From assembly GCA_030612025.1 (NCBI GenBank), contig JAUWOR010000001.1:151790-175789 (forward strand): a stretch of 24,000 bases of DNA, in the 5' to 3' direction. The position numbers and the translations under genes were made by a program. This document shows, one piece after another, positions 1 through 24,000 of the stretch. Every line of letters begins with the position of its first letter. Within the stretch, counting starts at the first letter, position 1. This DNA is from Dehalococcoidia bacterium. GTDB lineage: Bacteria > Chloroflexota > Dehalococcoidia > GIF9 > AB-539-J10. The notes below the pieces were generated by a model, which saw only the letters and a program-made list of their open reading frames with translations, was not told the DNA's origin and did not search any database.

Positions 1-595
1 AATCTTTTAATTTCTGAAATATGCTCCTGCCCAACACAGGATTTATTCCCGCGGCTGGTTCGTCAAGAAGCAAAAGCGTCGGCTTAGCCATAAGCCCCCT
101 GGCAACTTCCAGAAGCTTTCTCTGTCCTCCAGAAAGCTCACCAGCAGGGGAAAAAGCCCATTGAGCCAGCTCCGCAAGCTCCAGGATATCTAGAGCTTCT
201 TGGATTAGTCCTTTTTCCTGCTCCTGCCACTTCCTCCTCAGGAAAAGGCTATTTAATAATCTATCGCCCTGGTGTCCACGTGCTGCCACCAGCATATTGT
301 CTAATACGCTCATTTGAAGAAAGAGGCGCGGCAATTGAAAGGCATTAACCAGCCCCAAAGCATAAATTTGGTGAGGAGCTAAGTTGCTGATGCAGTTACT
401 ATTGAAATAAATATTTCCCTGATCAGGTCTGTAGAGACCGAGGATGGTATTAAACAAGGTAGTCTTGCCACTGCCATTAGGTCCCACCAAGCCACAAATG
501 CCACCCTGTTTGACATCCAGGCTTACACCATTGACGGCATAAACGCCACCAAAATGCTTGCTAACTTCTTCTATCTTTAATAATGTTTCTTCCAT
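1..595 (-). CDS. livG: Branched-chain amino acid ABC transporter ATP-binding protein (LivG-like); 3' end lies outside the window
   Basis: Absent from the ORF track because it is open at the window edge. My minus-strand translation from ATG 593-595 gives MEETLLKIEEVSKHFGGVYAVNGVSLDVKQGGICGLVGPNGSGKTTLFN (Walker A), then ...LSGGQRKLLEVARGLMAKPTLLLLDEPAAGINP (ABC signature and Walker B). It lies directly downstream of livH-livM. An alternative in-frame ATG sits at 605-607. Confidence 0.85.
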   Translation of the reverse strand, partial: MEETLLKIEEVSKHFGGVYAVNGVSLDVKQGGICGLVGPNGSGKTTLFNTILGLYRPDQGNIYFNSNCISNLAPHQIYALGLVNAFQLPRLFLQMSVLDNMLVAARGHQGDRLLNSLFLRRKWQEQEKGLIQEALDILELAELAQWAFSPAGELSGGQRKLLEVARGLMAKPTLLLLDEPAAGINPVLGRSIFQKLKD

Positions 596-694
596 ATAAA
601 TCGCCATGACCTTGCCAATTTTCGTCTGTCGGGATGCATGCTATCAAGATGGATGAGATTATATCGCTAAAACTTCTTTATATCTAGCCCCTTT

Positions 695-775
695 TTACAG
701 GGGCCATATAAAGACAAAGAGACGAATACCAAAGTGCTTGCTAACTTCCCTTATTTTTAGTAGCGCTTCTTTCAT
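695..775 (-). pseudogene. Relic 5' end of a livG-like gene (dead-end 26-codon ORF overlapping the livM 3' end)
   Basis: Minus-strand ATG at 773-775 reads MKEALLKIREVSKHFGIRLFVFIWPL*. The first 16 aa parallel the working LivG N-terminus MEETLLKIEEVSKHFG. The block 728-750 matches 549-571 with one mismatch. Confidence 0.4.
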
Positions 776-1685
776 AGCGAGCTAACTCTATTGCCTTTGT
801 CTTAATCCGGCTTTCCTTTAACAAACCCTGTGGTCGGTAAAGCAAAACAAAGATAATTAAAGCACCAAATAAAATATATTGCAAGCTACTGGGGTCAATG
901 GGCAAAACTAAATAATCCTTAGCCATATTCGCCCCTCGATCGAATAGCTCCACCAGCCCAGCACCTAACAATACTCCCCAGTTATTAGCTGGTCCTCCCA
1001 AAAGAACCATTATCCACACGGTAAAGGTAACCATAGGCATAAACATGCCAGGGAGGACGCACTGAAGATATTGAGCATAAAGCCCACCAGCTACTCCGGC
1101 TATAGCCGAACCTAACATAAGTGCTTGAGCTTTGTATTTAGCCCTATCCTTTCCCAATGCTTCAGCAGCTACCTCATCCTCCCTTATGGCTCGCATTGCC
1201 CTACCATAAGGGGAGTTGGCCAAAAGTTGAACCACGAGGAAACAGATAAACAAACAAAAATAGACCAGGCCTATATTCACTAGAGCGTCAACACGATGAG
1301 AGGCGCCCATCAGAGAAATAGCTGGTGAAACTGTTACCCCCCAATCACCCCCAGCAATCCAATCTTCAGATTTAACAATCAATCTCAAGATTTCACCAAA
1401 AGCTAAGACTACTATAGCTAAGTAATCCGCTCTCAACCTCAGAGCAGGCAAAGAAATAAGCAAGCCAAAAATAGCTGAGATTAAGGCGCCAGCGATAAGG
1501 CAAAGATAAAAGGGAAGACCAGTTTGAGACAGGAGGGCATAGGTGTAAGCACCAATGAGAAAGAAAGCCACCTTACCAAAATTGGCAAGCCCGGCAAAGC
1601 CAAACTCCAGGTTCAGGCTCAGAGCTACTATGCCAAAGATGCCAATATAGACAATAAGGTCGAGAACATAAAGTAGGGGATCCAA
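741..1685 (-). CDS. livM: Branched-chain amino acid ABC transporter permease (LivM-like)
   Basis: 314-aa polytopic membrane ORF of LivM type (e.g. ...LRLRADYLAIVVLAFGEILRLIV...), lying between LivH and LivG. There is a 1-nt gap to the livH stop. Confidence 0.85.
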   Translation of the reverse strand: MDPLLYVLDLIVYIGIFGIVALSLNLEFGFAGLANFGKVAFFLIGAYTYALLSQTGLPFYLCLIAGALISAIFGLLISLPALRLRADYLAIVVLAFGEILRLIVKSEDWIAGGDWGVTVSPAISLMGASHRVDALVNIGLVYFCLFICFLVVQLLANSPYGRAMRAIREDEVAAEALGKDRAKYKAQALMLGSAIAGVAGGLYAQYLQCVLPGMFMPMVTFTVWIMVLLGGPANNWGVLLGAGLVELFDRGANMAKDYLVLPIDPSSLQYILFGALIIFVLLYRPQGLLKESRIKTKAIELARYERSATKNKGS

Positions 1686-1686
1686 A

Positions 1687-2574
1687 TCAAGCTCTCCTAA
1701 ACAACATAGCTAATCCCTGCGGCCTCACAATTAGAGTTATTATCAAAATCAAGAAAGCTATACCTATACGATATGCCGTAGAAAGCCCCAGAGCTATCAA
1801 CCCTACCACCCCAATATTTTCAGCTAGTCCAATGATGAAGGCTGCGGCTATGGCACCATAAAAGTTGCCAATGCCGCCAAGTATAGCAACGGCGAACATA
1901 GGTAATATGATATCCCATCCCGTCATAGGCCAGATCTGGGTATCGGCAGCGCGAAATATGCCAGCAATGGCTGCCAGTCCGGCACCAATAAACCAGGTTA
2001 GCCAGATCACCCGGTCAACACTGATTCCCGAGGCCAAGGCAAGCTCTGGATTGCTAGAAGTCGCCCTTATTGCCTTGCCTATCTTGGTTTTCACCAAAAT
2101 AAAGTGCATGATAACTGCTAGAGCTAGGGCAGTAAAAATAAGCCATAGCCATAGACCAGTAACCCTTAGTGGACCTACAGCATAAGAAGACCAGGTAGTG
2201 GTAAAATACAAAGGTCTCCAAGTCCAAATGCCGCCAATGGAATGCCTCAGGATAAAGCCCAAGGCAATGGAAGCCACCATAAGGTGGATGATGGTAGCTC
2301 CCTTTTTGGCTAAAGGCTGGAAGATGCCACGGTAACATAAAAAACCCACTATCCCAGTGACCAAGAAGGCAACAATAAGAGCTGCTGGCAAACCTAACCC
2401 TAATTGCTCCGCCACAAAGTAGCCGATAAAAGCACCTAAGGTAATAAGCTCCGCATGGGCAAAATTGGGGAAATTAGACAGACCATAGGTTAAGGTAAGC
2501 CCTACCGCCCCAATGAGATAAAGGCTTCCCGTAATCACGGAATTAAATAGCACTTGTGCCCAGTTGACTGTCAT
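1687..2574 (-). CDS. livH: Branched-chain amino acid ABC transporter permease (LivH-like)
   Basis: 295-aa polytopic membrane ORF of LivH type (N-terminal ...LFNSVITGSLYLIGAVGLTLTYG...), first gene of the permease pair. Confidence 0.85.
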   Translation of the reverse strand: MTVNWAQVLFNSVITGSLYLIGAVGLTLTYGLSNFPNFAHAELITLGAFIGYFVAEQLGLGLPAALIVAFLVTGIVGFLCYRGIFQPLAKKGATIIHLMVASIALGFILRHSIGGIWTWRPLYFTTTWSSYAVGPLRVTGLWLWLIFTALALAVIMHFILVKTKIGKAIRATSSNPELALASGISVDRVIWLTWFIGAGLAAIAGIFRAADTQIWPMTGWDIILPMFAVAILGGIGNFYGAIAAAFIIGLAENIGVVGLIALGLSTAYRIGIAFLILIITLIVRPQGLAMLFRRA

Positions 2575-2576
2575 AG

Positions 2577-2647
2577 CTAGGGTAATAAATAAGATTTTAG
2601 CTCAGTTAAGTTGCTAATAGCCTCCTGATGGTCATCCCCAGCCCTAT
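2577..2647. repeat. Left copy of the 71-bp direct repeat (HAD 3' end)
   Basis: Manual alignment with 10185-10255 at a constant offset of 7608 nt gives 66/71 identical. Mismatches are at 2577, 2582, 2621, 2640 and 2643. Similarity decays immediately beyond 2647. Confidence 0.85.
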
Positions 2648-2714
2648 GGAGCCAGAAAGTGCCCTCAGGAGCCAAGTTTCCAGCCGTGGTCAACACGCTC
2701 CAAATATAACAAAG
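2577..2714 (-). pseudogene. Relic 3' end of a HAD-hydrolase gene (no 5' part), ending 2 nt before the livH start
   Basis: The minus-strand frame reads ...PEGTFWLHRAGDDHQEAISNLTELKSYLLP*. The intact HAD C-terminus at 10185 reads ...INAFHIDRAGDDHQESISNLTELKSYLLA*. The frame is closed upstream by TAA. Convincing homology covers only about 2577-2660. Confidence 0.55.
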
Positions 2715-2844
2715 TTACCACCAGCTTGAGTAGACAAGAGCAACACCCTGCTAGGTTACTTCCACAAAATTTGACCAAGAGCCTAGTTTTTCAAAGAATA
2801 TTTAGCAGTTTTCTCCACGATACATTAGCACACTTTTGGGCAAA

Positions 2845-3885
2845 TTAAATTAGGATTTTCCCGTTCTCTATAACTGCCTTGCCATCAAATTTCAGTGTTG
2901 GTTTTGGAATCACAAAGTCTTGATGGAGATCTGCTGTTACCTTCCCACCCATGTGCGAGCTGTCCCCTACCGCGATATGAACTGTTTCCCTTATTTTTTC
3001 TGCTTCAAGTACATTGTCAGGACGCCTTGCGTTGGGATTCGTGCCAATGCCCAGCTCGGCGCAATTTCTGCGGGAGAGATAAGGTTCCTCATTTTTCCCA
3101 CAGGCTAGCATCTCTCTGAACTCATTACCCACCTTACCCCCACTGATAACTTTTGTCACCTGCCCATCTTGGAAAACAAAGGTCATATCTTTTTCCAGAT
3201 TTGCGTACCAGCCTTTTTCCACCACCAAATTTCCATTCGTCGTCCCTTCCAGGGGCACAGAAAAAACCTCGCCAGAGGGCAGATTTCCAAAGGCACCTTT
3301 TTCGGTAAATATACCATCATCTATCAGCCCTTTTCTTCCTTCCAAGCTGAATCTTAGGTCTGTGCCGCCTGGGGATGTTACCGTGACCTCTCTTGCTTGG
3401 TCAACCAGTTTTGCTATCCTCTGGCATTCCTCGTGTACCTTGGTGAAGTCTGTCGCCATCGGCCCTCCGGGATAGAACATCTCGGGAAGAAACATAGGCA
3501 TGCTCGCAATGCGCGTGCCCGATTTGGTAGCGTTCTCTCGTGCTTCTGTATGGGAAAGTGAGTAACTCGTTATAGCAATGGCTACATCAGCTTCCTTCAA
3601 TTTTTCTTCTACTTCTTTTCCAGGCTCTGCGCCATGCCTTCCCACAGAGGGATAGGCGTAAAATTGCACCTTGCAACTTGGGAACTTCTCACCTGCTATC
3701 TCGCTCACCATCCTGGCGAGGAGGGACCTTTCCACCACTTCAGCAAGTTCTTTGCTTTCCTTCTTTACCCACTCCTCGGTGGTTGGCACATCTGTAATTA
3801 CAAGTAGCCTCTCACCACTTTTGACGCCCATATTCACTTTGAACATGTTTATCACACCTGGTGCAACTTTTTCCCTCTCTACCAT
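2845..3885 (-). CDS. M29-family (AmpS/PepS/NicX-like) metalloenzyme, annotated generically as an aminopeptidase-like protein
   Basis: 346-aa ORF with the family-typical C-terminal region ...AELGIGTNPNA...ETVHIAVGDSSHMGGKVTADLHQDFVI (H-x-D metal-ligand pattern). A strong SD (aggagg) lies 8 nt upstream of the ATG. The length is closer to the NicX-like dioxygenase branch than to ~410-aa aminopeptidases; that comparison is from memory. Confidence 0.75.
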   Translation of the reverse strand: MVEREKVAPGVINMFKVNMGVKSGERLLVITDVPTTEEWVKKESKELAEVVERSLLARMVSEIAGEKFPSCKVQFYAYPSVGRHGAEPGKEVEEKLKEADVAIAITSYSLSHTEARENATKSGTRIASMPMFLPEMFYPGGPMATDFTKVHEECQRIAKLVDQAREVTVTSPGGTDLRFSLEGRKGLIDDGIFTEKGAFGNLPSGEVFSVPLEGTTNGNLVVEKGWYANLEKDMTFVFQDGQVTKVISGGKVGNEFREMLACGKNEEPYLSRRNCAELGIGTNPNARRPDNVLEAEKIRETVHIAVGDSSHMGGKVTADLHQDFVIPKPTLKFDGKAVIENGKILI

Positions 3886-3889
3886 GTTA

Positions 3890-4207
3890 TCAGCCTCCTG
3901 TGCTTTTCAATTTATCAACAAAATCCAGGATTAAACTATCGAGAAACTTGATGAACTCGTCTTTATCGCCCATTACAGAATACTTGTTATCGTTTATTTT
4001 CTTTCTTATCTCCACCAAGAATTCATCCGCTATATCTGCCTCTTCAAGAATCTCAATTAATCTGCTCGCCCCGTCGATCAATCTGAATGGGCCATATAGC
4101 TTTGGTTCCTCAACACAGTTTCTTGCCGAGGTTACCAGAAAGGCGAGCAGATTAAAAAAATCACCTTTTAGTTGACCCTTATCTATTGTGCCAGTGGACG
4201 ACTTCAC
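3890..4207 (-). CDS. Small conserved hypothetical protein (resembles DUF6092-type proteins from memory; function unknown)
   Basis: 105-aa ORF with a GTG start preceded by ggggag. It overlaps the nitroreductase stop by 29 nt and ends 4 nt before the M29 start. The helical-looking segment FFNLLAFLVTSARNCVEEPKLYGPFRLIDGASRLIEIL is the basis of the family guess. Confidence 0.5.
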   Translation of the reverse strand: MKSSTGTIDKGQLKGDFFNLLAFLVTSARNCVEEPKLYGPFRLIDGASRLIEILEEADIADEFLVEIRKKINDNKYSVMGDKDEFIKFLDSLILDFVDKLKSTGG

Positions 4208-4694
4208 TAACTCCCCTTCTTCTTGGCGGTTTTGGTATCTTTTCAGGATAGCCCAATGTGATCAGCAGTTCTGGATTTATGTGCTCTGGCAGGTCAAATA
4301 ACCTCTTTATGGCACTTATGCCAAAAGACCTTACGGTGCAAGAACCGATTCCAAGGTCATGGCTAGCCAGCATGATGTTCTGGCTAGCCATGGAGATGTC
4401 CATTAGAGATAATGTGTCTCTGCCAAGTTCACCGCAAAGCTCATATGCTCTTTTCAAGTCCCTGCAGACGATTACTATCGCTGCCGGATTCCCAAATATC
4501 CCCGGCGAGAAAGTCTTTATCTTTTTGATGTCATCGTCATTCTCTACCACAATAAATTCCCACGCCTGGGCATTACCTCCAGAGGGAGACCAGATGGCAG
4601 CCTCCACTATCTTCTCAAGCTGTTCCTTGGGAATTTTTCTATCCTGGTAGCTTCTTACGCTTCTTCTCCCCTTTATGGCGTCAAAGGTTTTCAT
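4179..4694 (-). CDS. Nitroreductase-family flavoprotein
   Basis: MKTFDAIKGRRSVRSYQDRKIPKEQLEKIVEAAIWSPSGGNAQAWEFIVV is a classic nitroreductase N-terminus. I chose the start at ATG 4692-4694 (SD ggggga 7 nt upstream) rather than the track start at 4736. Confidence 0.8.
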   Translation of the reverse strand: MKTFDAIKGRRSVRSYQDRKIPKEQLEKIVEAAIWSPSGGNAQAWEFIVVENDDDIKKIKTFSPGIFGNPAAIVIVCRDLKRAYELCGELGRDTLSLMDISMASQNIMLASHDLGIGSCTVRSFGISAIKRLFDLPEHINPELLITLGYPEKIPKPPRRRGVSEVVHWHNR

Positions 4695-4728
4695 TAAATT
4701 CCCCCATGTGCCCAAGAAAAGGGTGAGT

Positions 4729-5130
4729 TTACACAATCAGTCGTGCTTTGGCCTCTCTTACTGCCTTGTAGAGGTTGAAAATGCTCCACAAAAGTGTAAC
4801 TAGACAAACCGCGAACGCTACGTATGGAACTGCCGTCCCTACACCTTCAGTGAAGAAAGGAGCCAAAAACATAGCACATCCAGTAAGCCCCAATGAGAGC
4901 ACAATCCAGTTATGCTGTACGCATTTATTGCCAAGCTCCCATAAATCTTCTTCCTTGCTAATGCGCGGGAATATCAATGCCATACCTACCAACTGGATTA
5001 TACCTATCGCCAGATAGACAATCCCGGTAAAGACGTTTTGAGACCATGCCACGGCTGCCAATACCAAAAGCACAATGGGAAAAATCAGGATTATGCCACT
5101 GGAAATTTTTACATATCTTTTGAATTCCAT
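4729..5130 (-). CDS. Small 4-TM membrane protein of unknown function, immediately downstream of the permease
   Basis: 133-aa ORF with four hydrophobic spans. Its start is 6 nt after the NCS1 stop, suggesting co-transcription. Confidence 0.6.
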   Translation of the reverse strand: MEFKRYVKISSGIILIFPIVLLVLAAVAWSQNVFTGIVYLAIGIIQLVGMALIFPRISKEEDLWELGNKCVQHNWIVLSLGLTGCAMFLAPFFTEGVGTAVPYVAFAVCLVTLLWSIFNLYKAVREAKARLIV

Positions 5131-5136
5131 TCTATA

Positions 5137-6504
5137 TCACGCTCCTGTCTTGTCTATTGTGTGTTCTCCCAGATCCATCTTTGCGCCAGCTTTGTCGCAT
5201 GCGATGGCAATTACAATGTAAAGCACCACTCCAAGTATCAAGCAAGTAAGGCACATTATTCCCCAACTTTCAGGTATAACCCATTTACCTAGCACCGTTG
5301 CCAGAATAGCTGAAAACCATCCAATCCAGTTTACCTTACCAAATTTCATGCCTGGCTGGAACTGATATCTCTCTCTAAGAGGCACTCCTTTGTACCAGCG
5401 GTACAACCAAAAGTCAGCGATCAAAACTCCACCCGCCGCAGGCAGGAATGTTCCGAGGAGCGTCAAAAATGCCATGAAGGGGTCCATAGCCGCCCCCCAA
5501 ACACGTGCGATCACTGCCGCTAGCGCTACGCCTATTGCCCCGGCAATGAGGACGATGTACTTCCTTTGAATGGGTAACCATAGATTTATAGCTAGGGAGG
5601 TGCTATATATATTGTTGTCATTGGTTGACCATTGCCCTAGAATCGCCATCAGGAATGCACCGATACCGGCTCCGGCAGCAAGCAACGCCCCGGCAATATT
5701 CGCCTCACCTGTTACCAAGGTTATCGCGGCTGCCCCTGAAAGCATGTAAACCTGCAAAATCATAAGTTGAATTGTCCATGCTGCAGCACCATGCCAAATC
5801 TTTTTCGCGAACCGACAGATATCGGCTGTAATGATAGCTCCCACAACATACATACCGACAACTTCGGTCACACCTACACCAAAGGGAACTGGGCTTACTG
5901 GTGCGATACTGGCAAGTCCGGCGAAGCCGCCCCCCTGTTGCACGCCTATCATGACTCCGAAGCCTGCGAGCAACATAAAGAAAGGGACCGCTAAATAACT
6001 GAAAAATGCCAGACCTCTAAAACCGATGTAGGCTGTAATTAGCATTAATATGCCGCCCCATATTGAGGCCCAAAACACAGTAGCCCACGGTGCCTCGGGG
6101 AAAATGGTGCTCATGATAACGCCAAACAGCCACGTCTGTACAGTGAACCAACCAAGGGCAGGTATACCAGAAACAATTGTCCCCCACACTTGTGAACCTA
6201 CATTTCCAAATGCGGGTCTCAAGTTTACATATGTAGAGCATCTAGAGATTCCACCAATTGGAGCCGTAAGCCCTCCTATAACTGCCAATATCGCCGAACC
6301 CACAACCGCAACCCATATCGCATCCTTGAGATAAAACTGCAGACCGAGTACTGACCCTCCCCATAGCGCGGCGATACAACACAACACACCTGTATAGGTA
6401 TAAAACATGGTAAGAAGAGACCTAGTCTCTTTCTTTGGTACAGGCACCAGTGCGTAATCGCCATACTTATCTTCCCAGGGCCAAACTTCTTTATTCTTTC
6501 TCAT
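5137..6504 (-). CDS. NCS1-family permease (purine-cytosine / hydantoin-type transporter)
   Basis: 455-aa ORF with about 12 TM spans and a cytosine-permease-like layout (N-terminal ...ETRSLLTMFYTYTGVLCCIAALWGG...). It sits next to a hydantoin-type racemase. Confidence 0.85.
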   Translation of the reverse strand: MRKNKEVWPWEDKYGDYALVPVPKKETRSLLTMFYTYTGVLCCIAALWGGSVLGLQFYLKDAIWVAVVGSAILAVIGGLTAPIGGISRCSTYVNLRPAFGNVGSQVWGTIVSGIPALGWFTVQTWLFGVIMSTIFPEAPWATVFWASIWGGILMLITAYIGFRGLAFFSYLAVPFFMLLAGFGVMIGVQQGGGFAGLASIAPVSPVPFGVGVTEVVGMYVVGAIITADICRFAKKIWHGAAAWTIQLMILQVYMLSGAAAITLVTGEANIAGALLAAGAGIGAFLMAILGQWSTNDNNIYSTSLAINLWLPIQRKYIVLIAGAIGVALAAVIARVWGAAMDPFMAFLTLLGTFLPAAGGVLIADFWLYRWYKGVPLRERYQFQPGMKFGKVNWIGWFSAILATVLGKWVIPESWGIMCLTCLILGVVLYIVIAIACDKAGAKMDLGEHTIDKTGA

Positions 6505-6613
6505 GTTAACACCTCTTCAATTAGTTCTCGTTTTTCCCTTCCTTCCCTGACAGTCCCTTCACCATCTTAGTAGCTACCTATTATGTTTTTTATATCTACA
6601 TCTTAATCTATCA

Positions 6614-7345
6614 TCACAACCTCCCCAATATATTCCTTTCTTTATCCGGCGGAGGCATATATGTTTTTTTGCTCTGCTTCAAACCGAGGGCTATTAGCAT
6701 CTCGAGATATTTTACCGCGACTGCCACGGGATATATTACCGGGACTCCATAACCTTTCTTCTTCAGGGCGTCCGATAAATCATCTGCTACCCCAAGCATC
6801 CCTGTGCACCCTAAGACGATAGCATGCGCACCATCCTCCGCTATTGCCTTTATTGACTCGTCAACTAAAGCGCTTGTCAGCTTTTTGACATCCGTTAGAT
6901 CAAGAACTGGTATGTTAATAAATCTTACAGATGCCAGCTTGCTGCCCAATCCAACTTCCATAACCCTATTTTCGAAAACTGTCAATGCGTTCTCCAATAC
7001 GGTTACAATAGAGAATCTGTGTGCCAAATCCGCAGCACAAAGCATGGATATACTGCCAGGACCTACCACCGGGATATCAAGTTTTTCTCTCAGTGCATCC
7101 AGAGCAGGATCACACATACAGTCTGTAATTACCCCATCGAAACCATCGGACTGGGCCTTCTCTGCCACCTTTATGATTCCGGGAGCAACCAGCATCTCAT
7201 CATAGCTCGATTCTATCGATGCCGTCCCATATTCGATAGCTTCAACATCAATTTCTGTGCCTTTAGAGGCAAACTTTTCTACCTCTTCTCGAGTGGGTGC
7301 TACAAATTCTTTTGTCGTTACCGGCACTATTACCTTAATTTTCAT
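6614..7345 (-). CDS. Asp/Glu/hydantoin racemase family protein (hydantoin racemase-like)
   Basis: 243 aa with two catalytic-type cysteine motifs, ...GVITDCMCDPAL... and ...AIVLGCTGMLG..., at the spacing expected for hydantoin racemases. Confidence 0.8.
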   Translation of the reverse strand: MKIKVIVPVTTKEFVAPTREEVEKFASKGTEIDVEAIEYGTASIESSYDEMLVAPGIIKVAEKAQSDGFDGVITDCMCDPALDALREKLDIPVVGPGSISMLCAADLAHRFSIVTVLENALTVFENRVMEVGLGSKLASVRFINIPVLDLTDVKKLTSALVDESIKAIAEDGAHAIVLGCTGMLGVADDLSDALKKKGYGVPVIYPVAVAVKYLEMLIALGLKQSKKTYMPPPDKERNILGRL

Positions 7346-7428
7346 GCTGATTCATCCCTTGCTTGCTCTCCTGTTATCTTTTCACCTCAAATTCGTACTT
7401 CAACTCTATAGTAGGAAATAAGATATAA

Positions 7429-7453
7429 GAGGAAACTTCATGCAGTTTTCCTC
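7429..7453 (-). terminator. Putative intrinsic terminator after the second DUF917 gene
   Basis: The minus-strand RNA folds as GAGGAAA-N11-UUUCCUC (7-bp stem), starts 1 nt after the stop codon (7455-7457) and is followed by UUAUAUCUUAUUU. Confidence 0.45.
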
Positions 7454-7454
7454 A

Positions 7455-8492
7455 TTACCCTACCGGAACATACCCACCTTTATATCCGATACTTTCAAGG
7501 ACATGCTTAAATACTTGGAATCCTTCAGGCGGCCTCCACTTCTCGTGGGCTTTTTTCCCTATTACTGCTACATCCATTCCTTCCGCTACGTCCGCATTTG
7601 TAAGAGGTTCTCCATCTGTTCTCAACCAACAGATAGAGTCAGGCACTGTTACCAGTGGCTTGTCCTTTCTCCATGCCATCATATTCTCGTTTTTGTAGTC
7701 CACAATGATGTCTTCTACAAAGACCCTACCATAATCAAAGCCTGCCTTAACCTCTTCCGTCTTCTTGGCAATCTTCCCCCTGGCAAGTACAATACCATCT
7801 ATAGCTTCTGTTGCTGCCTCGACCACATCTCTTCCAGATGCTTTTGCTTCTCTTATACCTTTTCCCACTTTCTCTGCTAGCGACAGTGCACCTGGTATCA
7901 CCACCTCTTTAAGTTGTTTTCCTGTCATTAGATGACAGGCTAACCCAGCAGTCATACCAAATACTGTGGTTACCGCCCTGCCCAGCTCTTCACCCATGTA
8001 GGCATCAGTTACGTATAGAATGGCAGAATTCCCTTTTGAATCTGCCAGCGAAATTGGAGAAACAGGAATGCCGTGAATATAAAACATGGTCATTTCCAGT
8101 TCTGGTACCGCTCTTCCAGCACCATCACCGTCTACGACCGGCAAACCTTTAACAGCCCCCGCATGTAATGGAGTCACAGAATTAAAACCGCCCGTTTCTA
8201 CAGGAACCACGTAGTCTATTTTCTTGCCTGTCACCTCCGCCAATCTTTCCAGTGCGGGTACCTCTTCTCCCTTCCACCCTTCCTTAAGCAGGACAACAGG
8301 GGAGCCCATGCCAGCCACAACAGCCACCGCACTATCATCAGGTACGTCGCCCGGTTCAACCAAAATAACCTCTCTTATTTCTTCTACAAGTTGTAAACCT
8401 GTTCTTGAAGATCCACCTCCACCCGCCCCGAGTAGTGTTGCTCCTCTTATTATGTCCTCTATTTCTTGTTGGTGTAATATTCTCTTCATCAC
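7455..8492 (-). CDS. DUF917 family protein (paralogue B)
   Basis: Carries the DUF917 hallmarks GATLLGAGGGGS, VETGGFNSVTPL and VVDGDGAGRAVPELEMTMF. 345 aa. Confidence 0.8.
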   Translation of the reverse strand: MMKRILHQQEIEDIIRGATLLGAGGGGSSRTGLQLVEEIREVILVEPGDVPDDSAVAVVAGMGSPVVLLKEGWKGEEVPALERLAEVTGKKIDYVVPVETGGFNSVTPLHAGAVKGLPVVDGDGAGRAVPELEMTMFYIHGIPVSPISLADSKGNSAILYVTDAYMGEELGRAVTTVFGMTAGLACHLMTGKQLKEVVIPGALSLAEKVGKGIREAKASGRDVVEAATEAIDGIVLARGKIAKKTEEVKAGFDYGRVFVEDIIVDYKNENMMAWRKDKPLVTVPDSICWLRTDGEPLTNADVAEGMDVAVIGKKAHEKWRPPEGFQVFKHVLESIGYKGGYVPVG

Positions 8493-8645
8493 TTCCCTCC
8501 TTCAAGAAATATGCCTGTTTCGGTTTTAACATGAACACTAGAGTAAGTCAAGAGGGTGTACTCGTTCATTGATTAGTTACACTTTAGCTCCTTTCAACTT
8601 CAGCTTGGCATTAAATAAATTTTTCCTCGATATGCCTCACCCCCT

Positions 8646-9731
8646 TTATAACAAGGTTAGATAATCACCCTTGTAGCCTAGTCTCACCAATATATGTTTC
8701 CAGCAATTAAATCCGTCGGGGGTTCTCCTCCAGGGTTCCGGGGCAGAAATTCCCAAAATAGCTATTTCCATACCTTCCTTGGTATCTGCATTTGTAACAG
8801 GCTCTCCTGCGGTTGTCATCATAGCTATCAAGTCAGGAACCATTATTACCGGCTTTTCATCTTGCCAGGCAATCATATTCTCGTTGACTGAGTCTATAAT
8901 GAATATTTTGCCTTGGTAATTTGTAATACCCTCGATAGTTGTCCGGCCAATGTCAAACCCTTCAGCTGTTCTTGTCTCAATTTTCTTGATATTGCCCCTA
9001 AAAATCTCTTTCCCCCCAGTAATGCTTATAACCTCTTTCACAGTGTCCCTGCCGCTAGCTTTTGCTTTTCTTATCGCCTTGCCTACTTCTTCACATTTCG
9101 AAATAGAGTTTGGCACAAGGCAATTTCTTATAGTGGCAATGTCAACTATCCAGGTGGCAAATGCGGCTAACATTCCGAACGAGACTGCCGCGGTTCTAGC
9201 CATCTTCTCTGCTGAGGCAGTATCAAGCGGGTCTTTTAAGTATGCCACCAGAACATCCCCGGCCTTATTGGCAACCACCAGCGGGCTAGTAGGAATCCTG
9301 TATATGGGATAAAGCCCGGTGCTTAGCTCGGGAACAGCACGTCCATTACCATCAGCATCAACAACAGGGATGCCTTTTTGTGATGCTACATAAAGTGGTG
9401 TCATGGTATTGAGACCACCAATTTCACCTGGCATCAAATAAGCTAGATTGATTCCCCCTACGGCAGCCATATTCCTGATTGCTTCATAGGCAAATATAGC
9501 CTCAGGACCGAAGCCCCTTTCAATCATGACTTTTGGGGAGCCTATCCCAGCTACTACCACTGCATTGGCTCTATCTGGCAAGTCTTCTATATTAAACATT
9601 TCTATTTCATTTTCTATTTGTTTAACAAGATTTAAGCCATCACGAGGAGAACCACCTCCGCCAGCACCAAAAATTGTTGAACCCCAGACTATATCCTCTA
9701 GCGCTGTTTTCCCTAATAACCTCCTTGCCAT
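8646..9731 (-). CDS. DUF917 family protein (paralogue A)
   Basis: Carries the DUF917 hallmarks GSTIFGAGGGGS, GEIGGLNTMTPL and VVDADGNGRAVPELSTGLY. 361 aa. SD ggagg lies upstream of the ATG. Confidence 0.8.
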   Translation of the reverse strand: MARRLLGKTALEDIVWGSTIFGAGGGGSPRDGLNLVKQIENEIEMFNIEDLPDRANAVVVAGIGSPKVMIERGFGPEAIFAYEAIRNMAAVGGINLAYLMPGEIGGLNTMTPLYVASQKGIPVVDADGNGRAVPELSTGLYPIYRIPTSPLVVANKAGDVLVAYLKDPLDTASAEKMARTAAVSFGMLAAFATWIVDIATIRNCLVPNSISKCEEVGKAIRKAKASGRDTVKEVISITGGKEIFRGNIKKIETRTAEGFDIGRTTIEGITNYQGKIFIIDSVNENMIAWQDEKPVIMVPDLIAMMTTAGEPVTNADTKEGMEIAILGISAPEPWRRTPDGFNCWKHILVRLGYKGDYLTLL

Positions 9732-9741
9732 TTTATACCTC

Positions 9742-9921
9742 CTAAATCAGATGCTTTCCATCCTTAATTCCGGTTTTACCATCAATTACTAGAGTTGGAT
9801 TTCCCATAATCCCATCCAGACGCGCTGGTGCTTTTACCTTGCCACCAATTGTGCTGTTATCTCCTATAGCTATTTTGTCGCCTCTATCCTTGCCGCTTCT
9901 ACCATTGCATCTGCCTTCAGT
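9742..9921 (-). pseudogene. 5'-truncated second M29-family gene (C-terminal ~46 aa retained)
   Basis: Below the ORF-track size cutoff. My translation is ...GDKIAIGDNSTIGGKVKAPARLDGIMGNPTLVIDGKTGIKDGKHLI*, which aligns with the C-terminus of the 2845-3885 product (ETVHIAVGDSSHMGGKVTADLHQDFVIPKPTLKFDGKAVIENGKILI*). The frame is closed by TAA at about 9922. The stop lies 10 nt before the DUF917-A start. Confidence 0.6.
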
Positions 9922-10184
9922 TTAGTTAATCACCTTATTATCTCTACCTTATAATCTCCTCTTAGCACAAGAGGCTAATTTAAACACTAACAAAATGTAC
10001 TGTAAGTTGTAAAGAAAGATGGTTGAATTTTTATATTGAACTAATTAGAGACGCCCATCATGCGATGGGCCAGCTAAATATGAAGGTAGTTAGAGGCTCC
10101 TGCGATTCTAGATAACTTAGTAGCATCGCTGTCTTCATTTAATGCCAAAAATTATAAACGCTACTCCAATTTTAGGCAAGCATA

Positions 10185-10255
10185 TTAGGCTAATAAATAA
10201 GATTTTAGCTCAGTTAAGTTGCTAATAGACTCCTGATGGTCATCCCCTGCTCTAT
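10185..10255. repeat. Right copy of the 71-bp direct repeat (3' end of the intact HAD gene)
   Basis: See 2577-2647: 66/71 identical at a constant offset of 7608 nt. Confidence 0.85.
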
Positions 10256-10856
10256 CAATATGGAAAGCGTTTATACCCACCTGCTTGGGGTTAAGAAAAT
10301 CGAATTGCCAGTTATCGCCTACATGGACAACCTGACTTGGCTTGACATTCATCGCCTGGCACATCTGGAGATAAAAAGCGGGGGTCTTTAATTGCCTATA
10401 ATGCGAGGTTGAAGAAAAAACCTGAGTAAAATAAGGTTCCACATCCGGTAATAAATAATGCAACAGTTCCAATGGCGTGCCTGAGGCAATGATTAACTTA
10501 TATTGATTAGCTAAAGAGGAAAGGACTTCTGTTACCTCAGGATAATAGAATACTTTATCCTGGCAACTTTGTATCACTGGTTCAGGAGCGCCTAAGTGCA
10601 AATACCTAAACCAGTAGTTTATATCATACCACTCCAGCCTTTGGTCACCGATTCTATCATACTCCATAGCCACGATTTCCTTCGCCTGGACAAGCTCAAT
10701 GCCTTTCTTTTGGGCATAAATGGCTGGTATAGCCTCATGCCAAACAGCCTGACTGAAATCAGGCGTCACTAGCGTTCCTTCGGCATCAAAGGAGACTATT
10801 CTGATACACCCTGGAAAAATTCCATCTCTCAGGTGACCCCAACCAATTTGGTTCAT
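10185..10856 (-). CDS. HAD-superfamily hydrolase
   Basis: 223 aa. Motif I is IVSFDAEGTLV, where the second acidic residue is Glu rather than the usual Asp. A motif III/IV-like ...VVHVGDNWQFD is also present. Confidence 0.8.
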   Translation of the reverse strand: MNQIGWGHLRDGIFPGCIRIVSFDAEGTLVTPDFSQAVWHEAIPAIYAQKKGIELVQAKEIVAMEYDRIGDQRLEWYDINYWFRYLHLGAPEPVIQSCQDKVFYYPEVTEVLSSLANQYKLIIASGTPLELLHYLLPDVEPYFTQVFSSTSHYRQLKTPAFYLQMCQAMNVKPSQVVHVGDNWQFDFLNPKQVGINAFHIDRAGDDHQESISNLTELKSYLLA

Positions 10857-11061
10857 TTAAGTTGCTAATATTAGCATAATTAGAAGCCAGAGGTCTATTT
10901 GCTAACTTATGCTTAGCAAAGGTAAAATAGCTTGAGGGAGTTATGATGAAGGGTTTTTTGAACTTAAACCGCTTCAAACATGGCAGGGCGATAAAGCAAG
11001 GTAGTAAACAAAAGGCTAATCTGCAAGGCAAGAAGAAAGTTAAAGGAAAAGTGTTTAAACT

Positions 11062-11143
11062 GTCACCCTGAGCGCTAGCGAAGGGTCTAGATTCTTCGCG
11101 GAGCCTGTTCTGAGCGGCGTGAGATTCTTCGCTACACTCAGAA
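11062..11143. repeat. Hairpin-rich repeat module containing two GATTCTTCGC units
   Basis: GATTCTTCGC occurs at 11090-11099 and 11123-11132. A 7-bp stem TTCTGAG/CTCAGAA spans 11108-11114 and 11137-11143. A related GTAG-TAATCTTCGC-TACTAC hairpin is nested at 12176-12199. Confidence 0.4.
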
Positions 11144-11147
11144 GAGA

Positions 11148-11270
11148 CCGTTTAAAAATGTAGTTGCCTGATTTATCAGGCACAGTCGCCCAATAAATTG
11201 GGCAACTACAAAAATTTGGGGGTGAAACGCCTCTGAGATGGCTGAAATTGAACGGGGAATCAAAATTAAA
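11148..11270 (-). repeat. 123-nt structured repeat, copy A (flanks in reverse orientation, core in 'flop')
   Basis: Its reverse complement aligns base-for-base with 22831-22953 (6 mismatches in 91 flank/stem positions). The exception is the 32-nt core (11169-11200), which is identical to 22901-22932 on the SAME strand, so it is inverted relative to the flanks. The core is bounded by the 9-bp inverted repeat gtagttgcc/ggcaactac. Confidence 0.85.
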
Positions 11271-11361
11271 CAGCATGTCAGAATGACAGGAGGCGAAGGG
11301 CTCAAAATAACAAGGCCACAGGCAAAATTAAAGAGCTTCTCAGAGGAAAGGGGTAAATTTT

Positions 11362-11721
11362 GTGGCTAAGATAGATAAGCTTAGCTTTGGCTCTATAGTT
11401 ATCGATGGTAAGAAGTACTCTCAAGATGTCCTCATCTTCGCCGATGGCATGGTAAAGAAAAGAAAGGGCGGCTTTTTAATGTTTGGCAGCCACGGTATCA
11501 AAAAAGAAGAAATCGAAGAACTGGCCGAGGATAGTCCTGAGGCAGTAATCATCGGCACTGGCACTAGCGGCAAAGCCAGTTTAGCCCCTGAGGTAGAGGA
11601 CTGGGCCAAGGAAAAGAATTTGAACCTGATAGTTCAACCATCCCACAAAGCTGTAGCCAAGCTGAATGAACTTATAGAGCAGAAGAAAAAGGTTGCCGCC
11701 TTGATTCACATAACCTGCTAG
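11362..11721 (+). CDS. Mth938-domain (DUF498) protein
   Basis: GTG start with SD aggaaagggg. The sequence ...FGSIVIDGKKYSQDVLIF...AVIIGTGTSGKASLAPEV...KKVAALIHITC* matches the Mth938-like family as I recall it. Confidence 0.75.
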   Translation: MAKIDKLSFGSIVIDGKKYSQDVLIFADGMVKKRKGGFLMFGSHGIKKEEIEELAEDSPEAVIIGTGTSGKASLAPEVEDWAKEKNLNLIVQPSHKAVAKLNELIEQKKKVAALIHITC

Positions 11722-11730
11722 TGGGGGGAT

Positions 11731-12057
11731 TTATTCGAATTCGCCCTTCCCCATGGCCACAAATATAACAGCTGGTACCCCTAGAAACCAGGGGCCGAAG
11801 AGGGAGCAAATACATCCGGCAAGCGCTAACCCCCAAATTTTTCTTCTCAGGGCATAAATACCGCCTACTATGGCTACTATCCCTAGTATAATTATGGGAA
11901 TAGCAATAATACCAAAAATCCGAGGCATAATTGGGACAGCTGGCAGCCTTGCGATGGTTCCTCCCACTACGGCGGCTACTATGCCGCCGATCGTTTGCAT
12001 GGCTCCGGCAATAATGCTCAGGATCCCTGCAGTTGTCGGTTTCCAAGTCTTCTCCAT
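11731..12057 (-). CDS. Small glycine-rich membrane protein (3 TM), unknown function
   Basis: 108-aa hydrophobic ORF, convergent with the Mth938 gene with a 9-nt gap. The overlapping ORFs at 11672-12064 and 11870-12343 are shadow frames. Confidence 0.6.
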   Translation of the reverse strand: MEKTWKPTTAGILSIIAGAMQTIGGIVAAVVGGTIARLPAVPIMPRIFGIIAIPIIILGIVAIVGGIYALRRKIWGLALAGCICSLFGPWFLGVPAVIFVAMGKGEFE

Positions 12058-12082
12058 TTCTCACTCCTCCCTACTTTTTAGA

Positions 12083-12233
12083 GGCCGTTTAATTTTGCCT
12101 CATCCAGTTTTAATACTCTTCACCTCCAAGATTTTCGTAGTGCGACCCTTTAGGGTCGTGCACGAGGCTACCCCGTGTAGTAATCTTCGCTACTACACAG
12201 GGCTAAAGCCTCGCACTACATTTTTAAACACCT
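12083..12233 (+). repeat. Composite GTAG...CTAC nested-hairpin element carrying a nested 30-nt hairpin insertion
   Basis: Same architecture as 22354-22445: ggc[c/t]gtttaattttgcctcatcc ... gtagtgcg-gaccctttagggtc-gtgcac-gaggctaaagcctc-gcactac-atttttaaacacc. Between 12170 and 12206 it carries an extra ccccGTGTAGTAatcttcgcTACTACACag flanked by a duplicated GGCTA. The left arm has a further ~24-nt insert. Confidence 0.8.
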
Positions 12234-12347
12234 TTAAACACCCTCTTTTAGTAAGGATATTCTTAATAGCATCTCGTTGTCAATATCCAAGAAAACCCAG
12301 ATGGCGTCGTAGCTGTGGGGTTTTAGACCTGTTCTCCGCCTAATTAC

Positions 12348-12399
12348 GTAGCTATGGGTCTAAAAGACCCATAGGTCGAGGCTTCAGCCCCGACCCTAC
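12348..12399 (+). repeat. GTAG...CTAC two-hairpin element, variant sequence
   Basis: Sequence gtag-ctatgggtctaaaagacccatag-gtcgaggcttcagccccgac-cctac, followed by gattagtt. The tail ccctacgatt[a/g]t resembles 18304-18316. A degenerate half-copy lies at 12309-12335. Confidence 0.6.
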
Positions 12400-12415
12400 G
12401 ATTAGTTTATATTGT

Positions 12416-13765
12416 TCAAGGTTGAAGCTCTTTGACCATATAAGCGATTTCTAATCTATAGCCAAGTGAGCGAAAGTAATCTCTACTTCCAACGCCACTC
12501 AAAACACTCAGCTTCCCAGCAAGGAATTCCTCCCGAGCAATTCTCTCTGCTTCTCGAAGCAACTTTTCCCCTAAACCCCTGTGCTGAGCAGCCCGCTCTC
12601 GCTTTTCCCCTAAGGGGACCTCAGAACCAAAGACATGTAGCTCCCTGATTAAAGCTGAGCCAATATTGATCCTGAGCCTTAATAAGCCAAATAAGGTCTC
12701 ATTGGCATCCTCGTAGGAAAGAAAAATTTCCTTCCCTCCGTAAGTTTCATAGTCCATCCTGAATAGCCAAGGCTCGCCAATCATCCAGCCATCCCTTAAC
12801 CTATGCCCATATTCCCGACAGCGAATACAGCGACAATGAAGGCCCAACTCGCTCATCCGCTTCCTGACGCTCCCCCGCAACGCCAGGTCTCTGCTGCCAG
12901 CAATGATAAATTTGCTGGGGATATCCCGCATCAGCCTGGGTATTCTGACATATTTGGGAATCAGGGTTTTGATATTCACCAGTAAATCTATCATCTCCCC
13001 ATCCTCATAAGGCTGGTATTTGTTATCTCGATACCATTCCTCTAGCTCACTTCCTACAACCACCAGCGTAGGGTAAAGCTTGAGCCCATCGGGTCGGAAA
13101 TATTCATCAGCGAATAATTTCCGTGATAGCTCCAGGTCATGCTCCGGCGTCGAGCCAGGCAGACCAGGCATCCAATGATAGTAGACCTTAAAGCCATAAT
13201 CCCTCAGTAACCTGGTGGCAGAGATGACCTCAGCTACTCCATGCCCTCTCTTCGTTAAACGGTGAATGTCATCATCCAGCGTCTGTACCCCAAGCTCCAC
13301 CCTGGTAGTGCCAAAATCAAGCATACTCTTTATCTCCACCTCTCCACACCAATCAGGCCTGGTCTCAATACATAATCCCACACAGCGACGCTCAGCAGTT
13401 TCATTCATTTTCTTGGCTTCCTCTAAGTTAGCCGAAGGAACACCATTGAGAGCATCATAGCAGTCCTTAACAAATTGATATTGATACTCACAAGGGTAAG
13501 CTAGAAAGGTGCCTCCCATGATGATGAGCTCTATTTTATCCACTGGATGTCCCATATCAGCCAATGTCCTGAGCCGGAACTCCACTTGCCTTTTGGCATC
13601 AAAGTTACATTTCCTGGCGCGAAGAACCGCCGGAGATTCTATGGTGTAGCTCTTTGGTGCTTCAGGAGAGCTGGGGCAATAAACGCATTTGCCAGGGCAG
13701 GGGAATGGCTTGGCCATAACCGCCACCGGTGTTACCCCGGAAATAGTGCGCGATATTTTCTTCAT
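12416..13765 (-). CDS. elp3: Elp3-type radical SAM / GNAT tRNA U34 carboxymethyl-modification enzyme (short bacterial form)
   Basis: 449 aa. It has a radical-SAM cluster region (...PFPCPGKCVYCPS...), a TIM-barrel core and a C-terminal GNAT with QHRGLGEKLLREAERIA. The size and N-terminus match the compact bacterial Elp3 known from Dehalococcoides (from memory). Confidence 0.9.
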   Translation of the reverse strand: MKKISRTISGVTPVAVMAKPFPCPGKCVYCPSSPEAPKSYTIESPAVLRARKCNFDAKRQVEFRLRTLADMGHPVDKIELIIMGGTFLAYPCEYQYQFVKDCYDALNGVPSANLEEAKKMNETAERRCVGLCIETRPDWCGEVEIKSMLDFGTTRVELGVQTLDDDIHRLTKRGHGVAEVISATRLLRDYGFKVYYHWMPGLPGSTPEHDLELSRKLFADEYFRPDGLKLYPTLVVVGSELEEWYRDNKYQPYEDGEMIDLLVNIKTLIPKYVRIPRLMRDIPSKFIIAGSRDLALRGSVRKRMSELGLHCRCIRCREYGHRLRDGWMIGEPWLFRMDYETYGGKEIFLSYEDANETLFGLLRLRINIGSALIRELHVFGSEVPLGEKRERAAQHRGLGEKLLREAERIAREEFLAGKLSVLSGVGSRDYFRSLGYRLEIAYMVKELQP

Positions 13766-13795
13766 GCTACACTAAAGTTTAGCAGAGCTTATTCT

Positions 13796-14446
13796 ATGAC
13801 CACAAATAGAGAAGTATTCGACCAAATAGCTGAAAGCTGGTATCGGGTAAGACACTGGCCCCGGTTAAGGAAAGAGCTGGAAGAACTAGCCCAAAGGTGG
13901 CAAAGGGGGGAATTGCTTAATGTTGGCTGCGCCCACGGTCCCGACTTCCTGTCTTTCACACAGGGCTTCGGACTGTGGGGGATAGATTTCTCTTCACAAA
14001 TGCTCAAGCAAGCACAGAGATATTCACTTAAATTCAATTTTTATGTCAACCTAATAGCAGCTGATATGCTTTCGCTACCCTTCCCTGACAACACCTTCGA
14101 CTGGGCAATCGCAGTGGCCGCTTATCACCACATAAAGGGCAAGAACAACAGAGAAAAGGCATTTTGTGAATTAAAACGGGTGCTAAAACCGGGAGGCGAA
14201 GCTTTCCTGACCGTATGGAACCGGGGGCAGCCAAGGTTCTGGCTAAAATCCAAAGAGCAAGAAGTTCCCTGGAGGCTAAGAGGTAAAACCGTTTACCGCT
14301 ATTACCACCTCTTCTCCTATGGCGAGTTAAAAAAACTACTCACCCAGGTTGGCTTTGAAATTATCACCATCTCTCCCGAGAGATCCTACCACTTCCCCAT
14401 AAAGAACTTCTCCCGCAATATATGCATCCTGCTAAAGAAATCCTAA
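13796..14446 (+). CDS. Class I SAM-dependent methyltransferase, Trm9/ALKBH8-like
   Basis: I chose the start at ATG 13796; the track's 13547 start runs antisense through elp3. Motif I is LLNVGCAHG. Other matches are ...LPFPDNTFDWAIAVAAYHH... and the C-terminal block VYRYYHLFSYGELKKLL, which parallels yeast Trm9 (...FDFAISIAVVHH..., ...YRYYHLYREGEL...) as I recall it. Confidence 0.75.
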   Translation: MTTNREVFDQIAESWYRVRHWPRLRKELEELAQRWQRGELLNVGCAHGPDFLSFTQGFGLWGIDFSSQMLKQAQRYSLKFNFYVNLIAADMLSLPFPDNTFDWAIAVAAYHHIKGKNNREKAFCELKRVLKPGGEAFLTVWNRGQPRFWLKSKEQEVPWRLRGKTVYRYYHLFSYGELKKLLTQVGFEIITISPERSYHFPIKNFSRNICILLKKS

Positions 14447-14456
14447 ATCCTAAGCA
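14445..14456. repeat. Left 12-bp inverted repeat flanking the four-helix-bundle gene
   Basis: aaatcctaagca is the exact reverse complement of tgcttaggattt at 14949-14960. It overlaps the methyltransferase stop codon, and aaatccta is tandemly duplicated just upstream. Confidence 0.7.
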
Positions 14457-14535
14457 CTAAATTCTAAACAAAATCAATAAATATCAAAAATCAAAGATAA
14501 AAAATCAAAGTGACAAATTAAAATGCAAAGATGTT

Positions 14536-14907
14536 TCATTTTCTTCCTTTCAGAGTTAGTATGCTAGTGGCGAGTATATTAGCAATCTCTGTGGCCTCTT
14601 TTAGAAGTTTATTAACGGTGTCTTTGTCACCTCTGTCGGAATCTCTGAGCAGTCCTAACCAGAACTTGCATTCATTTGCCGACTTCAGTGCATAAGCGAA
14701 GAAGTTGGTATAATCCTTCCTTGAAGAGGCTGCCTGAGCCTCGATTACATTAGCACCAATACTGGTAGTGCTTCGTAAAAGCTGGTCACTGATGATCCTC
14801 GAGGTTTGCTCCACTGACAGCTTATCCACAAATCCGATTACATCCAGTGCAAATTTATAGACACGTCTCTTGAATTCATTTTTAAATTTTGCCTTGTCAT
14901 TTTGCAT
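14536..14907 (-). CDS. Four-helix-bundle protein (23S rRNA intervening-sequence protein / Avd-like family)
   Basis: 123 aa. ...YKFALDVIGFVDKL...QLLRSTTSIGANVIEAQAASSRKDYTNFFAYALKSANECKFWLGLL... is the family signature. Confidence 0.85.
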   Translation of the reverse strand: MQNDKAKFKNEFKRRVYKFALDVIGFVDKLSVEQTSRIISDQLLRSTTSIGANVIEAQAASSRKDYTNFFAYALKSANECKFWLGLLRDSDRGDKDTVNKLLKEATEIANILATSILTLKGRK

Positions 14908-14948
14908 TTTTACTTTTACATTTTTATTTCGTTTTGGGCATTTGATGT

Positions 14949-14960
14949 TGCTTAGGATTT
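14949..14960. repeat. Right 12-bp inverted repeat flanking the four-helix-bundle gene
   Basis: tgcttaggattt, partner of 14445-14456. It lies 10 nt from the stop of the GGDEF/HD-GYP gene. Confidence 0.7.
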
Positions 14961-14969
14961 CTAACTGTA

Positions 14970-17900
14970 TTACGGACTTGGTTGCTCACTGGATGGGTCT
15001 TGACCCACCTTCACCTTCTCAGGAAAGCCAGCTTCGACAAGGCCAATGAAAACCTCCACCAGCTGGGGGTCAAACTGCTTACCAGCGCCTTGCCTAAGCT
15101 GTTTTATCACTTTGTCATCGCAGAAGGCATCACGATAAGGGCGAGCAGAAGTCATGGCAGCGAAGGCGTCAGCTATAGCCAGAATGCGAGCATCCAAAGG
15201 AATAGTCTCGCCTTTAAGCCCCTCAGGATAGCCAGTGCCATCCCACCTCTCATGGTGGTATAAAATGGCAGGCAAACAAGAAACTAAACTAGGCACATTA
15301 CCAACAATGTTGGCCCCAAATTTGGGATGAGACTTAATTGCTTCCCAGTCCTCAGTAGTAAGCTTCCCCTTTTTGTTCAGTACCTTATCAGGAATACCAA
15401 TCTTACCAATATCATGAAGCAAAGCAGCCGTGCTTACTCTAGACACCTCGTCAGGTGACAAGCCGATCGCCTCAGCCAAAGCCACAGCATAAGTGTTAAC
15501 TTTCCTGGAATGACCATAAGTATAATGGTCTCTAGCATCCACTGCTGAGACCAAGGCATAGACAGCGCTTAAGCCACCTCCTCTGGCATTAGCCCCTGCC
15601 TCGATTGGTGGCTCAGACAAAATTTTAGCCGAGAGATAAGTTCGATTGCCGCCGGTGCGCTTGGCATAATAAAGAGCAGTATCACTTGCAGTGATCAACT
15701 CACCGGACATCACTCCATCAGAAGGATAGCTAGCCAAACCAATGCTGCAAGTTATGGCGACTTCCTTAGCTTTCATTTCGCTGGCAATCTGCTCCCGAAC
15801 TCTTTCAGCTACCACGTAAGCATCTTCGCTAATTGTCTGAGGCAAAATGACGATAAACTCATCACCACCATACCGGAAAGCCTGGTCAGCATTCCTGATA
15901 GAGCTCTTGATGATACTACCTATTTGGTCCAGAAGCTCATCGCCAGCAGGGTGTCCATATATATCGTTGTAGGTCTTAAAGCCATCGAGGTCGAGCATGA
16001 GCAAGGAGAATATATTACCGTAGCGGGAATGTCGGGCAATTTCTTCTTTAAGCCGCTCTTCAAAATGGCGACGGTTAAATAGCCCGGTGAGCTCATCAAT
16101 GCGAGCCCTCTGCTCCGCCCTAGCATAGAGCTGGGAGTTCTCAATGGGTGTAGCAATCTGCAAAGCCAAGTGCTCCAGAAGTCGTATTTGCTCGGTATTA
16201 TAGGCAGCAGCTCGGCGACTGGCCACAATCAAGCTGCCGATACCCCCACCCCGGACAACCAGGGGCAGGTAAACAATAGAGCGAACTCCCCGTCTCAGAT
16301 GATGCTCTCCAGTCCAGAATCTTTTATGTCGTGCCAGATTAGCTTCATATAAGCTCCTCTTCTCCTTAGCCACCCACTCAGTAGCTGTGCCCTCAAGTGG
16401 TATCCTCTCCCCTACTTTCCACGCTGAACCGATAGTGCTAGATAGAGCTAAGAAACGAAGCTCAACTCCTTCAATCAAAGCAATTGTGCCCCAGTCAACA
16501 TCAACTACCTCCTTTAGCGCTTGAGCAAAACCTTCAAATATCTCCTCGATGTTCATACTCGAGGTTATAATTGTAGTTAAACGATTGACGAGGGTTAATT
16601 CTTTGTCCTGCTGTTCCAATTGCTCATGGAGATATTCTTTTTCCATACTGGCGGCCACCTGGCCAGCAATGGACTCCATTAAATCAAGCTCTTCAAGGCG
16701 ATAAAGCTTTCCATTTCGCTTGTTGCCCACCGCCAAAATAGCCACAAGCTCACCCCTATTTATTAAAGGAACGAGCATTTGTACTTTTGCCGATTGAATA
16801 TCTTCTTTTTCCTCTTGCCACAAACCTTGAAATTCGGGGAGGATGCTGAGGTTCCTTTCAGGTAGTGTTTGAGCCTCCCGCTTCAGCCAGGCCACAATAG
16901 GGCTATCATGCCTCACTTTCAACTTCGCTACAGGATTATCTTCCACAGGAGGATAGCTAAATCGGGGAGCAAAATCTCCACTCTCAGTTTGGGGTAAAAG
17001 CAAACAGGCTCGGTGACAATCAATCGATTGAGAGAGTAAGGACACAAGCTGGCTGCCAAACTGTTCCAGAGTGGGAACACTGTGTATTTTGGCGATAAAG
17101 TCATGTAATCTGTGCCGGGGCTCAATTCTCTCACCGTAGAAGACTCGATCCACTCTCCCAAAAATTTTGTTACGCACCCGATACCAAAAAGGGGCTGCTA
17201 TAGCTCCTGTGCATAACATGGCAATAATAATAGTAGGAAAGCCGAGCTCAAAGCCAAACGCTTTTAGGAGCAAGAGAAGCCCGGCAAAAAAGGTAACTAC
17301 GAGTAAGGCAGCCATGCCGCTGAAACTCAACGCCTCACGGAGAACAACTCTGACATCGAGCAACTTATGCCTTACCACAGCATAGGTCAAGATACCAGCA
17401 TTGAGTAAATTGCCAACATGGGCAAAAGGATACCCCCTTCCAAAAGGAAAGAAAGTGCTCGAGGTAAAAGTAATCAAAATAGCAACACCCATGAATAAAT
17501 AAACAATTTGGTTGCGCTCTGCTGGGTCAGCTAAAACCCTGTGCCGGCGAGCTAAAGAATATATGTCTCTGCCACCCAAGGCGAAGATGCCGGAAACTAT
17601 GAGAATATACCAACTACCATACTGAACATTGATGCCGCTAGCAGTAATATCCATACCCTGTGGGATATAGCCCAGCGCTGCCAACACAATCATGCTTACT
17701 ACCAAAACGTAGGCCAAGGGTATTTTGATGTGCTGACGCCGATAAAAAGAACATAAAAAGTAATGATATTGAACCCCCATCCAGATGCCAAAGCAGATGC
17801 CAACTTTAGTCAGAAGGAGCCTATGCGGCACAAGAAAGCCGCTGCGGAAGAAAAAGCCGCTAAGGCTCCACAGCACGGCAGGAATCAGCAATAGAAGGAA

Positions 17901-18002
17901 AAACTTTTGTTTTCTACCCCAGGGGCGGTTGCTTAACAAAACGACAAACAGGGGGATATAAGCAATGGTGGCAATTAAAGGGATTAAAGCCTGAATATTC
18001 AT
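14970..18002 (-). CDS. Membrane-anchored c-di-GMP turnover protein: N-terminal 7TM sensor region, GAF domains, GGDEF diguanylate cyclase, HD-GYP phosphodiesterase
   Basis: 1010 aa. The first ~280 aa carry about 7-8 TM spans. The central region is GAF-like. The GGDEF domain has an intact active site (RYGGDEFIVIL) and an RxxD I-site (RNAD). The HD-GYP domain is intact (LLHDIGKIGIP..., YHHERWDGTGYPEGL). Confidence 0.9.
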   Translation of the reverse strand: MNIQALIPLIATIAYIPLFVVLLSNRPWGRKQKFFLLLLIPAVLWSLSGFFFRSGFLVPHRLLLTKVGICFGIWMGVQYHYFLCSFYRRQHIKIPLAYVLVVSMIVLAALGYIPQGMDITASGINVQYGSWYILIVSGIFALGGRDIYSLARRHRVLADPAERNQIVYLFMGVAILITFTSSTFFPFGRGYPFAHVGNLLNAGILTYAVVRHKLLDVRVVLREALSFSGMAALLVVTFFAGLLLLLKAFGFELGFPTIIIAMLCTGAIAAPFWYRVRNKIFGRVDRVFYGERIEPRHRLHDFIAKIHSVPTLEQFGSQLVSLLSQSIDCHRACLLLPQTESGDFAPRFSYPPVEDNPVAKLKVRHDSPIVAWLKREAQTLPERNLSILPEFQGLWQEEKEDIQSAKVQMLVPLINRGELVAILAVGNKRNGKLYRLEELDLMESIAGQVAASMEKEYLHEQLEQQDKELTLVNRLTTIITSSMNIEEIFEGFAQALKEVVDVDWGTIALIEGVELRFLALSSTIGSAWKVGERIPLEGTATEWVAKEKRSLYEANLARHKRFWTGEHHLRRGVRSIVYLPLVVRGGGIGSLIVASRRAAAYNTEQIRLLEHLALQIATPIENSQLYARAEQRARIDELTGLFNRRHFEERLKEEIARHSRYGNIFSLLMLDLDGFKTYNDIYGHPAGDELLDQIGSIIKSSIRNADQAFRYGGDEFIVILPQTISEDAYVVAERVREQIASEMKAKEVAITCSIGLASYPSDGVMSGELITASDTALYYAKRTGGNRTYLSAKILSEPPIEAGANARGGGLSAVYALVSAVDARDHYTYGHSRKVNTYAVALAEAIGLSPDEVSRVSTAALLHDIGKIGIPDKVLNKKGKLTTEDWEAIKSHPKFGANIVGNVPSLVSCLPAILYHHERWDGTGYPEGLKGETIPLDARILAIADAFAAMTSARPYRDAFCDDKVIKQLRQGAGKQFDPQLVEVFIGLVEAGFPEKVKVGQDPSSEQPSP

Positions 18003-18013
18003 AATGTGAGGCT

Positions 18014-18042
18014 ATTATTGACATAAATGTGGAAGCTGTCAA
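18014..18042 (-). promoter_or_regulatory. Near-consensus sigma70-type promoter giving a leaderless or near-leaderless transcript of the GGDEF/HD-GYP gene
   Basis: The minus strand reads TTGACA (18042-18037), a 17-nt spacer, AATAAT (18019-18014), then 11 nt to the ATG at 18002. No SD lies between. Confidence 0.4.
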
Positions 18043-18070
18043 GGGAGACTAAAGTAATACAAAAAGATTC

Positions 18071-18163
18071 GTAGCGCAGGGGCTTGTCCCCGCATGTTCC
18101 TCGCCAAATAAGGGGCGGACAAGGGCCTTCCCCATAATGGCCGAGGACAAGCCGCGGCACTAC
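18071..18163. repeat. GTAG...CTAC long hairpin element
   Basis: Runs from gtagcgcaggGGCTTGTCC to GGACAAGCCgcggcactac, with a 9-bp perfect pairing between 18081-18089 and 18146-18154. The tail is atttgtac. Confidence 0.55.
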
Positions 18164-18179
18164 ATTTGTACATCACATT

Positions 18180-18240
18180 GTAGTGCGTGGCTTTAGCCTC
18201 GTGCCCGGTAACGATGCACGACCCTAAAGGGTCGTACTAC
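18180..18240 (-). repeat. GTAG...CTAC two-hairpin element, long variant, inverted orientation
   Basis: gtagtgcg-tggctttagcctcg-tgcccggtaacgatgcac-gaccctaaagggtc-gtactac is the reverse orientation of the 21787-21848 copy. It shares the same 14-nt inter-hairpin insert. Confidence 0.8.
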
Positions 18241-18284
18241 ATTTATGAGATTGCCATGCTTCGCTCGCAGTGACGAAAAGGAGA

Positions 18285-18316
18285 GGGGCGAGGCTTTAGC
18301 CTCGCCCCTACGATTG
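18285..18316. repeat. Single-hairpin module (ggggcgaggctttagcctcgcccc) with a tacgattg tail
   Basis: Perfect 11-bp stem. It shares the gaggct/agcctc arm with the GTAG elements and its tail with 12396-12406. It sits 20 nt downstream of the GH3-B stop. Confidence 0.6.
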
Positions 18317-18335
18317 TTTGGCTGCTAGGCTCAGT

Positions 18336-20006
18336 TCAGCGAGTAGCGGCTCGCTCGGCTTCAGTTACCGGCACAGCCTCCACTACAACCCTGGGAGCTC
18401 CAAGCAAGGAAAGCACTCTATCTGAAAGGTTAATATGCGGCGGCTTCAGGCTGCCCAAATCAGCACCCTCAGCCTGACGTTGAGAGATATAGCGAGCAAA
18501 AGCACCTTGAGGAAGAAAGGTAACCTCTATAGGCTTTAGGCCAAGCACAGTCTCCGGGTCACCGTAGACCCTGTATTGGTTATAGTGGTATACGCTATCC
18601 AGCTTTTGCAGTTCGCCATATACAGTTGCCGCTACAGCTTTTTCGCTGGCAATATAATTTTCCTTGAGTTCCAGATAGAGATGTAATATTGCCCCGTCTC
18701 CGATTGCTTCTTTACGGGCTGTCCAATCTTTATAAGGAATGCCGCTGTTTTCAATCGCTTCCCAAATCACTTTTTCTGTAAGACGCCCAAATCCGGAAAT
18801 ATCAATACGGTCATCAGCCCGGCTATAAAACAGCACCTGGGGGATATCAATGTTCAACTTCTCATTTCGCCGCGAAGTTATCCTTATTATATCGCCAATC
18901 CTATACCTGACAAAGGCCCCACCATGAAAATTAGTAAGAACTATCTCATAATTCTCACCCTCTTTTACTTCATCCAGTAAAATAGTTTTCGGCTGGTAAG
19001 AATGGTCTAATTGCCACTTGAAGCATTCCCCTTCAGGGATAAATTCAAAGAAGCTGAAAGTGGGGATAAAAGTCATGCCTTCGTAATCCCAGGTTTGTAT
19101 AGCACAATAGCCTCCTTCACAACTGGCATAATGCTCCAGAGGGCGTCTGCCCCATAACTCCTCCACTCTTTTCTTGAAAATTGTGGCATCACTGCCAGCG
19201 CATATTATCCCTCGCACTGCCCACAGGTCTTTGGGCAACAAAGAGCGACGAGCCAGCTTGCTCCTAACTAATCCTCTGGCTACTCGAAATAGTGCCCCGG
19301 GATGAGCTAACAAAAAACGGATGCTTATGTCTCCCGTTCCCCTCTTAATTTGCTCTCCCACATAGACTAATGCCGAGCCTAGGCCACCGAAACCATCAAG
19401 GCCACGGTATAGAGCTTCCTGGAAGCCAAGCTTTATGCACTGCTCAAAAGATAACTCTTCTCCCTGGGAAGGCAACAAGTCGCAGTTGATTGTTTCTTTT
19501 GTTAAGCAACCTAAAAAACCCGTCCCATACTCTGGAGCCCCTGTAGTATGCAACACCTTTAAGTGTTCCTTAAGCCTGGAGAGATCACCTTTACTCTTAC
19601 AGGTGGAAAAAATAATCTCGGCTACCAGCACCCTCTCTAATTCACGAACAAAACCCACCGAGAAGGGTATCCATTTAATATAGGATTTTTCCGACGTACC
19701 TGAAGTTCTCACCCATCTGGCAACCTTGGCTGGTAAGACGTCCTCCCTTCTTTCTATAAGTTCAGGGCAATAATCAGCATAGATGGTTAATGGCACCTGC
19801 TCTCGGAACTCCTCCACCGTGGTAGGCATGGCACCACGCATGACCTTCTTGCCGAGCTTACAATTTTTCAGCAGCTCAATCTGCTCCAAAAGCAACCTCT
19901 TCTGGATATTCATAAATCGCTCCAAGCTGACGTCAATAAAACCACAGCACGTCTGCCATAATTCTTCCTTTTCCCCCCGGCGTAATAACTCAATTGGCCT
20001 GGTCAT
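18336..20006 (-). CDS. GH3-family adenylate-forming enzyme (acyl acid-amido synthetase-like), paralogue B
   Basis: 556 aa. GH3/ANL motifs are WVRTSGTSEKSYIKWIP, YASCEGG and VRYRIGDIIRITS...IPQVLFYSRADD, plus a C-terminal LKPPHIN. SD aggaggtg. Confidence 0.85.
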   Translation of the reverse strand: MTRPIELLRRGEKEELWQTCCGFIDVSLERFMNIQKRLLLEQIELLKNCKLGKKVMRGAMPTTVEEFREQVPLTIYADYCPELIERREDVLPAKVARWVRTSGTSEKSYIKWIPFSVGFVRELERVLVAEIIFSTCKSKGDLSRLKEHLKVLHTTGAPEYGTGFLGCLTKETINCDLLPSQGEELSFEQCIKLGFQEALYRGLDGFGGLGSALVYVGEQIKRGTGDISIRFLLAHPGALFRVARGLVRSKLARRSLLPKDLWAVRGIICAGSDATIFKKRVEELWGRRPLEHYASCEGGYCAIQTWDYEGMTFIPTFSFFEFIPEGECFKWQLDHSYQPKTILLDEVKEGENYEIVLTNFHGGAFVRYRIGDIIRITSRRNEKLNIDIPQVLFYSRADDRIDISGFGRLTEKVIWEAIENSGIPYKDWTARKEAIGDGAILHLYLELKENYIASEKAVAATVYGELQKLDSVYHYNQYRVYGDPETVLGLKPIEVTFLPQGAFARYISQRQAEGADLGSLKPPHINLSDRVLSLLGAPRVVVEAVPVTEAERAATR

Positions 20007-20045
20007 AGCACACCTCCTATACCGTTTGCCATATTGCCATCCAGC

Positions 20046-21719
20046 TCAGCGAGCAGCGGCTCGCTCAGCTTCGGTTGTCGGCACAGCTTCCACCACAACC
20101 CTGGGAGCTCCGAGCAAGGAAAGCACTTTATCAGAGGGATTAATATGCGGCGGCTTCAGATGCCCTAAATCGGCTCCTTCAGCCTGCCGCTGGGAGATAT
20201 AGCTGGAAGAGGCACCTTGAGGAAGGAAAGTAACCTGTATCGGCTTTAGATCAAGCAGTTTTGCCGCCTCACCATAGGCAAACTTATAAAGATTGAAATT
20301 ATATATGCTATCTAATTTCTGAAACTCCTCGTACACCGCGGCTGTCACGGCTTGTTCGCTGGCGATGTAGTCATCTTTAAGCTCAAGATAGATGTGCAAT
20401 GCCGGCTTGTCACCAATTACTTCCTTACGGGCTACCCAATCGGCATAAGGAATGCCCGTGTTTTCAATCGCCTCCCAGATGAGTTTCTCAGTAATGTGGC
20501 CGAAGCCAAATATATCAATAAGTTCATCAGCTCGCCTCTCAAATACCATTTGGGGGATATCAATATTCAGCTTTTCATCTCGCAGTGAAGTTATCCTGAC
20601 CATATCACCGATTCTATATCTAACCAAGGCACCACCATGAAAATTGGTGATGACTATCTCATAATTCTCACCAGCTTTCACCTCTTCCAGCAAAACAGTC
20701 TTGGGTTGATATGAGCGGTCTAATTGCCACTTGAACCATTCCCTCTCTGGAACAAACTCATAAAAGTTAAGGCTGGGAACAAAAGTCATCCCTTCATAAT
20801 CCCAGGCCTGCATAGCACAAATACCGCCTTCTGTGCTGCTATAGATCTCGAGCGGAAATTTTCCCCAAAGTTCCTCCACCCTCTTCTTAAATACTCCTGC
20901 ATCTACGCCGCTACCCGCAATCCCTTTGATTGACCATAGGTCTTTGGGCAACATAGGACGACGAGCTAATTTGCTTTTGACTAATGCCTTTGTCACGCGG
21001 AACAGCGCCCTAGGATGAGACAACAGAGGGCGAATATTTGTCTTTCCTCTTTTCTGTTTGAACCGCTCCCCGATAGCGACTAGGACAGAGGGCAAGCCAC
21101 CGAAGACATCAATTCCTTGATACAACCCCTCCTCAAAGCCAGCTTTTATCCTCTGCTCAAAAGACATCTCTTCCCCTTTAGAAGGCAACAAATCACAACC
21201 TATAGCCTGTCGCACTAAGCAAGCCATTATACCTGATGCATACTCTGGAGGTCCCATGGTGAATAACATTCTTAAGTGCTCTTTAAGTCTGGAAGTATCA
21301 CCTCGACTGCTACAGATCCCAAGGAGAGCAAGCCCTCCGGCCACTTTTTCATATTCACGGGCAAAATCCTCCGACATAGGCACCCACTTAACATCATACT
21401 CTCCGGTCTTGCCCGAAGTACGCACCCAGTGAGCAACCTTGGCTGGCAAGACATCTTCCCTTTTCTCCACCAGCTCAGGGAGATAATCACCATAGGTGGT
21501 TAAAGGCACCTGCTCTCGAAATTCCTCCACAGTCTCGGGCATAGCCCCACGCATTACCTTCCGGCCCAACTCACAATTCTTTAATAGCTCAATTTGCTCC
21601 AGCAGCAATCGTTTCTGGATGTCCATAAACTGCTCCAAGCTGAGGTCAATAAAGCCGCAGCACATCTGCCATAGTTCCTCTTTTCTCCCCTGCCGCAGTA
21701 AATCAATCGGCCTAATCAT
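20046..21719 (-). CDS. GH3-family adenylate-forming enzyme, paralogue A
   Basis: 557 aa. Motifs are WVRTSGKTGEYDVKWVP, YSSTEGG and VRYRIGDMVRITS. SD aggaggtg. A 39-nt gap separates it from paralogue B. Confidence 0.85.
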   Translation of the reverse strand: MIRPIDLLRQGRKEELWQMCCGFIDLSLEQFMDIQKRLLLEQIELLKNCELGRKVMRGAMPETVEEFREQVPLTTYGDYLPELVEKREDVLPAKVAHWVRTSGKTGEYDVKWVPMSEDFAREYEKVAGGLALLGICSSRGDTSRLKEHLRMLFTMGPPEYASGIMACLVRQAIGCDLLPSKGEEMSFEQRIKAGFEEGLYQGIDVFGGLPSVLVAIGERFKQKRGKTNIRPLLSHPRALFRVTKALVKSKLARRPMLPKDLWSIKGIAGSGVDAGVFKKRVEELWGKFPLEIYSSTEGGICAMQAWDYEGMTFVPSLNFYEFVPEREWFKWQLDRSYQPKTVLLEEVKAGENYEIVITNFHGGALVRYRIGDMVRITSLRDEKLNIDIPQMVFERRADELIDIFGFGHITEKLIWEAIENTGIPYADWVARKEVIGDKPALHIYLELKDDYIASEQAVTAAVYEEFQKLDSIYNFNLYKFAYGEAAKLLDLKPIQVTFLPQGASSSYISQRQAEGADLGHLKPPHINPSDKVLSLLGAPRVVVEAVPTTEAERAAAR

Positions 21720-21786
21720 AGTTACACCTCCTACTAAATTTGAGGCTATTCATTTCATTCCTCTAAGACGCATCTGTTTTCCTAAC

Positions 21787-21848
21787 GTAGTGCGACCCTT
21801 CAGGGTCGTGCATCGCTAACCGGGCACGAGGCTAAAGCCTCGCACTAC
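21787..21848 (+). repeat. GTAG...CTAC two-hairpin element, long variant
   Basis: gtagtgcg-gacccttcagggtc-gtgca[tcgctaaccgggca]c-gaggctaaagcctc-gcactac, with tail gtttttgaacagcc. Confidence 0.8.
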
Positions 21849-21989
21849 GTTTTTGAACAGCCTCAATTATTAGCTTGAGGACACTATGACAGGGCTTAAT
21901 TTAATTGGGAAGTGATTATGTTCTAGAAGATAGTTCTATTTGAAGCTGTAAAAAGTATGACTGCGGGGAAAATGTGGGAAAGGTGTTTC

Positions 21990-22310
21990 TTAACCGCTCT
22001 TGCCTTTTTGGGAGCTGCCCAGAGCTTGTAACCTCTGGCTTAATTGCTCGAATTCCTTATCCTTAGGCTGCTTGCCTAGTTCCAGCCCATAGCTAATGAA
22101 GAACTCCAGGAAATTACGTAATAGCTCTTTCGTTCCTTCCTGAAACTGGCGAAACTCTTCTCTGCTTACCCCATCATGCCTCTTACTTTCTTCTTTCAAT
22201 TGGTTATCAATGAGAAAGTCAATGAACTCGGAACGACCCAGGTCACCACGATTGTCGTCTATCTTTTTCACCAGTTCAGCATCTACTATCAGCATTCTTT
22301 TTTCAGACAT
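21990..22310 (-). CDS. Small hypothetical protein with an RHH-like N-terminus
   Basis: 106 aa with SD gaggag 6 nt upstream. The N-terminal MLIVDAELVKKIDDNRGDLGRSEFIDFLI has a beta-strand/helix pattern like CopG/RHH. This is a weak, pattern-only assignment. Confidence 0.5.
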   Translation of the reverse strand: MSEKRMLIVDAELVKKIDDNRGDLGRSEFIDFLIDNQLKEESKRHDGVSREEFRQFQEGTKELLRNFLEFFISYGLELGKQPKDKEFEQLSQRLQALGSSQKGKSG

Positions 22311-22353
22311 ATAACGCTCCTCTCAAATCATGATACCCCCTACATTTTATTCA

Positions 22354-22445
22354 GGCTGTTTAATTTTGCCTCATCCGGATTCTCGTAGTGCGACCCTTTA
22401 GGGTCGTGCACGAGGCTAAAGCCTCGCACTACATTTTTAAACACC
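22354..22445 (+). repeat. Canonical (shortest) GTAG...CTAC two-hairpin element with arms
   Basis: ggctgtttaattttgcctcatccggattctc-GTAGTGCG-GACCCTttAGGGTC-gtgcac-GAGGCTaaAGCCTC-GCACTAC-atttttaaacacc. The outer 8-bp stem (22385-22392 with 22425-22432) is perfect. Confidence 0.85.
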
Positions 22446-22521
22446 TTCATGTTAAATAGGGGGTGACCTTTACAACCTTCTTGTTCTCAGGCACCCCCAC
22501 GATAACCGCAATGCTCAAGCC

Positions 22522-22797
22522 CTAAGCTCCATTGCCATCCCGGAACCCGAGCACTTCCATTATACTATCTATATTCCTAAGCAGCCCCAACCCCTTGTCG
22601 GTCACCCGGTAGGTAACTATTGGGTTACCCACCTCCACTTTATTAATAAACCCATGACTCAACAGAAAACCAAGATATTTCTGTATCTGGCTGTAGCTCA
22701 TATTGGCGCTATACATAATCTCCGTTTTGCCAGCACCATTTTCGCCTACCTTGAGCATATCAGCTATTATCTCGATGTTAGACCGACGCCGATTCAT
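22522..22797 (-). CDS. Winged-helix DNA-binding protein (archaeal-type HTH_45/DUF4364-like)
   Basis: MNRRRSNIEIIADMLKV...KTEIMYSANMSYSQIQKYLGFLLSHGFINKVE...YRVTDKGLGLL matches this wHTH family as I recall it. I prefer the ATG at 22797 (SD ggag 8 nt upstream) to the GTG at 22806. Confidence 0.7.
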   Translation of the reverse strand: MNRRRSNIEIIADMLKVGENGAGKTEIMYSANMSYSQIQKYLGFLLSHGFINKVEVGNPIVTYRVTDKGLGLLRNIDSIMEVLGFRDGNGA

Positions 22798-22830
22798 TGT
22801 CACCACTCCACTCCTATCACCTATAGGCTA

Positions 22831-22953
22831 TCTAATTTTGGTTCCCCATTCAAGTTCAGCCATCTCAGAGGTGTTTCACCCCCAAATTTTTGTAGTTGCC
22901 TGATTTATCAGGCACAGTCGCCCAATAAATTGGGCACCTACATTTTTAAACGG
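22831..22953 (+). repeat. 123-nt structured repeat, copy B (core in 'flip')
   Basis: See 11148-11270. The stems are at 22892-22900 and 22933-22941 (one mismatch) and the core at 22901-22932. It lies 34-156 nt upstream of the wHTH start. Confidence 0.85.
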
Positions 22954-23036
22954 CCTTATTACTATCGTCCTATGACCATTTTACCACAGGCAGAAAAGTT
23001 GTCAATAGAACAATGTTCTACCTTGTCTAATGTGGC

Positions 23037-23117
23037 GGGCGAACCTTTAGGTTCGCCCATTGACACTGGAGCCTTGACATTACGAGACTCCCTTGTCATT
23101 GCGCTCCTCGCAATGAC
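23037..23117. repeat. Two further hairpin modules of the mosaic repeat family
   Basis: gggcgaaccTTtaggttcgccc spans 23037-23058 and gtcattgcg-ctcct-cgcaatgac spans 23095-23117. The latter plus gcaatctcat resembles the reverse complement of 18245-18275. Confidence 0.5.
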
Positions 23118-23193
23118 TAAGCAATCTCATTGGGTTGGGACTCGTCGCTACTCACCGCCCTATCAATGGTAATTAGCTGACCTAAGAGGGAGT

Positions 23194-23249
23194 GTCAATT
23201 GACCTAGGACTAAAAGGTCATTGACAAGGCGGCAGATTATGTTAATGTT
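23194..23249 (+). promoter_or_regulatory. Candidate operator pair overlapping a promoter for the downstream, apparently leaderless gene
   Basis: A perfect 10-bp palindrome GTCAATTGAC lies at 23194-23203 and a near-copy GTCATTGAC at 23217-23225. The near-copy overlaps TTGACA (23221-23226). A 16-17-nt spacer leads to TAATGT/AATGTT. The ATG at 23255 lies about 7 nt after the -10 element, with no SD. Confidence 0.35.
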
Positions 23250-23254
23250 CAATC

Positions 23255-24000
23255 ATGCTGCAATTAAGATCCCTAGAGCAAGTGGAGCAGCTCAAGAGCC
23301 AATTTATTGAGCGGCTCAGAAACCAGGGCTACGAGGTAGAGCAAAACGCCACCCTTACAGGCGAGTCCGGCGGTGAGCACTCCTTCGACATTCTAGCCCG
23401 TAAAAGTCAAGGTTTTACTGTCTATACTATGACCATAGACATTGTTGTGCACGATGATAATCAAGAAATAAGCTTGGCTGAAGTCTTCGCTTTTGATGAC
23501 AAATGCTATGACTGTGGCATTAAAGATAAAATCCTCATTGCCCTTCCCAGACTTGACTCTACAGCGGCCCACTTTACTCAGAGGCAGCGAATAAAGGTTT
23601 TCGATAACGAAAGCCTGGGAATATTTTTAGCCTCACCATCACCATCGCCCCCTCCTCCAGCCAAAAAGGGCGCTCTCAATTGGGAAACGAAGCCTCAATT
23701 TCTAGAATCTTTAGCTGCCACTGGCTACAAAGTTGAGGAGAACGCCAGGGTCAAGGGAAGGTCAGGAGCTGAGTATACTTTTAACATTCTAGCTCAGCTA
23801 GAAGATGGTTTTATAGCACACAAGGTAGGTATAGATGTAATAACCAGAGATGAAGTAAGCTTACCCCAAGTATACCTATTCGATACCAAAGCCTACGATG
23901 CTGGAATTCAGGAGAAGGTTCTTTTGTACTTGGGGGAGCTTGTTCCCGAAGCCAGGCAATTCGCTCAGCAGCAGGGAATAAAGCTCATCAAGATTAAAAG
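23255..24000 (+). CDS. Protein built from tandem restriction-endonuclease-like (Mrr-cat-like) modules lacking obvious catalytic residues; continues beyond the window
   Basis: Open to the window end, so absent from the ORF track. My translation is MLQLRSLEQVEQLKSQFIERLRNQGYEVEQNATLTGESGGEHSFDILARKSQGF...IKVFDNESLGIFLASPSPSPPPPAKKGALNWETKPQFLESLAATGYKVEENARVKGRSGAEYTFNILAQLEDGF...IKLIKIK. Two ~100-aa repeats are joined by a Pro-rich linker. Confidence 0.65.
   Translation, partial: MLQLRSLEQVEQLKSQFIERLRNQGYEVEQNATLTGESGGEHSFDILARKSQGFTVYTMTIDIVVHDDNQEISLAEVFAFDDKCYDCGIKDKILIALPRLDSTAAHFTQRQRIKVFDNESLGIFLASPSPSPPPPAKKGALNWETKPQFLESLAATGYKVEENARVKGRSGAEYTFNILAQLEDGFIAHKVGIDVITRDEVSLPQVYLFDTKAYDAGIQEKVLLYLGELVPEARQFAQQQGIKLIKIK

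Follow-up and report, generated by a model that had tools for sequence, protein, structure and literature searches.

This locus raises the question of how a whole catabolic operon came to lie between two copies of the end of a HAD hydrolase gene. The window, a stretch of 24,000 nucleotides from the 1.4-Mb genome G000 within which all positions are counted, contains a direct repeat of 70 nt (2578-2647 and 10186-10255, offset 7608) with 66 of 70 positions identical (94%) and no further copy anywhere in the assembly. The direct repeats claimed by the original prediction at this offset are thus real, as is the loss of similarity beyond them: upstream, in the direction of the genes, identity falls to 27-40% over 10-120 nt, and downstream one copy is followed by livH and the other by a non-coding leader. 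The right copy, predicted to be the HAD 3' end, agrees with the stop and last 22 codons of an intact HAD ORF. The inserted block measures about 7.4-7.5 kb and its cargo is an eight-gene hydantoin-type catabolic and transport operon. The features are given below in the direction of the genes.

10856..10185, minus strand: intact HAD hydrolase gene, an ORF of 223 aa
10185..10255, minus strand: right repeat copy, the TAA stop and last 22 codons of the intact HAD gene
10013..10184, minus strand: non-coding leader immediately 3' of the HAD stop, with a conserved core of ~90 nt and a GC hairpin
9745..9900 (end approximate), minus strand: startless stump of an M29-family peptidase gene, its last 43-52 codons, 11 nt before the start of THD2
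8646..9731, minus strand: THD2, DUF917 / S-methyl-thiohydantoin-desulfurase-like protein (PF06032 and PF20906)
7455..8492, minus strand: THD1, a second DUF917 / S-Me-THD-like paralog
6614..7345, minus strand: Asp/Glu/hydantoin racemase (PF01177)
5137..6504, minus strand: NCS1-family permease of the cytosine/purine/hydantoin type (PF02133)
4729..5130, minus strand: protein of 133 aa without family assignment, kept in the blocks of relatives
4179..4736, minus strand: nitroreductase-family protein (PF00881)
3890..4207, minus strand: DUF6092 protein
2845..3885, minus strand: M29/NicX-like metalloenzyme, the final gene of the block
2648..2844, minus strand: non-coding, single-copy spacer of 197 nt, ending at the junction with the orphan
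2577..2647, minus strand: left repeat copy, an orphan HAD 3' end of 22 codons and TAG, 2 nt before livH
1687..2574, minus strand: livH, branched-chain amino-acid ABC permease, natively next to HAD on its downstream side
1685..741, minus strand: livM, after livH
607..2, minus strand: livG, after livM

At the left junction the orphan TAG is followed by CT and then by the ATG of livH. This junction is letter for letter the native HAD-livH junction of the same-genus genomes G001 and G002, in agreement with the earlier description of the left copy as an orphan HAD C-terminus 2 nt ahead of livH. The intact HAD genes of G000 and G003 end in TAA and are fused to the leader, which is absent from G001 and G002 and occurs natively in G052 between HAD and an SBP gene. 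The junction between HAD stop and leader was therefore imported, and the orphan with its TAG, CT and ATG is the resident end: displaced, dead and decaying. Homologues of the foreign leader are the intergenic leader of G052 from HAD to SBP, the second copy in G003 and a sequence of G018; its conserved part (~110 nt) is present in only 4 of the 119 family genomes searched, G000 included. It also contains the best predicted sigma-70-like promoter of the region (TTGCCT-17-TATAAT, 10179..10151). The outcome is that HAD stays intact with an imported end, the operon has gained a predicted promoter, and the resident end has been left dead in front of livH.

The empty site exists. HAD is followed directly by livH in nine relatives, two of the same genus (G001, G002) and seven of other genera (G015, G024, G011, G020, G009, G010, G023), so that the arrangement spans at least eight genera and the proposed ancestral order, HAD then livH, holds. 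In contrast, the M29 gene of the block was found in 8 of 118 other family genomes, as for a patchy accessory block, and in G018 the block has another orientation and gene order. Mis-assembly is ruled out, since the independent assemblies L052 and L139 each cover the full structure from HAD through the block to livH. The junction between the spacer and codon -22 of HAD is shared, being identical in G000, G003, L051, L052, L056, L072, L053 and L054; the spacer is 88-96% conserved in the related block-bearing loci with this end preserved (eight in all), and every spacer-bearing contig found already bears the orphan. In L053 and L054, where the counterpart of the orphan has an in-frame stop, ~35 nt of the livH 5' end is kept after it, which indicates that the block was inserted into the HAD-livH arrangement and that an SBP cassette came later. 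The DNA downstream of HAD is a recombination-prone slot with alternative nutrient-uptake modules in this Dehalococcoidia family: a first, common version with livHMGF directly behind HAD, a second with the leader followed by SBP/aminotransferase/ABC/SNF, and a third in which the hydantoin-type operon is the patchy occupant.

The truncated terminal gene suspected at 9742-9921 is also real. Positions 9745 to ~9900 encode the C-terminal 43-52 residues of an M29-family protein, which match the C-terminal end of the M29 gene within the block (blastp, E 1e-10) and were further compared by tblastn with about 60 M29 C-termini; a Pfam search with the stump alone gave no match. The imported block was cut here on its right-hand side, and the stump is separated from the leader by unassigned non-coding DNA (9901-10012). 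At the other end, the similarity of the 197-nt spacer to the HAD body is no better than that of shuffled sequence, and the microhomology at the left junction is weak (shared CTTTC and ATAG-GC-GGGG). Both block junctions look like illegitimate cuts.

The block was probably brought in by host recombination, as an insertion with long target duplication, rather than by site-specific integration; the fallback of the original prediction, arrival by another route, is accordingly the one we prefer. The donor would have been DNA of a close relative that ran from a HAD 3' end with TAA stop through the leader, the M29 stump and the genes THD2 to M29 to the spacer. The cell's own recombination would have joined this DNA into a chromosome with adjacent HAD and livH, one side being anchored through homology at the HAD 3' end or upstream of it and the other forming an illegitimate join with the resident HAD, 22 codons ahead of its stop. 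Such a route would amount to homology-facilitated illegitimate recombination; in an equivalent description, the fragment would have been circularised and have entered by a single crossover inside the 70 nt of homology. Later, the block probably passed between related lineages and was reshuffled there, its conserved flanks serving for ordinary homologous exchange. No donor arrangement in which HAD, leader, block and spacer run into anything but the orphan was found, so we infer the illegitimate step rather than see it, as we do the order of the joining steps and the form, linear or circular, of the incoming DNA.

Insertion with long target duplication was reportedly described by Nobusato et al. 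in 2000. Such insertions have repeats of >30 bp and no mobility genes and occur mostly in competent species; they are recognized by a unit of <20 kb, the lack of a mobility gene, repeats that are single-copy at the empty site and repeats that are unique in the genome, and the duplications often overlap a gene 3' end (PMC2853133, Furuta et al. 2010). All four properties are found here, with one copy at the HAD-livH site of G001 and G002 and two 70-nt copies in G000. The known cases are restriction-modification units, mostly of Proteobacteria, whereas the cargo here is an eight-gene catabolic and transport operon in Dehalococcoidia. Also unlike them, one copy here has a different stop codon and an imported promoter leader, which points to exchange between two slot versions rather than to fill-in after a staggered cut. 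Homology-facilitated illegitimate recombination is said to have been described in 2002 by de Vries and Wackernagel and by Prudhomme et al. In this process homology anchors the foreign DNA on one side and an illegitimate join is made on the other, with no dedicated recombinase (PMC3240628). Such a process would fit the present locus, with HAD as the putative homologous side and the junction of the spacer with HAD codon -22 as the non-homologous one. The laboratory cases typically involve short inserts and recipient deletions, whereas the recipient segment is here kept as a duplication. The genome encodes homologues of ComEC and DprA, which are compatible with a possible natural competence and no more than permissive. 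The case is a known kind of event and reveals no new mechanism.

The flanks of the block are mosaic, a sign of pervasive homologous exchange. Between G000 and G003, L052 or L054 the block genes have dS values of 0.02-0.13, with the exception of the end gene M29 against L054 (0.25), and the neighbouring rSAM gene has a dS of 0.16 against G003. For HAD, dS is 0.39-0.50 against G001, G002 and L054, and for livG/M/H it is 0.06-0.14. HAD itself is a patchwork of alleles with a divergent body (dS 0.39-0.49), yet over the final 150 nt it shares 96% identity with G001. A block far more alike between lineages than its flanks would also be expected of a mobile unit without integrase, in which the HAD 3' end, leader, operon and spacer loop out together as a circle by homologous recombination and insert again into the HAD gene of relatives through one crossover in 70-240 nt of homology, with the gene end as a portable attachment site and the leader as a promoter or expression signal that travels with the unit. 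A Campbell-type insertion would give exactly this final structure, the repeat of G003 extends over ~240 nt (HAD end and leader) with nearly identical copies, and the crossover in L054 falls inside the 70 nt. However, double-crossover exchange through the HAD and livH flanks fits the same data, the breakpoint between L052 and G000 lies inside M29, away from the repeat, and the spacer junction is common to orphans of different lineages, as descent from a single event predicts. We regard such a unit as doubtful. The two allele classes of the orphan are 18-30% apart and the adjoining spacer only 8-12%, a difference that requires either gene conversion or more than one event and is accounted for only in part.

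Classical site-specific integration, the attL/attR origin put forward in the original prediction, would involve an element whose attP supplied a surrogate HAD 3' end and whose own integrase acted before the mobility genes were deleted. The classic signature of this process is a direct repeat of a gene 3' end that has the intact gene at one side and a displaced fragment at the other, and the junction position is constant in all eight related loci with this end preserved. Nevertheless, such an origin is unlikely. A Pfam search of 2648-10184 found no integrase, in line with the original prediction, and no other mobility gene, and neither a recombinase nor a remnant of one was found in the block, the spacer or the nine related loci and assemblies that carry the block. 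The site-specific recombinases of the genome are Xer-like only (two tyrosine recombinases and one fragment), and no serine recombinase or resolvase-type enzyme is present genome-wide. The proposed comparison of composition gave no foreign signal, with a GC content of 45.5% in the block and 45.6% in the genome and a tetranucleotide distance at the 87th percentile of genome windows. Moreover, the cargo ends in a truncated M29-family gene, and the supposed surrogate end is fused to the leader of a chromosomal slot variant. The exchange point within the repeat varies, lying in the middle of the 70-nt segment in L054, as expected for homologous exchange and not for a fixed core. No second cargo using this putative att site was found in relatives, and no further HAD 3' duplicates were found within ~10 kb of HAD, either in 20 relatives or in a set of 61 family genomes. 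Of the marks of an att-type island, the locus therefore has direct repeats from a target gene end, one copy being the HAD 3' end itself, and lacks a recombinase, a fixed and reused core, and foreign composition or mobile genes. The ~58-bp integron-like cassette junction of Dehalococcoidia (core TGTAATTACA) is absent from the block borders; matches to TGTAATTACA in the window, one exact at 3793 (M29) and one with a single mismatch at 7124 (racemase), are in coding sequence only and within chance.

Prophage e14 integrates at the 3' end of icd in E. coli, provides a surrogate end and leaves an icdC fragment. The present arrangement resembles it in the succession of an intact gene with imported 3' end, cargo and a displaced pseudo-3' end in direct repeat, whereas e14-type elements carry their own integrase, phage or ICE genes and usually a foreign composition, none of which is seen here. 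A surrogate end together with a displaced end is also the exact product of an integrase that targets a gene 3' end, and an integrase could have vanished before the sampled lineages diverged. Within the same bacterial class, McMurdie et al. reportedly described in 2011 the ssrA-specific genomic islands of Dehalococcoides, which occur in tandem and are bounded by direct repeats of a conserved gene's 3' end. Those islands share the 3'-end repeats with our locus and differ from it in having a serine recombinase and the tmRNA gene as target, where here no serine recombinase exists and the target is the protein-coding HAD gene. At rhs, cdiA and T6SS effector loci, incoming DNA replaces a gene end and the old end remains downstream as a fragment. 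Replacement and displaced ends are thus found there as well, but at those loci toxin tips and immunity genes are exchanged between orphan modules and selection is diversifying, whereas a neutral gene end and metabolic cargo are involved here.

It is very unlikely that the block and both repeats are ancestral to the genus, the relatives with adjacent HAD and livH having lost the block by recombination between the repeats, so that the polarity of insertion would be only apparent. Direct repeats do allow a precise deletion that restores the HAD-livH arrangement, and the block-bearing L056 and L072 are more distant from G000 (dS of livH and M29 ~0.55-0.63) than are G001 and G002 (dS of livH 0.11-0.14). 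Against this, the arrangement without the block has the wider distribution given above, the block of G018 differs in orientation and gene order, and the duplicated 3' fragment itself requires an insertion between HAD and livH. Secondary loss of the block in some lineages is possible and compatible with insertion by host recombination. Capture by a transposase, such as the DDE (IS240/IS6-like) enzyme encoded 7 kb downstream between the duplicated acpP-fabF 5' copies (~146.9-147.8 kb of G000:C4), is most improbable, as the block borders lack inverted repeats and IS ends, the duplication is 70 nt and not a short target-site duplication, and the transposase gene lies outside the block and is absent from related block-bearing loci.

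Similar scars occur elsewhere in the genome, which has 33 unique two-copy direct repeats, ~15 of them consisting of a gene end and a non-coding copy; one such pair is the 720-nt acpP-fabF 5' duplication 7 kb away. If a mobile unit without integrase did exist, it would, together with these ~15 scars, make homology-borne cassette traffic one of the main routes by which streamlined Dehalococcoidia gain genes. Under the preferred origin by host recombination, the locus is a natural and well-bounded example of a streamlined uncultured Dehalococcoidia gaining a whole catabolic operon without mobile-element machinery, two alternative slot versions having been united with the neighbouring gene intact and the old end left as a scar. 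Gene-end scars of this kind may be taken for att sites, with false calls of genomic islands as the result. Interpreted in the right way, they show the polarity of gene gains and the order in which these followed one another, here first the hydantoin block at the HAD-livH site and later, in two lineages, the SBP cassette in place of the liv genes. The operon came to lie behind a ready-made predicted promoter leader, which suggests how gained genes may become expressed at once, and the leader is possibly a new cis-regulatory RNA.

Repeat search and pairwise alignment show that window positions 2578-2647 and 10186-10255 form a 70-nt direct repeat with 66/70 identities, and that the HAD tail occurs in only these two copies in the whole assembly (1.4 Mb, 19 contigs). 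The original prediction of a direct repeat at a constant offset of 7608 is thereby confirmed. The expected collapse of similarity outside the repeat was also observed, identity being at random level beyond its edges (27-40% ungapped upstream). Every gene of the region is encoded on the minus strand, with a hydantoin-type operon (the block) enclosed between an intact HAD gene and livH.

Features of the HAD-block-livH region in reading order
10856..10185, minus: HAD hydrolase
Between HAD and the first DUF917-like gene: non-coding stretch
9731..8646, minus: DUF917 / S-methyl-thiohydantoin-desulfurase-like gene (THD2)
8492..7455, minus: DUF917 / S-methyl-thiohydantoin-desulfurase-like gene (THD1)
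7345..6614, minus: hydantoin-type racemase
6504..5137, minus: NCS1 permease
After the NCS1 permease, minus: 133-aa protein, no family
After the 133-aa protein, minus: nitroreductase
After the nitroreductase, minus: DUF6092 protein
3885..2845, minus: M29/NicX-like enzyme
Between the M29/NicX-like gene and the orphan HAD tail: non-coding spacer, 197 nt
2647..2577, minus: orphan HAD tail
Starting 2 nt after the orphan HAD tail, minus: livH, livM, livG in that order

The whole structure is present in the independent assemblies L052 and L139, the latter being one further full-length occupied locus recovered by exact-protein look-ups; no same-species empty site was found among the look-up matches. 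The same look-ups led to two other independent assemblies with an identical livH protein (L137 and L138), each ending within the repeat, 38-46 nt upstream of livH. These breaks are consistent with a fork of the assembly graph at the duplicated tail, or may reflect a mixed population. A 24-nt stretch across the HAD start codon (10847-10870) matches the middle of the repeat (10204-10227 and 2596-2619) at 21/24 positions. The same match is present in two same-genus genomes (G001 and G002) and in G003, another genome of the family, and may have arisen by chance or be left from an older event. An 81-codon ORF that overlaps this stretch (11031..10786) has no family.

Examination of the HAD orthologue surroundings in 20 relatives showed that livH follows HAD directly in both same-genus genomes and in seven from other genera. 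The left flank of the window, including the orphan, forms a contiguous DNA alignment with G002 and G001 at 95-96%, and the 'TAG CT ATG' junction between orphan and livH is the HAD-livH junction of these two genomes. The earlier proposal that HAD-livH was the ancestral arrangement is thus right. The contiguous alignment together with the shared junction identifies the orphan as the resident HAD gene end. The slot downstream of HAD is variable. In the family genome G052 it holds SBP and SNF transporter genes preceded by the leader, a non-coding element that follows the HAD stop in the window; occupants in other relatives include radical-SAM/recA with a livH remnant, transketolase, an Mrr-like nuclease and others. 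The M29 gene of the block is found in 8 of the 118 other family genomes, several times in a different context.

The intact HAD genes of the window's own genome (G000) and of G003 end with a TAA stop that is followed at once by the leader (~170 nt; window 10013-10184, minus strand), which holds the best promoter-like site in the region, TTGCCT-17-TATAAT. Its core of ~90 nt is strongly conserved and contains an invariant GGAGCCTCTAACTACCTTCAT; the leader also has a GC hairpin, and across three genera its conservation exceeds that of the adjacent HAD coding sequence. Counting G000, the leader occurs in 4 of 119 family genomes; it is not present in G001 and G002. It lies between HAD and SBP in G052, additionally upstream of SBP in G003, and beside an inverted block in G018. 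Outside the window, leader copies were located at L023:2194-2304, L024:8533-8643, L043:8463-8573 and L044:3037-3134. Downstream of the leader are SBP/SNF transporter genes in G052 and G003, and in G000 and G003 the hydantoin operon. In G052 the homologous part ends ~20 nt short of the SBP ribosome-binding site, which corresponds to window ~10013. A widespread riboswitch was rejected, as a 20-mer scan of ~185,000 species genomes returned only G003 (twice), G052 and G018. A covariance model gave no further matches in the 119 family genomes, and Rfam at gathering threshold gave none in the window or leader, with only a chance-level ToxI (E 0.8). The consensus fold has almost no covariation and the single-sequence fold a z of -1.0, which, combined with the rarity of matches, is too little to call the leader an RNA; it may act as a cis-regulatory RNA or bind a protein.

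In G018 (L027 = G018:C128; L044 = G018:C62) the HAD stop and the leader are separated by the hydantoin block in inverted orientation, the block's M29 gene converges on HAD across a 34-nt gap, and the gene order is THD1-racemase-THD2-NCS1 and onward. No duplicate of the HAD end was found there; G018 is an independent arrangement at the same HAD boundary.

About 110 nt past the leader end lies an M29-family stump (9745-9900, minus strand) consisting of the last 43-52 codons with no gene start, and THD2 is directly downstream. The stump was identified by blastp and tblastn; Pfam on 9745-9915 alone gave no match. At the left end, the spacer (2648-2844) is unique sequence that abuts HAD codon -22. 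The stump on one side and this abutment on the other indicate that both cargo ends are cuts through pre-existing sequence, and so they would not be element termini. The 3' end that HAD uses today would derive from the HAD-leader version of the slot. Two other origins of the spacer were discarded: it scores no better than shuffles against the HAD body, as a longer decayed HAD copy, and a repeated mobile element does not suit a single-copy sequence confined to G000 and G003 among the 119 genomes, plus close metagenome relatives. The operon is bracketed by M29 3' ends, the dead stump and the intact gene (3885..2845) being 51% identical over 43 aa, and the stump combines motifs of two M29 paralog types from distant clusters.

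The same spacer-orphan junction, followed by livH, is seen in the metagenome contigs L051, L052, L056 and L072. It is also present in L053 and L054, where the orphan has an in-frame stop and is followed by ~35 nt of a decayed livH 5' end (L053:4416-4460 and L054:8401-8445) and then an SBP-aminotransferase-ABC cassette. This livH remnant is a second scar layer, and gives the order of events. G003 carries the same block and left junction, with the orphan followed by the second leader copy, an SBP...SNF cassette and acpP-fabF; no liv genes were found in its assembly (82% complete). The related loci indicate that the block entered a HAD-livH chromosome first and that replacement of the liv genes followed, at least twice and via different junctions. 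The orphan allele classes differ by 18-30% and the adjoining spacer by 8-12%, which points to gene conversion, with the intact copy as template, in the G000/G003/L051 lineage, or to repeated events.

Between G000 and G003, L052 or L054, dS of the block genes is 0.02-0.13, with the exception of M29 versus L054 (0.25), and the neighbouring radical-SAM gene has a dS of 0.16 between G000 and G003. Values for HAD are 0.39-0.50 (G000 versus G001, G002 and L054), and those for livG, livM and livH 0.06-0.14 (G000 versus G001 and G002). In sliding-window comparisons HAD resolved into patches of different alleles with abrupt borders, and in L054 one of these borders falls inside the 70-nt segment. Identity of the HAD body (10335-10785) to G001 is 82-87%, against 96-99% for the 150-300 nt flanking it on either side, and different patches are shared pairwise among G000, G001, G002 and L054. 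No simple breakpoint of an imported HAD plus block was found in this patchwork; the 3' 150 nt of HAD are G001-like. The dS contrasts and the mosaic point to frequent homologous exchange among related lineages, the presumed route of block spread.

We consider it probable that two slot versions were joined by host recombination, homologous on one side and illegitimate on the other. The homologous side would lie within the HAD 3' end or upstream of it, and on the other side the incoming DNA would have been fused illegitimately to the resident HAD gene, 22 codons ahead of the stop. This may have been homology-facilitated illegitimate recombination, which is experimentally documented (PMC3240628), or the single crossover of a circularised fragment. 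The outcome would match the 'insertion with long target duplication' of Furuta et al. (PMC2853133), making the HAD-block-livH structure an ordinary, well-documented recombination scar of a known kind. ComEC and DprA homologues in the genome are permissive for such a mechanism, no more.

A homology-borne, circle-forming mobile cassette is unlikely, and so is insertion by an integrase that was subsequently lost. The island-style reading holds as regards insertion into HAD-livH, but no recombinase was found, composition is native and the cargo ends are cuts. Neither the block itself nor any of nine related block-bearing loci or assemblies encodes an integrase, resolvase or transposase; all relatives are fragmentary metagenome-assembled genomes, and absences apply to those searched. 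The genome has two Xer-like tyrosine recombinases and one fragment, and no serine recombinase was found in it. Block GC and tetranucleotide usage equal those of the genome. Candidate targets were also rejected: the window has no tRNA or tmRNA target, and the integron-like TGTAATTACA junction site is not at the block borders. An ancestral block lost precisely from the relatives is very improbable with HAD-livH in nine of them, and transposase capture hardly deserves consideration with no transposase in the block.

Genome-wide self-comparison for unique, same-strand, two-copy repeats (at least 80% identical, 45-720 nt, 0.5-25 kb apart) returned 33 in G000. In about 15 cases an ORF of at least 100 aa has its 3' or 5' end matched by a non-coding copy, for example C1:110535/111164, C11:12629/21491, C13:3966/4807, C14:46452/48452, C4:36578/41147, C4:68441/69093, C5:31130/33629 and C5:155871/158897. 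A second, larger scar lies ~7 kb beyond the window start (G000:C4:144177-148568; L045:4178-8568). Here acpP and the first 111 fabF codons are copied (720 nt, 94% identical to the intact acpP-fabF), and between the copies lie genes for a DDE (IS240-like) transposase and an AMP-binding ligase. Intergenic, GTAG-tagged palindromic MITE-like repeat families with dozens of copies genome-wide lie to the right of HAD (11145-11274, 12130-12236, 18179-18257, 21780-21865, 22378-22449 and 22827-22956), with none at the block borders. Window 18332-21641 contains two tandem paralogous units 1.7 kb apart that are 72-81% identical (repeat families D1-D3).

Follow-up and report, generated by a model that had tools for sequence, protein, structure and literature searches.

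Eight genes in the 24-kb window (the whole stretch of Dehalococcoidia bacterium DNA that was analysed) form a real operon, which is a member of the widespread class of "non-CDPS CDO clusters"; the combination is therefore not new. The block falls in this class because its nitroreductase and small protein form a pair resembling cyclodipeptide oxidases. We tentatively read the operon as a catabolic or salvage unit that acts on a small cyclic amide or ureide, derived from an amino acid and taken up by the cell, with a 5-substituted hydantoin-type ring as the leading candidate substrate in the window, and give this reading somewhat under even weight. The features, in window positions, are:

2578-2647, no strand assigned: direct repeat copy 2, an orphan HAD 3' end that stops 4 nt ahead of a LivH-like start
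2845-3885, minus strand: M29/NicX-fold protein, putative metalloenzyme, 346 aa (PF02073, 35.6 bits)
3890-4207, minus strand: CDOB, AlbB-like subunit, DUF6092, 105 aa (PF19585, 2.2e-30)
4179-4736, minus strand: CDOA, AlbA-like nitroreductase-fold FMN subunit (PF00881), 171 aa from the likely ATG at 4694
4729-5130, minus strand: 4-TM membrane protein, 133 aa, about four TM segments by hydropathy, no family match
5137-6504, minus strand: NCS1 permease, CodB-like, 455 aa (PF02133)
6614-7345, minus strand: two-cysteine racemase of the hydantoin/allantoin subfamily, 243 aa (PF01177, 1.3e-41)
7455-8492, minus strand: DUF917-B, 345 aa (PF06032 and PF20906)
8646-9731, minus strand: DUF917-A, 361 aa, S-Me-THD-like N and C domains (PF06032 and PF20906)
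9742-9921, minus strand: M29/NicX-like paralog remnant, a pseudogene; C-terminal piece, frameshifted
10151-10179, minus strand: promoter-like site ahead of the block, TTGCCT-17-TATAAT, 10/12 matches
10186-10255, no strand assigned: direct repeat copy 1, formed by the final 26 codons of the HAD hydrolase gene that lies upstream

The eight open reading frames fill positions 2845-9731 and all lie on the minus strand, as the sequence-only reading had proposed, in an operon-like unit with intergenic gaps of -29 to 153 nt. A purine-rich Shine-Dalgarno-like stretch precedes seven of the eight starts and is weak at that of the racemase, and all the proteins except the 4-TM protein exceed the Pfam gathering score of their own family (7/8). 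The block is bracketed by the two copies of a 70-nt direct repeat, 94% identical and spaced by 7608 nt, whose translation is the C-terminus of a HAD hydrolase. Regarding the promoter-like site, the total count of such sites is at chance level, and the same TTGCCT-17-TATAAT sequence is also found upstream of a different operon in locus L006.

That the nitroreductase flavoprotein and the DUF-type small protein are a pair had been overlooked. Judged by sequence, they are an AlbA/AlbB-type cyclodipeptide-oxidase-like pair: the best PDB match of CDOA is 8uc3_A (albonoursin synthase, AlbA; 8.8e-31), and CDOB matches 8uc3_D of the same entry (AlbB; 1.6e-9). The two genes overlap by 29 nt, and the likely CDOA start agrees with its ortholog in L001, which is called as 171 aa. 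CDOA keeps R24, R28, N55, C133, S137 and R173, so that of the AlbA FMN and interface residues R24, R28, S54, N55, S139 and R175 it misses S54 only; this is replaced by G54, a change to Gly shared by 9 of 16 related CDOAs. In CDOB, E34, P35, Y38, R42, M79 and G80 correspond to E33, P34, Y37, R41, M78 and G79 of AlbB. D113 of CDOA aligns with C115 of AlbA, the residue that marks the DKP-specific clade and is missing from non-CDPS CDOAs. This substitution, together with the absence of a CDPS gene among the window ORFs, places the pair in the non-CDPS CDO subclass.

Andreas and Giessen (Nat Commun 2024; PMC11055893) were the first to catalogue clusters of this subclass, using bioinformatics, with Chloroflexota among the main host phyla. 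Their surroundings are enriched in racemase, DUF917, transporters and peptidases, and their list includes a CDOA/B pair from Dehalococcoidia that visibly resembles the one in the window (PMC11055893); both points lend independent support to the operon reading. Secondary metabolism is one possibility given for such clusters in PMC11055893, the characterised CDOs are tailoring enzymes, and the M29-fold protein has CgnE, of crocagin biosynthesis, as a structural neighbour (TM 0.47). It is nevertheless quite improbable that the cluster serves biosynthesis or tailoring, with a modified hydantoin or a dehydro-peptide natural product as its output, as CDPS, NRPS, precursor peptide and exporter are absent from the window, an importer-type NCS1 lies inside the operon, the neighbours are amino-acid transporters and most of the hosts are anaerobic fermenters with small genomes.

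The gene combination is conserved, the same eight genes recurring in independent contigs and the core of the block in Aerophobetes, Thermoproteota, Bathyarchaeia, Anaerolineae and Bacillota. M29, two or three DUF917 genes, NCS1, the 4-TM protein and CDOA/B are found in an Aerophobetes locus (L007) and a JGI locus (L087), the order DUF917-DUF917-M29-CDOA-CDOB in a Fervidicoccus-labelled one (L092), and subsets of the core in Nezhaarchaeota (L075) and Sulfolobales (L021). DUF917, racemase, M29 paralog or CDOA are carried by 45 of the 64 non-redundant bacterial and archaeal loci with an M29 ortholog, and by 30 of the 38 such loci of at least 12 kb. The DUF917, M29-like and racemase genes keep each other's company, and two Bacillota loci (L044 and L046) even have the whole set in duplicate, a joint behaviour that fits DUF917 and M29 acting together. 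Many archaeal loci, in turn, contain CDO, M29 and its paralog without DUF917, so the ring may be opened by something other than DUF917.

The two DUF917 proteins are diverged, as had been claimed: they share 42% identity, and both contain PF06032 and PF20906. DUF917-B retains the family-invariant E103, D125, D127, R131, N283, E284 and D300 (DUF917-A numbering), and the AF2 model of DUF917-A (pLDDT 94) has the fold of 2o3i, its sole structural match (TM 0.87), with no solved hydrolase among the matches. The description of the family as one of unresolved function is partly outdated, since NCBIfam model names record characterised (S-methyl)thiohydantoin desulfurases, which are the only named DUF917 models. 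The window copies score 78-93 bits (79-93 for DUF917-A) against the equivalog cut-offs of 440-450 (NF058529 and NF058532), and profile searches moved neither the DUF917 proteins nor the M29-like protein to a characterised enzyme.

The racemase is of the two-cysteine type predicted by the earlier reading, retaining Cys76/78 and Cys180, and its top PDB matches, 3qvj (2.6e-32) and the allantoin racemase 5lfd (1.1e-25), are hydantoin and allantoin racemases. The hydantoin character assigned to uptake is valid at the level of the NCS1 family only, because the sole PDB match of the permease is CodB (7qoa; 1.1e-27) and Mhp1 is not matched at E <= 0.001. Against the cytosine-permease model NF008241 it scores 201 bits, with a cut-off of 326. 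This closeness to cytosine permease speaks against a hydantoin substrate. The 4-TM protein is a conserved partner of the NCS1 permease, in agreement with the coupling suggested before: its gene starts 6 nt past the NCS1 stop, and a homolog directly follows NCS1 in L007, L021, L075 and L087.

The hydantoinase and the carbamoylase had been reported as missing, and family searches of all ORFs in the 24-kb window indeed returned no dihydropyrimidinase, HyuA/B or carbamoylase. No family of hydantoinases or carbamoylases is shared by five or more of the related loci, and a CN_hydrolase is found nearby in a single one (L087). The similarity of the permease to CodB and of the racemase to 5lfd would also suit salvage of nucleobases or purine-derived ureides (allantoin, dihydropyrimidines, cytosine analogues or creatinine-like rings), purine metabolism being one option in PMC11055893. 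We consider this unlikely: allantoinase, allantoicase, ureidoglycolate, dihydropyrimidinase and deaminase genes are absent in the window and non-recurrent in the related loci, which are dominated by peptide-type transporters and an aminopeptidase-type enzyme.

Assignment of the last protein of the block to an M29-like fold and family holds. Its PF02073 match (35.6 bits, cut-off 27) covers residues 147-247, the central third, its precomputed family is PF26233 (NicX), and its AF2 model superimposes in Foldseek with a TM score of 0.71 on NicX, 0.62 on PepS and AmpT and 0.52-0.62 on aminopeptidases overall. The NicX-like dioxygenase role is unlikely, since the protein keeps two of the four NicX iron ligands, H318 and D320 (as H321 and D323), and has E277 in place of H265 and A305 in place of S302, two residues that mutagenesis showed to be essential. 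The protein instead appears, from its residues, to carry the aminopeptidase-type set at five metal-ligand positions. E206, E277, H303, H321 and D323 show no variation across 16 homologs; E206, H321 and D323 align with E253, H381 and D383 of PepS, and E277 and H303 are equated with M29 ligands by motif spacing and invariance. The dinuclear M29 ligands we take to be Glu253, Glu319, His348, His381 and Asp383 (AmpS/PepS numbering) and, to our knowledge, aminopeptidases are the only known hydrolases in M29.

A further M29-like stretch, at about 9742-9921, is not a gene. The fragments '..VEAARIEATK*' and 'IAIGDNSTIGGKVKAPARLDGIMGNPTLVIDGKTGIKDGKHLI*' sit in different frames, the ligand positions are degenerate, and phmmer finds the same piece in L001. 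It is the remnant of a NicX-like paralog that elsewhere keeps H265, H318 and D320. As the M29-like protein matches NicX best in both sequence and fold, oxidative cleavage of a hydroxypyridine-like ring by a NicX-type Fe(II) dioxygenase might be imagined. It is very improbable, given the exchanged iron ligands, the extra E206 and H303 that fit the aminopeptidase pattern, the degraded state of the only NicX-like paralog in the window and the presence of anaerobes among the carriers. Dehalococcoidia, Bathyarchaeia and Fervidicoccus are anaerobes.

The most likely substrate is an amino-acid-derived cyclic amide, either a 5-substituted hydantoin or a diketopiperazine. A hydantoin-like ring is suggested by the top PDB matches of the racemase, by the thiohydantoin desulfurases as the only named DUF917 models and by the NCS1 transporter. 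The alternative, a 2,5-diketopiperazine (cyclic dipeptide), is possible though doubtful. The racemase would then epimerise D-containing rings, DUF917 (elsewhere the NicX-like paralog) would open the ring, the resulting linear dipeptide would be cut by the M29 aminopeptidase-like enzyme, and dehydrogenation of the ring would fall to the CDO-like enzyme. Cyclic dipeptides are the substrates of all characterised CDOs (PMC11055893). [quoted passage not shown] A phrase search of a limited set of papers gave one incidental mention of a cyclic dipeptide hydrolase and no description of a gene for one. A peptide-like ring is favoured over a hydantoin by these CDO substrates and transporters, by the aminopeptidase nature of the known M29 hydrolases, apparently shared by this protein at its five ligand positions, by the DUF917 fold, unmatched to any solved hydrolase, and by DUF917 scores far under the desulfurase cut-offs. 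On the other side, the racemase is much nearer to the hydantoin/allantoin racemases (1e-32) than to OpaE (4e-8), the named DUF917 relatives work on thiohydantoins, the window transporter is NCS1 rather than of the peptide type, and non-CDPS CDOAs are without the Cys115 of the DKP-specific clade.

The analysis shows the gene identities, the conserved catalytic and interface residues and the co-occurrence across phyla. For the hydantoin-type ring, we infer what the substrate is, which way the pathway runs and all of its chemistry, ring opening by DUF917 and M29 purely so. The ring compound would be imported by the CodB-like permease with its 4-TM partner, and the two-cysteine racemase would interconvert its two enantiomers (D and L) at C-alpha of the ring. 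DUF917-A/B might then add water to the N-flanked ring carbon, by analogy with the characterised relatives, which act at C2 of 2-thiohydantoins; the ring would be opened or decarboxylated, in replacement of a dihydropyrimidinase-type hydantoinase. The M29-fold enzyme, in place of a carbamoylase, would cleave off the N-terminal or amide group still present (N-carbamoyl, amide or aminoacyl) and release the free amino acid. Finally, the AlbA/AlbB-like flavoenzyme, which probably forms a filament and binds FMN non-covalently, may dehydrogenate (or reduce) the ring substituent at its C-alpha-C-beta bond, with an acceptor other than O2.

Compared with AlbAB of Streptomyces noursei (8uc3), the top PDB match for both subunits, the window pair has likewise overlapping genes and keeps the FMN-phosphate arginines and the AlbB residue set, but has Asp for Cys115, so that no covalent FMN is predicted, G54 for S54 and no CDPS partner in the window; as the host is probably anaerobic, O2 is an unlikely acceptor. 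The CDO class is further marked by filaments of alternating A2 and B2 dimers and by C-alpha-C-beta dehydrogenation, traits that the window pair may share. The block shares with the non-CDPS CDO clusters (PMC11055893) the overlapping CDOA and CDOB (PF19585), the absence of CDPS and the PF01177 racemase, DUF917, transporter and peptidase-family neighbours; the M29/NicX-like protein and NCS1 are unnamed there, and the DUF917 pair, the 4-TM partner and the M29 paralog system unreported.

The (S-methyl)thiohydantoin desulfurases have the same two domains and align nearly end to end with the DUF917 proteins; the window differs in having two paralogous copies, far under the equivalog cut-offs, with neither ergothionase nor thiourocanate hydratase. 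The M29-like protein shares its fold and H-x-D motif with NicX and with the aminopeptidases AmpS, AmpT and PepS. It is similar to NicX (PF26233) in length and architecture and differs from it in its apparently aminopeptidase-like ligand set; it falls short of the M29 aminopeptidases by about 60 residues and matches Pfam M29 in its central third only. Finally, classical hyu clusters also combine an NCS1 transporter with a two-cysteine racemase of the hydantoin/allantoin subfamily in one operon, but here the permease appears CodB-like rather than Mhp1-like and, with dihydropyrimidinase-type and HyuA/B hydantoinases and carbamoylase all lacking, their place is occupied by the DUF917, M29-fold and CDO-like genes.

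The block consists of eight minus-strand ORFs arranged head to tail from 9731 down to 2845.

Genes of the block
8646-9731, minus strand: DUF917-A, 361 aa
7455-8492, minus strand: DUF917-B, 345 aa
6614-7345, minus strand: Asp/Glu/hydantoin racemase, 243 aa
5137-6504, minus strand: NCS1 permease, 455 aa
4729-5130, minus strand: membrane protein of about four TM segments, not assigned to a Pfam family, 133 aa
4179-4736, minus strand: nitroreductase (CDOA), 185 aa, or 171 aa from the ATG at 4694
3890-4207, minus strand: DUF6092 protein (CDOB), 105 aa
2845-3885, minus strand: M29-like protein, 346 aa

All the genes except the 133-aa one pass the Pfam gathering score, the intergenic gaps range from -29 to 153 nt, and a purine-rich Shine-Dalgarno-like stretch precedes seven of the eight starts, that of the racemase having only a weak one. 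No dihydropyrimidinase, HyuA/B or carbamoylase was found among the ORFs of the 24-kb window. The observation made in the sequence-only reading, a co-directional block devoid of the canonical hydantoinase and carbamoylase, is therefore correct, and its interpretation as a non-canonical N-heterocycle pathway is supported in part. The window was scanned in full against Rfam at gathering thresholds and yielded no riboswitch or other RNA, and promoter and terminator scans of the window gave counts no higher than chance.

The most important correction concerns the nitroreductase and the small DUF protein, which had been listed as separate components. Their closest solved relatives are the two subunits of one enzyme, AlbA (8uc3_A, 8.8e-31) and AlbB (8uc3_D, 1.6e-9), and the two proteins form a cyclodipeptide-oxidase (CDO)-like pair. 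As with albA and albB, their genes overlap, here by 29 nt. The FMN-phosphate arginines R24, R28 and R173 are kept in the window CDOA, together with N55, C133 and S137, and the six AlbB residues highlighted in the AlbAB structure paper (E33, P34, Y37, R41, M78 and G79) are all present in CDOB as E34, P35, Y38, R42, M79 and G80.

Profile searches did not reassign the DUF917 copies in the same way. The family can no longer be described as one of unresolved function, since NCBIfam now names two equivalogs in it, the thiohydantoin desulfurase and the S-methyl thiohydantoin desulfurase. The window copies align with these nearly end to end but reach only 78-93 bits against cut-offs of 440-450 and are on sequence distant paralogs of the desulfurases rather than those enzymes. 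Characterised DUF917 members act on 5-substituted 2-thiohydantoins, in which they hydrolytically exchange the sulfur substituent at C2 for oxygen; this chemistry shows that hydantoin-type rings are bound within the family and that water is added to a carbon lying between two nitrogens. DUF917-A and DUF917-B share 42% identity, and the residues that do not vary among 38 family members of related loci are present in both copies (DUF917-A numbering): the GxGGGG loop, E103, D125, D127, R131, N283-E284 and D300. The AF2 model of DUF917-A (pLDDT 94) matches the structural-genomics entry 2o3i with a TM of 0.87 and no other solved structure at E < 0.001.

The racemase contains the cysteines Cys76/78 and Cys180, and its closest solved relatives are hydantoin/allantoin racemases (3qvj, 2.6e-32; 5lfd, 1.1e-25). 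Hydantoin-type uptake had also been proposed. The NCS1 family assignment held, but the permease reaches 201 bits with the cytosine-permease model, CodB (7qoa, 1.1e-27) is the sole PDB match, and the hydantoin permease Mhp1 was not matched in the PDB search; the protein is thus CodB-like, as far as sequence tells. Salvage of a nucleobase or ureide is an unlikely role for the block. The 4-TM gene lies directly 3' of NCS1 in four other surveyed loci (L007 8598-9023; L021 11493-11891; L075 5910-6332; L087 14633-15031), and the 133-aa protein looks like an undescribed accessory subunit of the NCS1 transporter.

The AF2 model of the M29-like protein (pLDDT 82, pTM 0.78) resembles NicX best (TM 0.71), followed by PepS/AmpT (0.62), AmpS (0.52) and CgnE (0.47). 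The Fe(II) ligands of NicX are His265, Ser302, His318 and Asp320, each of them essential by mutagenesis (PMC7910607). These positions are occupied by E277, A305, H321 and D323 in a HMMER alignment of the window protein, whose E206 aligns with PepS Glu253, and H321/D323 with PepS His381/Asp383. Five residues, E206, E277, H303, H321 and D323, do not vary among 16 homologs, and we take them to be the ligand set of the dinuclear M29 site, E277 and H303 being putative assignments drawn from spacing only. As the residues at the ligand positions are of the aminopeptidase rather than the NicX type, the comparison favours a metallohydrolase over a dioxygenase, and the presumably anaerobic lifestyle of most carrier hosts fits this reading. 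A NicX-type dioxygenase was rejected on the substitutions of E277 for His265 and A305 for Ser302, which leaves NicX-like dioxygenation a highly improbable account of the block.

A second, divergent protein adjoins the M29 ortholog in 26 loci (e.g., L003 8929-9975; L088 7754-9962; L090 1956-2999). This paralog shows the pattern Q/H/E/H/D at the five ligand positions, is the stronger NicX match of the two (1.1e-16), and retains H265, H318 and D320 of NicX as well as the substrate residues E177 and H189. It is often absent from loci with two DUF917 genes; its hosts are mostly anaerobes. The window retains the following trace of it, which had been included as a possible second M29-like enzyme and is not a gene.

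9742-9921, minus strand: frameshifted C-terminal remnant of the M29 paralog, with degenerate metal-ligand positions

Conservation was surveyed in 80 genome loci and nine others, scanned with the window proteins and by all-against-all ORF clustering. The survey was anchored on the M29 ortholog, and neighbours were counted over the 64 non-redundant loci that carry it, the Dpp/Opp identities being verified with Pfam.

Neighbours of the M29 ortholog
Dpp/Opp-type ABC ATPase: 34 of 64 loci
DUF917: 27 of 64 loci, two or more copies in ten
Racemase: 26 of 64 loci
Second, divergent M29 paralog: 26 of 64 loci
Family-5 solute-binding protein: 21 of 64 loci
CDOA: 12 of 64 loci
NCS1: 5 of 64 loci

Co-occurrence of DUF917, M29, racemase and NCS1 genes does recur. 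At least one of DUF917, M29 paralog, racemase and CDOA is found in 45 of the 64 loci, and in 30 of the 38 that span at least 12 kb; none of the families that recur in at least five of the surveyed loci is a hydantoinase or carbamoylase family. The identical eight-gene block is present on ENA contigs encoding the window's M29-like protein, whose closest genome match is a Dehalococcoidia MAG (L006, 97% identity). Ortholog identities of 71% (Aerophobetes), 76% (a Thermoplasmata MAG), 80% (a Firmicutes MAG) and about 65% (Bathyarchaeia/Hadarchaeota) amount to an unusual conservation across domains, from which we infer horizontal spread. The window block is most closely resembled by Aerophobetes L007 and JGI L087, in which M29 is accompanied by two or three DUF917 genes, NCS1, the 4-TM gene and CDOA/B, by a contig labelled Fervidicoccus fontis with DUF917-DUF917-M29-CDOA-CDOB, and by Nezhaarchaeota L075 and Sulfolobales L021. 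Bacillota L044 and L046 carry a repeated unit of DUF917, M29 paralog and racemase. Many archaeal loci have M29 and its paralog flanked by CDOA/B only, without DUF917, and further DUF917-less loci combine a racemase, M29 paralogs and a Dpp transporter. The SBP_bac_5 subfamily was discarded as a substrate clue, its matches being merely generic (NikA/GsiB/DppA level). Occasional neighbours include a DppA-type D-aminopeptidase (M55; L090 157-981), aldehyde:ferredoxin oxidoreductase, ferredoxin and flavodoxin-like genes (L089 2336-5547), and a CN_hydrolase of the nitrilase superfamily, which includes carbamoylases (L087 8185-8988).

The block and its 450-nt leader are flanked by a 70-nt direct repeat, 94% identical, at 10186-10255 and 2578-2647. 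The repeat is the 3' end (last 26 codons) of the upstream HAD gene, and the copy at 2578-2647 ends 4 nt ahead of the LivH-like start codon. In L006, the same repeat follows M29 (5067-5305) and is succeeded by the window's leader sequence and then by a different operon, of ABC-transporter and aminotransferase genes. This junction suggests that recombination at the repeat relocated the cassette; the repeat-bracketed stretch contains no integrase. Directly 3' of the block, at 1-2574 on the minus strand, are two genes for LivH/LivM-type permeases and one for an ABC ATPase; no solute-binding-protein gene intervenes. They were rejected as part of the unit because their adjacency is not conserved in L006, where ABC_sub_bind binding proteins, an aminotransferase and an SNF symporter stand in their place; the BPD_transp_2 gene next to M29 in L089 is no ortholog.

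Three further genes of the window are unconnected with the block.

12416-13765, minus strand: Elp3-like radical-SAM protein (Radical_SAM and Radical_SAM_C)
14536-14907, minus strand: 23S rRNA intervening-sequence protein
14970-18002, minus strand: GAF-GGDEF-HD-GYP signalling protein, 1010 aa

Two tandem paralogous genes at 18336-21719 (minus strand; 556 and 557 aa) encode acyl-acid amido synthetase-like proteins of the GH3 family, best known from plants, and share 72-81% nucleotide identity over repeat families D1-D3. Several families of dispersed intergenic repeats of 40-130 nt with GC-rich hairpins, e.g., GCACGAGGCTAAAGCCTCGC, occur in the window (12130-12236; 18180-18257; 21780-21865; 22346-22449), and a 130-nt element is present at two sites in inverted orientation (11145-11274 and 22827-22956). 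These repeats may be REP- or MITE-like elements.

The block is most likely an operon that serves the catabolism of an imported cyclic amide derived from an amino acid; a biosynthetic role is very unlikely. In such an operon, the NCS1 permease and its 4-TM partner would import the amide, the racemase would equilibrate the ring Cα, DUF917-A/B would hydrate and open the ring, the M29-fold hydrolase would release the free amino acid, and the AlbAB-like enzyme would dehydrogenate or reduce the Cα-Cβ bond with a non-oxygen acceptor. The evidence on the substrate is split between classes. A hydantoin-type ring, which we favour tentatively, with less than even confidence, is indicated by the subfamily of the racemase, the DUF917 precedents and the NCS1 type of the transporter. 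A diketopiperazine is possible, if doubtful: diketopiperazines are the only known CDO substrates, the M29-fold protein has an aminopeptidase-type site, Dpp/Opp transporters dominate the related loci, L090 adds the DppA enzyme, and OpaE provides a precedent for ring-residue epimerisation within the racemase superfamily. A phrase search of the accessible papers returned no description of a diketopiperazine hydrolase gene, only one incidental mention.

It is possible, though less likely than not, that the triad of racemase, DUF917 and M29-fold protein, with an optional AlbAB-like filament, constitutes a widespread, horizontally shared anaerobic pathway that replaces hydantoinase and carbamoylase or supplies the long-missing diketopiperazine hydrolase. 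In a specific version, DUF917 would attack the urea carbon C2 like its desulfurase relatives, turning a 5-substituted hydantoin into an amino acid amide with release of CO2; hydrolysis of the amide would then fall to the aminopeptidase-type M29 enzyme, and the idea agrees with the lack of a carbamoylase. If true, the pathway would provide the first functions for CDOs encoded without a cyclodipeptide synthase (non-CDPS CDOs), for most of the DUF917 family and for the NicX-like M29 subfamily, the latter two being, like the first, in need of a function. The same core occurs in peptide-fermenting bacteria and archaea of the subsurface and hot springs and the pathway may therefore matter where debris of cyclic peptides or ureides is turned over in anoxic sediments. 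If hydantoins or diketopiperazines are indeed converted to amino acids by a new route, biocatalysis would gain an alternative to the hydantoinase process. The window holds a compact, self-contained version of the cluster, with eight genes, its own importer and no paralog redundancy; its conserved residues yield clear predictions, and the open question is directly testable at this locus.

The class to which the block belongs has already been described bioinformatically, by Andreas and Giessen (bioRxiv 2023; Nat Commun 2024, PMC11055893), and is biochemically unexplored. They catalogued 274 CDO-like gene pairs, 88% of which sit outside CDPS clusters and have no known substrate, in neighbourhoods enriched in PF01177 racemases, DUF917 (PF06032), AroM, transporters and peptidases. 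Chloroflexota is a major host phylum, anaerobes are among the hosts, and Supplementary Data 1 includes a Dehalococcoidia CDOA/CDOB pair visibly similar to that of the window; hydantoin/allantoin-like substrates or unknown natural products were the authors' speculation (PMC11055893). Cys115 of AlbA is limited to CDPS-associated CDOAs (PMC11055893), whereas the window CDOA has an Asp (D113) at this position, as do 14 of 16 related CDOAs. To a specialist aware of the 2024 paper, the locus is in itself unsurprising. M29, NicX, aminopeptidase genes and the NCS1 family are mentioned neither in its text nor in its supplements, and to that description our analysis adds the M29-fold protein with aminopeptidase-type residues and orthologs unusually conserved across phyla, the NicX-like paralog system that has decayed in this genome, the conserved 4-TM partner of the NCS1 permease, and the repeat bracketing the block.

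Follow-up and report, generated by a model that had tools for sequence, protein, structure and literature searches.

A rare inverted REP doublet in a Dehalococcoidia MITE is best explained as an inherited copying error at a DNA palindrome

Within a 24,000-nucleotide stretch of DNA from a Dehalococcoidia bacterium (the window), one copy of a small mobile element carries a 32-nt segment that is exactly inverted relative to its flanks. The segment is the interior of a REP doublet (REPIN) nested in a MITE. Its inverted state is best explained as a rare error made in copying a DNA palindrome and then inherited, and not as a genetic switch. The underlying event was probably a mutational hairpin-loop inversion between 10-bp inverted stems, which we infer to have arisen by a template switch during replication or by recombination within the stem. 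The window is an internal part of a 199-kb contig, and the source genome, termed G000, is a metagenome-assembled genome of 1.40 Mb (19 contigs, 95.6% complete, ~45% G+C). The relatives identified by means of the DUF498 protein encoded in the window are metagenome-assembled genomes of uncultured Dehalococcoidales or Dehalococcoidia.

A preliminary description, based only on the letters of the window, reported a 123-nt element at 11148-11270 whose reverse complement aligns with 22831-22953 with 6 mismatches across 91 flank and stem positions, and whose 32-nt core, read on one strand, is the same at both loci. Both counts were reproduced. The reverse complement of 22831-22953 differs from 11148-11270 at 20 positions, 6 of which are in the flanks and stems (11164, 11229, 11247, 11253, 11260, and 11269) and 14 in the core; read on the same strand, 11169-11200 and 22901-22932 agree at 32 of 32 positions. 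A repeat finder recovered the pair independently as a 130-nt inverted repeat (I1, 11145-11274 and 22827-22956), within which lies a 52-nt direct repeat of 98% identity (D7, 11159-11210 and 22891-22942). These comparisons confirm that the core lies exactly inverted between inverted stems.

Other parts of that description needed revision. The inverted repeat bounding the core exists, but it spans 10 bp in the first copy (TGTAGTTGCC / GGCAACTACA) and not the 9 bp reported, and the second copy has one stem mismatch (GTAGGTGCC). The two regions are indeed homologous, but the homology extends further than 123 nt, to a MITE of ~132 nt that occupies 11145-11276 and 22825-22956. Each copy is upstream of a gene and points toward it, as had been stated; the genes are a DUF498/Mth938-family gene at 11362(+) and a winged-HTH gene at 22806(-). 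The element had been taken to be present twice. The core is in fact found in ~48 copies in the genome, and a chance match is therefore excluded. Also missed was the identity of the core and stems as a REPIN that is tied to a RAYT-type transposase and nested in a MITE.

Judged by its sequence, the 52-nt unit of stems and core is a GTAG-headed REP doublet. In each REP, an imperfect palindrome with a 2-nt center follows the GTAG head: REPa reads GTAGTTGCCTGAT-TT-ATCAGGC, and REPb reads GTAGTTGCCCAAT-TT-ATTGGGC. The two are inverted and face each other across a spacer of 5-6 nt. Because a compensated change affecting two stem pairs distinguishes REPa from REPb, the orientation of a doublet can be read. 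G000 carries 45 such doublets. When folded as single-stranded DNA, the 52-nt module forms one hairpin with a free energy of -15.3 kcal/mol (z -6.8).

Two Y1-transposase genes are present in G000, both scoring above the PF01797 cut-off. The gene at C18:19629-19946(-) has a REPa/REPb doublet on both sides, and its translation contains HIH and YYEH motifs (HUH plus Tyr) and scores 46 bits against PF01797, for which the cut-off is 23. Its top NCBIfam match is REP_Tyr_transpos (REP-associated tyrosine transposase) with 69.7 bits and E 2.4e-19, under the 80-bit cut-off, and IS200 scores 37 bits. Among PDB structures, it matches the E. coli TnpA-REP protein (4ER8) with E 3.4e-5, and ISDra2 TnpA is matched similarly. 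The stop codon of the gene is the TAG contained in the GTAG head of the REP that follows it. The REPa/REPb doublet and this putative transposase gene appear to constitute a REPIN/RAYT arrangement. The 3' junction of the RAYT gene (...ATATTGTAG...; G000 region C18:19540-19950) recurs in three genomes of other genera (G035, G038, and G099). The second Y1 gene, at C4:187854-188141(-), is bordered by a different doublet, composed of REPc (GTAGTGCGAGGC...) and REPd (GTAGTGCGACCC...). A third small element, of ~24 nt (GGCCTTAATGAATGGAGGGCCAAAG), is nested in REPa together with a duplication of part of the REP at C2:43164, C4:192031, and C8:66797 of G000; it looks like a very small nested insertion.

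The carrier of the REPa/REPb doublet is a MITE of ~132 nt that lacks coding capacity and, in aligned copies, ends in 11-bp terminal inverted repeats (AGGCYGTTTAA / TTAAACRGCCT). Target duplications are 6-9 bp long. A flanking word of at least 5 nt is common to both sides of 17 of 27 copies, compared with 6.7 in shuffled pairings, and several of these words are perfect duplications of 8-10 nt. At several loci, the site occupied by the MITE is empty in relatives. In view of the empty sites and target duplications, a riboswitch or leader RNA was rejected as an interpretation of the element; an integron attC site was rejected as well, given that the copies are scattered and that their ends do not match such a site. 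No Rfam family reached its gathering score in the window, and the element itself gave only chance-level matches (E above 3); it therefore belongs to no known RNA family.

An autonomous insertion sequence with the same terminal repeats was sought in G000 (95.6% complete) among terminal repeats 0.5-3.5 kb apart, and none was found; only the RAYT region encloses a transposase. MITE frameworks without a REPIN were found neither in G000 nor, as judged with an exact pattern, in 119 genomes of the family, and the doublet therefore appears to have spread mostly as part of the MITE. The MITE occupies dozens of sites, most of them immediately ahead of ribosome-binding sites. A co-oriented ORF of at least 50 aa begins 20-33 nt past the right end in 28 of the 36 strictly matched G000 copies. 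Most of these 28 ORFs have a GGAGG-type ribosome-binding site, and the bias in position and orientation is very strong.

The MITE copy with the flipped REPIN lies at 11145-11276 on the plus strand, with its terminal inverted repeats at 11145-11155 and 11266-11276. Its doublet, in the rare order REPa-REPb, occupies 11159-11210 and has 10-bp inverted stems at 11159-11168 and 11201-11210. The inverted 32-nt interior between them (11169-11200) comprises the REPa hairpin, the spacer ACAGTC, and the REPb hairpin. The DUF498/Mth938-family gene downstream (11362-11721, plus strand; PF04430, E 5.5e-19) begins 86 nt from the MITE end. As its insertion target, this MITE used an older, unrelated small repeat (CTGTCACCCTGAGCG ... 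CGCAATGACAGG) at 11056-11296 on the plus strand, which was recognized by alignment with relatives. That older repeat has a presence/absence difference of its own, of 50-60 nt, among aligned genomes of the genus.

The copy in usual order, REPb-REPa, lies at 22825-22956 on the minus strand. It has 8 differences from the consensus, and 18 nt separate its end from the GTG start codon of the winged-HTH gene (22522-22806, minus strand; PF14947, E 4.3e-22). Its REPIN at 22891-22942 (minus strand), which was recovered by repeat finder, alignment, and folding, is the one with the stem mismatch. A sigma-70-like promoter match (TTGACA, 16 nt, TG-TAAAAT; 11 of 12 positions) is located upstream of the MITE at 22978-23005 on the minus strand. 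If this match to the consensus marks a promoter, the MITE is probably transcribed as the 5' UTR of the winged-HTH gene, between promoter and ribosome-binding site.

The window holds further repeats and genes that provide context. Two REPINs of the REPc/REPd family (GTAGTGCGAGGC / GTAGTGCGACCC) are present on the minus strand in usual order, one at 12137-12219, which contains a nested insert, and one at 22385-22432. The ten ORFs scanned around the element encode products such as HAD hydrolase, DUF498, radical SAM, winged-HTH, Mrr, and GGDEF-HD proteins. Two GH3-family genes (18332-19928 and 20042-21641; 556 and 557 aa) are adjacent tandem paralogues with 72-81% DNA identity and a period of 1713 nt. 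A 70-nt direct repeat that is 94% identical between 2578-2647 and 10186-10255 sits at or just past the 3' ends of the minus-strand ORFs 1687-2574 and 10185-10856, and a partial third copy is found at 10847-10870.

When all ~48 copies of the core in G000 are placed in the same orientation, they have the same flanks in every case but one, and the exception is the window segment 11169-11200. Because the ~47 other cores have the opposite flank order, the copy at 22825-22956 represents the usual form and that at 11145-11276 is the odd one. Tabulation of core against flank orientation over all genomic copies had been proposed as a check in the preliminary description; with matched patterns, the table for G000 has 1 flipped and 34 usual entries. 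Across the 119 genomes of the family, matched junction patterns (for the flipped form: left flank, stem, REPa ... REPb) detect 2 flipped and 156 usual junctions, counts that come from gapped, exact-match patterns in draft genomes and include related, nonindependent copies. The usual junctions are spread over 25 genomes, with 34 of them in G000.

The two flipped junctions are the window copy and a doublet at G031:C5:23967 (L034:1490-1560), whose MITE is shortened and lies immediately 5' of a ribosome-binding site. The spacer of this second doublet is different and its REPb lacks 1 nt, and its flip is therefore considered an independent event. A pattern for the right junction found no more flipped doublets in the 119 genomes; its extra matches are single-REPb palindromes or RAYT 3' ends.

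The history of the flipped copy can be read in part from its relatives. Three genomes of the genus, with flanks 84-98% identical, lack the MITE at the corresponding site ahead of the DUF498 gene. In G000, the MITE is flanked by two copies of TCAGAA (11138-11143 and 11278-11283, read directly from the sequence), and the empty site of the relatives reads TCGCAATGA (alignment A1). The framework of the flipped copy deviates from a 24-copy consensus at only 4 of ~101 positions, and the nearest copy differs from it at 3. Reverse-complementing the consensus interior yields the interior of the flipped copy exactly, and a perfect 10-bp inverted repeat bounds it. The flipped copy is thus a young member of the youngest subfamily, with a clean flip. 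Its insertion is recent, since the site is empty in the three same-genus genomes. With the site empty in the relatives, the flip may have taken place before, during, or after insertion.

The REPc/REPd family provides a second instance of the same phenomenon. Counted from the left MITE end, its doublets usually read c, d, and the 119 genomes contain 35 usual and 6 flipped matches. The unit of inversion is a 30-nt interior between 9-bp stems. The six flipped matches correspond to three loci. Locus A is flipped in G000 (C4:125561), G003, and G004, and absent from G001 and G002; locus B is flipped in G000 (C14:656) and in G003. At locus C, the G003 copy (contig C158) is flipped and its G000 orthologue (C12, ~27.06 kb) has the usual order. 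The flanks of the two locus C copies are 92% identical, and both copies have the same rare 5-nt REPc loop. G001 has an empty site, the contig of G002 stops at this point, and G004 yielded no orthologous locus.

Comparison of these orthologues shows a change of orientation in place, at least once, with the polarity of the change taken from the majority of the family. The G003 interior is not a simple reverse complement of the G000 interior. Because the REPd loop differs too, locus C needs either two events or one complex event. Taken with loci A and B, the alignments show that flips recur in unrelated doublets and that, once made, they are passed on unchanged across species. In many REPc/REPd doublets, an additional small hairpin (GTGTAGTAATCTTCGCTACTACAC) is nested in the REPc hairpin or adjoins it; examples are the window copy at 12137-12219 and the G000 copy at locus C.

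Smaller loops of the same hairpins are inverted as well. When the REP loops of G000 are read from their own GTAG heads, 105 are TT, 12 are TC, and 1 is AA, and no TA or AT intermediates are found among them. In other genomes, 4 REPb loops with AA, belonging to different subfamilies, are present among ~150 usual copies listed. At locus C, a 4-nt REPd loop is inverted in addition to the whole interior. A change from TT to AA without intermediates is the product expected of a hairpin-loop inversion, and it cannot be produced by re-insertion of a doublet.

A hairpin-loop inversion would proceed as follows. The palindrome would fold during replication, and the nascent strand would jump template at one stem arm, copy the interior off the opposite strand, and then make a return switch at the other arm. 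Alternatively, the same product would result from intramolecular recombination in the stem. The flipped state would then be passed on like any other mutation. The preliminary description had compared the arrangement with flip/flop isomers produced by hairpin-primed or template-switch replication, and had considered a very small invertible switch. Template-switch replication is retained here as the most likely mechanism; flip/flop isomers and an invertible switch are not supported, in view of the orientation counts (1:34 in G000 and 2:156 in the family), the internal position of the element, the unchanged inheritance of flipped states of a sister family across two or three species, and the shortness of the 32-bp segment.

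The sequence produced by a template switch is the same as that produced by excision and re-insertion of the REPIN or by short ectopic conversion from an inverted copy, and these alternatives must be judged on other evidence. A RAYT protein might excise the REPIN as a single-stranded hairpin and re-insert it the opposite way in the same MITE. The REPIN is symmetric in the relevant sense, with a GTAG head and hairpin at the 5' end of each strand, and G000 has an apparently intact Y1/HUH gene with the same doublets on its flanks. Against this, neither G000 nor the 119 genomes (the latter searched by exact pattern) yield a REPIN-less framework, orientation is unmixed at 156:2, and single REP loops of 2 and 4 nt, which re-insertion cannot invert, are flipped at a similarly low frequency. 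For these reasons, we rate re-insertion below a template switch and consider it unlikely; a second family with a different RAYT also shows the same phenomenon. Short ectopic conversion, or a template switch, from an inverted MITE copy elsewhere, such as the partner at 22.9 kb, would draw on dozens of donors in both chromosomal orientations, and the flipped core does equal the consensus core and matches the partner copy on the same strand. However, the homology available would be the 10-bp stems only, which is very little for an exchange between loci compared with a switch inside one folded palindrome, and flips of the small loops require no second copy. This route is therefore judged distinctly improbable. 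A large inversion between the two window copies was rejected on the reasoning that it would leave the junctions unchanged.

Two further readings deny either the flip itself or its mutational nature. An assembly or binning artefact is conceivable at a near-palindromic repeat with more than 35 near-identical MITE copies in a metagenome-assembled genome of 19 contigs. Against this, junction words of at least 12 bases (flank, stem, and first core base) distinguish the two orientations, and an assembler therefore could not yield the flip without flip-bearing reads. Moreover, a 42-kb contig of ENA assembly ERZ4220366 (coverage 17) matches the locus without a difference across 501 nt that take in the flipped doublet, so that two assemblies, which may share reads, agree on one orientation at the window locus. 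Flips of the sister family are also common to separately assembled genomes, and an artefact is highly improbable. As for a programmed invertible switch (phase variation) or hairpin-primed flip/flop isomers, perfect inverted repeats do bound the segment, which lies upstream of a gene and probably in its 5' UTR. Yet the 2:156 orientation ratio, the fixed and inherited states in the sister family, and the absence of a recombinase among the ten window ORFs scanned all argue against such a switch. The element is internal and not at a replicon terminus, and the same stems and hairpins are present in both orientations, which leaves no obvious regulatory difference. A 32-bp segment is too short to form the loop needed for inversion by a site-specific recombinase. 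We find a switch scarcely credible, and a rare hairpin-loop inversion remains the favored reading.

Because the outer stem and both small hairpins survive a hairpin-loop inversion, no large functional effect of the flip is expected. It is very unlikely, in our estimation, that the order of the REPs matters and that the flip is non-neutral, either because RAYT acts on one strand relative to replication or because the 5'-UTR RNA presents REPb first. If order did matter, a flip would toggle a copy between a RAYT-competent and a RAYT-silent state or affect how the downstream gene is expressed, and the 156:2 bias would reflect selection as well as common descent.

The window copy offers a clean, natural hairpin-loop inversion in a bacterial chromosome, and dozens of sister copies reveal its original state. 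Recurrence, stable inheritance, and one change in place are seen in a second REPIN family, which serves as an internal control. For annotators, the case illustrates that finding an exactly inverted core between inverted repeats does not count as evidence of a switch. For studies of REPINs, readable orientation allows the rate of inversion to be compared with rates of substitution and transposition.

The doublet and its transposase resemble the REPIN/RAYT systems with GTAG-tagged REP dimers described by Bertels & Rainey (PMC3116915, PMC3337134) and Di Nocera et al. (PMC3733652). Shared features are a GTAG head plus an imperfect palindrome with central TT/AA, two inverted REPs with a short spacer that form a long hairpin, dozens of extragenic copies, and a Y1/HUH transposase gene between the same REPs. 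GTAG REPs have already been reported in Chloroflexi, as have REP dimers inside larger palindromes (A. variabilis GTAG-15) (PMC3733652). The present family differs from those described in its host, which belongs to the Dehalococcoidales, in having unlike REPs that make orientation readable, and in that nearly all doublets travel in a MITE that is bounded by terminal inverted repeats and flanked by target duplications. Rare AA-TT doublets were explained by Bertels & Rainey as joined ends of neighboring doublets, not as inversions.

The MITE is similar to bacterial elements found near gene starts, including Correia/NEMIS, RUP, ERIC, and Nezha (PMC3733652), in that it is a noncoding element of ~130 nt adjacent to coding sequences, with terminal inverted repeats, target duplications, and empty sites. 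In contrast to these elements, it is built around a REP doublet of RAYT type, its placement relative to the start codon (20-33 nt ahead of it) and its orientation are very strict, and no autonomous partner was found in the 95.6% complete G000.

With regard to the flip, invertons and parvovirus-type flip/flop termini likewise have a segment between inverted repeats that occurs in two orientations. Here, by contrast, no recombinase is found among the scanned neighbors, the segment is far too short, its states are stably inherited, its position is internal rather than at the end of a replicon, and its orientations stand at 2:156 rather than being mixed or 1:1. The closer parallel is with inverted hairpin loops. 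Complete loop inversions are documented in rRNA (including bacterial rRNA) and miRNA hairpins and have been credited to inter-strand template switching (PMC8794818), short template switches have been described (PMC5453318), and plastid inversions of 5-50 bp between inverted repeats of 11-24 bp were reported by Kim & Lee (2005), as cited in PMC12928735. Like these, the inversion described here exactly reverse-complements a short segment (32 nt) between the arms of a short, perfect inverted repeat (10 bp); it is rare, recurrent, and heritable, and smaller loops of the same hairpins are inverted too. It differs from known loop inversions in that its substrate is a mobile, multicopy palindrome whose sister copies give the "before" state, and in that the inverted "loop" itself holds two hairpins. 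The REPIN and the MITE are both of known kinds, and the flip is an ordinary rare inversion and no new kind of system.

Follow-up and report, generated by a model that had tools for sequence, protein, structure and literature searches.

The locus lies in a 24-kb stretch of DNA (the window, meaning the whole of the sequence analysed) from an uncultured Dehalococcoidales bacterium, in which genes for Elp3 and for a class I methyltransferase stand back to back. Its genes and elements are as follows.

12416 to 13765, minus strand: Elp3, a predicted radical-SAM/GNAT tRNA U34 carboxymethyl-forming enzyme of 449 aa, from profile and PDB matches
13766 to 13795, no strand: the divergent gap between the two genes, exactly 30 nt, with overlapping promoter-like elements for both
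13768 to 13773, plus strand: TACACT, a variant form of the TATACT element that lies 1-2 nt from the Elp3 ATG
13772 to 13782, no strand: palindrome CTAAAGTTTAG, read from the sequence
13776 to 13784, minus strand: extended -10-like motif TGCTAAACT, facing Elp3 and ending 10 nt before its ATG
13796 to 14446, plus strand: Trm9-like class I SAM methyltransferase of 216 aa, predicted by sequence comparison to convert cm5U34 to mcm5U34
13800 to 13806, minus strand: -35-like TTTGTGG, 18 nt upstream of the -10-like hexamer
Residues 101-112 of the methyltransferase: motif FDWAIAVAAYHH
Residues 166-178 of the methyltransferase: motif VYRYYHLFSYGEL

This layout, with Elp3 on the minus strand, a head-to-head methyltransferase and starts 30 nt apart, had been described in the initial annotation and is borne out by reading of the gap; both of the methyltransferase motifs quoted there are present. 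A methyltransferase start at 13547, where the open frame begins, was rejected since homologues begin at the aligned ATG 13796, which is common to 28 of them, with M1 nearly invariant.

DmcElp3, from Dehalococcoides mccartyi, is among the main models, structural as well as biochemical, of the Elongator catalytic core, and the Elp3 of the window matches it (PDB 5l7j) with 640 bits over residues 1-447. As this alignment begins at residue 1, the N-terminal basic extension is absent, like in DmcElp3. The TIGR01211 profile (cut-off 350) covers residues 2-447 with 575 bits, and Pfam recognizes Radical_SAM and Radical_SAM_C together with a weak Acetyltransf_1 match. The radical-SAM CxxxCxxC motif (C23/C27/C30), a second cysteine cluster (C311/C313/C316) and the QHxGxG acetyl-CoA motif (Q394-H395-G397-G399) are all invariant in an 11-sequence alignment, and identity to the Elp3 of a Dehalococcoides-type locus is 63%. 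Bacterial Elp3 has been called rare, with its in vivo product unknown (PMC6367351, PMC7663514, PMC13315578); the in vitro activity of DmcElp3 is weak, and a 2020 review states explicitly that nucleoside data for these bacteria do not exist (PMC7663514). No mention of a Trm9-like gene beside DmcElp3 was found in these three publications.

The likeness of the neighbouring protein to Trm9 and ALKBH8, which the initial annotation had drawn from motifs, is upheld by structure matches and by conserved residues. Yarrowia lipolytica Trm9 (5cm2_Z) ranked first in a PDB sequence search with the single sequence (E 1.7e-13) and again with a 29-sequence profile (E 1.4e-21), and was the only top match aligned through the Trm9-specific C-terminal half. 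Residues R19, D64, H111/H112, W141 and Q145 correspond to R29, D72, H115/H116, W145 and Q149 of S. cerevisiae Trm9 (ScTrm9), and W159, R168, Y170 and N208 to W168, R241, Y243 and N271. In the yeast enzyme R29, H116, W145, W168, R241, Y243 and N271 are essential (PMC4678810), and all eight residues whose mutation abolishes its function (PMC4678810) show complete or near-complete conservation among 29 Dehalococcoidia orthologues, with R19, H112, W141, W159, R168, Y170 and N208 invariant or at least 90% conserved. H112, W141, W159, R168 and Y170 were mapped through HMMER alignments to 5cm2_Z, and R19 and N208 by motif and position; phmmer pairs R17 with R29, but the invariant arginine is R19. The motif I glycines G44 and G48 and the acidic D64 (ScTrm9 D72, at the end of strand 2) are likewise invariant.

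Curated profiles match the methyltransferase as generic Methyltransf_11 only (Pfam, 70 bits), Pfam and NCBIfam being without any Trm9-specific model. An AF2 model reached pLDDT 92, and Foldseek placed Trm9 second of ~1,500 with the lowest rmsd (2.9 Å, TM 0.80); scores are similar for hundreds of class I methyltransferases, so that the fold alone does not separate Trm9. A UbiE/MenG identity was rejected: NCBIfam models gave 33-43 bits against cut-offs of 158-420 (the best UbiE model 43 against 216), and the 33 bits of Pfam Ubie_methyltran cover residues 58-136 only, the shared Rossmann core. The profile check proposed in the initial annotation thus does not place the protein in the UbiE or generic families, and has Trm9 at the top. 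Many homologues at 76-80% identity are named TRM9 by the JGI pipeline, which labels some others UbiE. A representative search of 1.84 billion proteins, in which names are not given, returned 188 clusters of the family at E ≤1e-30; the labels of ten clusters read 'methyltransferase domain-containing protein' (Pacearchaeota) and 'UbiE', and nothing else. Among longer family matches, one is fused to a WecG-type glycosyltransferase and others have unannotated extensions.

The gap was compared across 57 related Dehalococcoidia Elp3/methyltransferase loci. As the initial annotation had stated, there is no GGAGG-like Shine-Dalgarno sequence within 15 nt of either ATG. The palindrome to which it had drawn attention is present; the conserved element, however, is the overlapping extended -10-like motif and not the palindrome itself. 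The window holds 52 palindromes of 5+5 nt with a spacer of 0 or 1, so that the chance of one in a given 30-nt gap is ~0.04-0.07 and the palindrome alone is weak evidence; as a conserved operator CTAAAGTTTAG was rejected, its palindromy being lost in relatives, in which only the half overlapping TGnTAnAC is kept. The sequence TGnTA[ACG]AC was found in 46 of the 57 gaps, with 48 matches against ~1.4 expected, and 45 full-length flanks align to the consensus AATCTGCTAAACT. We infer that TGCTAAACT would be a promoter element for Elp3, the mRNA of which would then be near-leaderless. The consensus also contains a TTtGT block corresponding to the -35-like element; codons 2-4 of the methyltransferase are the reverse complement of TTTGTGG, and the block may just as well be conserved because of coding constraint on the N-terminus of that protein. 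On the methyltransferase-sense strand, TAnAnT starts no more than 9 nt from the Elp3 ATG at 26 of 57 loci (~5% expected), and TACACT is accordingly named here as a candidate only, either for the methyltransferase -10 or for an element of the Elp3 5'UTR. A generic scan for sigma-70 promoters and terminators over 13600-13950 found nothing. Since the promoter-like elements of Elp3 overlap the methyltransferase start, simultaneous occupancy of both promoters by RNA polymerase is probably impossible; judged from these motifs, the two genes probably have a common compact bidirectional control region with mutually exclusive promoters.

Two lines of evidence bear on how the genes are inherited. First, they co-occur. 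In a sample of 46 Dehalococcoidia genomes, Elp3 and the methyltransferase were found in the identical 29 (co-occurrence 29/29), and in a second sample of 151 genomes Elp3 was found in 24 and the methyltransferase in 23 (23/24), the sole exception being a fragmented assembly; the methyltransferase without Elp3 occurred in 0 genomes of either sample. Secondly, they are adjacent. Divergent adjacency holds in 35 of 37 Elp3-bearing genomes of the class, the gaps measuring 16-290 nt at loci with called start codons. In one of these genomes, of Dehalococcoides type, Elp3 matches DmcElp3 along its entire length with 977 bits, and the Trm9-like gene lies 43 nt upstream. The survey suggested in the initial annotation shows that the adjacency is conserved beyond the Dehalococcoidia: elsewhere in the Chloroflexota a related methyltransferase (hhalign probability 99.6% between the two types) stands divergently beside an Elp3 of ~40% identity at 9 of 11 loci, and the Elp3 genes of 4 CPR bacteria and of 9 DPANN archaea also have a methyltransferase of this family beside them. 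At a Desulfurococcales locus both genes are on the same strand. The pair is passed on as one unit. An Elp3-Trm9 gene cluster has been reported in Sulfolobus solfataricus (Grosjean et al. 2008, PMC2584109), and the fact that such clustering is already known in archaea limits the surprise.

The phylogenies place the Dehalococcoidia Elp3 as sister to DPANN (SH-aLRT 97), with monophyly of the Chloroflexota rejected (AU p 9e-5). A single clade of the 27 Chloroflexota and CPR rows is rejected too (p 0.006, one Krumholzibacteria row left out). In the methyltransferase tree the Dehalococcoidia fall with DPANN as for Elp3 (SH-aLRT 93) and Chloroflexota monophyly is again rejected (p 0.007). For the methyltransferase, however, a tree with the 24 bacterial rows (Chloroflexota and CPR) as one group is not rejected (p 0.21), which makes its lateral transfer less firm than that of Elp3. 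As the Dehalococcoidia pair groups with DPANN and not with other Chloroflexota, our results suggest that the cassette moved laterally; the direction of the move we infer.

The canonical pathway to xm5s2U34 in bacteria consists of MnmE and MnmG together with MnmA. The source genome encodes MnmA (350 bits), but searches of it found neither MnmG nor MnmE. Among the 151 genomes of the class, 24 have Elp3, 52 have MnmG and 0 have both, and of the 5 complete Elp3-bearing genomes from other Chloroflexota none has MnmG. The Elp3/methyltransferase pair thus appears to stand in for the MnmE/MnmG route. Because MnmA is present and MnmE/MnmG are absent, the U34 tRNAs for Gln and Glu are predicted to carry mcm5s2U; tRNA-Lys(UUU) was not detected in the source assembly.

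On the tRNA wobble base, mcm5U is built in archaea and eukaryotes with Elp3 and Trm9, and cm5U-forming activity is established in vitro for archaeal Elp3. On the strength of the comparisons above, we consider it likely that Elp3 and the Trm9-like methyltransferase constitute a co-inherited two-step U34 module making mcm5U. According to our proposal, Elp3 would use radical SAM chemistry and acetyl-CoA to carboxymethylate U34 at C5 (cm5U), and the methyltransferase, as a bacterial Trm9 orthologue, would methyl-esterify the carboxyl to give mcm5U34. The U34-bearing Gln and Glu tRNAs would then carry the eukaryote-type mcm5s2U instead of the bacterial (c)mnm5s2U.

This proposal raises the question of Trm112, on which the Trm9 of yeast, human and Haloferax depends (PMC4678810, PMC6144793); in Haloferax it is needed in vivo (van Tran et al. 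2018, PMC6144793). The remark in the initial annotation that no such partner is visible stands for the window, where no Trm112 gene was found, yet the genome does encode a Trm112-like protein elsewhere: a 61-aa ORF on another contig (PF03966, 47-49 bits), unlinked to the pair and phyletically uncoupled from it. It might be argued that the methyltransferase must form a heterodimer with this protein in order to act on the Elp3 product, as in yeast, human and Haloferax, so that the module would have three genes; a dependence on Trm112 in every characterised system and the presence of Trm112-like genes in 119 of 151 class genomes would agree with that. However, the nearest neighbour of the Trm112-like gene is a different Methyltransf_11 gene, ~750 nt off on the opposite strand, the distribution of Trm112-like genes is independent of Elp3, and five near-complete pair-bearing genomes (three Dehalococcoides-type and two of other groups, g15 and g17) lack a free-standing Trm112-like gene at E up to 1. 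We regard the heterodimer as a rather doubtful possibility, and the methyltransferase probably operates without an obligate Trm112 partner.

It is also conceivable that the methyltransferase is coupled to Elp3 and yet does not form the mcm5U ester, by modifying another base atom or tRNA position, or that ncm5U or cm5U is the end point of the pathway and the methyltransferase serves in another step. Conserved linkage speaks for coupling and not for chemistry, and the active site does vary across the family, with Cys at the position of ScTrm9 H116 in many DPANN homologues, and, in the type found in other Chloroflexota, Gln in place of N271 and A/V/T in place of Y243. The Dehalococcoidia proteins, on the other hand, keep every essential Trm9 residue, among them the H-H pair as well as the R-Y-Y motif, which in Trm9 has been proposed to hold the cm5U carboxylate (PMC4678810), and we find a different product improbable. 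Least probable, and disfavoured, is that an unrelated small-molecule or UbiE-type enzyme lies beside Elp3 by chance: generic Pfam matches, some JGI UbiE labels and the Foldseek scores of many small-molecule methyltransferases near that of Trm9 would allow it, but UbiE/MenG NCBIfam scores 4-10 times under their cut-offs, near-perfect phyletic co-occurrence, adjacency that holds down to 40% Elp3 identity and across domains, and congruent trees of the two proteins argue against it.

Returning to the mcm5U module, a broader history can be hypothesized, in which Dehalococcoidia gained by lateral transfer an archaeal-type, DPANN-like Elp3-Trm9 cassette that displaced MnmE/MnmG. Archaeal Elp3 and a Trm112-free Trm9 would form, together with bacterial MnmA, a hybrid pathway to the eukaryote-type mcm5s2U34 with which these bacteria would decode, and the cassette of other Chloroflexota and CPR would be a second bacterial lineage, independent of the first. 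We see the chances of this history as evenly balanced. The co-inherited Trm9 partner and the missing MnmE/MnmG lead to the prediction of mcm5U and mcm5s2U in Dehalococcoidia tRNA. Reviews confine bacterial Elp3 to one clade and describe the modification in the host of DmcElp3 as unknown, and the Trm9 partner bears on that. Moreover, the pair would offer a minimal two-protein system, possibly Trm112-free, with which all of the mcm5U pathway could be rebuilt, either in vitro or in E. coli. One universal decoding function would be served by two non-homologous pathways that are mutually exclusive within one bacterial class.

In conclusion, the system proposed here can be set beside four known ones. 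The Elp3 of the window is an orthologue of DmcElp3 (5L7J, 5L7L, 6IA6), with an equally short N-terminus. With MnmE/MnmG/MnmA the proposed module would share the tRNA position and the wobble restriction in split codon boxes, and MnmA is retained, whereas the chemistry and enzymes of the MnmE/MnmG and Elp3 routes are wholly different. The methyltransferase is, like fungal Trm9-Trm112 (S. cerevisiae; Y. lipolytica, 5CM2) and the animal ALKBH8 domain with TRMT112, a class I SAM methyltransferase placed downstream of Elp3, and it shares with them an N-terminal helix with a conserved Arg, HH, W...Q, VPW, RYYH(L/V)F..GEL and a C-terminal Asn; unlike them, it is an insertion-free protein of 216 aa, encoded head to head with Elp3, with no evident obligate Trm112, and its activity is predicted. 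A further parallel is with Haloferax volcanii (HvoTrm9, HVO_1032) and Sulfolobus, where, as is proposed here, a stand-alone prokaryotic Elp3 is combined with a Trm9 orthologue to make mcm5U; in contrast, the present genes belong to a bacterium and are divergent and not co-directional, and thiolation is predicted to be carried out by MnmA and not by Ncs6/Tuc1.

Our results favor the proposal of the initial annotation that Elp3 and its divergent Trm9-like neighbour (here MT) form an (m)cm5U34 tRNA-modification module. The function is a predicted one, and we consider it quite likely that MT acts together with Elp3 as a functional cm5U34 methyltransferase. The genes of the pair and those downstream of MT are as follows.

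12416-13765, minus strand: Elp3 open reading frame, 449 aa
13547-14446, plus strand: open frame of MT, true start at ATG 13796
14536-14907, minus strand: 23S rRNA intervening-sequence protein family (PF05635, 73 bits), 123 aa, just downstream of MT
14970-18002: GAF-GGDEF-HD-GYP protein, 1010 aa, next after the PF05635 gene

An MT start upstream of 13796, in the frame open from 13547, was rejected, as it would create an extension without counterpart in the homologues, whose open frames span ∼220-230 aa. The ATG at 13796 is common to 28 homologues, with M1 nearly invariant in their alignment, which leaves exactly 30 nt (13766-13795) between the start codons of the pair, as first described. The other layout observations also held: both peptide motifs quoted for MT are present in it, the palindrome CTAAAGTTTAG lies in the gap at 13772-13782, and a GGAGG-like Shine-Dalgarno sequence is absent within 15 nt of either ATG.

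The resemblance of MT to Trm9, originally noted from motifs, is borne out by sequence searches. Pfam and NCBIfam, neither of which holds a Trm9-specific model, returned generic class I families only, and a UbiE/MenG identity was rejected with models far under their cut-offs (e.g. 43 bits vs 216). In a search of all solved structures the top sequence match was Yarrowia lipolytica Trm9 (5cm2_Z), both when the single protein was the query (E 1.7e-13, residues 17-193) and when a profile of 29 MT orthologues was used (E 1.4e-21). This alignment extends through the C-terminal VPW and RYYHLF..GEL region, whereas the other top matches cover the Rossmann core only. Moreover, Letoquart et al. (PMC4678810) identified eight residues of yeast Trm9 whose mutation abolishes or strongly lowers function (R29, D72, H116, W145, W168, R241, Y243 and N271). 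Six of these correspond in HMMER alignments to MT D64, H112, W141, W159, R168 and Y170, in that order from D72 to Y243, and R29 and N271 were assigned by motif and position to R19 and N208. Although R17 stands opposite R29 in the phmmer alignment, the arginine that never varies is R19, and it is R19 that falls on the FSxTR motif of the related family. Each of the eight positions is invariant or at least 90% conserved among 29 Dehalococcoidia MT proteins. A confident AlphaFold2 model (pLDDT 92, pTM 0.90) placed Trm9 second among ∼1,500 significant class I methyltransferases when compared with the PDB by Foldseek. Trm9 had the lowest rmsd (2.9 Å) at a target-normalised TM-score of 0.80, a result that is compatible with Trm9 but by itself not discriminating. 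The JGI annotation pipeline independently names many 76-80% identical homologues 'tRNA (uracil-5-)-methyltransferase TRM9', and others 'UbiE'. One metagenomic family member (P0272, 492 aa) carries a WecG/TagA-type glycosyltransferase domain, either as a real fusion or through a gene-calling error.

The identity of Elp3 is clear, with 575 bits on NCBIfam TIGR01211 (cut-off 350) and 640 bits against the crystallised Dehalococcoides mccartyi enzyme, DmcElp3 (5l7j), in an alignment starting at residue 1; the basic N-terminal extension is missing from both proteins alike. An alignment of 11 sequences shows no variation at the radical SAM cysteines (C23, C27, C30), at those of the second cluster (C311, C313, C316) or in the acetyl-CoA motif.

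Within Dehalococcoidia the two genes travel together. Elp3 scored above cut-off in 70 genomes of a 401-genome phylum sample, among them 29 of the 46 from this class, and at E up to 1e-18 MT was found in exactly those 29 and in none other of the 401. A second class sample (n=151) contained Elp3 in 24 genomes and MT in 23, the single exception being a fragmented assembly in which Elp3 lies close to the end of a contig. The genes are divergently adjacent in 35/37 Elp3-bearing class genomes of both samples combined, some of them single-contig genomes of 1.4-1.5 Mb, and the gaps span 16-290 nt across loci with called start codons. In one single-contig genome Elp3 matches DmcElp3 over its full length (977 bits), with MT starting 43 nt away. 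A separate scan with one genome per species added 38 Dehalococcoidia loci; among the 36 whose flanks were long enough, ∼33 had the divergent arrangement. In one genome (G087) both genes are intact on different contigs (C1 and C17; loci L029 and L030), and the pair has consequently been split by rearrangement, the sole such case in a high-quality class genome.

The short gap also appears to carry conserved signals. The motif TGnTA[ACG]AC occurs on the Elp3-sense strand in 46 of 57 Dehalococcoidia gaps (48 matches vs ∼1.4 expected from background frequency), and the aligned flanks give the consensus AATCTGCTAAACT. A TTtGT block ∼17-18 nt upstream of the -10-like hexamer reads as the initial codons of MT in reverse complement. 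In most loci 10-36 nt separate the end of the hexamer from the Elp3 ATG, even where gaps reach hundreds of nt. Judged from sequence, the motif resembles an extended -10 promoter of Elp3, with a -35 region that would lie inside the first MT codons; the window copy stops 10 nt short of the ATG, which would imply a very short Elp3 leader. On the MT-sense strand, 26/57 loci have a TATACT element at a distance of 1-2 nt from the Elp3 ATG (∼5% expected; TACACT in the window); this element may be the MT -10 or part of the Elp3 5'UTR. A generic scan for sigma-70 promoters and terminators across 13600-13950 was negative. The palindrome overlaps the TGnTA[ACG]AC motif, is not itself conserved in relatives, and is weak evidence alone since the window contains 52 of that size. 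In some relatives (L002:1249-1538; L008, L043, L056) GC-rich hairpin repeat (REP/MITE-like) insertions have swollen the gap to 230-290 nt, with the conserved -10-like motif kept on one side.

Neither MnmG nor MnmE was found above cut-off in the window genome (95.6% complete), which encodes MnmA (350 bits). In the 151-genome sample MnmG is present in 52 genomes, none of them among the 24 with Elp3, and 75 have neither; MnmG was likewise not found in five complete Elp3-bearing genomes of other Chloroflexota, i.e. phylum members outside the class. Class genomes with neither gene include whole families with near-complete genomes (e.g. f6, f13 and f21, with 0/7, 0/6 and 0/6). In the simplest reading, Elp3 and the Trm9-like enzyme would take the place of MnmE/MnmG, and MnmA would add the 2-thio group, yielding mcm5s2U. 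ARAGORN detected 47 tRNAs in the window genome, including the U34 species Gln-UUG, Glu-UUC, Arg-UCU, Gly-UCC and Leu-UAA, as well as tRNA-Lys(CUU). No tRNA-Lys(UUU) was among them, which matters insofar that it is a classic mcm5s2U substrate; it could be unassembled or truly absent.

Outside the class, Elp3 of other Chloroflexota is longer and only ∼40% identical to the Dehalococcoidia type, and a ∼240-aa MT lies beside it, also divergent and 25-29% identical to that of the window. Profile-profile comparison unites the two MT families (probability 99.6%, E 1.9e-23), and the match takes in the C-terminal W...RY.H.FS..EL region. A family-specific profile recovered MT in 5/5 such genomes searched, four of them earlier without a tblastn match, and adjacent to Elp3 in 9 of 11 loci. 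A wider scan revealed a divergent MT of the same family upstream of Elp3 in four CPR bacteria and nine DPANN archaea. The adjacency is conserved in these groups and in other Chloroflexota as in Dehalococcoidia. The same scan showed same-strand pairs in one Desulfurococcales and one unclassified archaeal locus, and no MT of the family within 4 kb of Bathyarchaeota and Asgard Elp3. The other-Chloroflexota type displays Gln at the N271 position, and the HH motif has Cys as its second residue (the H116 position) in the Elp3-adjacent methyltransferases of L082, L083, L085, L086, L102, L109, L110 and L113 (DPANN and one unclassified archaeon).

In the Elp3 tree (49 sequences) Dehalococcoidia are sister to DPANN (SH-aLRT 97) inside an archaeal group, with other Chloroflexota and CPR bacteria as a separate clade. 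Elp3 monophyly was rejected for all Chloroflexota (AU p 9e-5) and for 27 Chloroflexota and CPR rows without the single Krumholzibacteria row (p 0.006). The MT tree is divided in the same way, and its Dehalococcoidia fall together with DPANN and Desulfurococcales (SH-aLRT 93); Chloroflexota monophyly was rejected (p 0.007), and that of the 24 bacterial rows used (Chloroflexota and CPR) was not (p 0.21). Given this shared split, the pair appears to have been inherited, and was probably transferred, as a unit. The trees are unrooted, and we infer a direction from archaea to bacteria from the near-universal presence of Elp3 in archaea and its patchy distribution in bacteria.

The sole Trm112-like gene of the window genome lies on another contig (C5, locus L001), beside a different methyltransferase.

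L001:1468-1653, minus strand: Trm112-like gene, 61 aa (PF03966, 49 bits)
L001:2408-3139, plus strand: class I methyltransferase (Methyltransf_11, cut by the locus end), divergent, ∼750 nt from the Trm112-like gene

Folate/pterin genes (HPPK, PTPS) flank the Trm112-like gene on its other side. Every characterised Trm9 has an obligate Trm112 partnership, but phyletic patterns do not support one for MT: Trm112-like genes occur in 119/151 class genomes whether Elp3 is present or not, and no free-standing one was found, even at E up to 1, in five near-complete pair-bearing genomes. In the window organism in particular MT might still interact with the Trm112-like protein, whose real partner may be the Methyltransf_11 protein encoded next to it.

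In the open literature bacterial Elp3 is described as rare and its product in vivo is given as unknown, with no tRNA of these organisms analysed (PMC7663514); in the part searched, a scope that leaves the 2016 DmcElp3 structure paper outside, we found no mention of a Trm9-like neighbour. Archaea and eukaryotes already provide precedents for the enzymes, for their pathway and for the clustering of their genes, and automated annotation already uses TRM9 as a name. A cluster of Elp3 and Trm9 genes in Sulfolobus solfataricus was described in 2008 (PMC2584109), and formation of mcm5U by Haloferax Trm9-Trm112 was demonstrated in 2018 (PMC6144793).

Follow-up and report, generated by a model that had tools for sequence, protein, structure and literature searches.

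The locus described here raises the question of what a bacterium does with two tandem genes of the GH3 family. In the window, by which we mean the whole 24,000-nucleotide stretch of a Dehalococcoidia genome that was analyzed, two intact GH3-family open reading frames, GH3-A and GH3-B, are encoded on the reverse strand (Table 1). The coordinates and sequence agree with a preliminary description of two genes coding for 557 and 556 residues and lying 39 nt apart, each with an aggaggtg Shine-Dalgarno sequence, which is located 4 to 5 nt 5' of the ATG in both. That description had put the proteins at about two-thirds identity by eye, with about 84% over the N-terminal ~100 residues; BLASTP aligned them with a single gap at 69% identity and 83% positives, and codons 1 to 50 and 51 to 100 were 82% and 84% identical, respectively. 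The similarity seen at the other end, nearly complete over the last ~25 residues and ~90% over the 3' ~90 nt, was likewise reproduced (90% protein identity and 89% DNA identity across the final ~29 codons). As had also been noted, the segment past the P-loop is strongly diverged: codons 106 to 135 are only 30% identical and are among the most variable segments of the family. The A+B arrangement was recovered again in independent assemblies of other samples (L140, 100% identical; L142; L143/L047; and L145), so it is no assembly artifact, nor is the pairing unique to this genome.

Table 1. Features of the locus, with positions in the 24,000-nt window
Feature	Position	Strand	Remarks
Membrane sensor, 1010 aa	14970..18002	-	polytopic N-terminal domain, GAF, GAF, GGDEF, HD-GYP
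Sensor seven-helix domain, codons 1-212	17366..18002	-	second hypervariable island
Intergenic region with palindromic repeat elements	18003..18335	-	promoter-like site for sensor at 18014-18042
Terminator-like GC-rich hairpin directly after GH3-B stop	18284..18309	-	
GH3-B, 556 aa	18336..20006	-	separate conserved GH3 clade; always second, directly before sensor
Spacer, 39 nt, with Shine-Dalgarno sequence of GH3-B	20007..20045	-	read in sequence
GH3-A, 557 aa	20046..21719	-	GH3-family adenylate-forming ligase; hypervariable allele at first GH3 position
p106, conserved 106-aa protein	21990..22310	-	RHH-like N-terminus by eye, helical C-terminus
Winged-helix DNA-binding protein (HTH_45 / Sso10a family) at the head of the cassette	22522..22806	-	
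PilB-like ATPase, 760 aa, start of gene	23255..24000	+	Mrr_cat-like N-terminus, MshEN, T2SSE

The preliminary description had proposed checking the family assignment with Pfam GH3 models and with structure predictions set beside plant GH3 enzymes, and both comparisons bear it out. The N-terminal GH3 profile (PF03321) matched GH3-B at 36.0 bits and GH3-A at 35.4 bits, over profile positions ~8 to 111 of 304 only, and GH3_M (PF23571) matched at 58.3 and 61.2 bits, respectively, all above the gathering cut-off of 23.6. The C-terminal profile (PF23572, cut-off 23.6) reached only 18.4 bits in GH3-B and gave no match in GH3-A. Because precomputed PF23572 matches exist for several relatives and the C-terminal domain of the AF2 model aligns with plant GH3 structures, we read this shortfall as divergence, not as absence of the domain. 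Neither protein matched the Pfam AMP-binding family. The AF2 model of GH3-A (pLDDT 82 [82.4]) has the two-domain GH3/ANL fold, and its best Foldseek matches in the PDB are plant GH3 enzymes (6e1q, 9fwd, 7vka, 5kod, 4epm, and 4epl; E about 1e-21 to 1e-22, probability 1.00, TM 0.48 to 0.55). Searching PDB sequences with the GH3 proteins returned plant GH3 enzymes only.

The adenylation motifs quoted earlier were all found (TSGKTGEYDVKWVP / TSGTSEKSYIKWIP, YSSTEGG / YASCEGG, and YRIGD in both copies), and neither copy shows the inactivated motifs that would have spoken against the assignment. Compared with the GH3 motifs (S/T)SGT(S/T)xGxxK, Yxx(S/T)E, and YRxGD, we judged both sets to conform: TSGKTGEYDVK, YSSTE, and YRIGD in GH3-A, and TSGTSEKSYIK, YASCE, and YRIGD in GH3-B. 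The best explanation of these features is that GH3-A and GH3-B are catalytically competent GH3-type ligases, as predicted from sequence, that differ in their specificity regions. They share Pfam family, nucleotide-binding motifs, and two-domain fold with the plant acyl acid amido synthetases (JAR1/GH3.11, GH3.5, GH3.6, GH3.12, and GH3.15). However, identity in the structural alignments is only 13 to 17%, GH3_C falls below its cut-off, and the P-loop motif has one residue more than its plant and OlsH counterparts (listed in PMC12493201). Specific to the clade of the window proteins are a conserved ELWQMCCGF block at the N-terminus and a conserved C-terminal tail that is disordered in the AF2 model. 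The structural search placed PaaK-type aryl/acyl-CoA ligases and amide synthetases (PaaK1, BT_0428, AjiA1, NatL2, and ClxA) in a second tier (E about 1e-17 to 1e-20). These belong to the same ANL superfamily and share its adenylation chemistry, but they measure ~430 residues against 556 in the window, whose proteins match the GH3-specific N-terminal and middle domains instead.

The view that bacterial GH3 proteins are essentially uncharacterized is out of date. OlsH of Singulisphaera acidiphila, a GH3-like lyso-ornithine lipid synthetase and the only characterized bacterial GH3, uses free fatty acid and ATP to form an N-acyl amino acid (PMC12493201). Its family (NF052613, cut-off 620 bits) is the best NCBIfam match of GH3-A, at 42.6 bits, and did not match GH3-B. 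OlsH has no sensor partner and is not reported to be hypervariable. Throughout one clade of GH3 genes that are often the sole copy, the P-loop reads HT[V/I/E]G in place of TSG; since this alters the position of a serine essential in OlsH (PMC12493201), canonical adenylation is not assured across the family.

How the two copies came to stand together was addressed by comparison with other genomes. Gene conversion at the termini had been suggested as a check, and it found little favor: the conserved N-terminus and shared C-terminal tail are present in all paralogue clades, in other genomes too, and the ends of same-locus pairs are no more alike than those of cross-genome pairs. Only over the last ~25 codons is there a faint indication of local exchange. 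Judged by these alignments, the shared ends are family-wide features and no product of conversion within the pair. GH3-B falls into a clade of 13 rows with support of 100 in both FastTree and IQ-TREE. B-type copies always stand second behind another GH3 (13/13) and never alone, and the upstream partner elsewhere belongs to a different clade that varies between lineages. B is absent from same-genus genomes, which carry either a single GH3 or two A-like units, so the conserved pair of the preliminary description is not a fixed one. Relative to L028 and L141, GH3-B is a clean 1.71-kb presence/absence difference. Its database relatives comprise ~75 clusters at 75 to 88% identity, followed by a drop to ≤72%. 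At four-fold sites, it is 0.65 to 0.77 identical to the B genes of another lineage, compared with only 0.48 to 0.57 for Elp3 and the sensor between the same lineages. Given the same-genus genomes without B, GH3-B, a member of an old separate clade, was probably acquired laterally. The sensors of B-bearing lineages have membrane domains that are not closely similar to the one in the window, and B would therefore have arrived without a matching receptor.

We surveyed related loci in genomes of the same order and in 78 genome loci. The GH3 genes belong to a cassette found across the class Dehalococcoidia, including the cultured Dehalococcoides and Dehalogenimonas, in the order winged-helix gene, p106, one to three GH3 genes (a single one in most), and 7TM-GAF sensor. 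In every related locus with enough flank, GH3 is accompanied by the sensor, which is directly downstream in nearly all. The layout in Dehalococcoides is identical; in the two Dehalogenimonas loci, and likewise in G204 and G160, the sensor lies 1.2 to 3.7 kb away, with divergent orientation in Dehalogenimonas. As output domains the sensor carries GGDEF/HD-GYP, replaced in distant relatives by a histidine kinase. In these kinase-type cassettes p106 is missing, a methyltransferase or PEMT-like gene lies directly 5' of GH3 in some, the GH3 and kinase genes can overlap by 4 nt (L035, L043, and L127), and a response regulator may be the next gene after the kinase (L127 and L129). The GH3-sensor unit has been duplicated whole in L060, L062, L066, and L091, and p106-GH3 as a unit in L049, L051, and L057. 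The partnership also occurs in another class of the phylum. The chromosomal position of the cassette, adjoining Elp3 and pilus genes, is stable across the class; Elp3 and a methyltransferase are syntenic with it throughout, with no obvious tie to GH3, and some cassettes have received transposase and HicAB insertions. The preliminary description had passed over this genomic context, and we found no paper describing a GH3 and 7TM-GAF sensor module.

The two small genes at the head of the cassette differ in how readily they were assigned. The winged-helix protein matched Pfam HTH_45 at 78 bits and the NCBIfam Sso10a family at 74.6 bits (cut-off 60), and in nearly all related loci with enough flank it lies upstream of p106. 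For p106, no Pfam or NCBIfam family and no PDB match by fold or profile was found; an alignment of 29 sequences had 55% mean column identity, the AF2 model (pLDDT 77) has four helices, and dN/dS was 0.07 to 0.13. We regard p106 as a probable regulator.

The N-terminal domain of the window's sensor is polytopic and HisKA_7TM-like with two more helices, according to Pfam and hydropathy; HisKA_7TM itself was matched in orthologues and in the kinase-type partners. GGDEF, RNAD, and HHERWDGTGYP motifs were read in the output domains. Between GH3-B and the sensor lie the terminator-like hairpin, with an 11-bp stem (nine G-C pairs) and a T-rich tail, and the promoter-like site TTGACA-17-AATAAT, so the GH3 genes and the sensor appear to form separate transcripts in the window. 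The intergenic region is mostly 0.83 to 0.91 identical in DNA to same-genus loci (L028, L141, and the promoter-proximal half in L024), with a drop to 0.74 beside the GH3-B indel. Much of it is gapped in the alignment with L024, and conservation is lost in L144, where a HicAB insert is located. The region is thus kept between close relatives even though the genes on both sides diverge.

This divergence is confined to two islands. Compared with four close relatives (L028, L024, L141, and L144), DNA identity was 0.90 to 0.99 in the flanks but 0.54 to 0.85 in the GH3 core and 0.58 to 0.91 in sensor helices 1 to 7. For the GH3-A core (codons 51 to 520), dS against same-genus relatives was 1.4 to 1.8, with 70 to 73% amino acid identity, whereas dS in the flanks was ~0.2. 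Over sensor codons 1 to 212, DNA identity to close relatives was 0.61 to 0.87. Helices 1 to 7 had a dS of 0.62 to 1.20 and 56 to 66% amino acid identity, against a dS of 0.16 to 0.25 for the rest of the sensor gene, which was 0.81 to 0.99 identical in DNA to L028 and L141 (mostly >0.90). In L024, GAF2 contains another divergent patch. With few exceptions, the same ranking held in 49 other close locus pairs, and tandem sensors within one genome were 96 to 100% identical in GAF or GGDEF and 45 to 62% in the membrane domain. In a partial Mantel test controlling for output domains, GH3 core and membrane domain distances were correlated (r = 0.33, p = 0.0005; comparison values, 0.11 for GAF1 and 0.09 for GAF2), a signal that adjacency or linkage could produce. 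Separated by the conserved intergenic stretch, the islands can assort independently, as in L100 and L102, whose GH3 genes are 96% identical and membrane domains only 66%. In Dehalococcoides mccartyi, one cluster holds 25 GH3 members, conservation is at least 90%, and no hypervariability was seen. New here are the two hypervariable islands, the tandem of two GH3 clades before one sensor, and the probable lateral origin of GH3-B.

Among close relatives, only the ligase cores and the membrane domain of the sensor are exchanged, a pattern that suggests a strain-variable pair of signal-maker and receptor. A comparable distribution is known from the agr and comQXP loci, in which hypervariable synthase and receptor-sensor segments lie between conserved flanks (PMC10482373, PMC4408185). 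In agrBDCA of staphylococci and comQXPA of Bacillus, as in the cassette, the signal-maker and the receptor membrane domain vary while the cytoplasmic part and flanks are conserved. The likeness is one of pattern, not homology: those systems use ribosomal peptides and histidine kinases of unrelated families, whereas the cassette has no peptide gene, an ATP-dependent ligase, a cyclic di-GMP (c-di-GMP) output, and two islands split by a conserved spacer.

Our preferred, though tentative, reading is that the products of the GH3 enzymes are small amides serving as signals for the sensor. The ligases would activate a carboxylic acid as its adenylate at the expense of ATP and couple it to an amine, giving small, probably lipophilic, amide conjugates. 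The seven-helix domain would detect these and set c-di-GMP synthesis or breakdown. Ligase core and seven-helix domain would exist as many old alleles reshuffled by recombination between close relatives, their diversity reflecting signal and receptor specificity, with B an extra allele inserted behind the resident GH3. Support for small-molecule chemistry comes from the N-acyl amino acid product of OlsH and from the methyltransferase or PEMT-like genes 5' of GH3 in kinase-type cassettes; the logic is that of plant JAR1, whose conjugate, JA-Ile, is a receptor ligand. A fuller proposal, which we consider possible but rather unlikely, is a previously undescribed chemical signaling system of Dehalococcoidia with GH3 as synthase, the HisKA_7TM-type domain as receptor, exchangeable pherotypes, a c-di-GMP output that might extend to the pilus, and two signals from A+B. 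This proposal takes in the cultured organohalide respirers of the class and places pherotype diversification in the window's order, where alleles would recombine and move laterally. Against the signaling reading stand the linkage that could by itself give the Mantel signal, the independent assortment of the islands and the arrival of B without a matching membrane domain, the HT[V/I/E]G clade, the apparently separate transcripts, and the uniformity of GH3 within D. mccartyi.

Alternatively, the GH3 proteins could, like OlsH, produce N-acyl amino acid lipids, here for remodeling of the membrane, with the 7TM sensor monitoring membrane state and not a dedicated signal. We think this unlikely, despite the OlsH match of GH3-A, the polytopic sensor domain, and the methyltransferases of some kinase-type cassettes, which recall OlsG beside OlsH in its operon. 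The match to the OlsH family falls well short of its 620-bit cut-off, we saw no OlsI-like O-acyltransferase encoded in the cassette, and a bulk-lipid role leaves the variable ligase core and receptor helices unexplained. More doubtful still, though possible, is the suggestion of the preliminary description that A and B perform two ligations, sequential or complementary, or form a heterodimer; in such a model the ligations would share one scaffold and the sensor would be a mere neighbor. Their close spacing with separate Shine-Dalgarno sequences and the invariable second place of B fit this suggestion, and B might supply activity where its upstream partner in other genomes has no canonical P-loop serine. 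However, a single GH3 suffices in most cassettes and in close relatives without B, the partner clade changes between lineages, plant GH3 enzymes, as far as we know, act as monomers, and no sequence feature indicates an obligate pair.

The reshuffled old alleles, the lateral movement of B, and the transposase and HicAB insertions could also reflect an arms race, with the GH3/membrane-domain pair acting in inter-strain conflict or against phage. This we consider improbable, given the stable chromosomal site, a cassette with no toxin-like or nuclease effector, and PADLOC defense models that gave no match for GH3-A, GH3-B, or p106 and only weak generic-domain matches for the sensor and winged-helix protein. 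Modification of p106 or the sensor by GH3, with no free small molecule, could account for the p106-GH3 duplications and the 4-nt overlaps, and the disordered tail could be a docking peptide; yet we know of no GH3 with a protein substrate, p106 is strongly conserved beside a hypervariable GH3, and kinase-type cassettes do without it, which makes this model very improbable. The idea of no functional link at all, in which synteny is inherited in small, little-rearranged genomes (Elp3 and the methyltransferase being equally syntenic) and the islands are neutral recombination imports, is the least credible, since the partnership persists where the output domain has been exchanged, extends to another class, is translationally coupled and duplicated whole, and the same two segments diverge in many independent pairs.

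We know of no role for bacterial GH3 enzymes apart from OlsH and of no ligand for HisKA_7TM-type sensor domains. Their conserved pairing gives both a testable function: the receptor may sense a product of the enzyme, in parallel to plant JAR1, whose hormone conjugate is perceived by a receptor. The pattern of alleles points to residues likely to set specificity and offers natural cognate and non-cognate GH3/sensor pairs. The cassette is present in D. mccartyi and Dehalogenimonas, both used in bioremediation, in which, to our knowledge, cell-cell signaling, attachment to surfaces, and control by c-di-GMP have hardly been explored.

In the favored signaling reading, a possible and perhaps likely reader of the c-di-GMP output would be the neighboring MshEN-PilB type IV pilus ATPase. 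This PilB-like gene is divergently transcribed and heads a type IV pilus operon; its full length, beyond the window, matched T2SSE at 414 bits and MshEN at 59.5 bits and is followed by T2SSF, pilin, and PilM genes. A PilB-like neighbor is also present in L022, L044 to L046, L140, and L141.

The two GH3-family ligase genes of the window, GH3-A and GH3-B, lie in tandem 39 nt apart, each with aggaggtg just ahead of its ATG, as the preliminary description had reported, and its estimates of their similarity also held. The proteins were 69% identical with one gap by BLASTP (about two-thirds had been judged by eye), rising to 82-84% over codons 1-100, previously singled out as more similar, and to 90% (89% for DNA) over the last ~29 codons, described as a near-identical tail. 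Codons 106-135, in the segment following the P-loop where strong divergence had been noted, were just 30% identical. The three nucleotide-binding motifs of the claimed adenylation signature were intact in GH3-A and GH3-B, so neither copy looks inactivated. Both proteins passed the Pfam cut-offs for the GH3 N-terminal and GH3_M families, in agreement with the proposed assignment; the GH3_C profile scored under its cut-off. A PDB sequence search matched plant GH3 enzymes only, and an AlphaFold model of GH3-A (pLDDT 82) was matched best by plant GH3 structures in Foldseek (E about 1e-21 to 1e-22), with PaaK-type ligases ranking after them. We regard GH3-A and GH3-B, with high confidence, as GH3-type ligases. 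The one characterised bacterial GH3 is OlsH, whose product is an N-acyl amino acid (PMC12493201); OlsH identity was ruled out for the pair by a score of 42.6 bits, the cut-off being 620. The window genome, a 1.4-Mb metagenome-assembled genome (MAG) that is 95.6% complete, encodes these two GH3 genes only. The pairing is not unique to it: assemblies made independently from other samples also carry A and B together, one being 100% identical to the window across >7 kb.

The pair belongs to a minus-strand cassette in the order wHTH (a winged-helix gene), p106 (a conserved 106-aa protein), GH3-A, GH3-B and a membrane-bound sensor. We compared related loci of uncultured Dehalococcoidia (L-numbers below), namely 22 from same-order genomes, 78 genome loci and 5 metagenome contigs, and the cassette order recurred in every locus with enough flank. 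Variants included doubling of the [p106-GH3] or the [GH3-sensor] unit, a run of three consecutive GH3 genes, an additional sensor without HD-GYP, and duplication and inversion of the whole cassette with a transposase between the copies. At L023:1-15128, a full cassette carrying two GH3 genes and another carrying just one are inverted relative to each other around a DDE transposase. Across a sample of the whole phylum, about 28 of 47 Dehalococcoidia genomes had the GH3 clade, as did 1 of ~354 genomes outside the class. Dehalococcoides mccartyi and Dehalogenimonas are among the carriers, with AAW39392.1 as one of the orthologues: the cassette of Dehalococcoides matches that of the window, and in Dehalogenimonas wHTH, p106 and GH3 stand together with the sensor 1.2-2.9 kb off on the opposite strand. 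The most distant members have neither wHTH nor p106, and a HisKA_7TM-GAF-histidine kinase comes after their GH3; thus, the constant partner of GH3 is a 7TM-GAF input module, with any output domain. In L035, L043 and L127, three of these distant loci, the GH3 and kinase genes share 4 nt. L127 and L129 have a response regulator next after the kinase-type cassette, and in L129, L130 and L133 the gene immediately upstream of GH3 is of methyltransferase or PEMT-like type. For p106, no Pfam or NCBIfam family, Foldseek match or PDB profile match was found, and its label "RHH-like" reflects a sequence pattern alone. A PADLOC search gave no meaningful match. Two loci carry the label of MAG CSMAG_2505: L047 holds the A and B pair of the window (99% identical) and L063 a different pair, a C-type GH3 with a B at 83%, so that either one genome has two cassettes or the bin mixes two strains.

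Features of the GH3-sensor cassette and its neighbourhood in the window
Feature	Positions	Strand	Description
PilB-like ATPase	23255-24000, continued L148:145-2427	divergent from cassette	760 aa, MshEN-T2SSE
wHTH	22522-22806	-	winged-helix protein, HTH_45/Sso10a family
p106	21990-22310	-	conserved 106-aa protein
GH3-A	20046-21719	-	557 aa ORF
GH3-B	18336-20006	-	556 aa ORF
Terminator-like hairpin	18284-18309
GTAG-type palindromic repeats	18179-18240, 21784-21851, 22384-22435, 23033-23059		paired ~27-nt hairpin units
Promoter-like site	18014-18042
Sensor	14970-18002	-	1010 aa; polytopic N-terminal domain, two GAF, GGDEF, HD-GYP
23S-rRNA-IVP-family gene	14536-14907		sensor-methyltransferase interval
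Elp3 and class I methyltransferase	12416-14446		head to head; Elp3 TIGR01211, 575 bits

A tree was built from 122 GH3 sequences of the compared loci, after setting aside fragments in which fewer than ~450 residues aligned and exact copies from loci retrieved twice; it placed GH3-B in a clade of 13 genes (support 100 in FastTree and IQ-TREE) and GH3-A in another. All 13 B-clade genes are second in position, behind another GH3 and directly ahead of the sensor. A database search with GH3-B found about 75 clusters at 75-88% identity, the next matches being at ≤72%. In other lineages, the GH3 upstream of B belongs to a third, large clade with HT[V/I/E]G in the P-loop instead of TSG. Often the sole GH3 of its cassette, this type reads HT[V/I/E]GR.GEYNFKWVP at the TSG P-loop (for example, L044:5260-6957, L073:5266-6963 and L100:1780-3480). 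The Ser at the differing position is essential in OlsH (PMC12493201); in the variant clade, either it is dispensable or the chemistry is different. B is missing from same-genus genomes, which have a single GH3 or two A-like [p106-GH3] units, and in comparisons with close relatives it is cleanly present or absent as a 1.71-kb segment. At four-fold sites, identity between window B and the B genes of one other lineage was 0.65-0.77, compared with saturated values of 0.48-0.57 for the Elp3 and sensor genes of that lineage. On these sequence comparisons, the simplest reading is that GH3-B was acquired laterally. Joint movement of B with the membrane domain of its lineage was rejected.

Divergence along the cassette was concentrated in two islands, the GH3 core (codons 51-520) and helices 1-7 of the sensor (the seven-helix membrane domain, codons 1-212). 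Against four close relatives (L028 and L024 of the same genus; L141 and L144 with an identical p106 protein), DNA identity was 0.90-0.99 for Elp3, the methyltransferase, the HD-GYP, GGDEF and GAF domains, p106, wHTH and the intergenic DNA upstream of GH3-A; the exceptions were a GAF2 patch (L024), stretches just 5' of GH3-A (L144 and L024) and the variable 23S-rRNA-IVP-family gene. The GH3 core had a lower identity of 0.54-0.85, and the membrane domain one of 0.58-0.91, mostly <0.80; the spacer between GH3 and sensor was mostly at 0.83-0.91 and was disrupted in L024 and L144. Relaxed protein constraint alone is insufficient to account for the islands, since synonymous divergence rose there too: about 0.2 in the other segments, it reached 0.6-1.2 in helices 1-7 and 1.4-1.8 in the GH3 core. 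Between L141 and the window, for example, GH3 codons 1-50 were 100% identical (dS 0.07) and codons 51-520 were 70% identical (dS 1.38). Another 49 locus pairs with output-domain dS <0.45 ranked the segments alike, a few exceptions aside. These alignments indicate that the ancestry of the GH3 core and seven-helix segments is much older than that of their flanks.

Two genomes with two sensors each had cytoplasmic domains that were identical or nearly so (GAF1 100% identical in L060; GAF2 100% and GGDEF 96% in L084), but their membrane domains were just 45-62% identical. In these tandem sensors (L060:3317-10085 and L084:8856-14523), dS was about 0 in the 100%-identical GAF domains. The pattern indicates gene conversion ending at the domain border. 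With output domains controlled, GH3-core and membrane-domain distances were correlated (partial Mantel r = 0.33, p = 0.0005; 0.11 for GAF1 and 0.09 for GAF2). Because the two are neighbours, linkage contributes to this signal. The islands are set apart by the conserved spacer and can assort independently, as in L100/L102; B reached the window without the membrane domain of the donor lineage.

The similarity at the ends of GH3-A and GH3-B had suggested a check for gene conversion, which was negative at the N-terminus and weakly positive at the 3' tail. Over the N-terminus, third-position identity was 0.64 between window A and B versus 0.68 between A and B genes of other genomes, and across the conserved termini same-locus pairs were no closer than cross-genome pairs. 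Over 29 codons of the tail, the values were 0.79 versus 0.61. The tail of window B was nearest to A, at 0.88, no other B exceeding 0.86, a hint of local exchange limited to the last ~25 codons. All three GH3 clades, and many genomes, have the conserved N-terminus and the tail LSLLGAPRVVVEAVP.TEAERAA.R, and family-wide constraint explains most of the terminal similarity first noticed. Possibly, the GH3 ends also serve as recombination anchors. The C-terminal tail is predicted to be disordered in the GH3-A model.

We consider a functional link between GH3 and the sensor probable. The product of plant JAR1, JA-Ile, is a receptor ligand. Given the island pattern and GH3 chemistry (JAR1, OlsH), we favor a model in which the GH3 enzymes would make small amide conjugates, the seven-helix domain would detect these conjugates, and the sensor would then set c-di-GMP levels. 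That the GH3 product is itself the ligand of the sensor we propose only tentatively. In the agr and comQXP pherotype loci, the signal enzyme and the membrane part of the receptor are hypervariable and the flanks are conserved (PMC10482373, PMC4408185). The present locus resembles them in that the proposed signal enzyme (GH3) and the membrane part of the neighboring receptor are hypervariable between conserved flanks. It shares no homology with them. Pherotype-like diversification, argued by analogy, is a possible reading but less likely than not. We found no paper on GH3-sensor pairing, on GH3 function in Dehalococcoides or Dehalococcoidia, or on HisKA_7TM ligands. What the window newly provides is a tandem of two GH3 clades ahead of one sensor, the putative lateral origin of B, a context for the P-loop-variant clade and the two hypervariable islands.

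The PilB-like ATPase heads a type IV pilus operon, with PilC, pilin and PilM genes after it, and recurs beside the cassette in related loci; an ORF with tandem Mrr_cat-like modules is its N-terminus. MshEN is a c-di-GMP-binding domain, and the ATPase is a plausible downstream reader of sensor output. On the other side, Elp3 and the methyltransferase adjoin the cassette in almost every related locus, and kinase-type cassettes have a distantly similar methyltransferase directly upstream of GH3, so the methyltransferase might belong to either system. The 23S-rRNA-IVP-family gene is a variable insert: L024 lacks it and L028 has a version just about 50% identical, with flanks >90% identical in both. 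Given the terminator-like hairpin and the promoter-like site, GH3-A/B and the sensor appear to be transcribed separately in the window. Rfam gave no match over 17800-23400, and thus no riboswitch in that interval. GTAG-type repeats punctuate the intergenic regions of the cassette, the copies flanking the GH3 pair being inverted to each other. In L144, whose p106 protein is identical to that of the window, a HicA/HicB toxin-antitoxin pair (2585-3045) lies between GH3 and the sensor.
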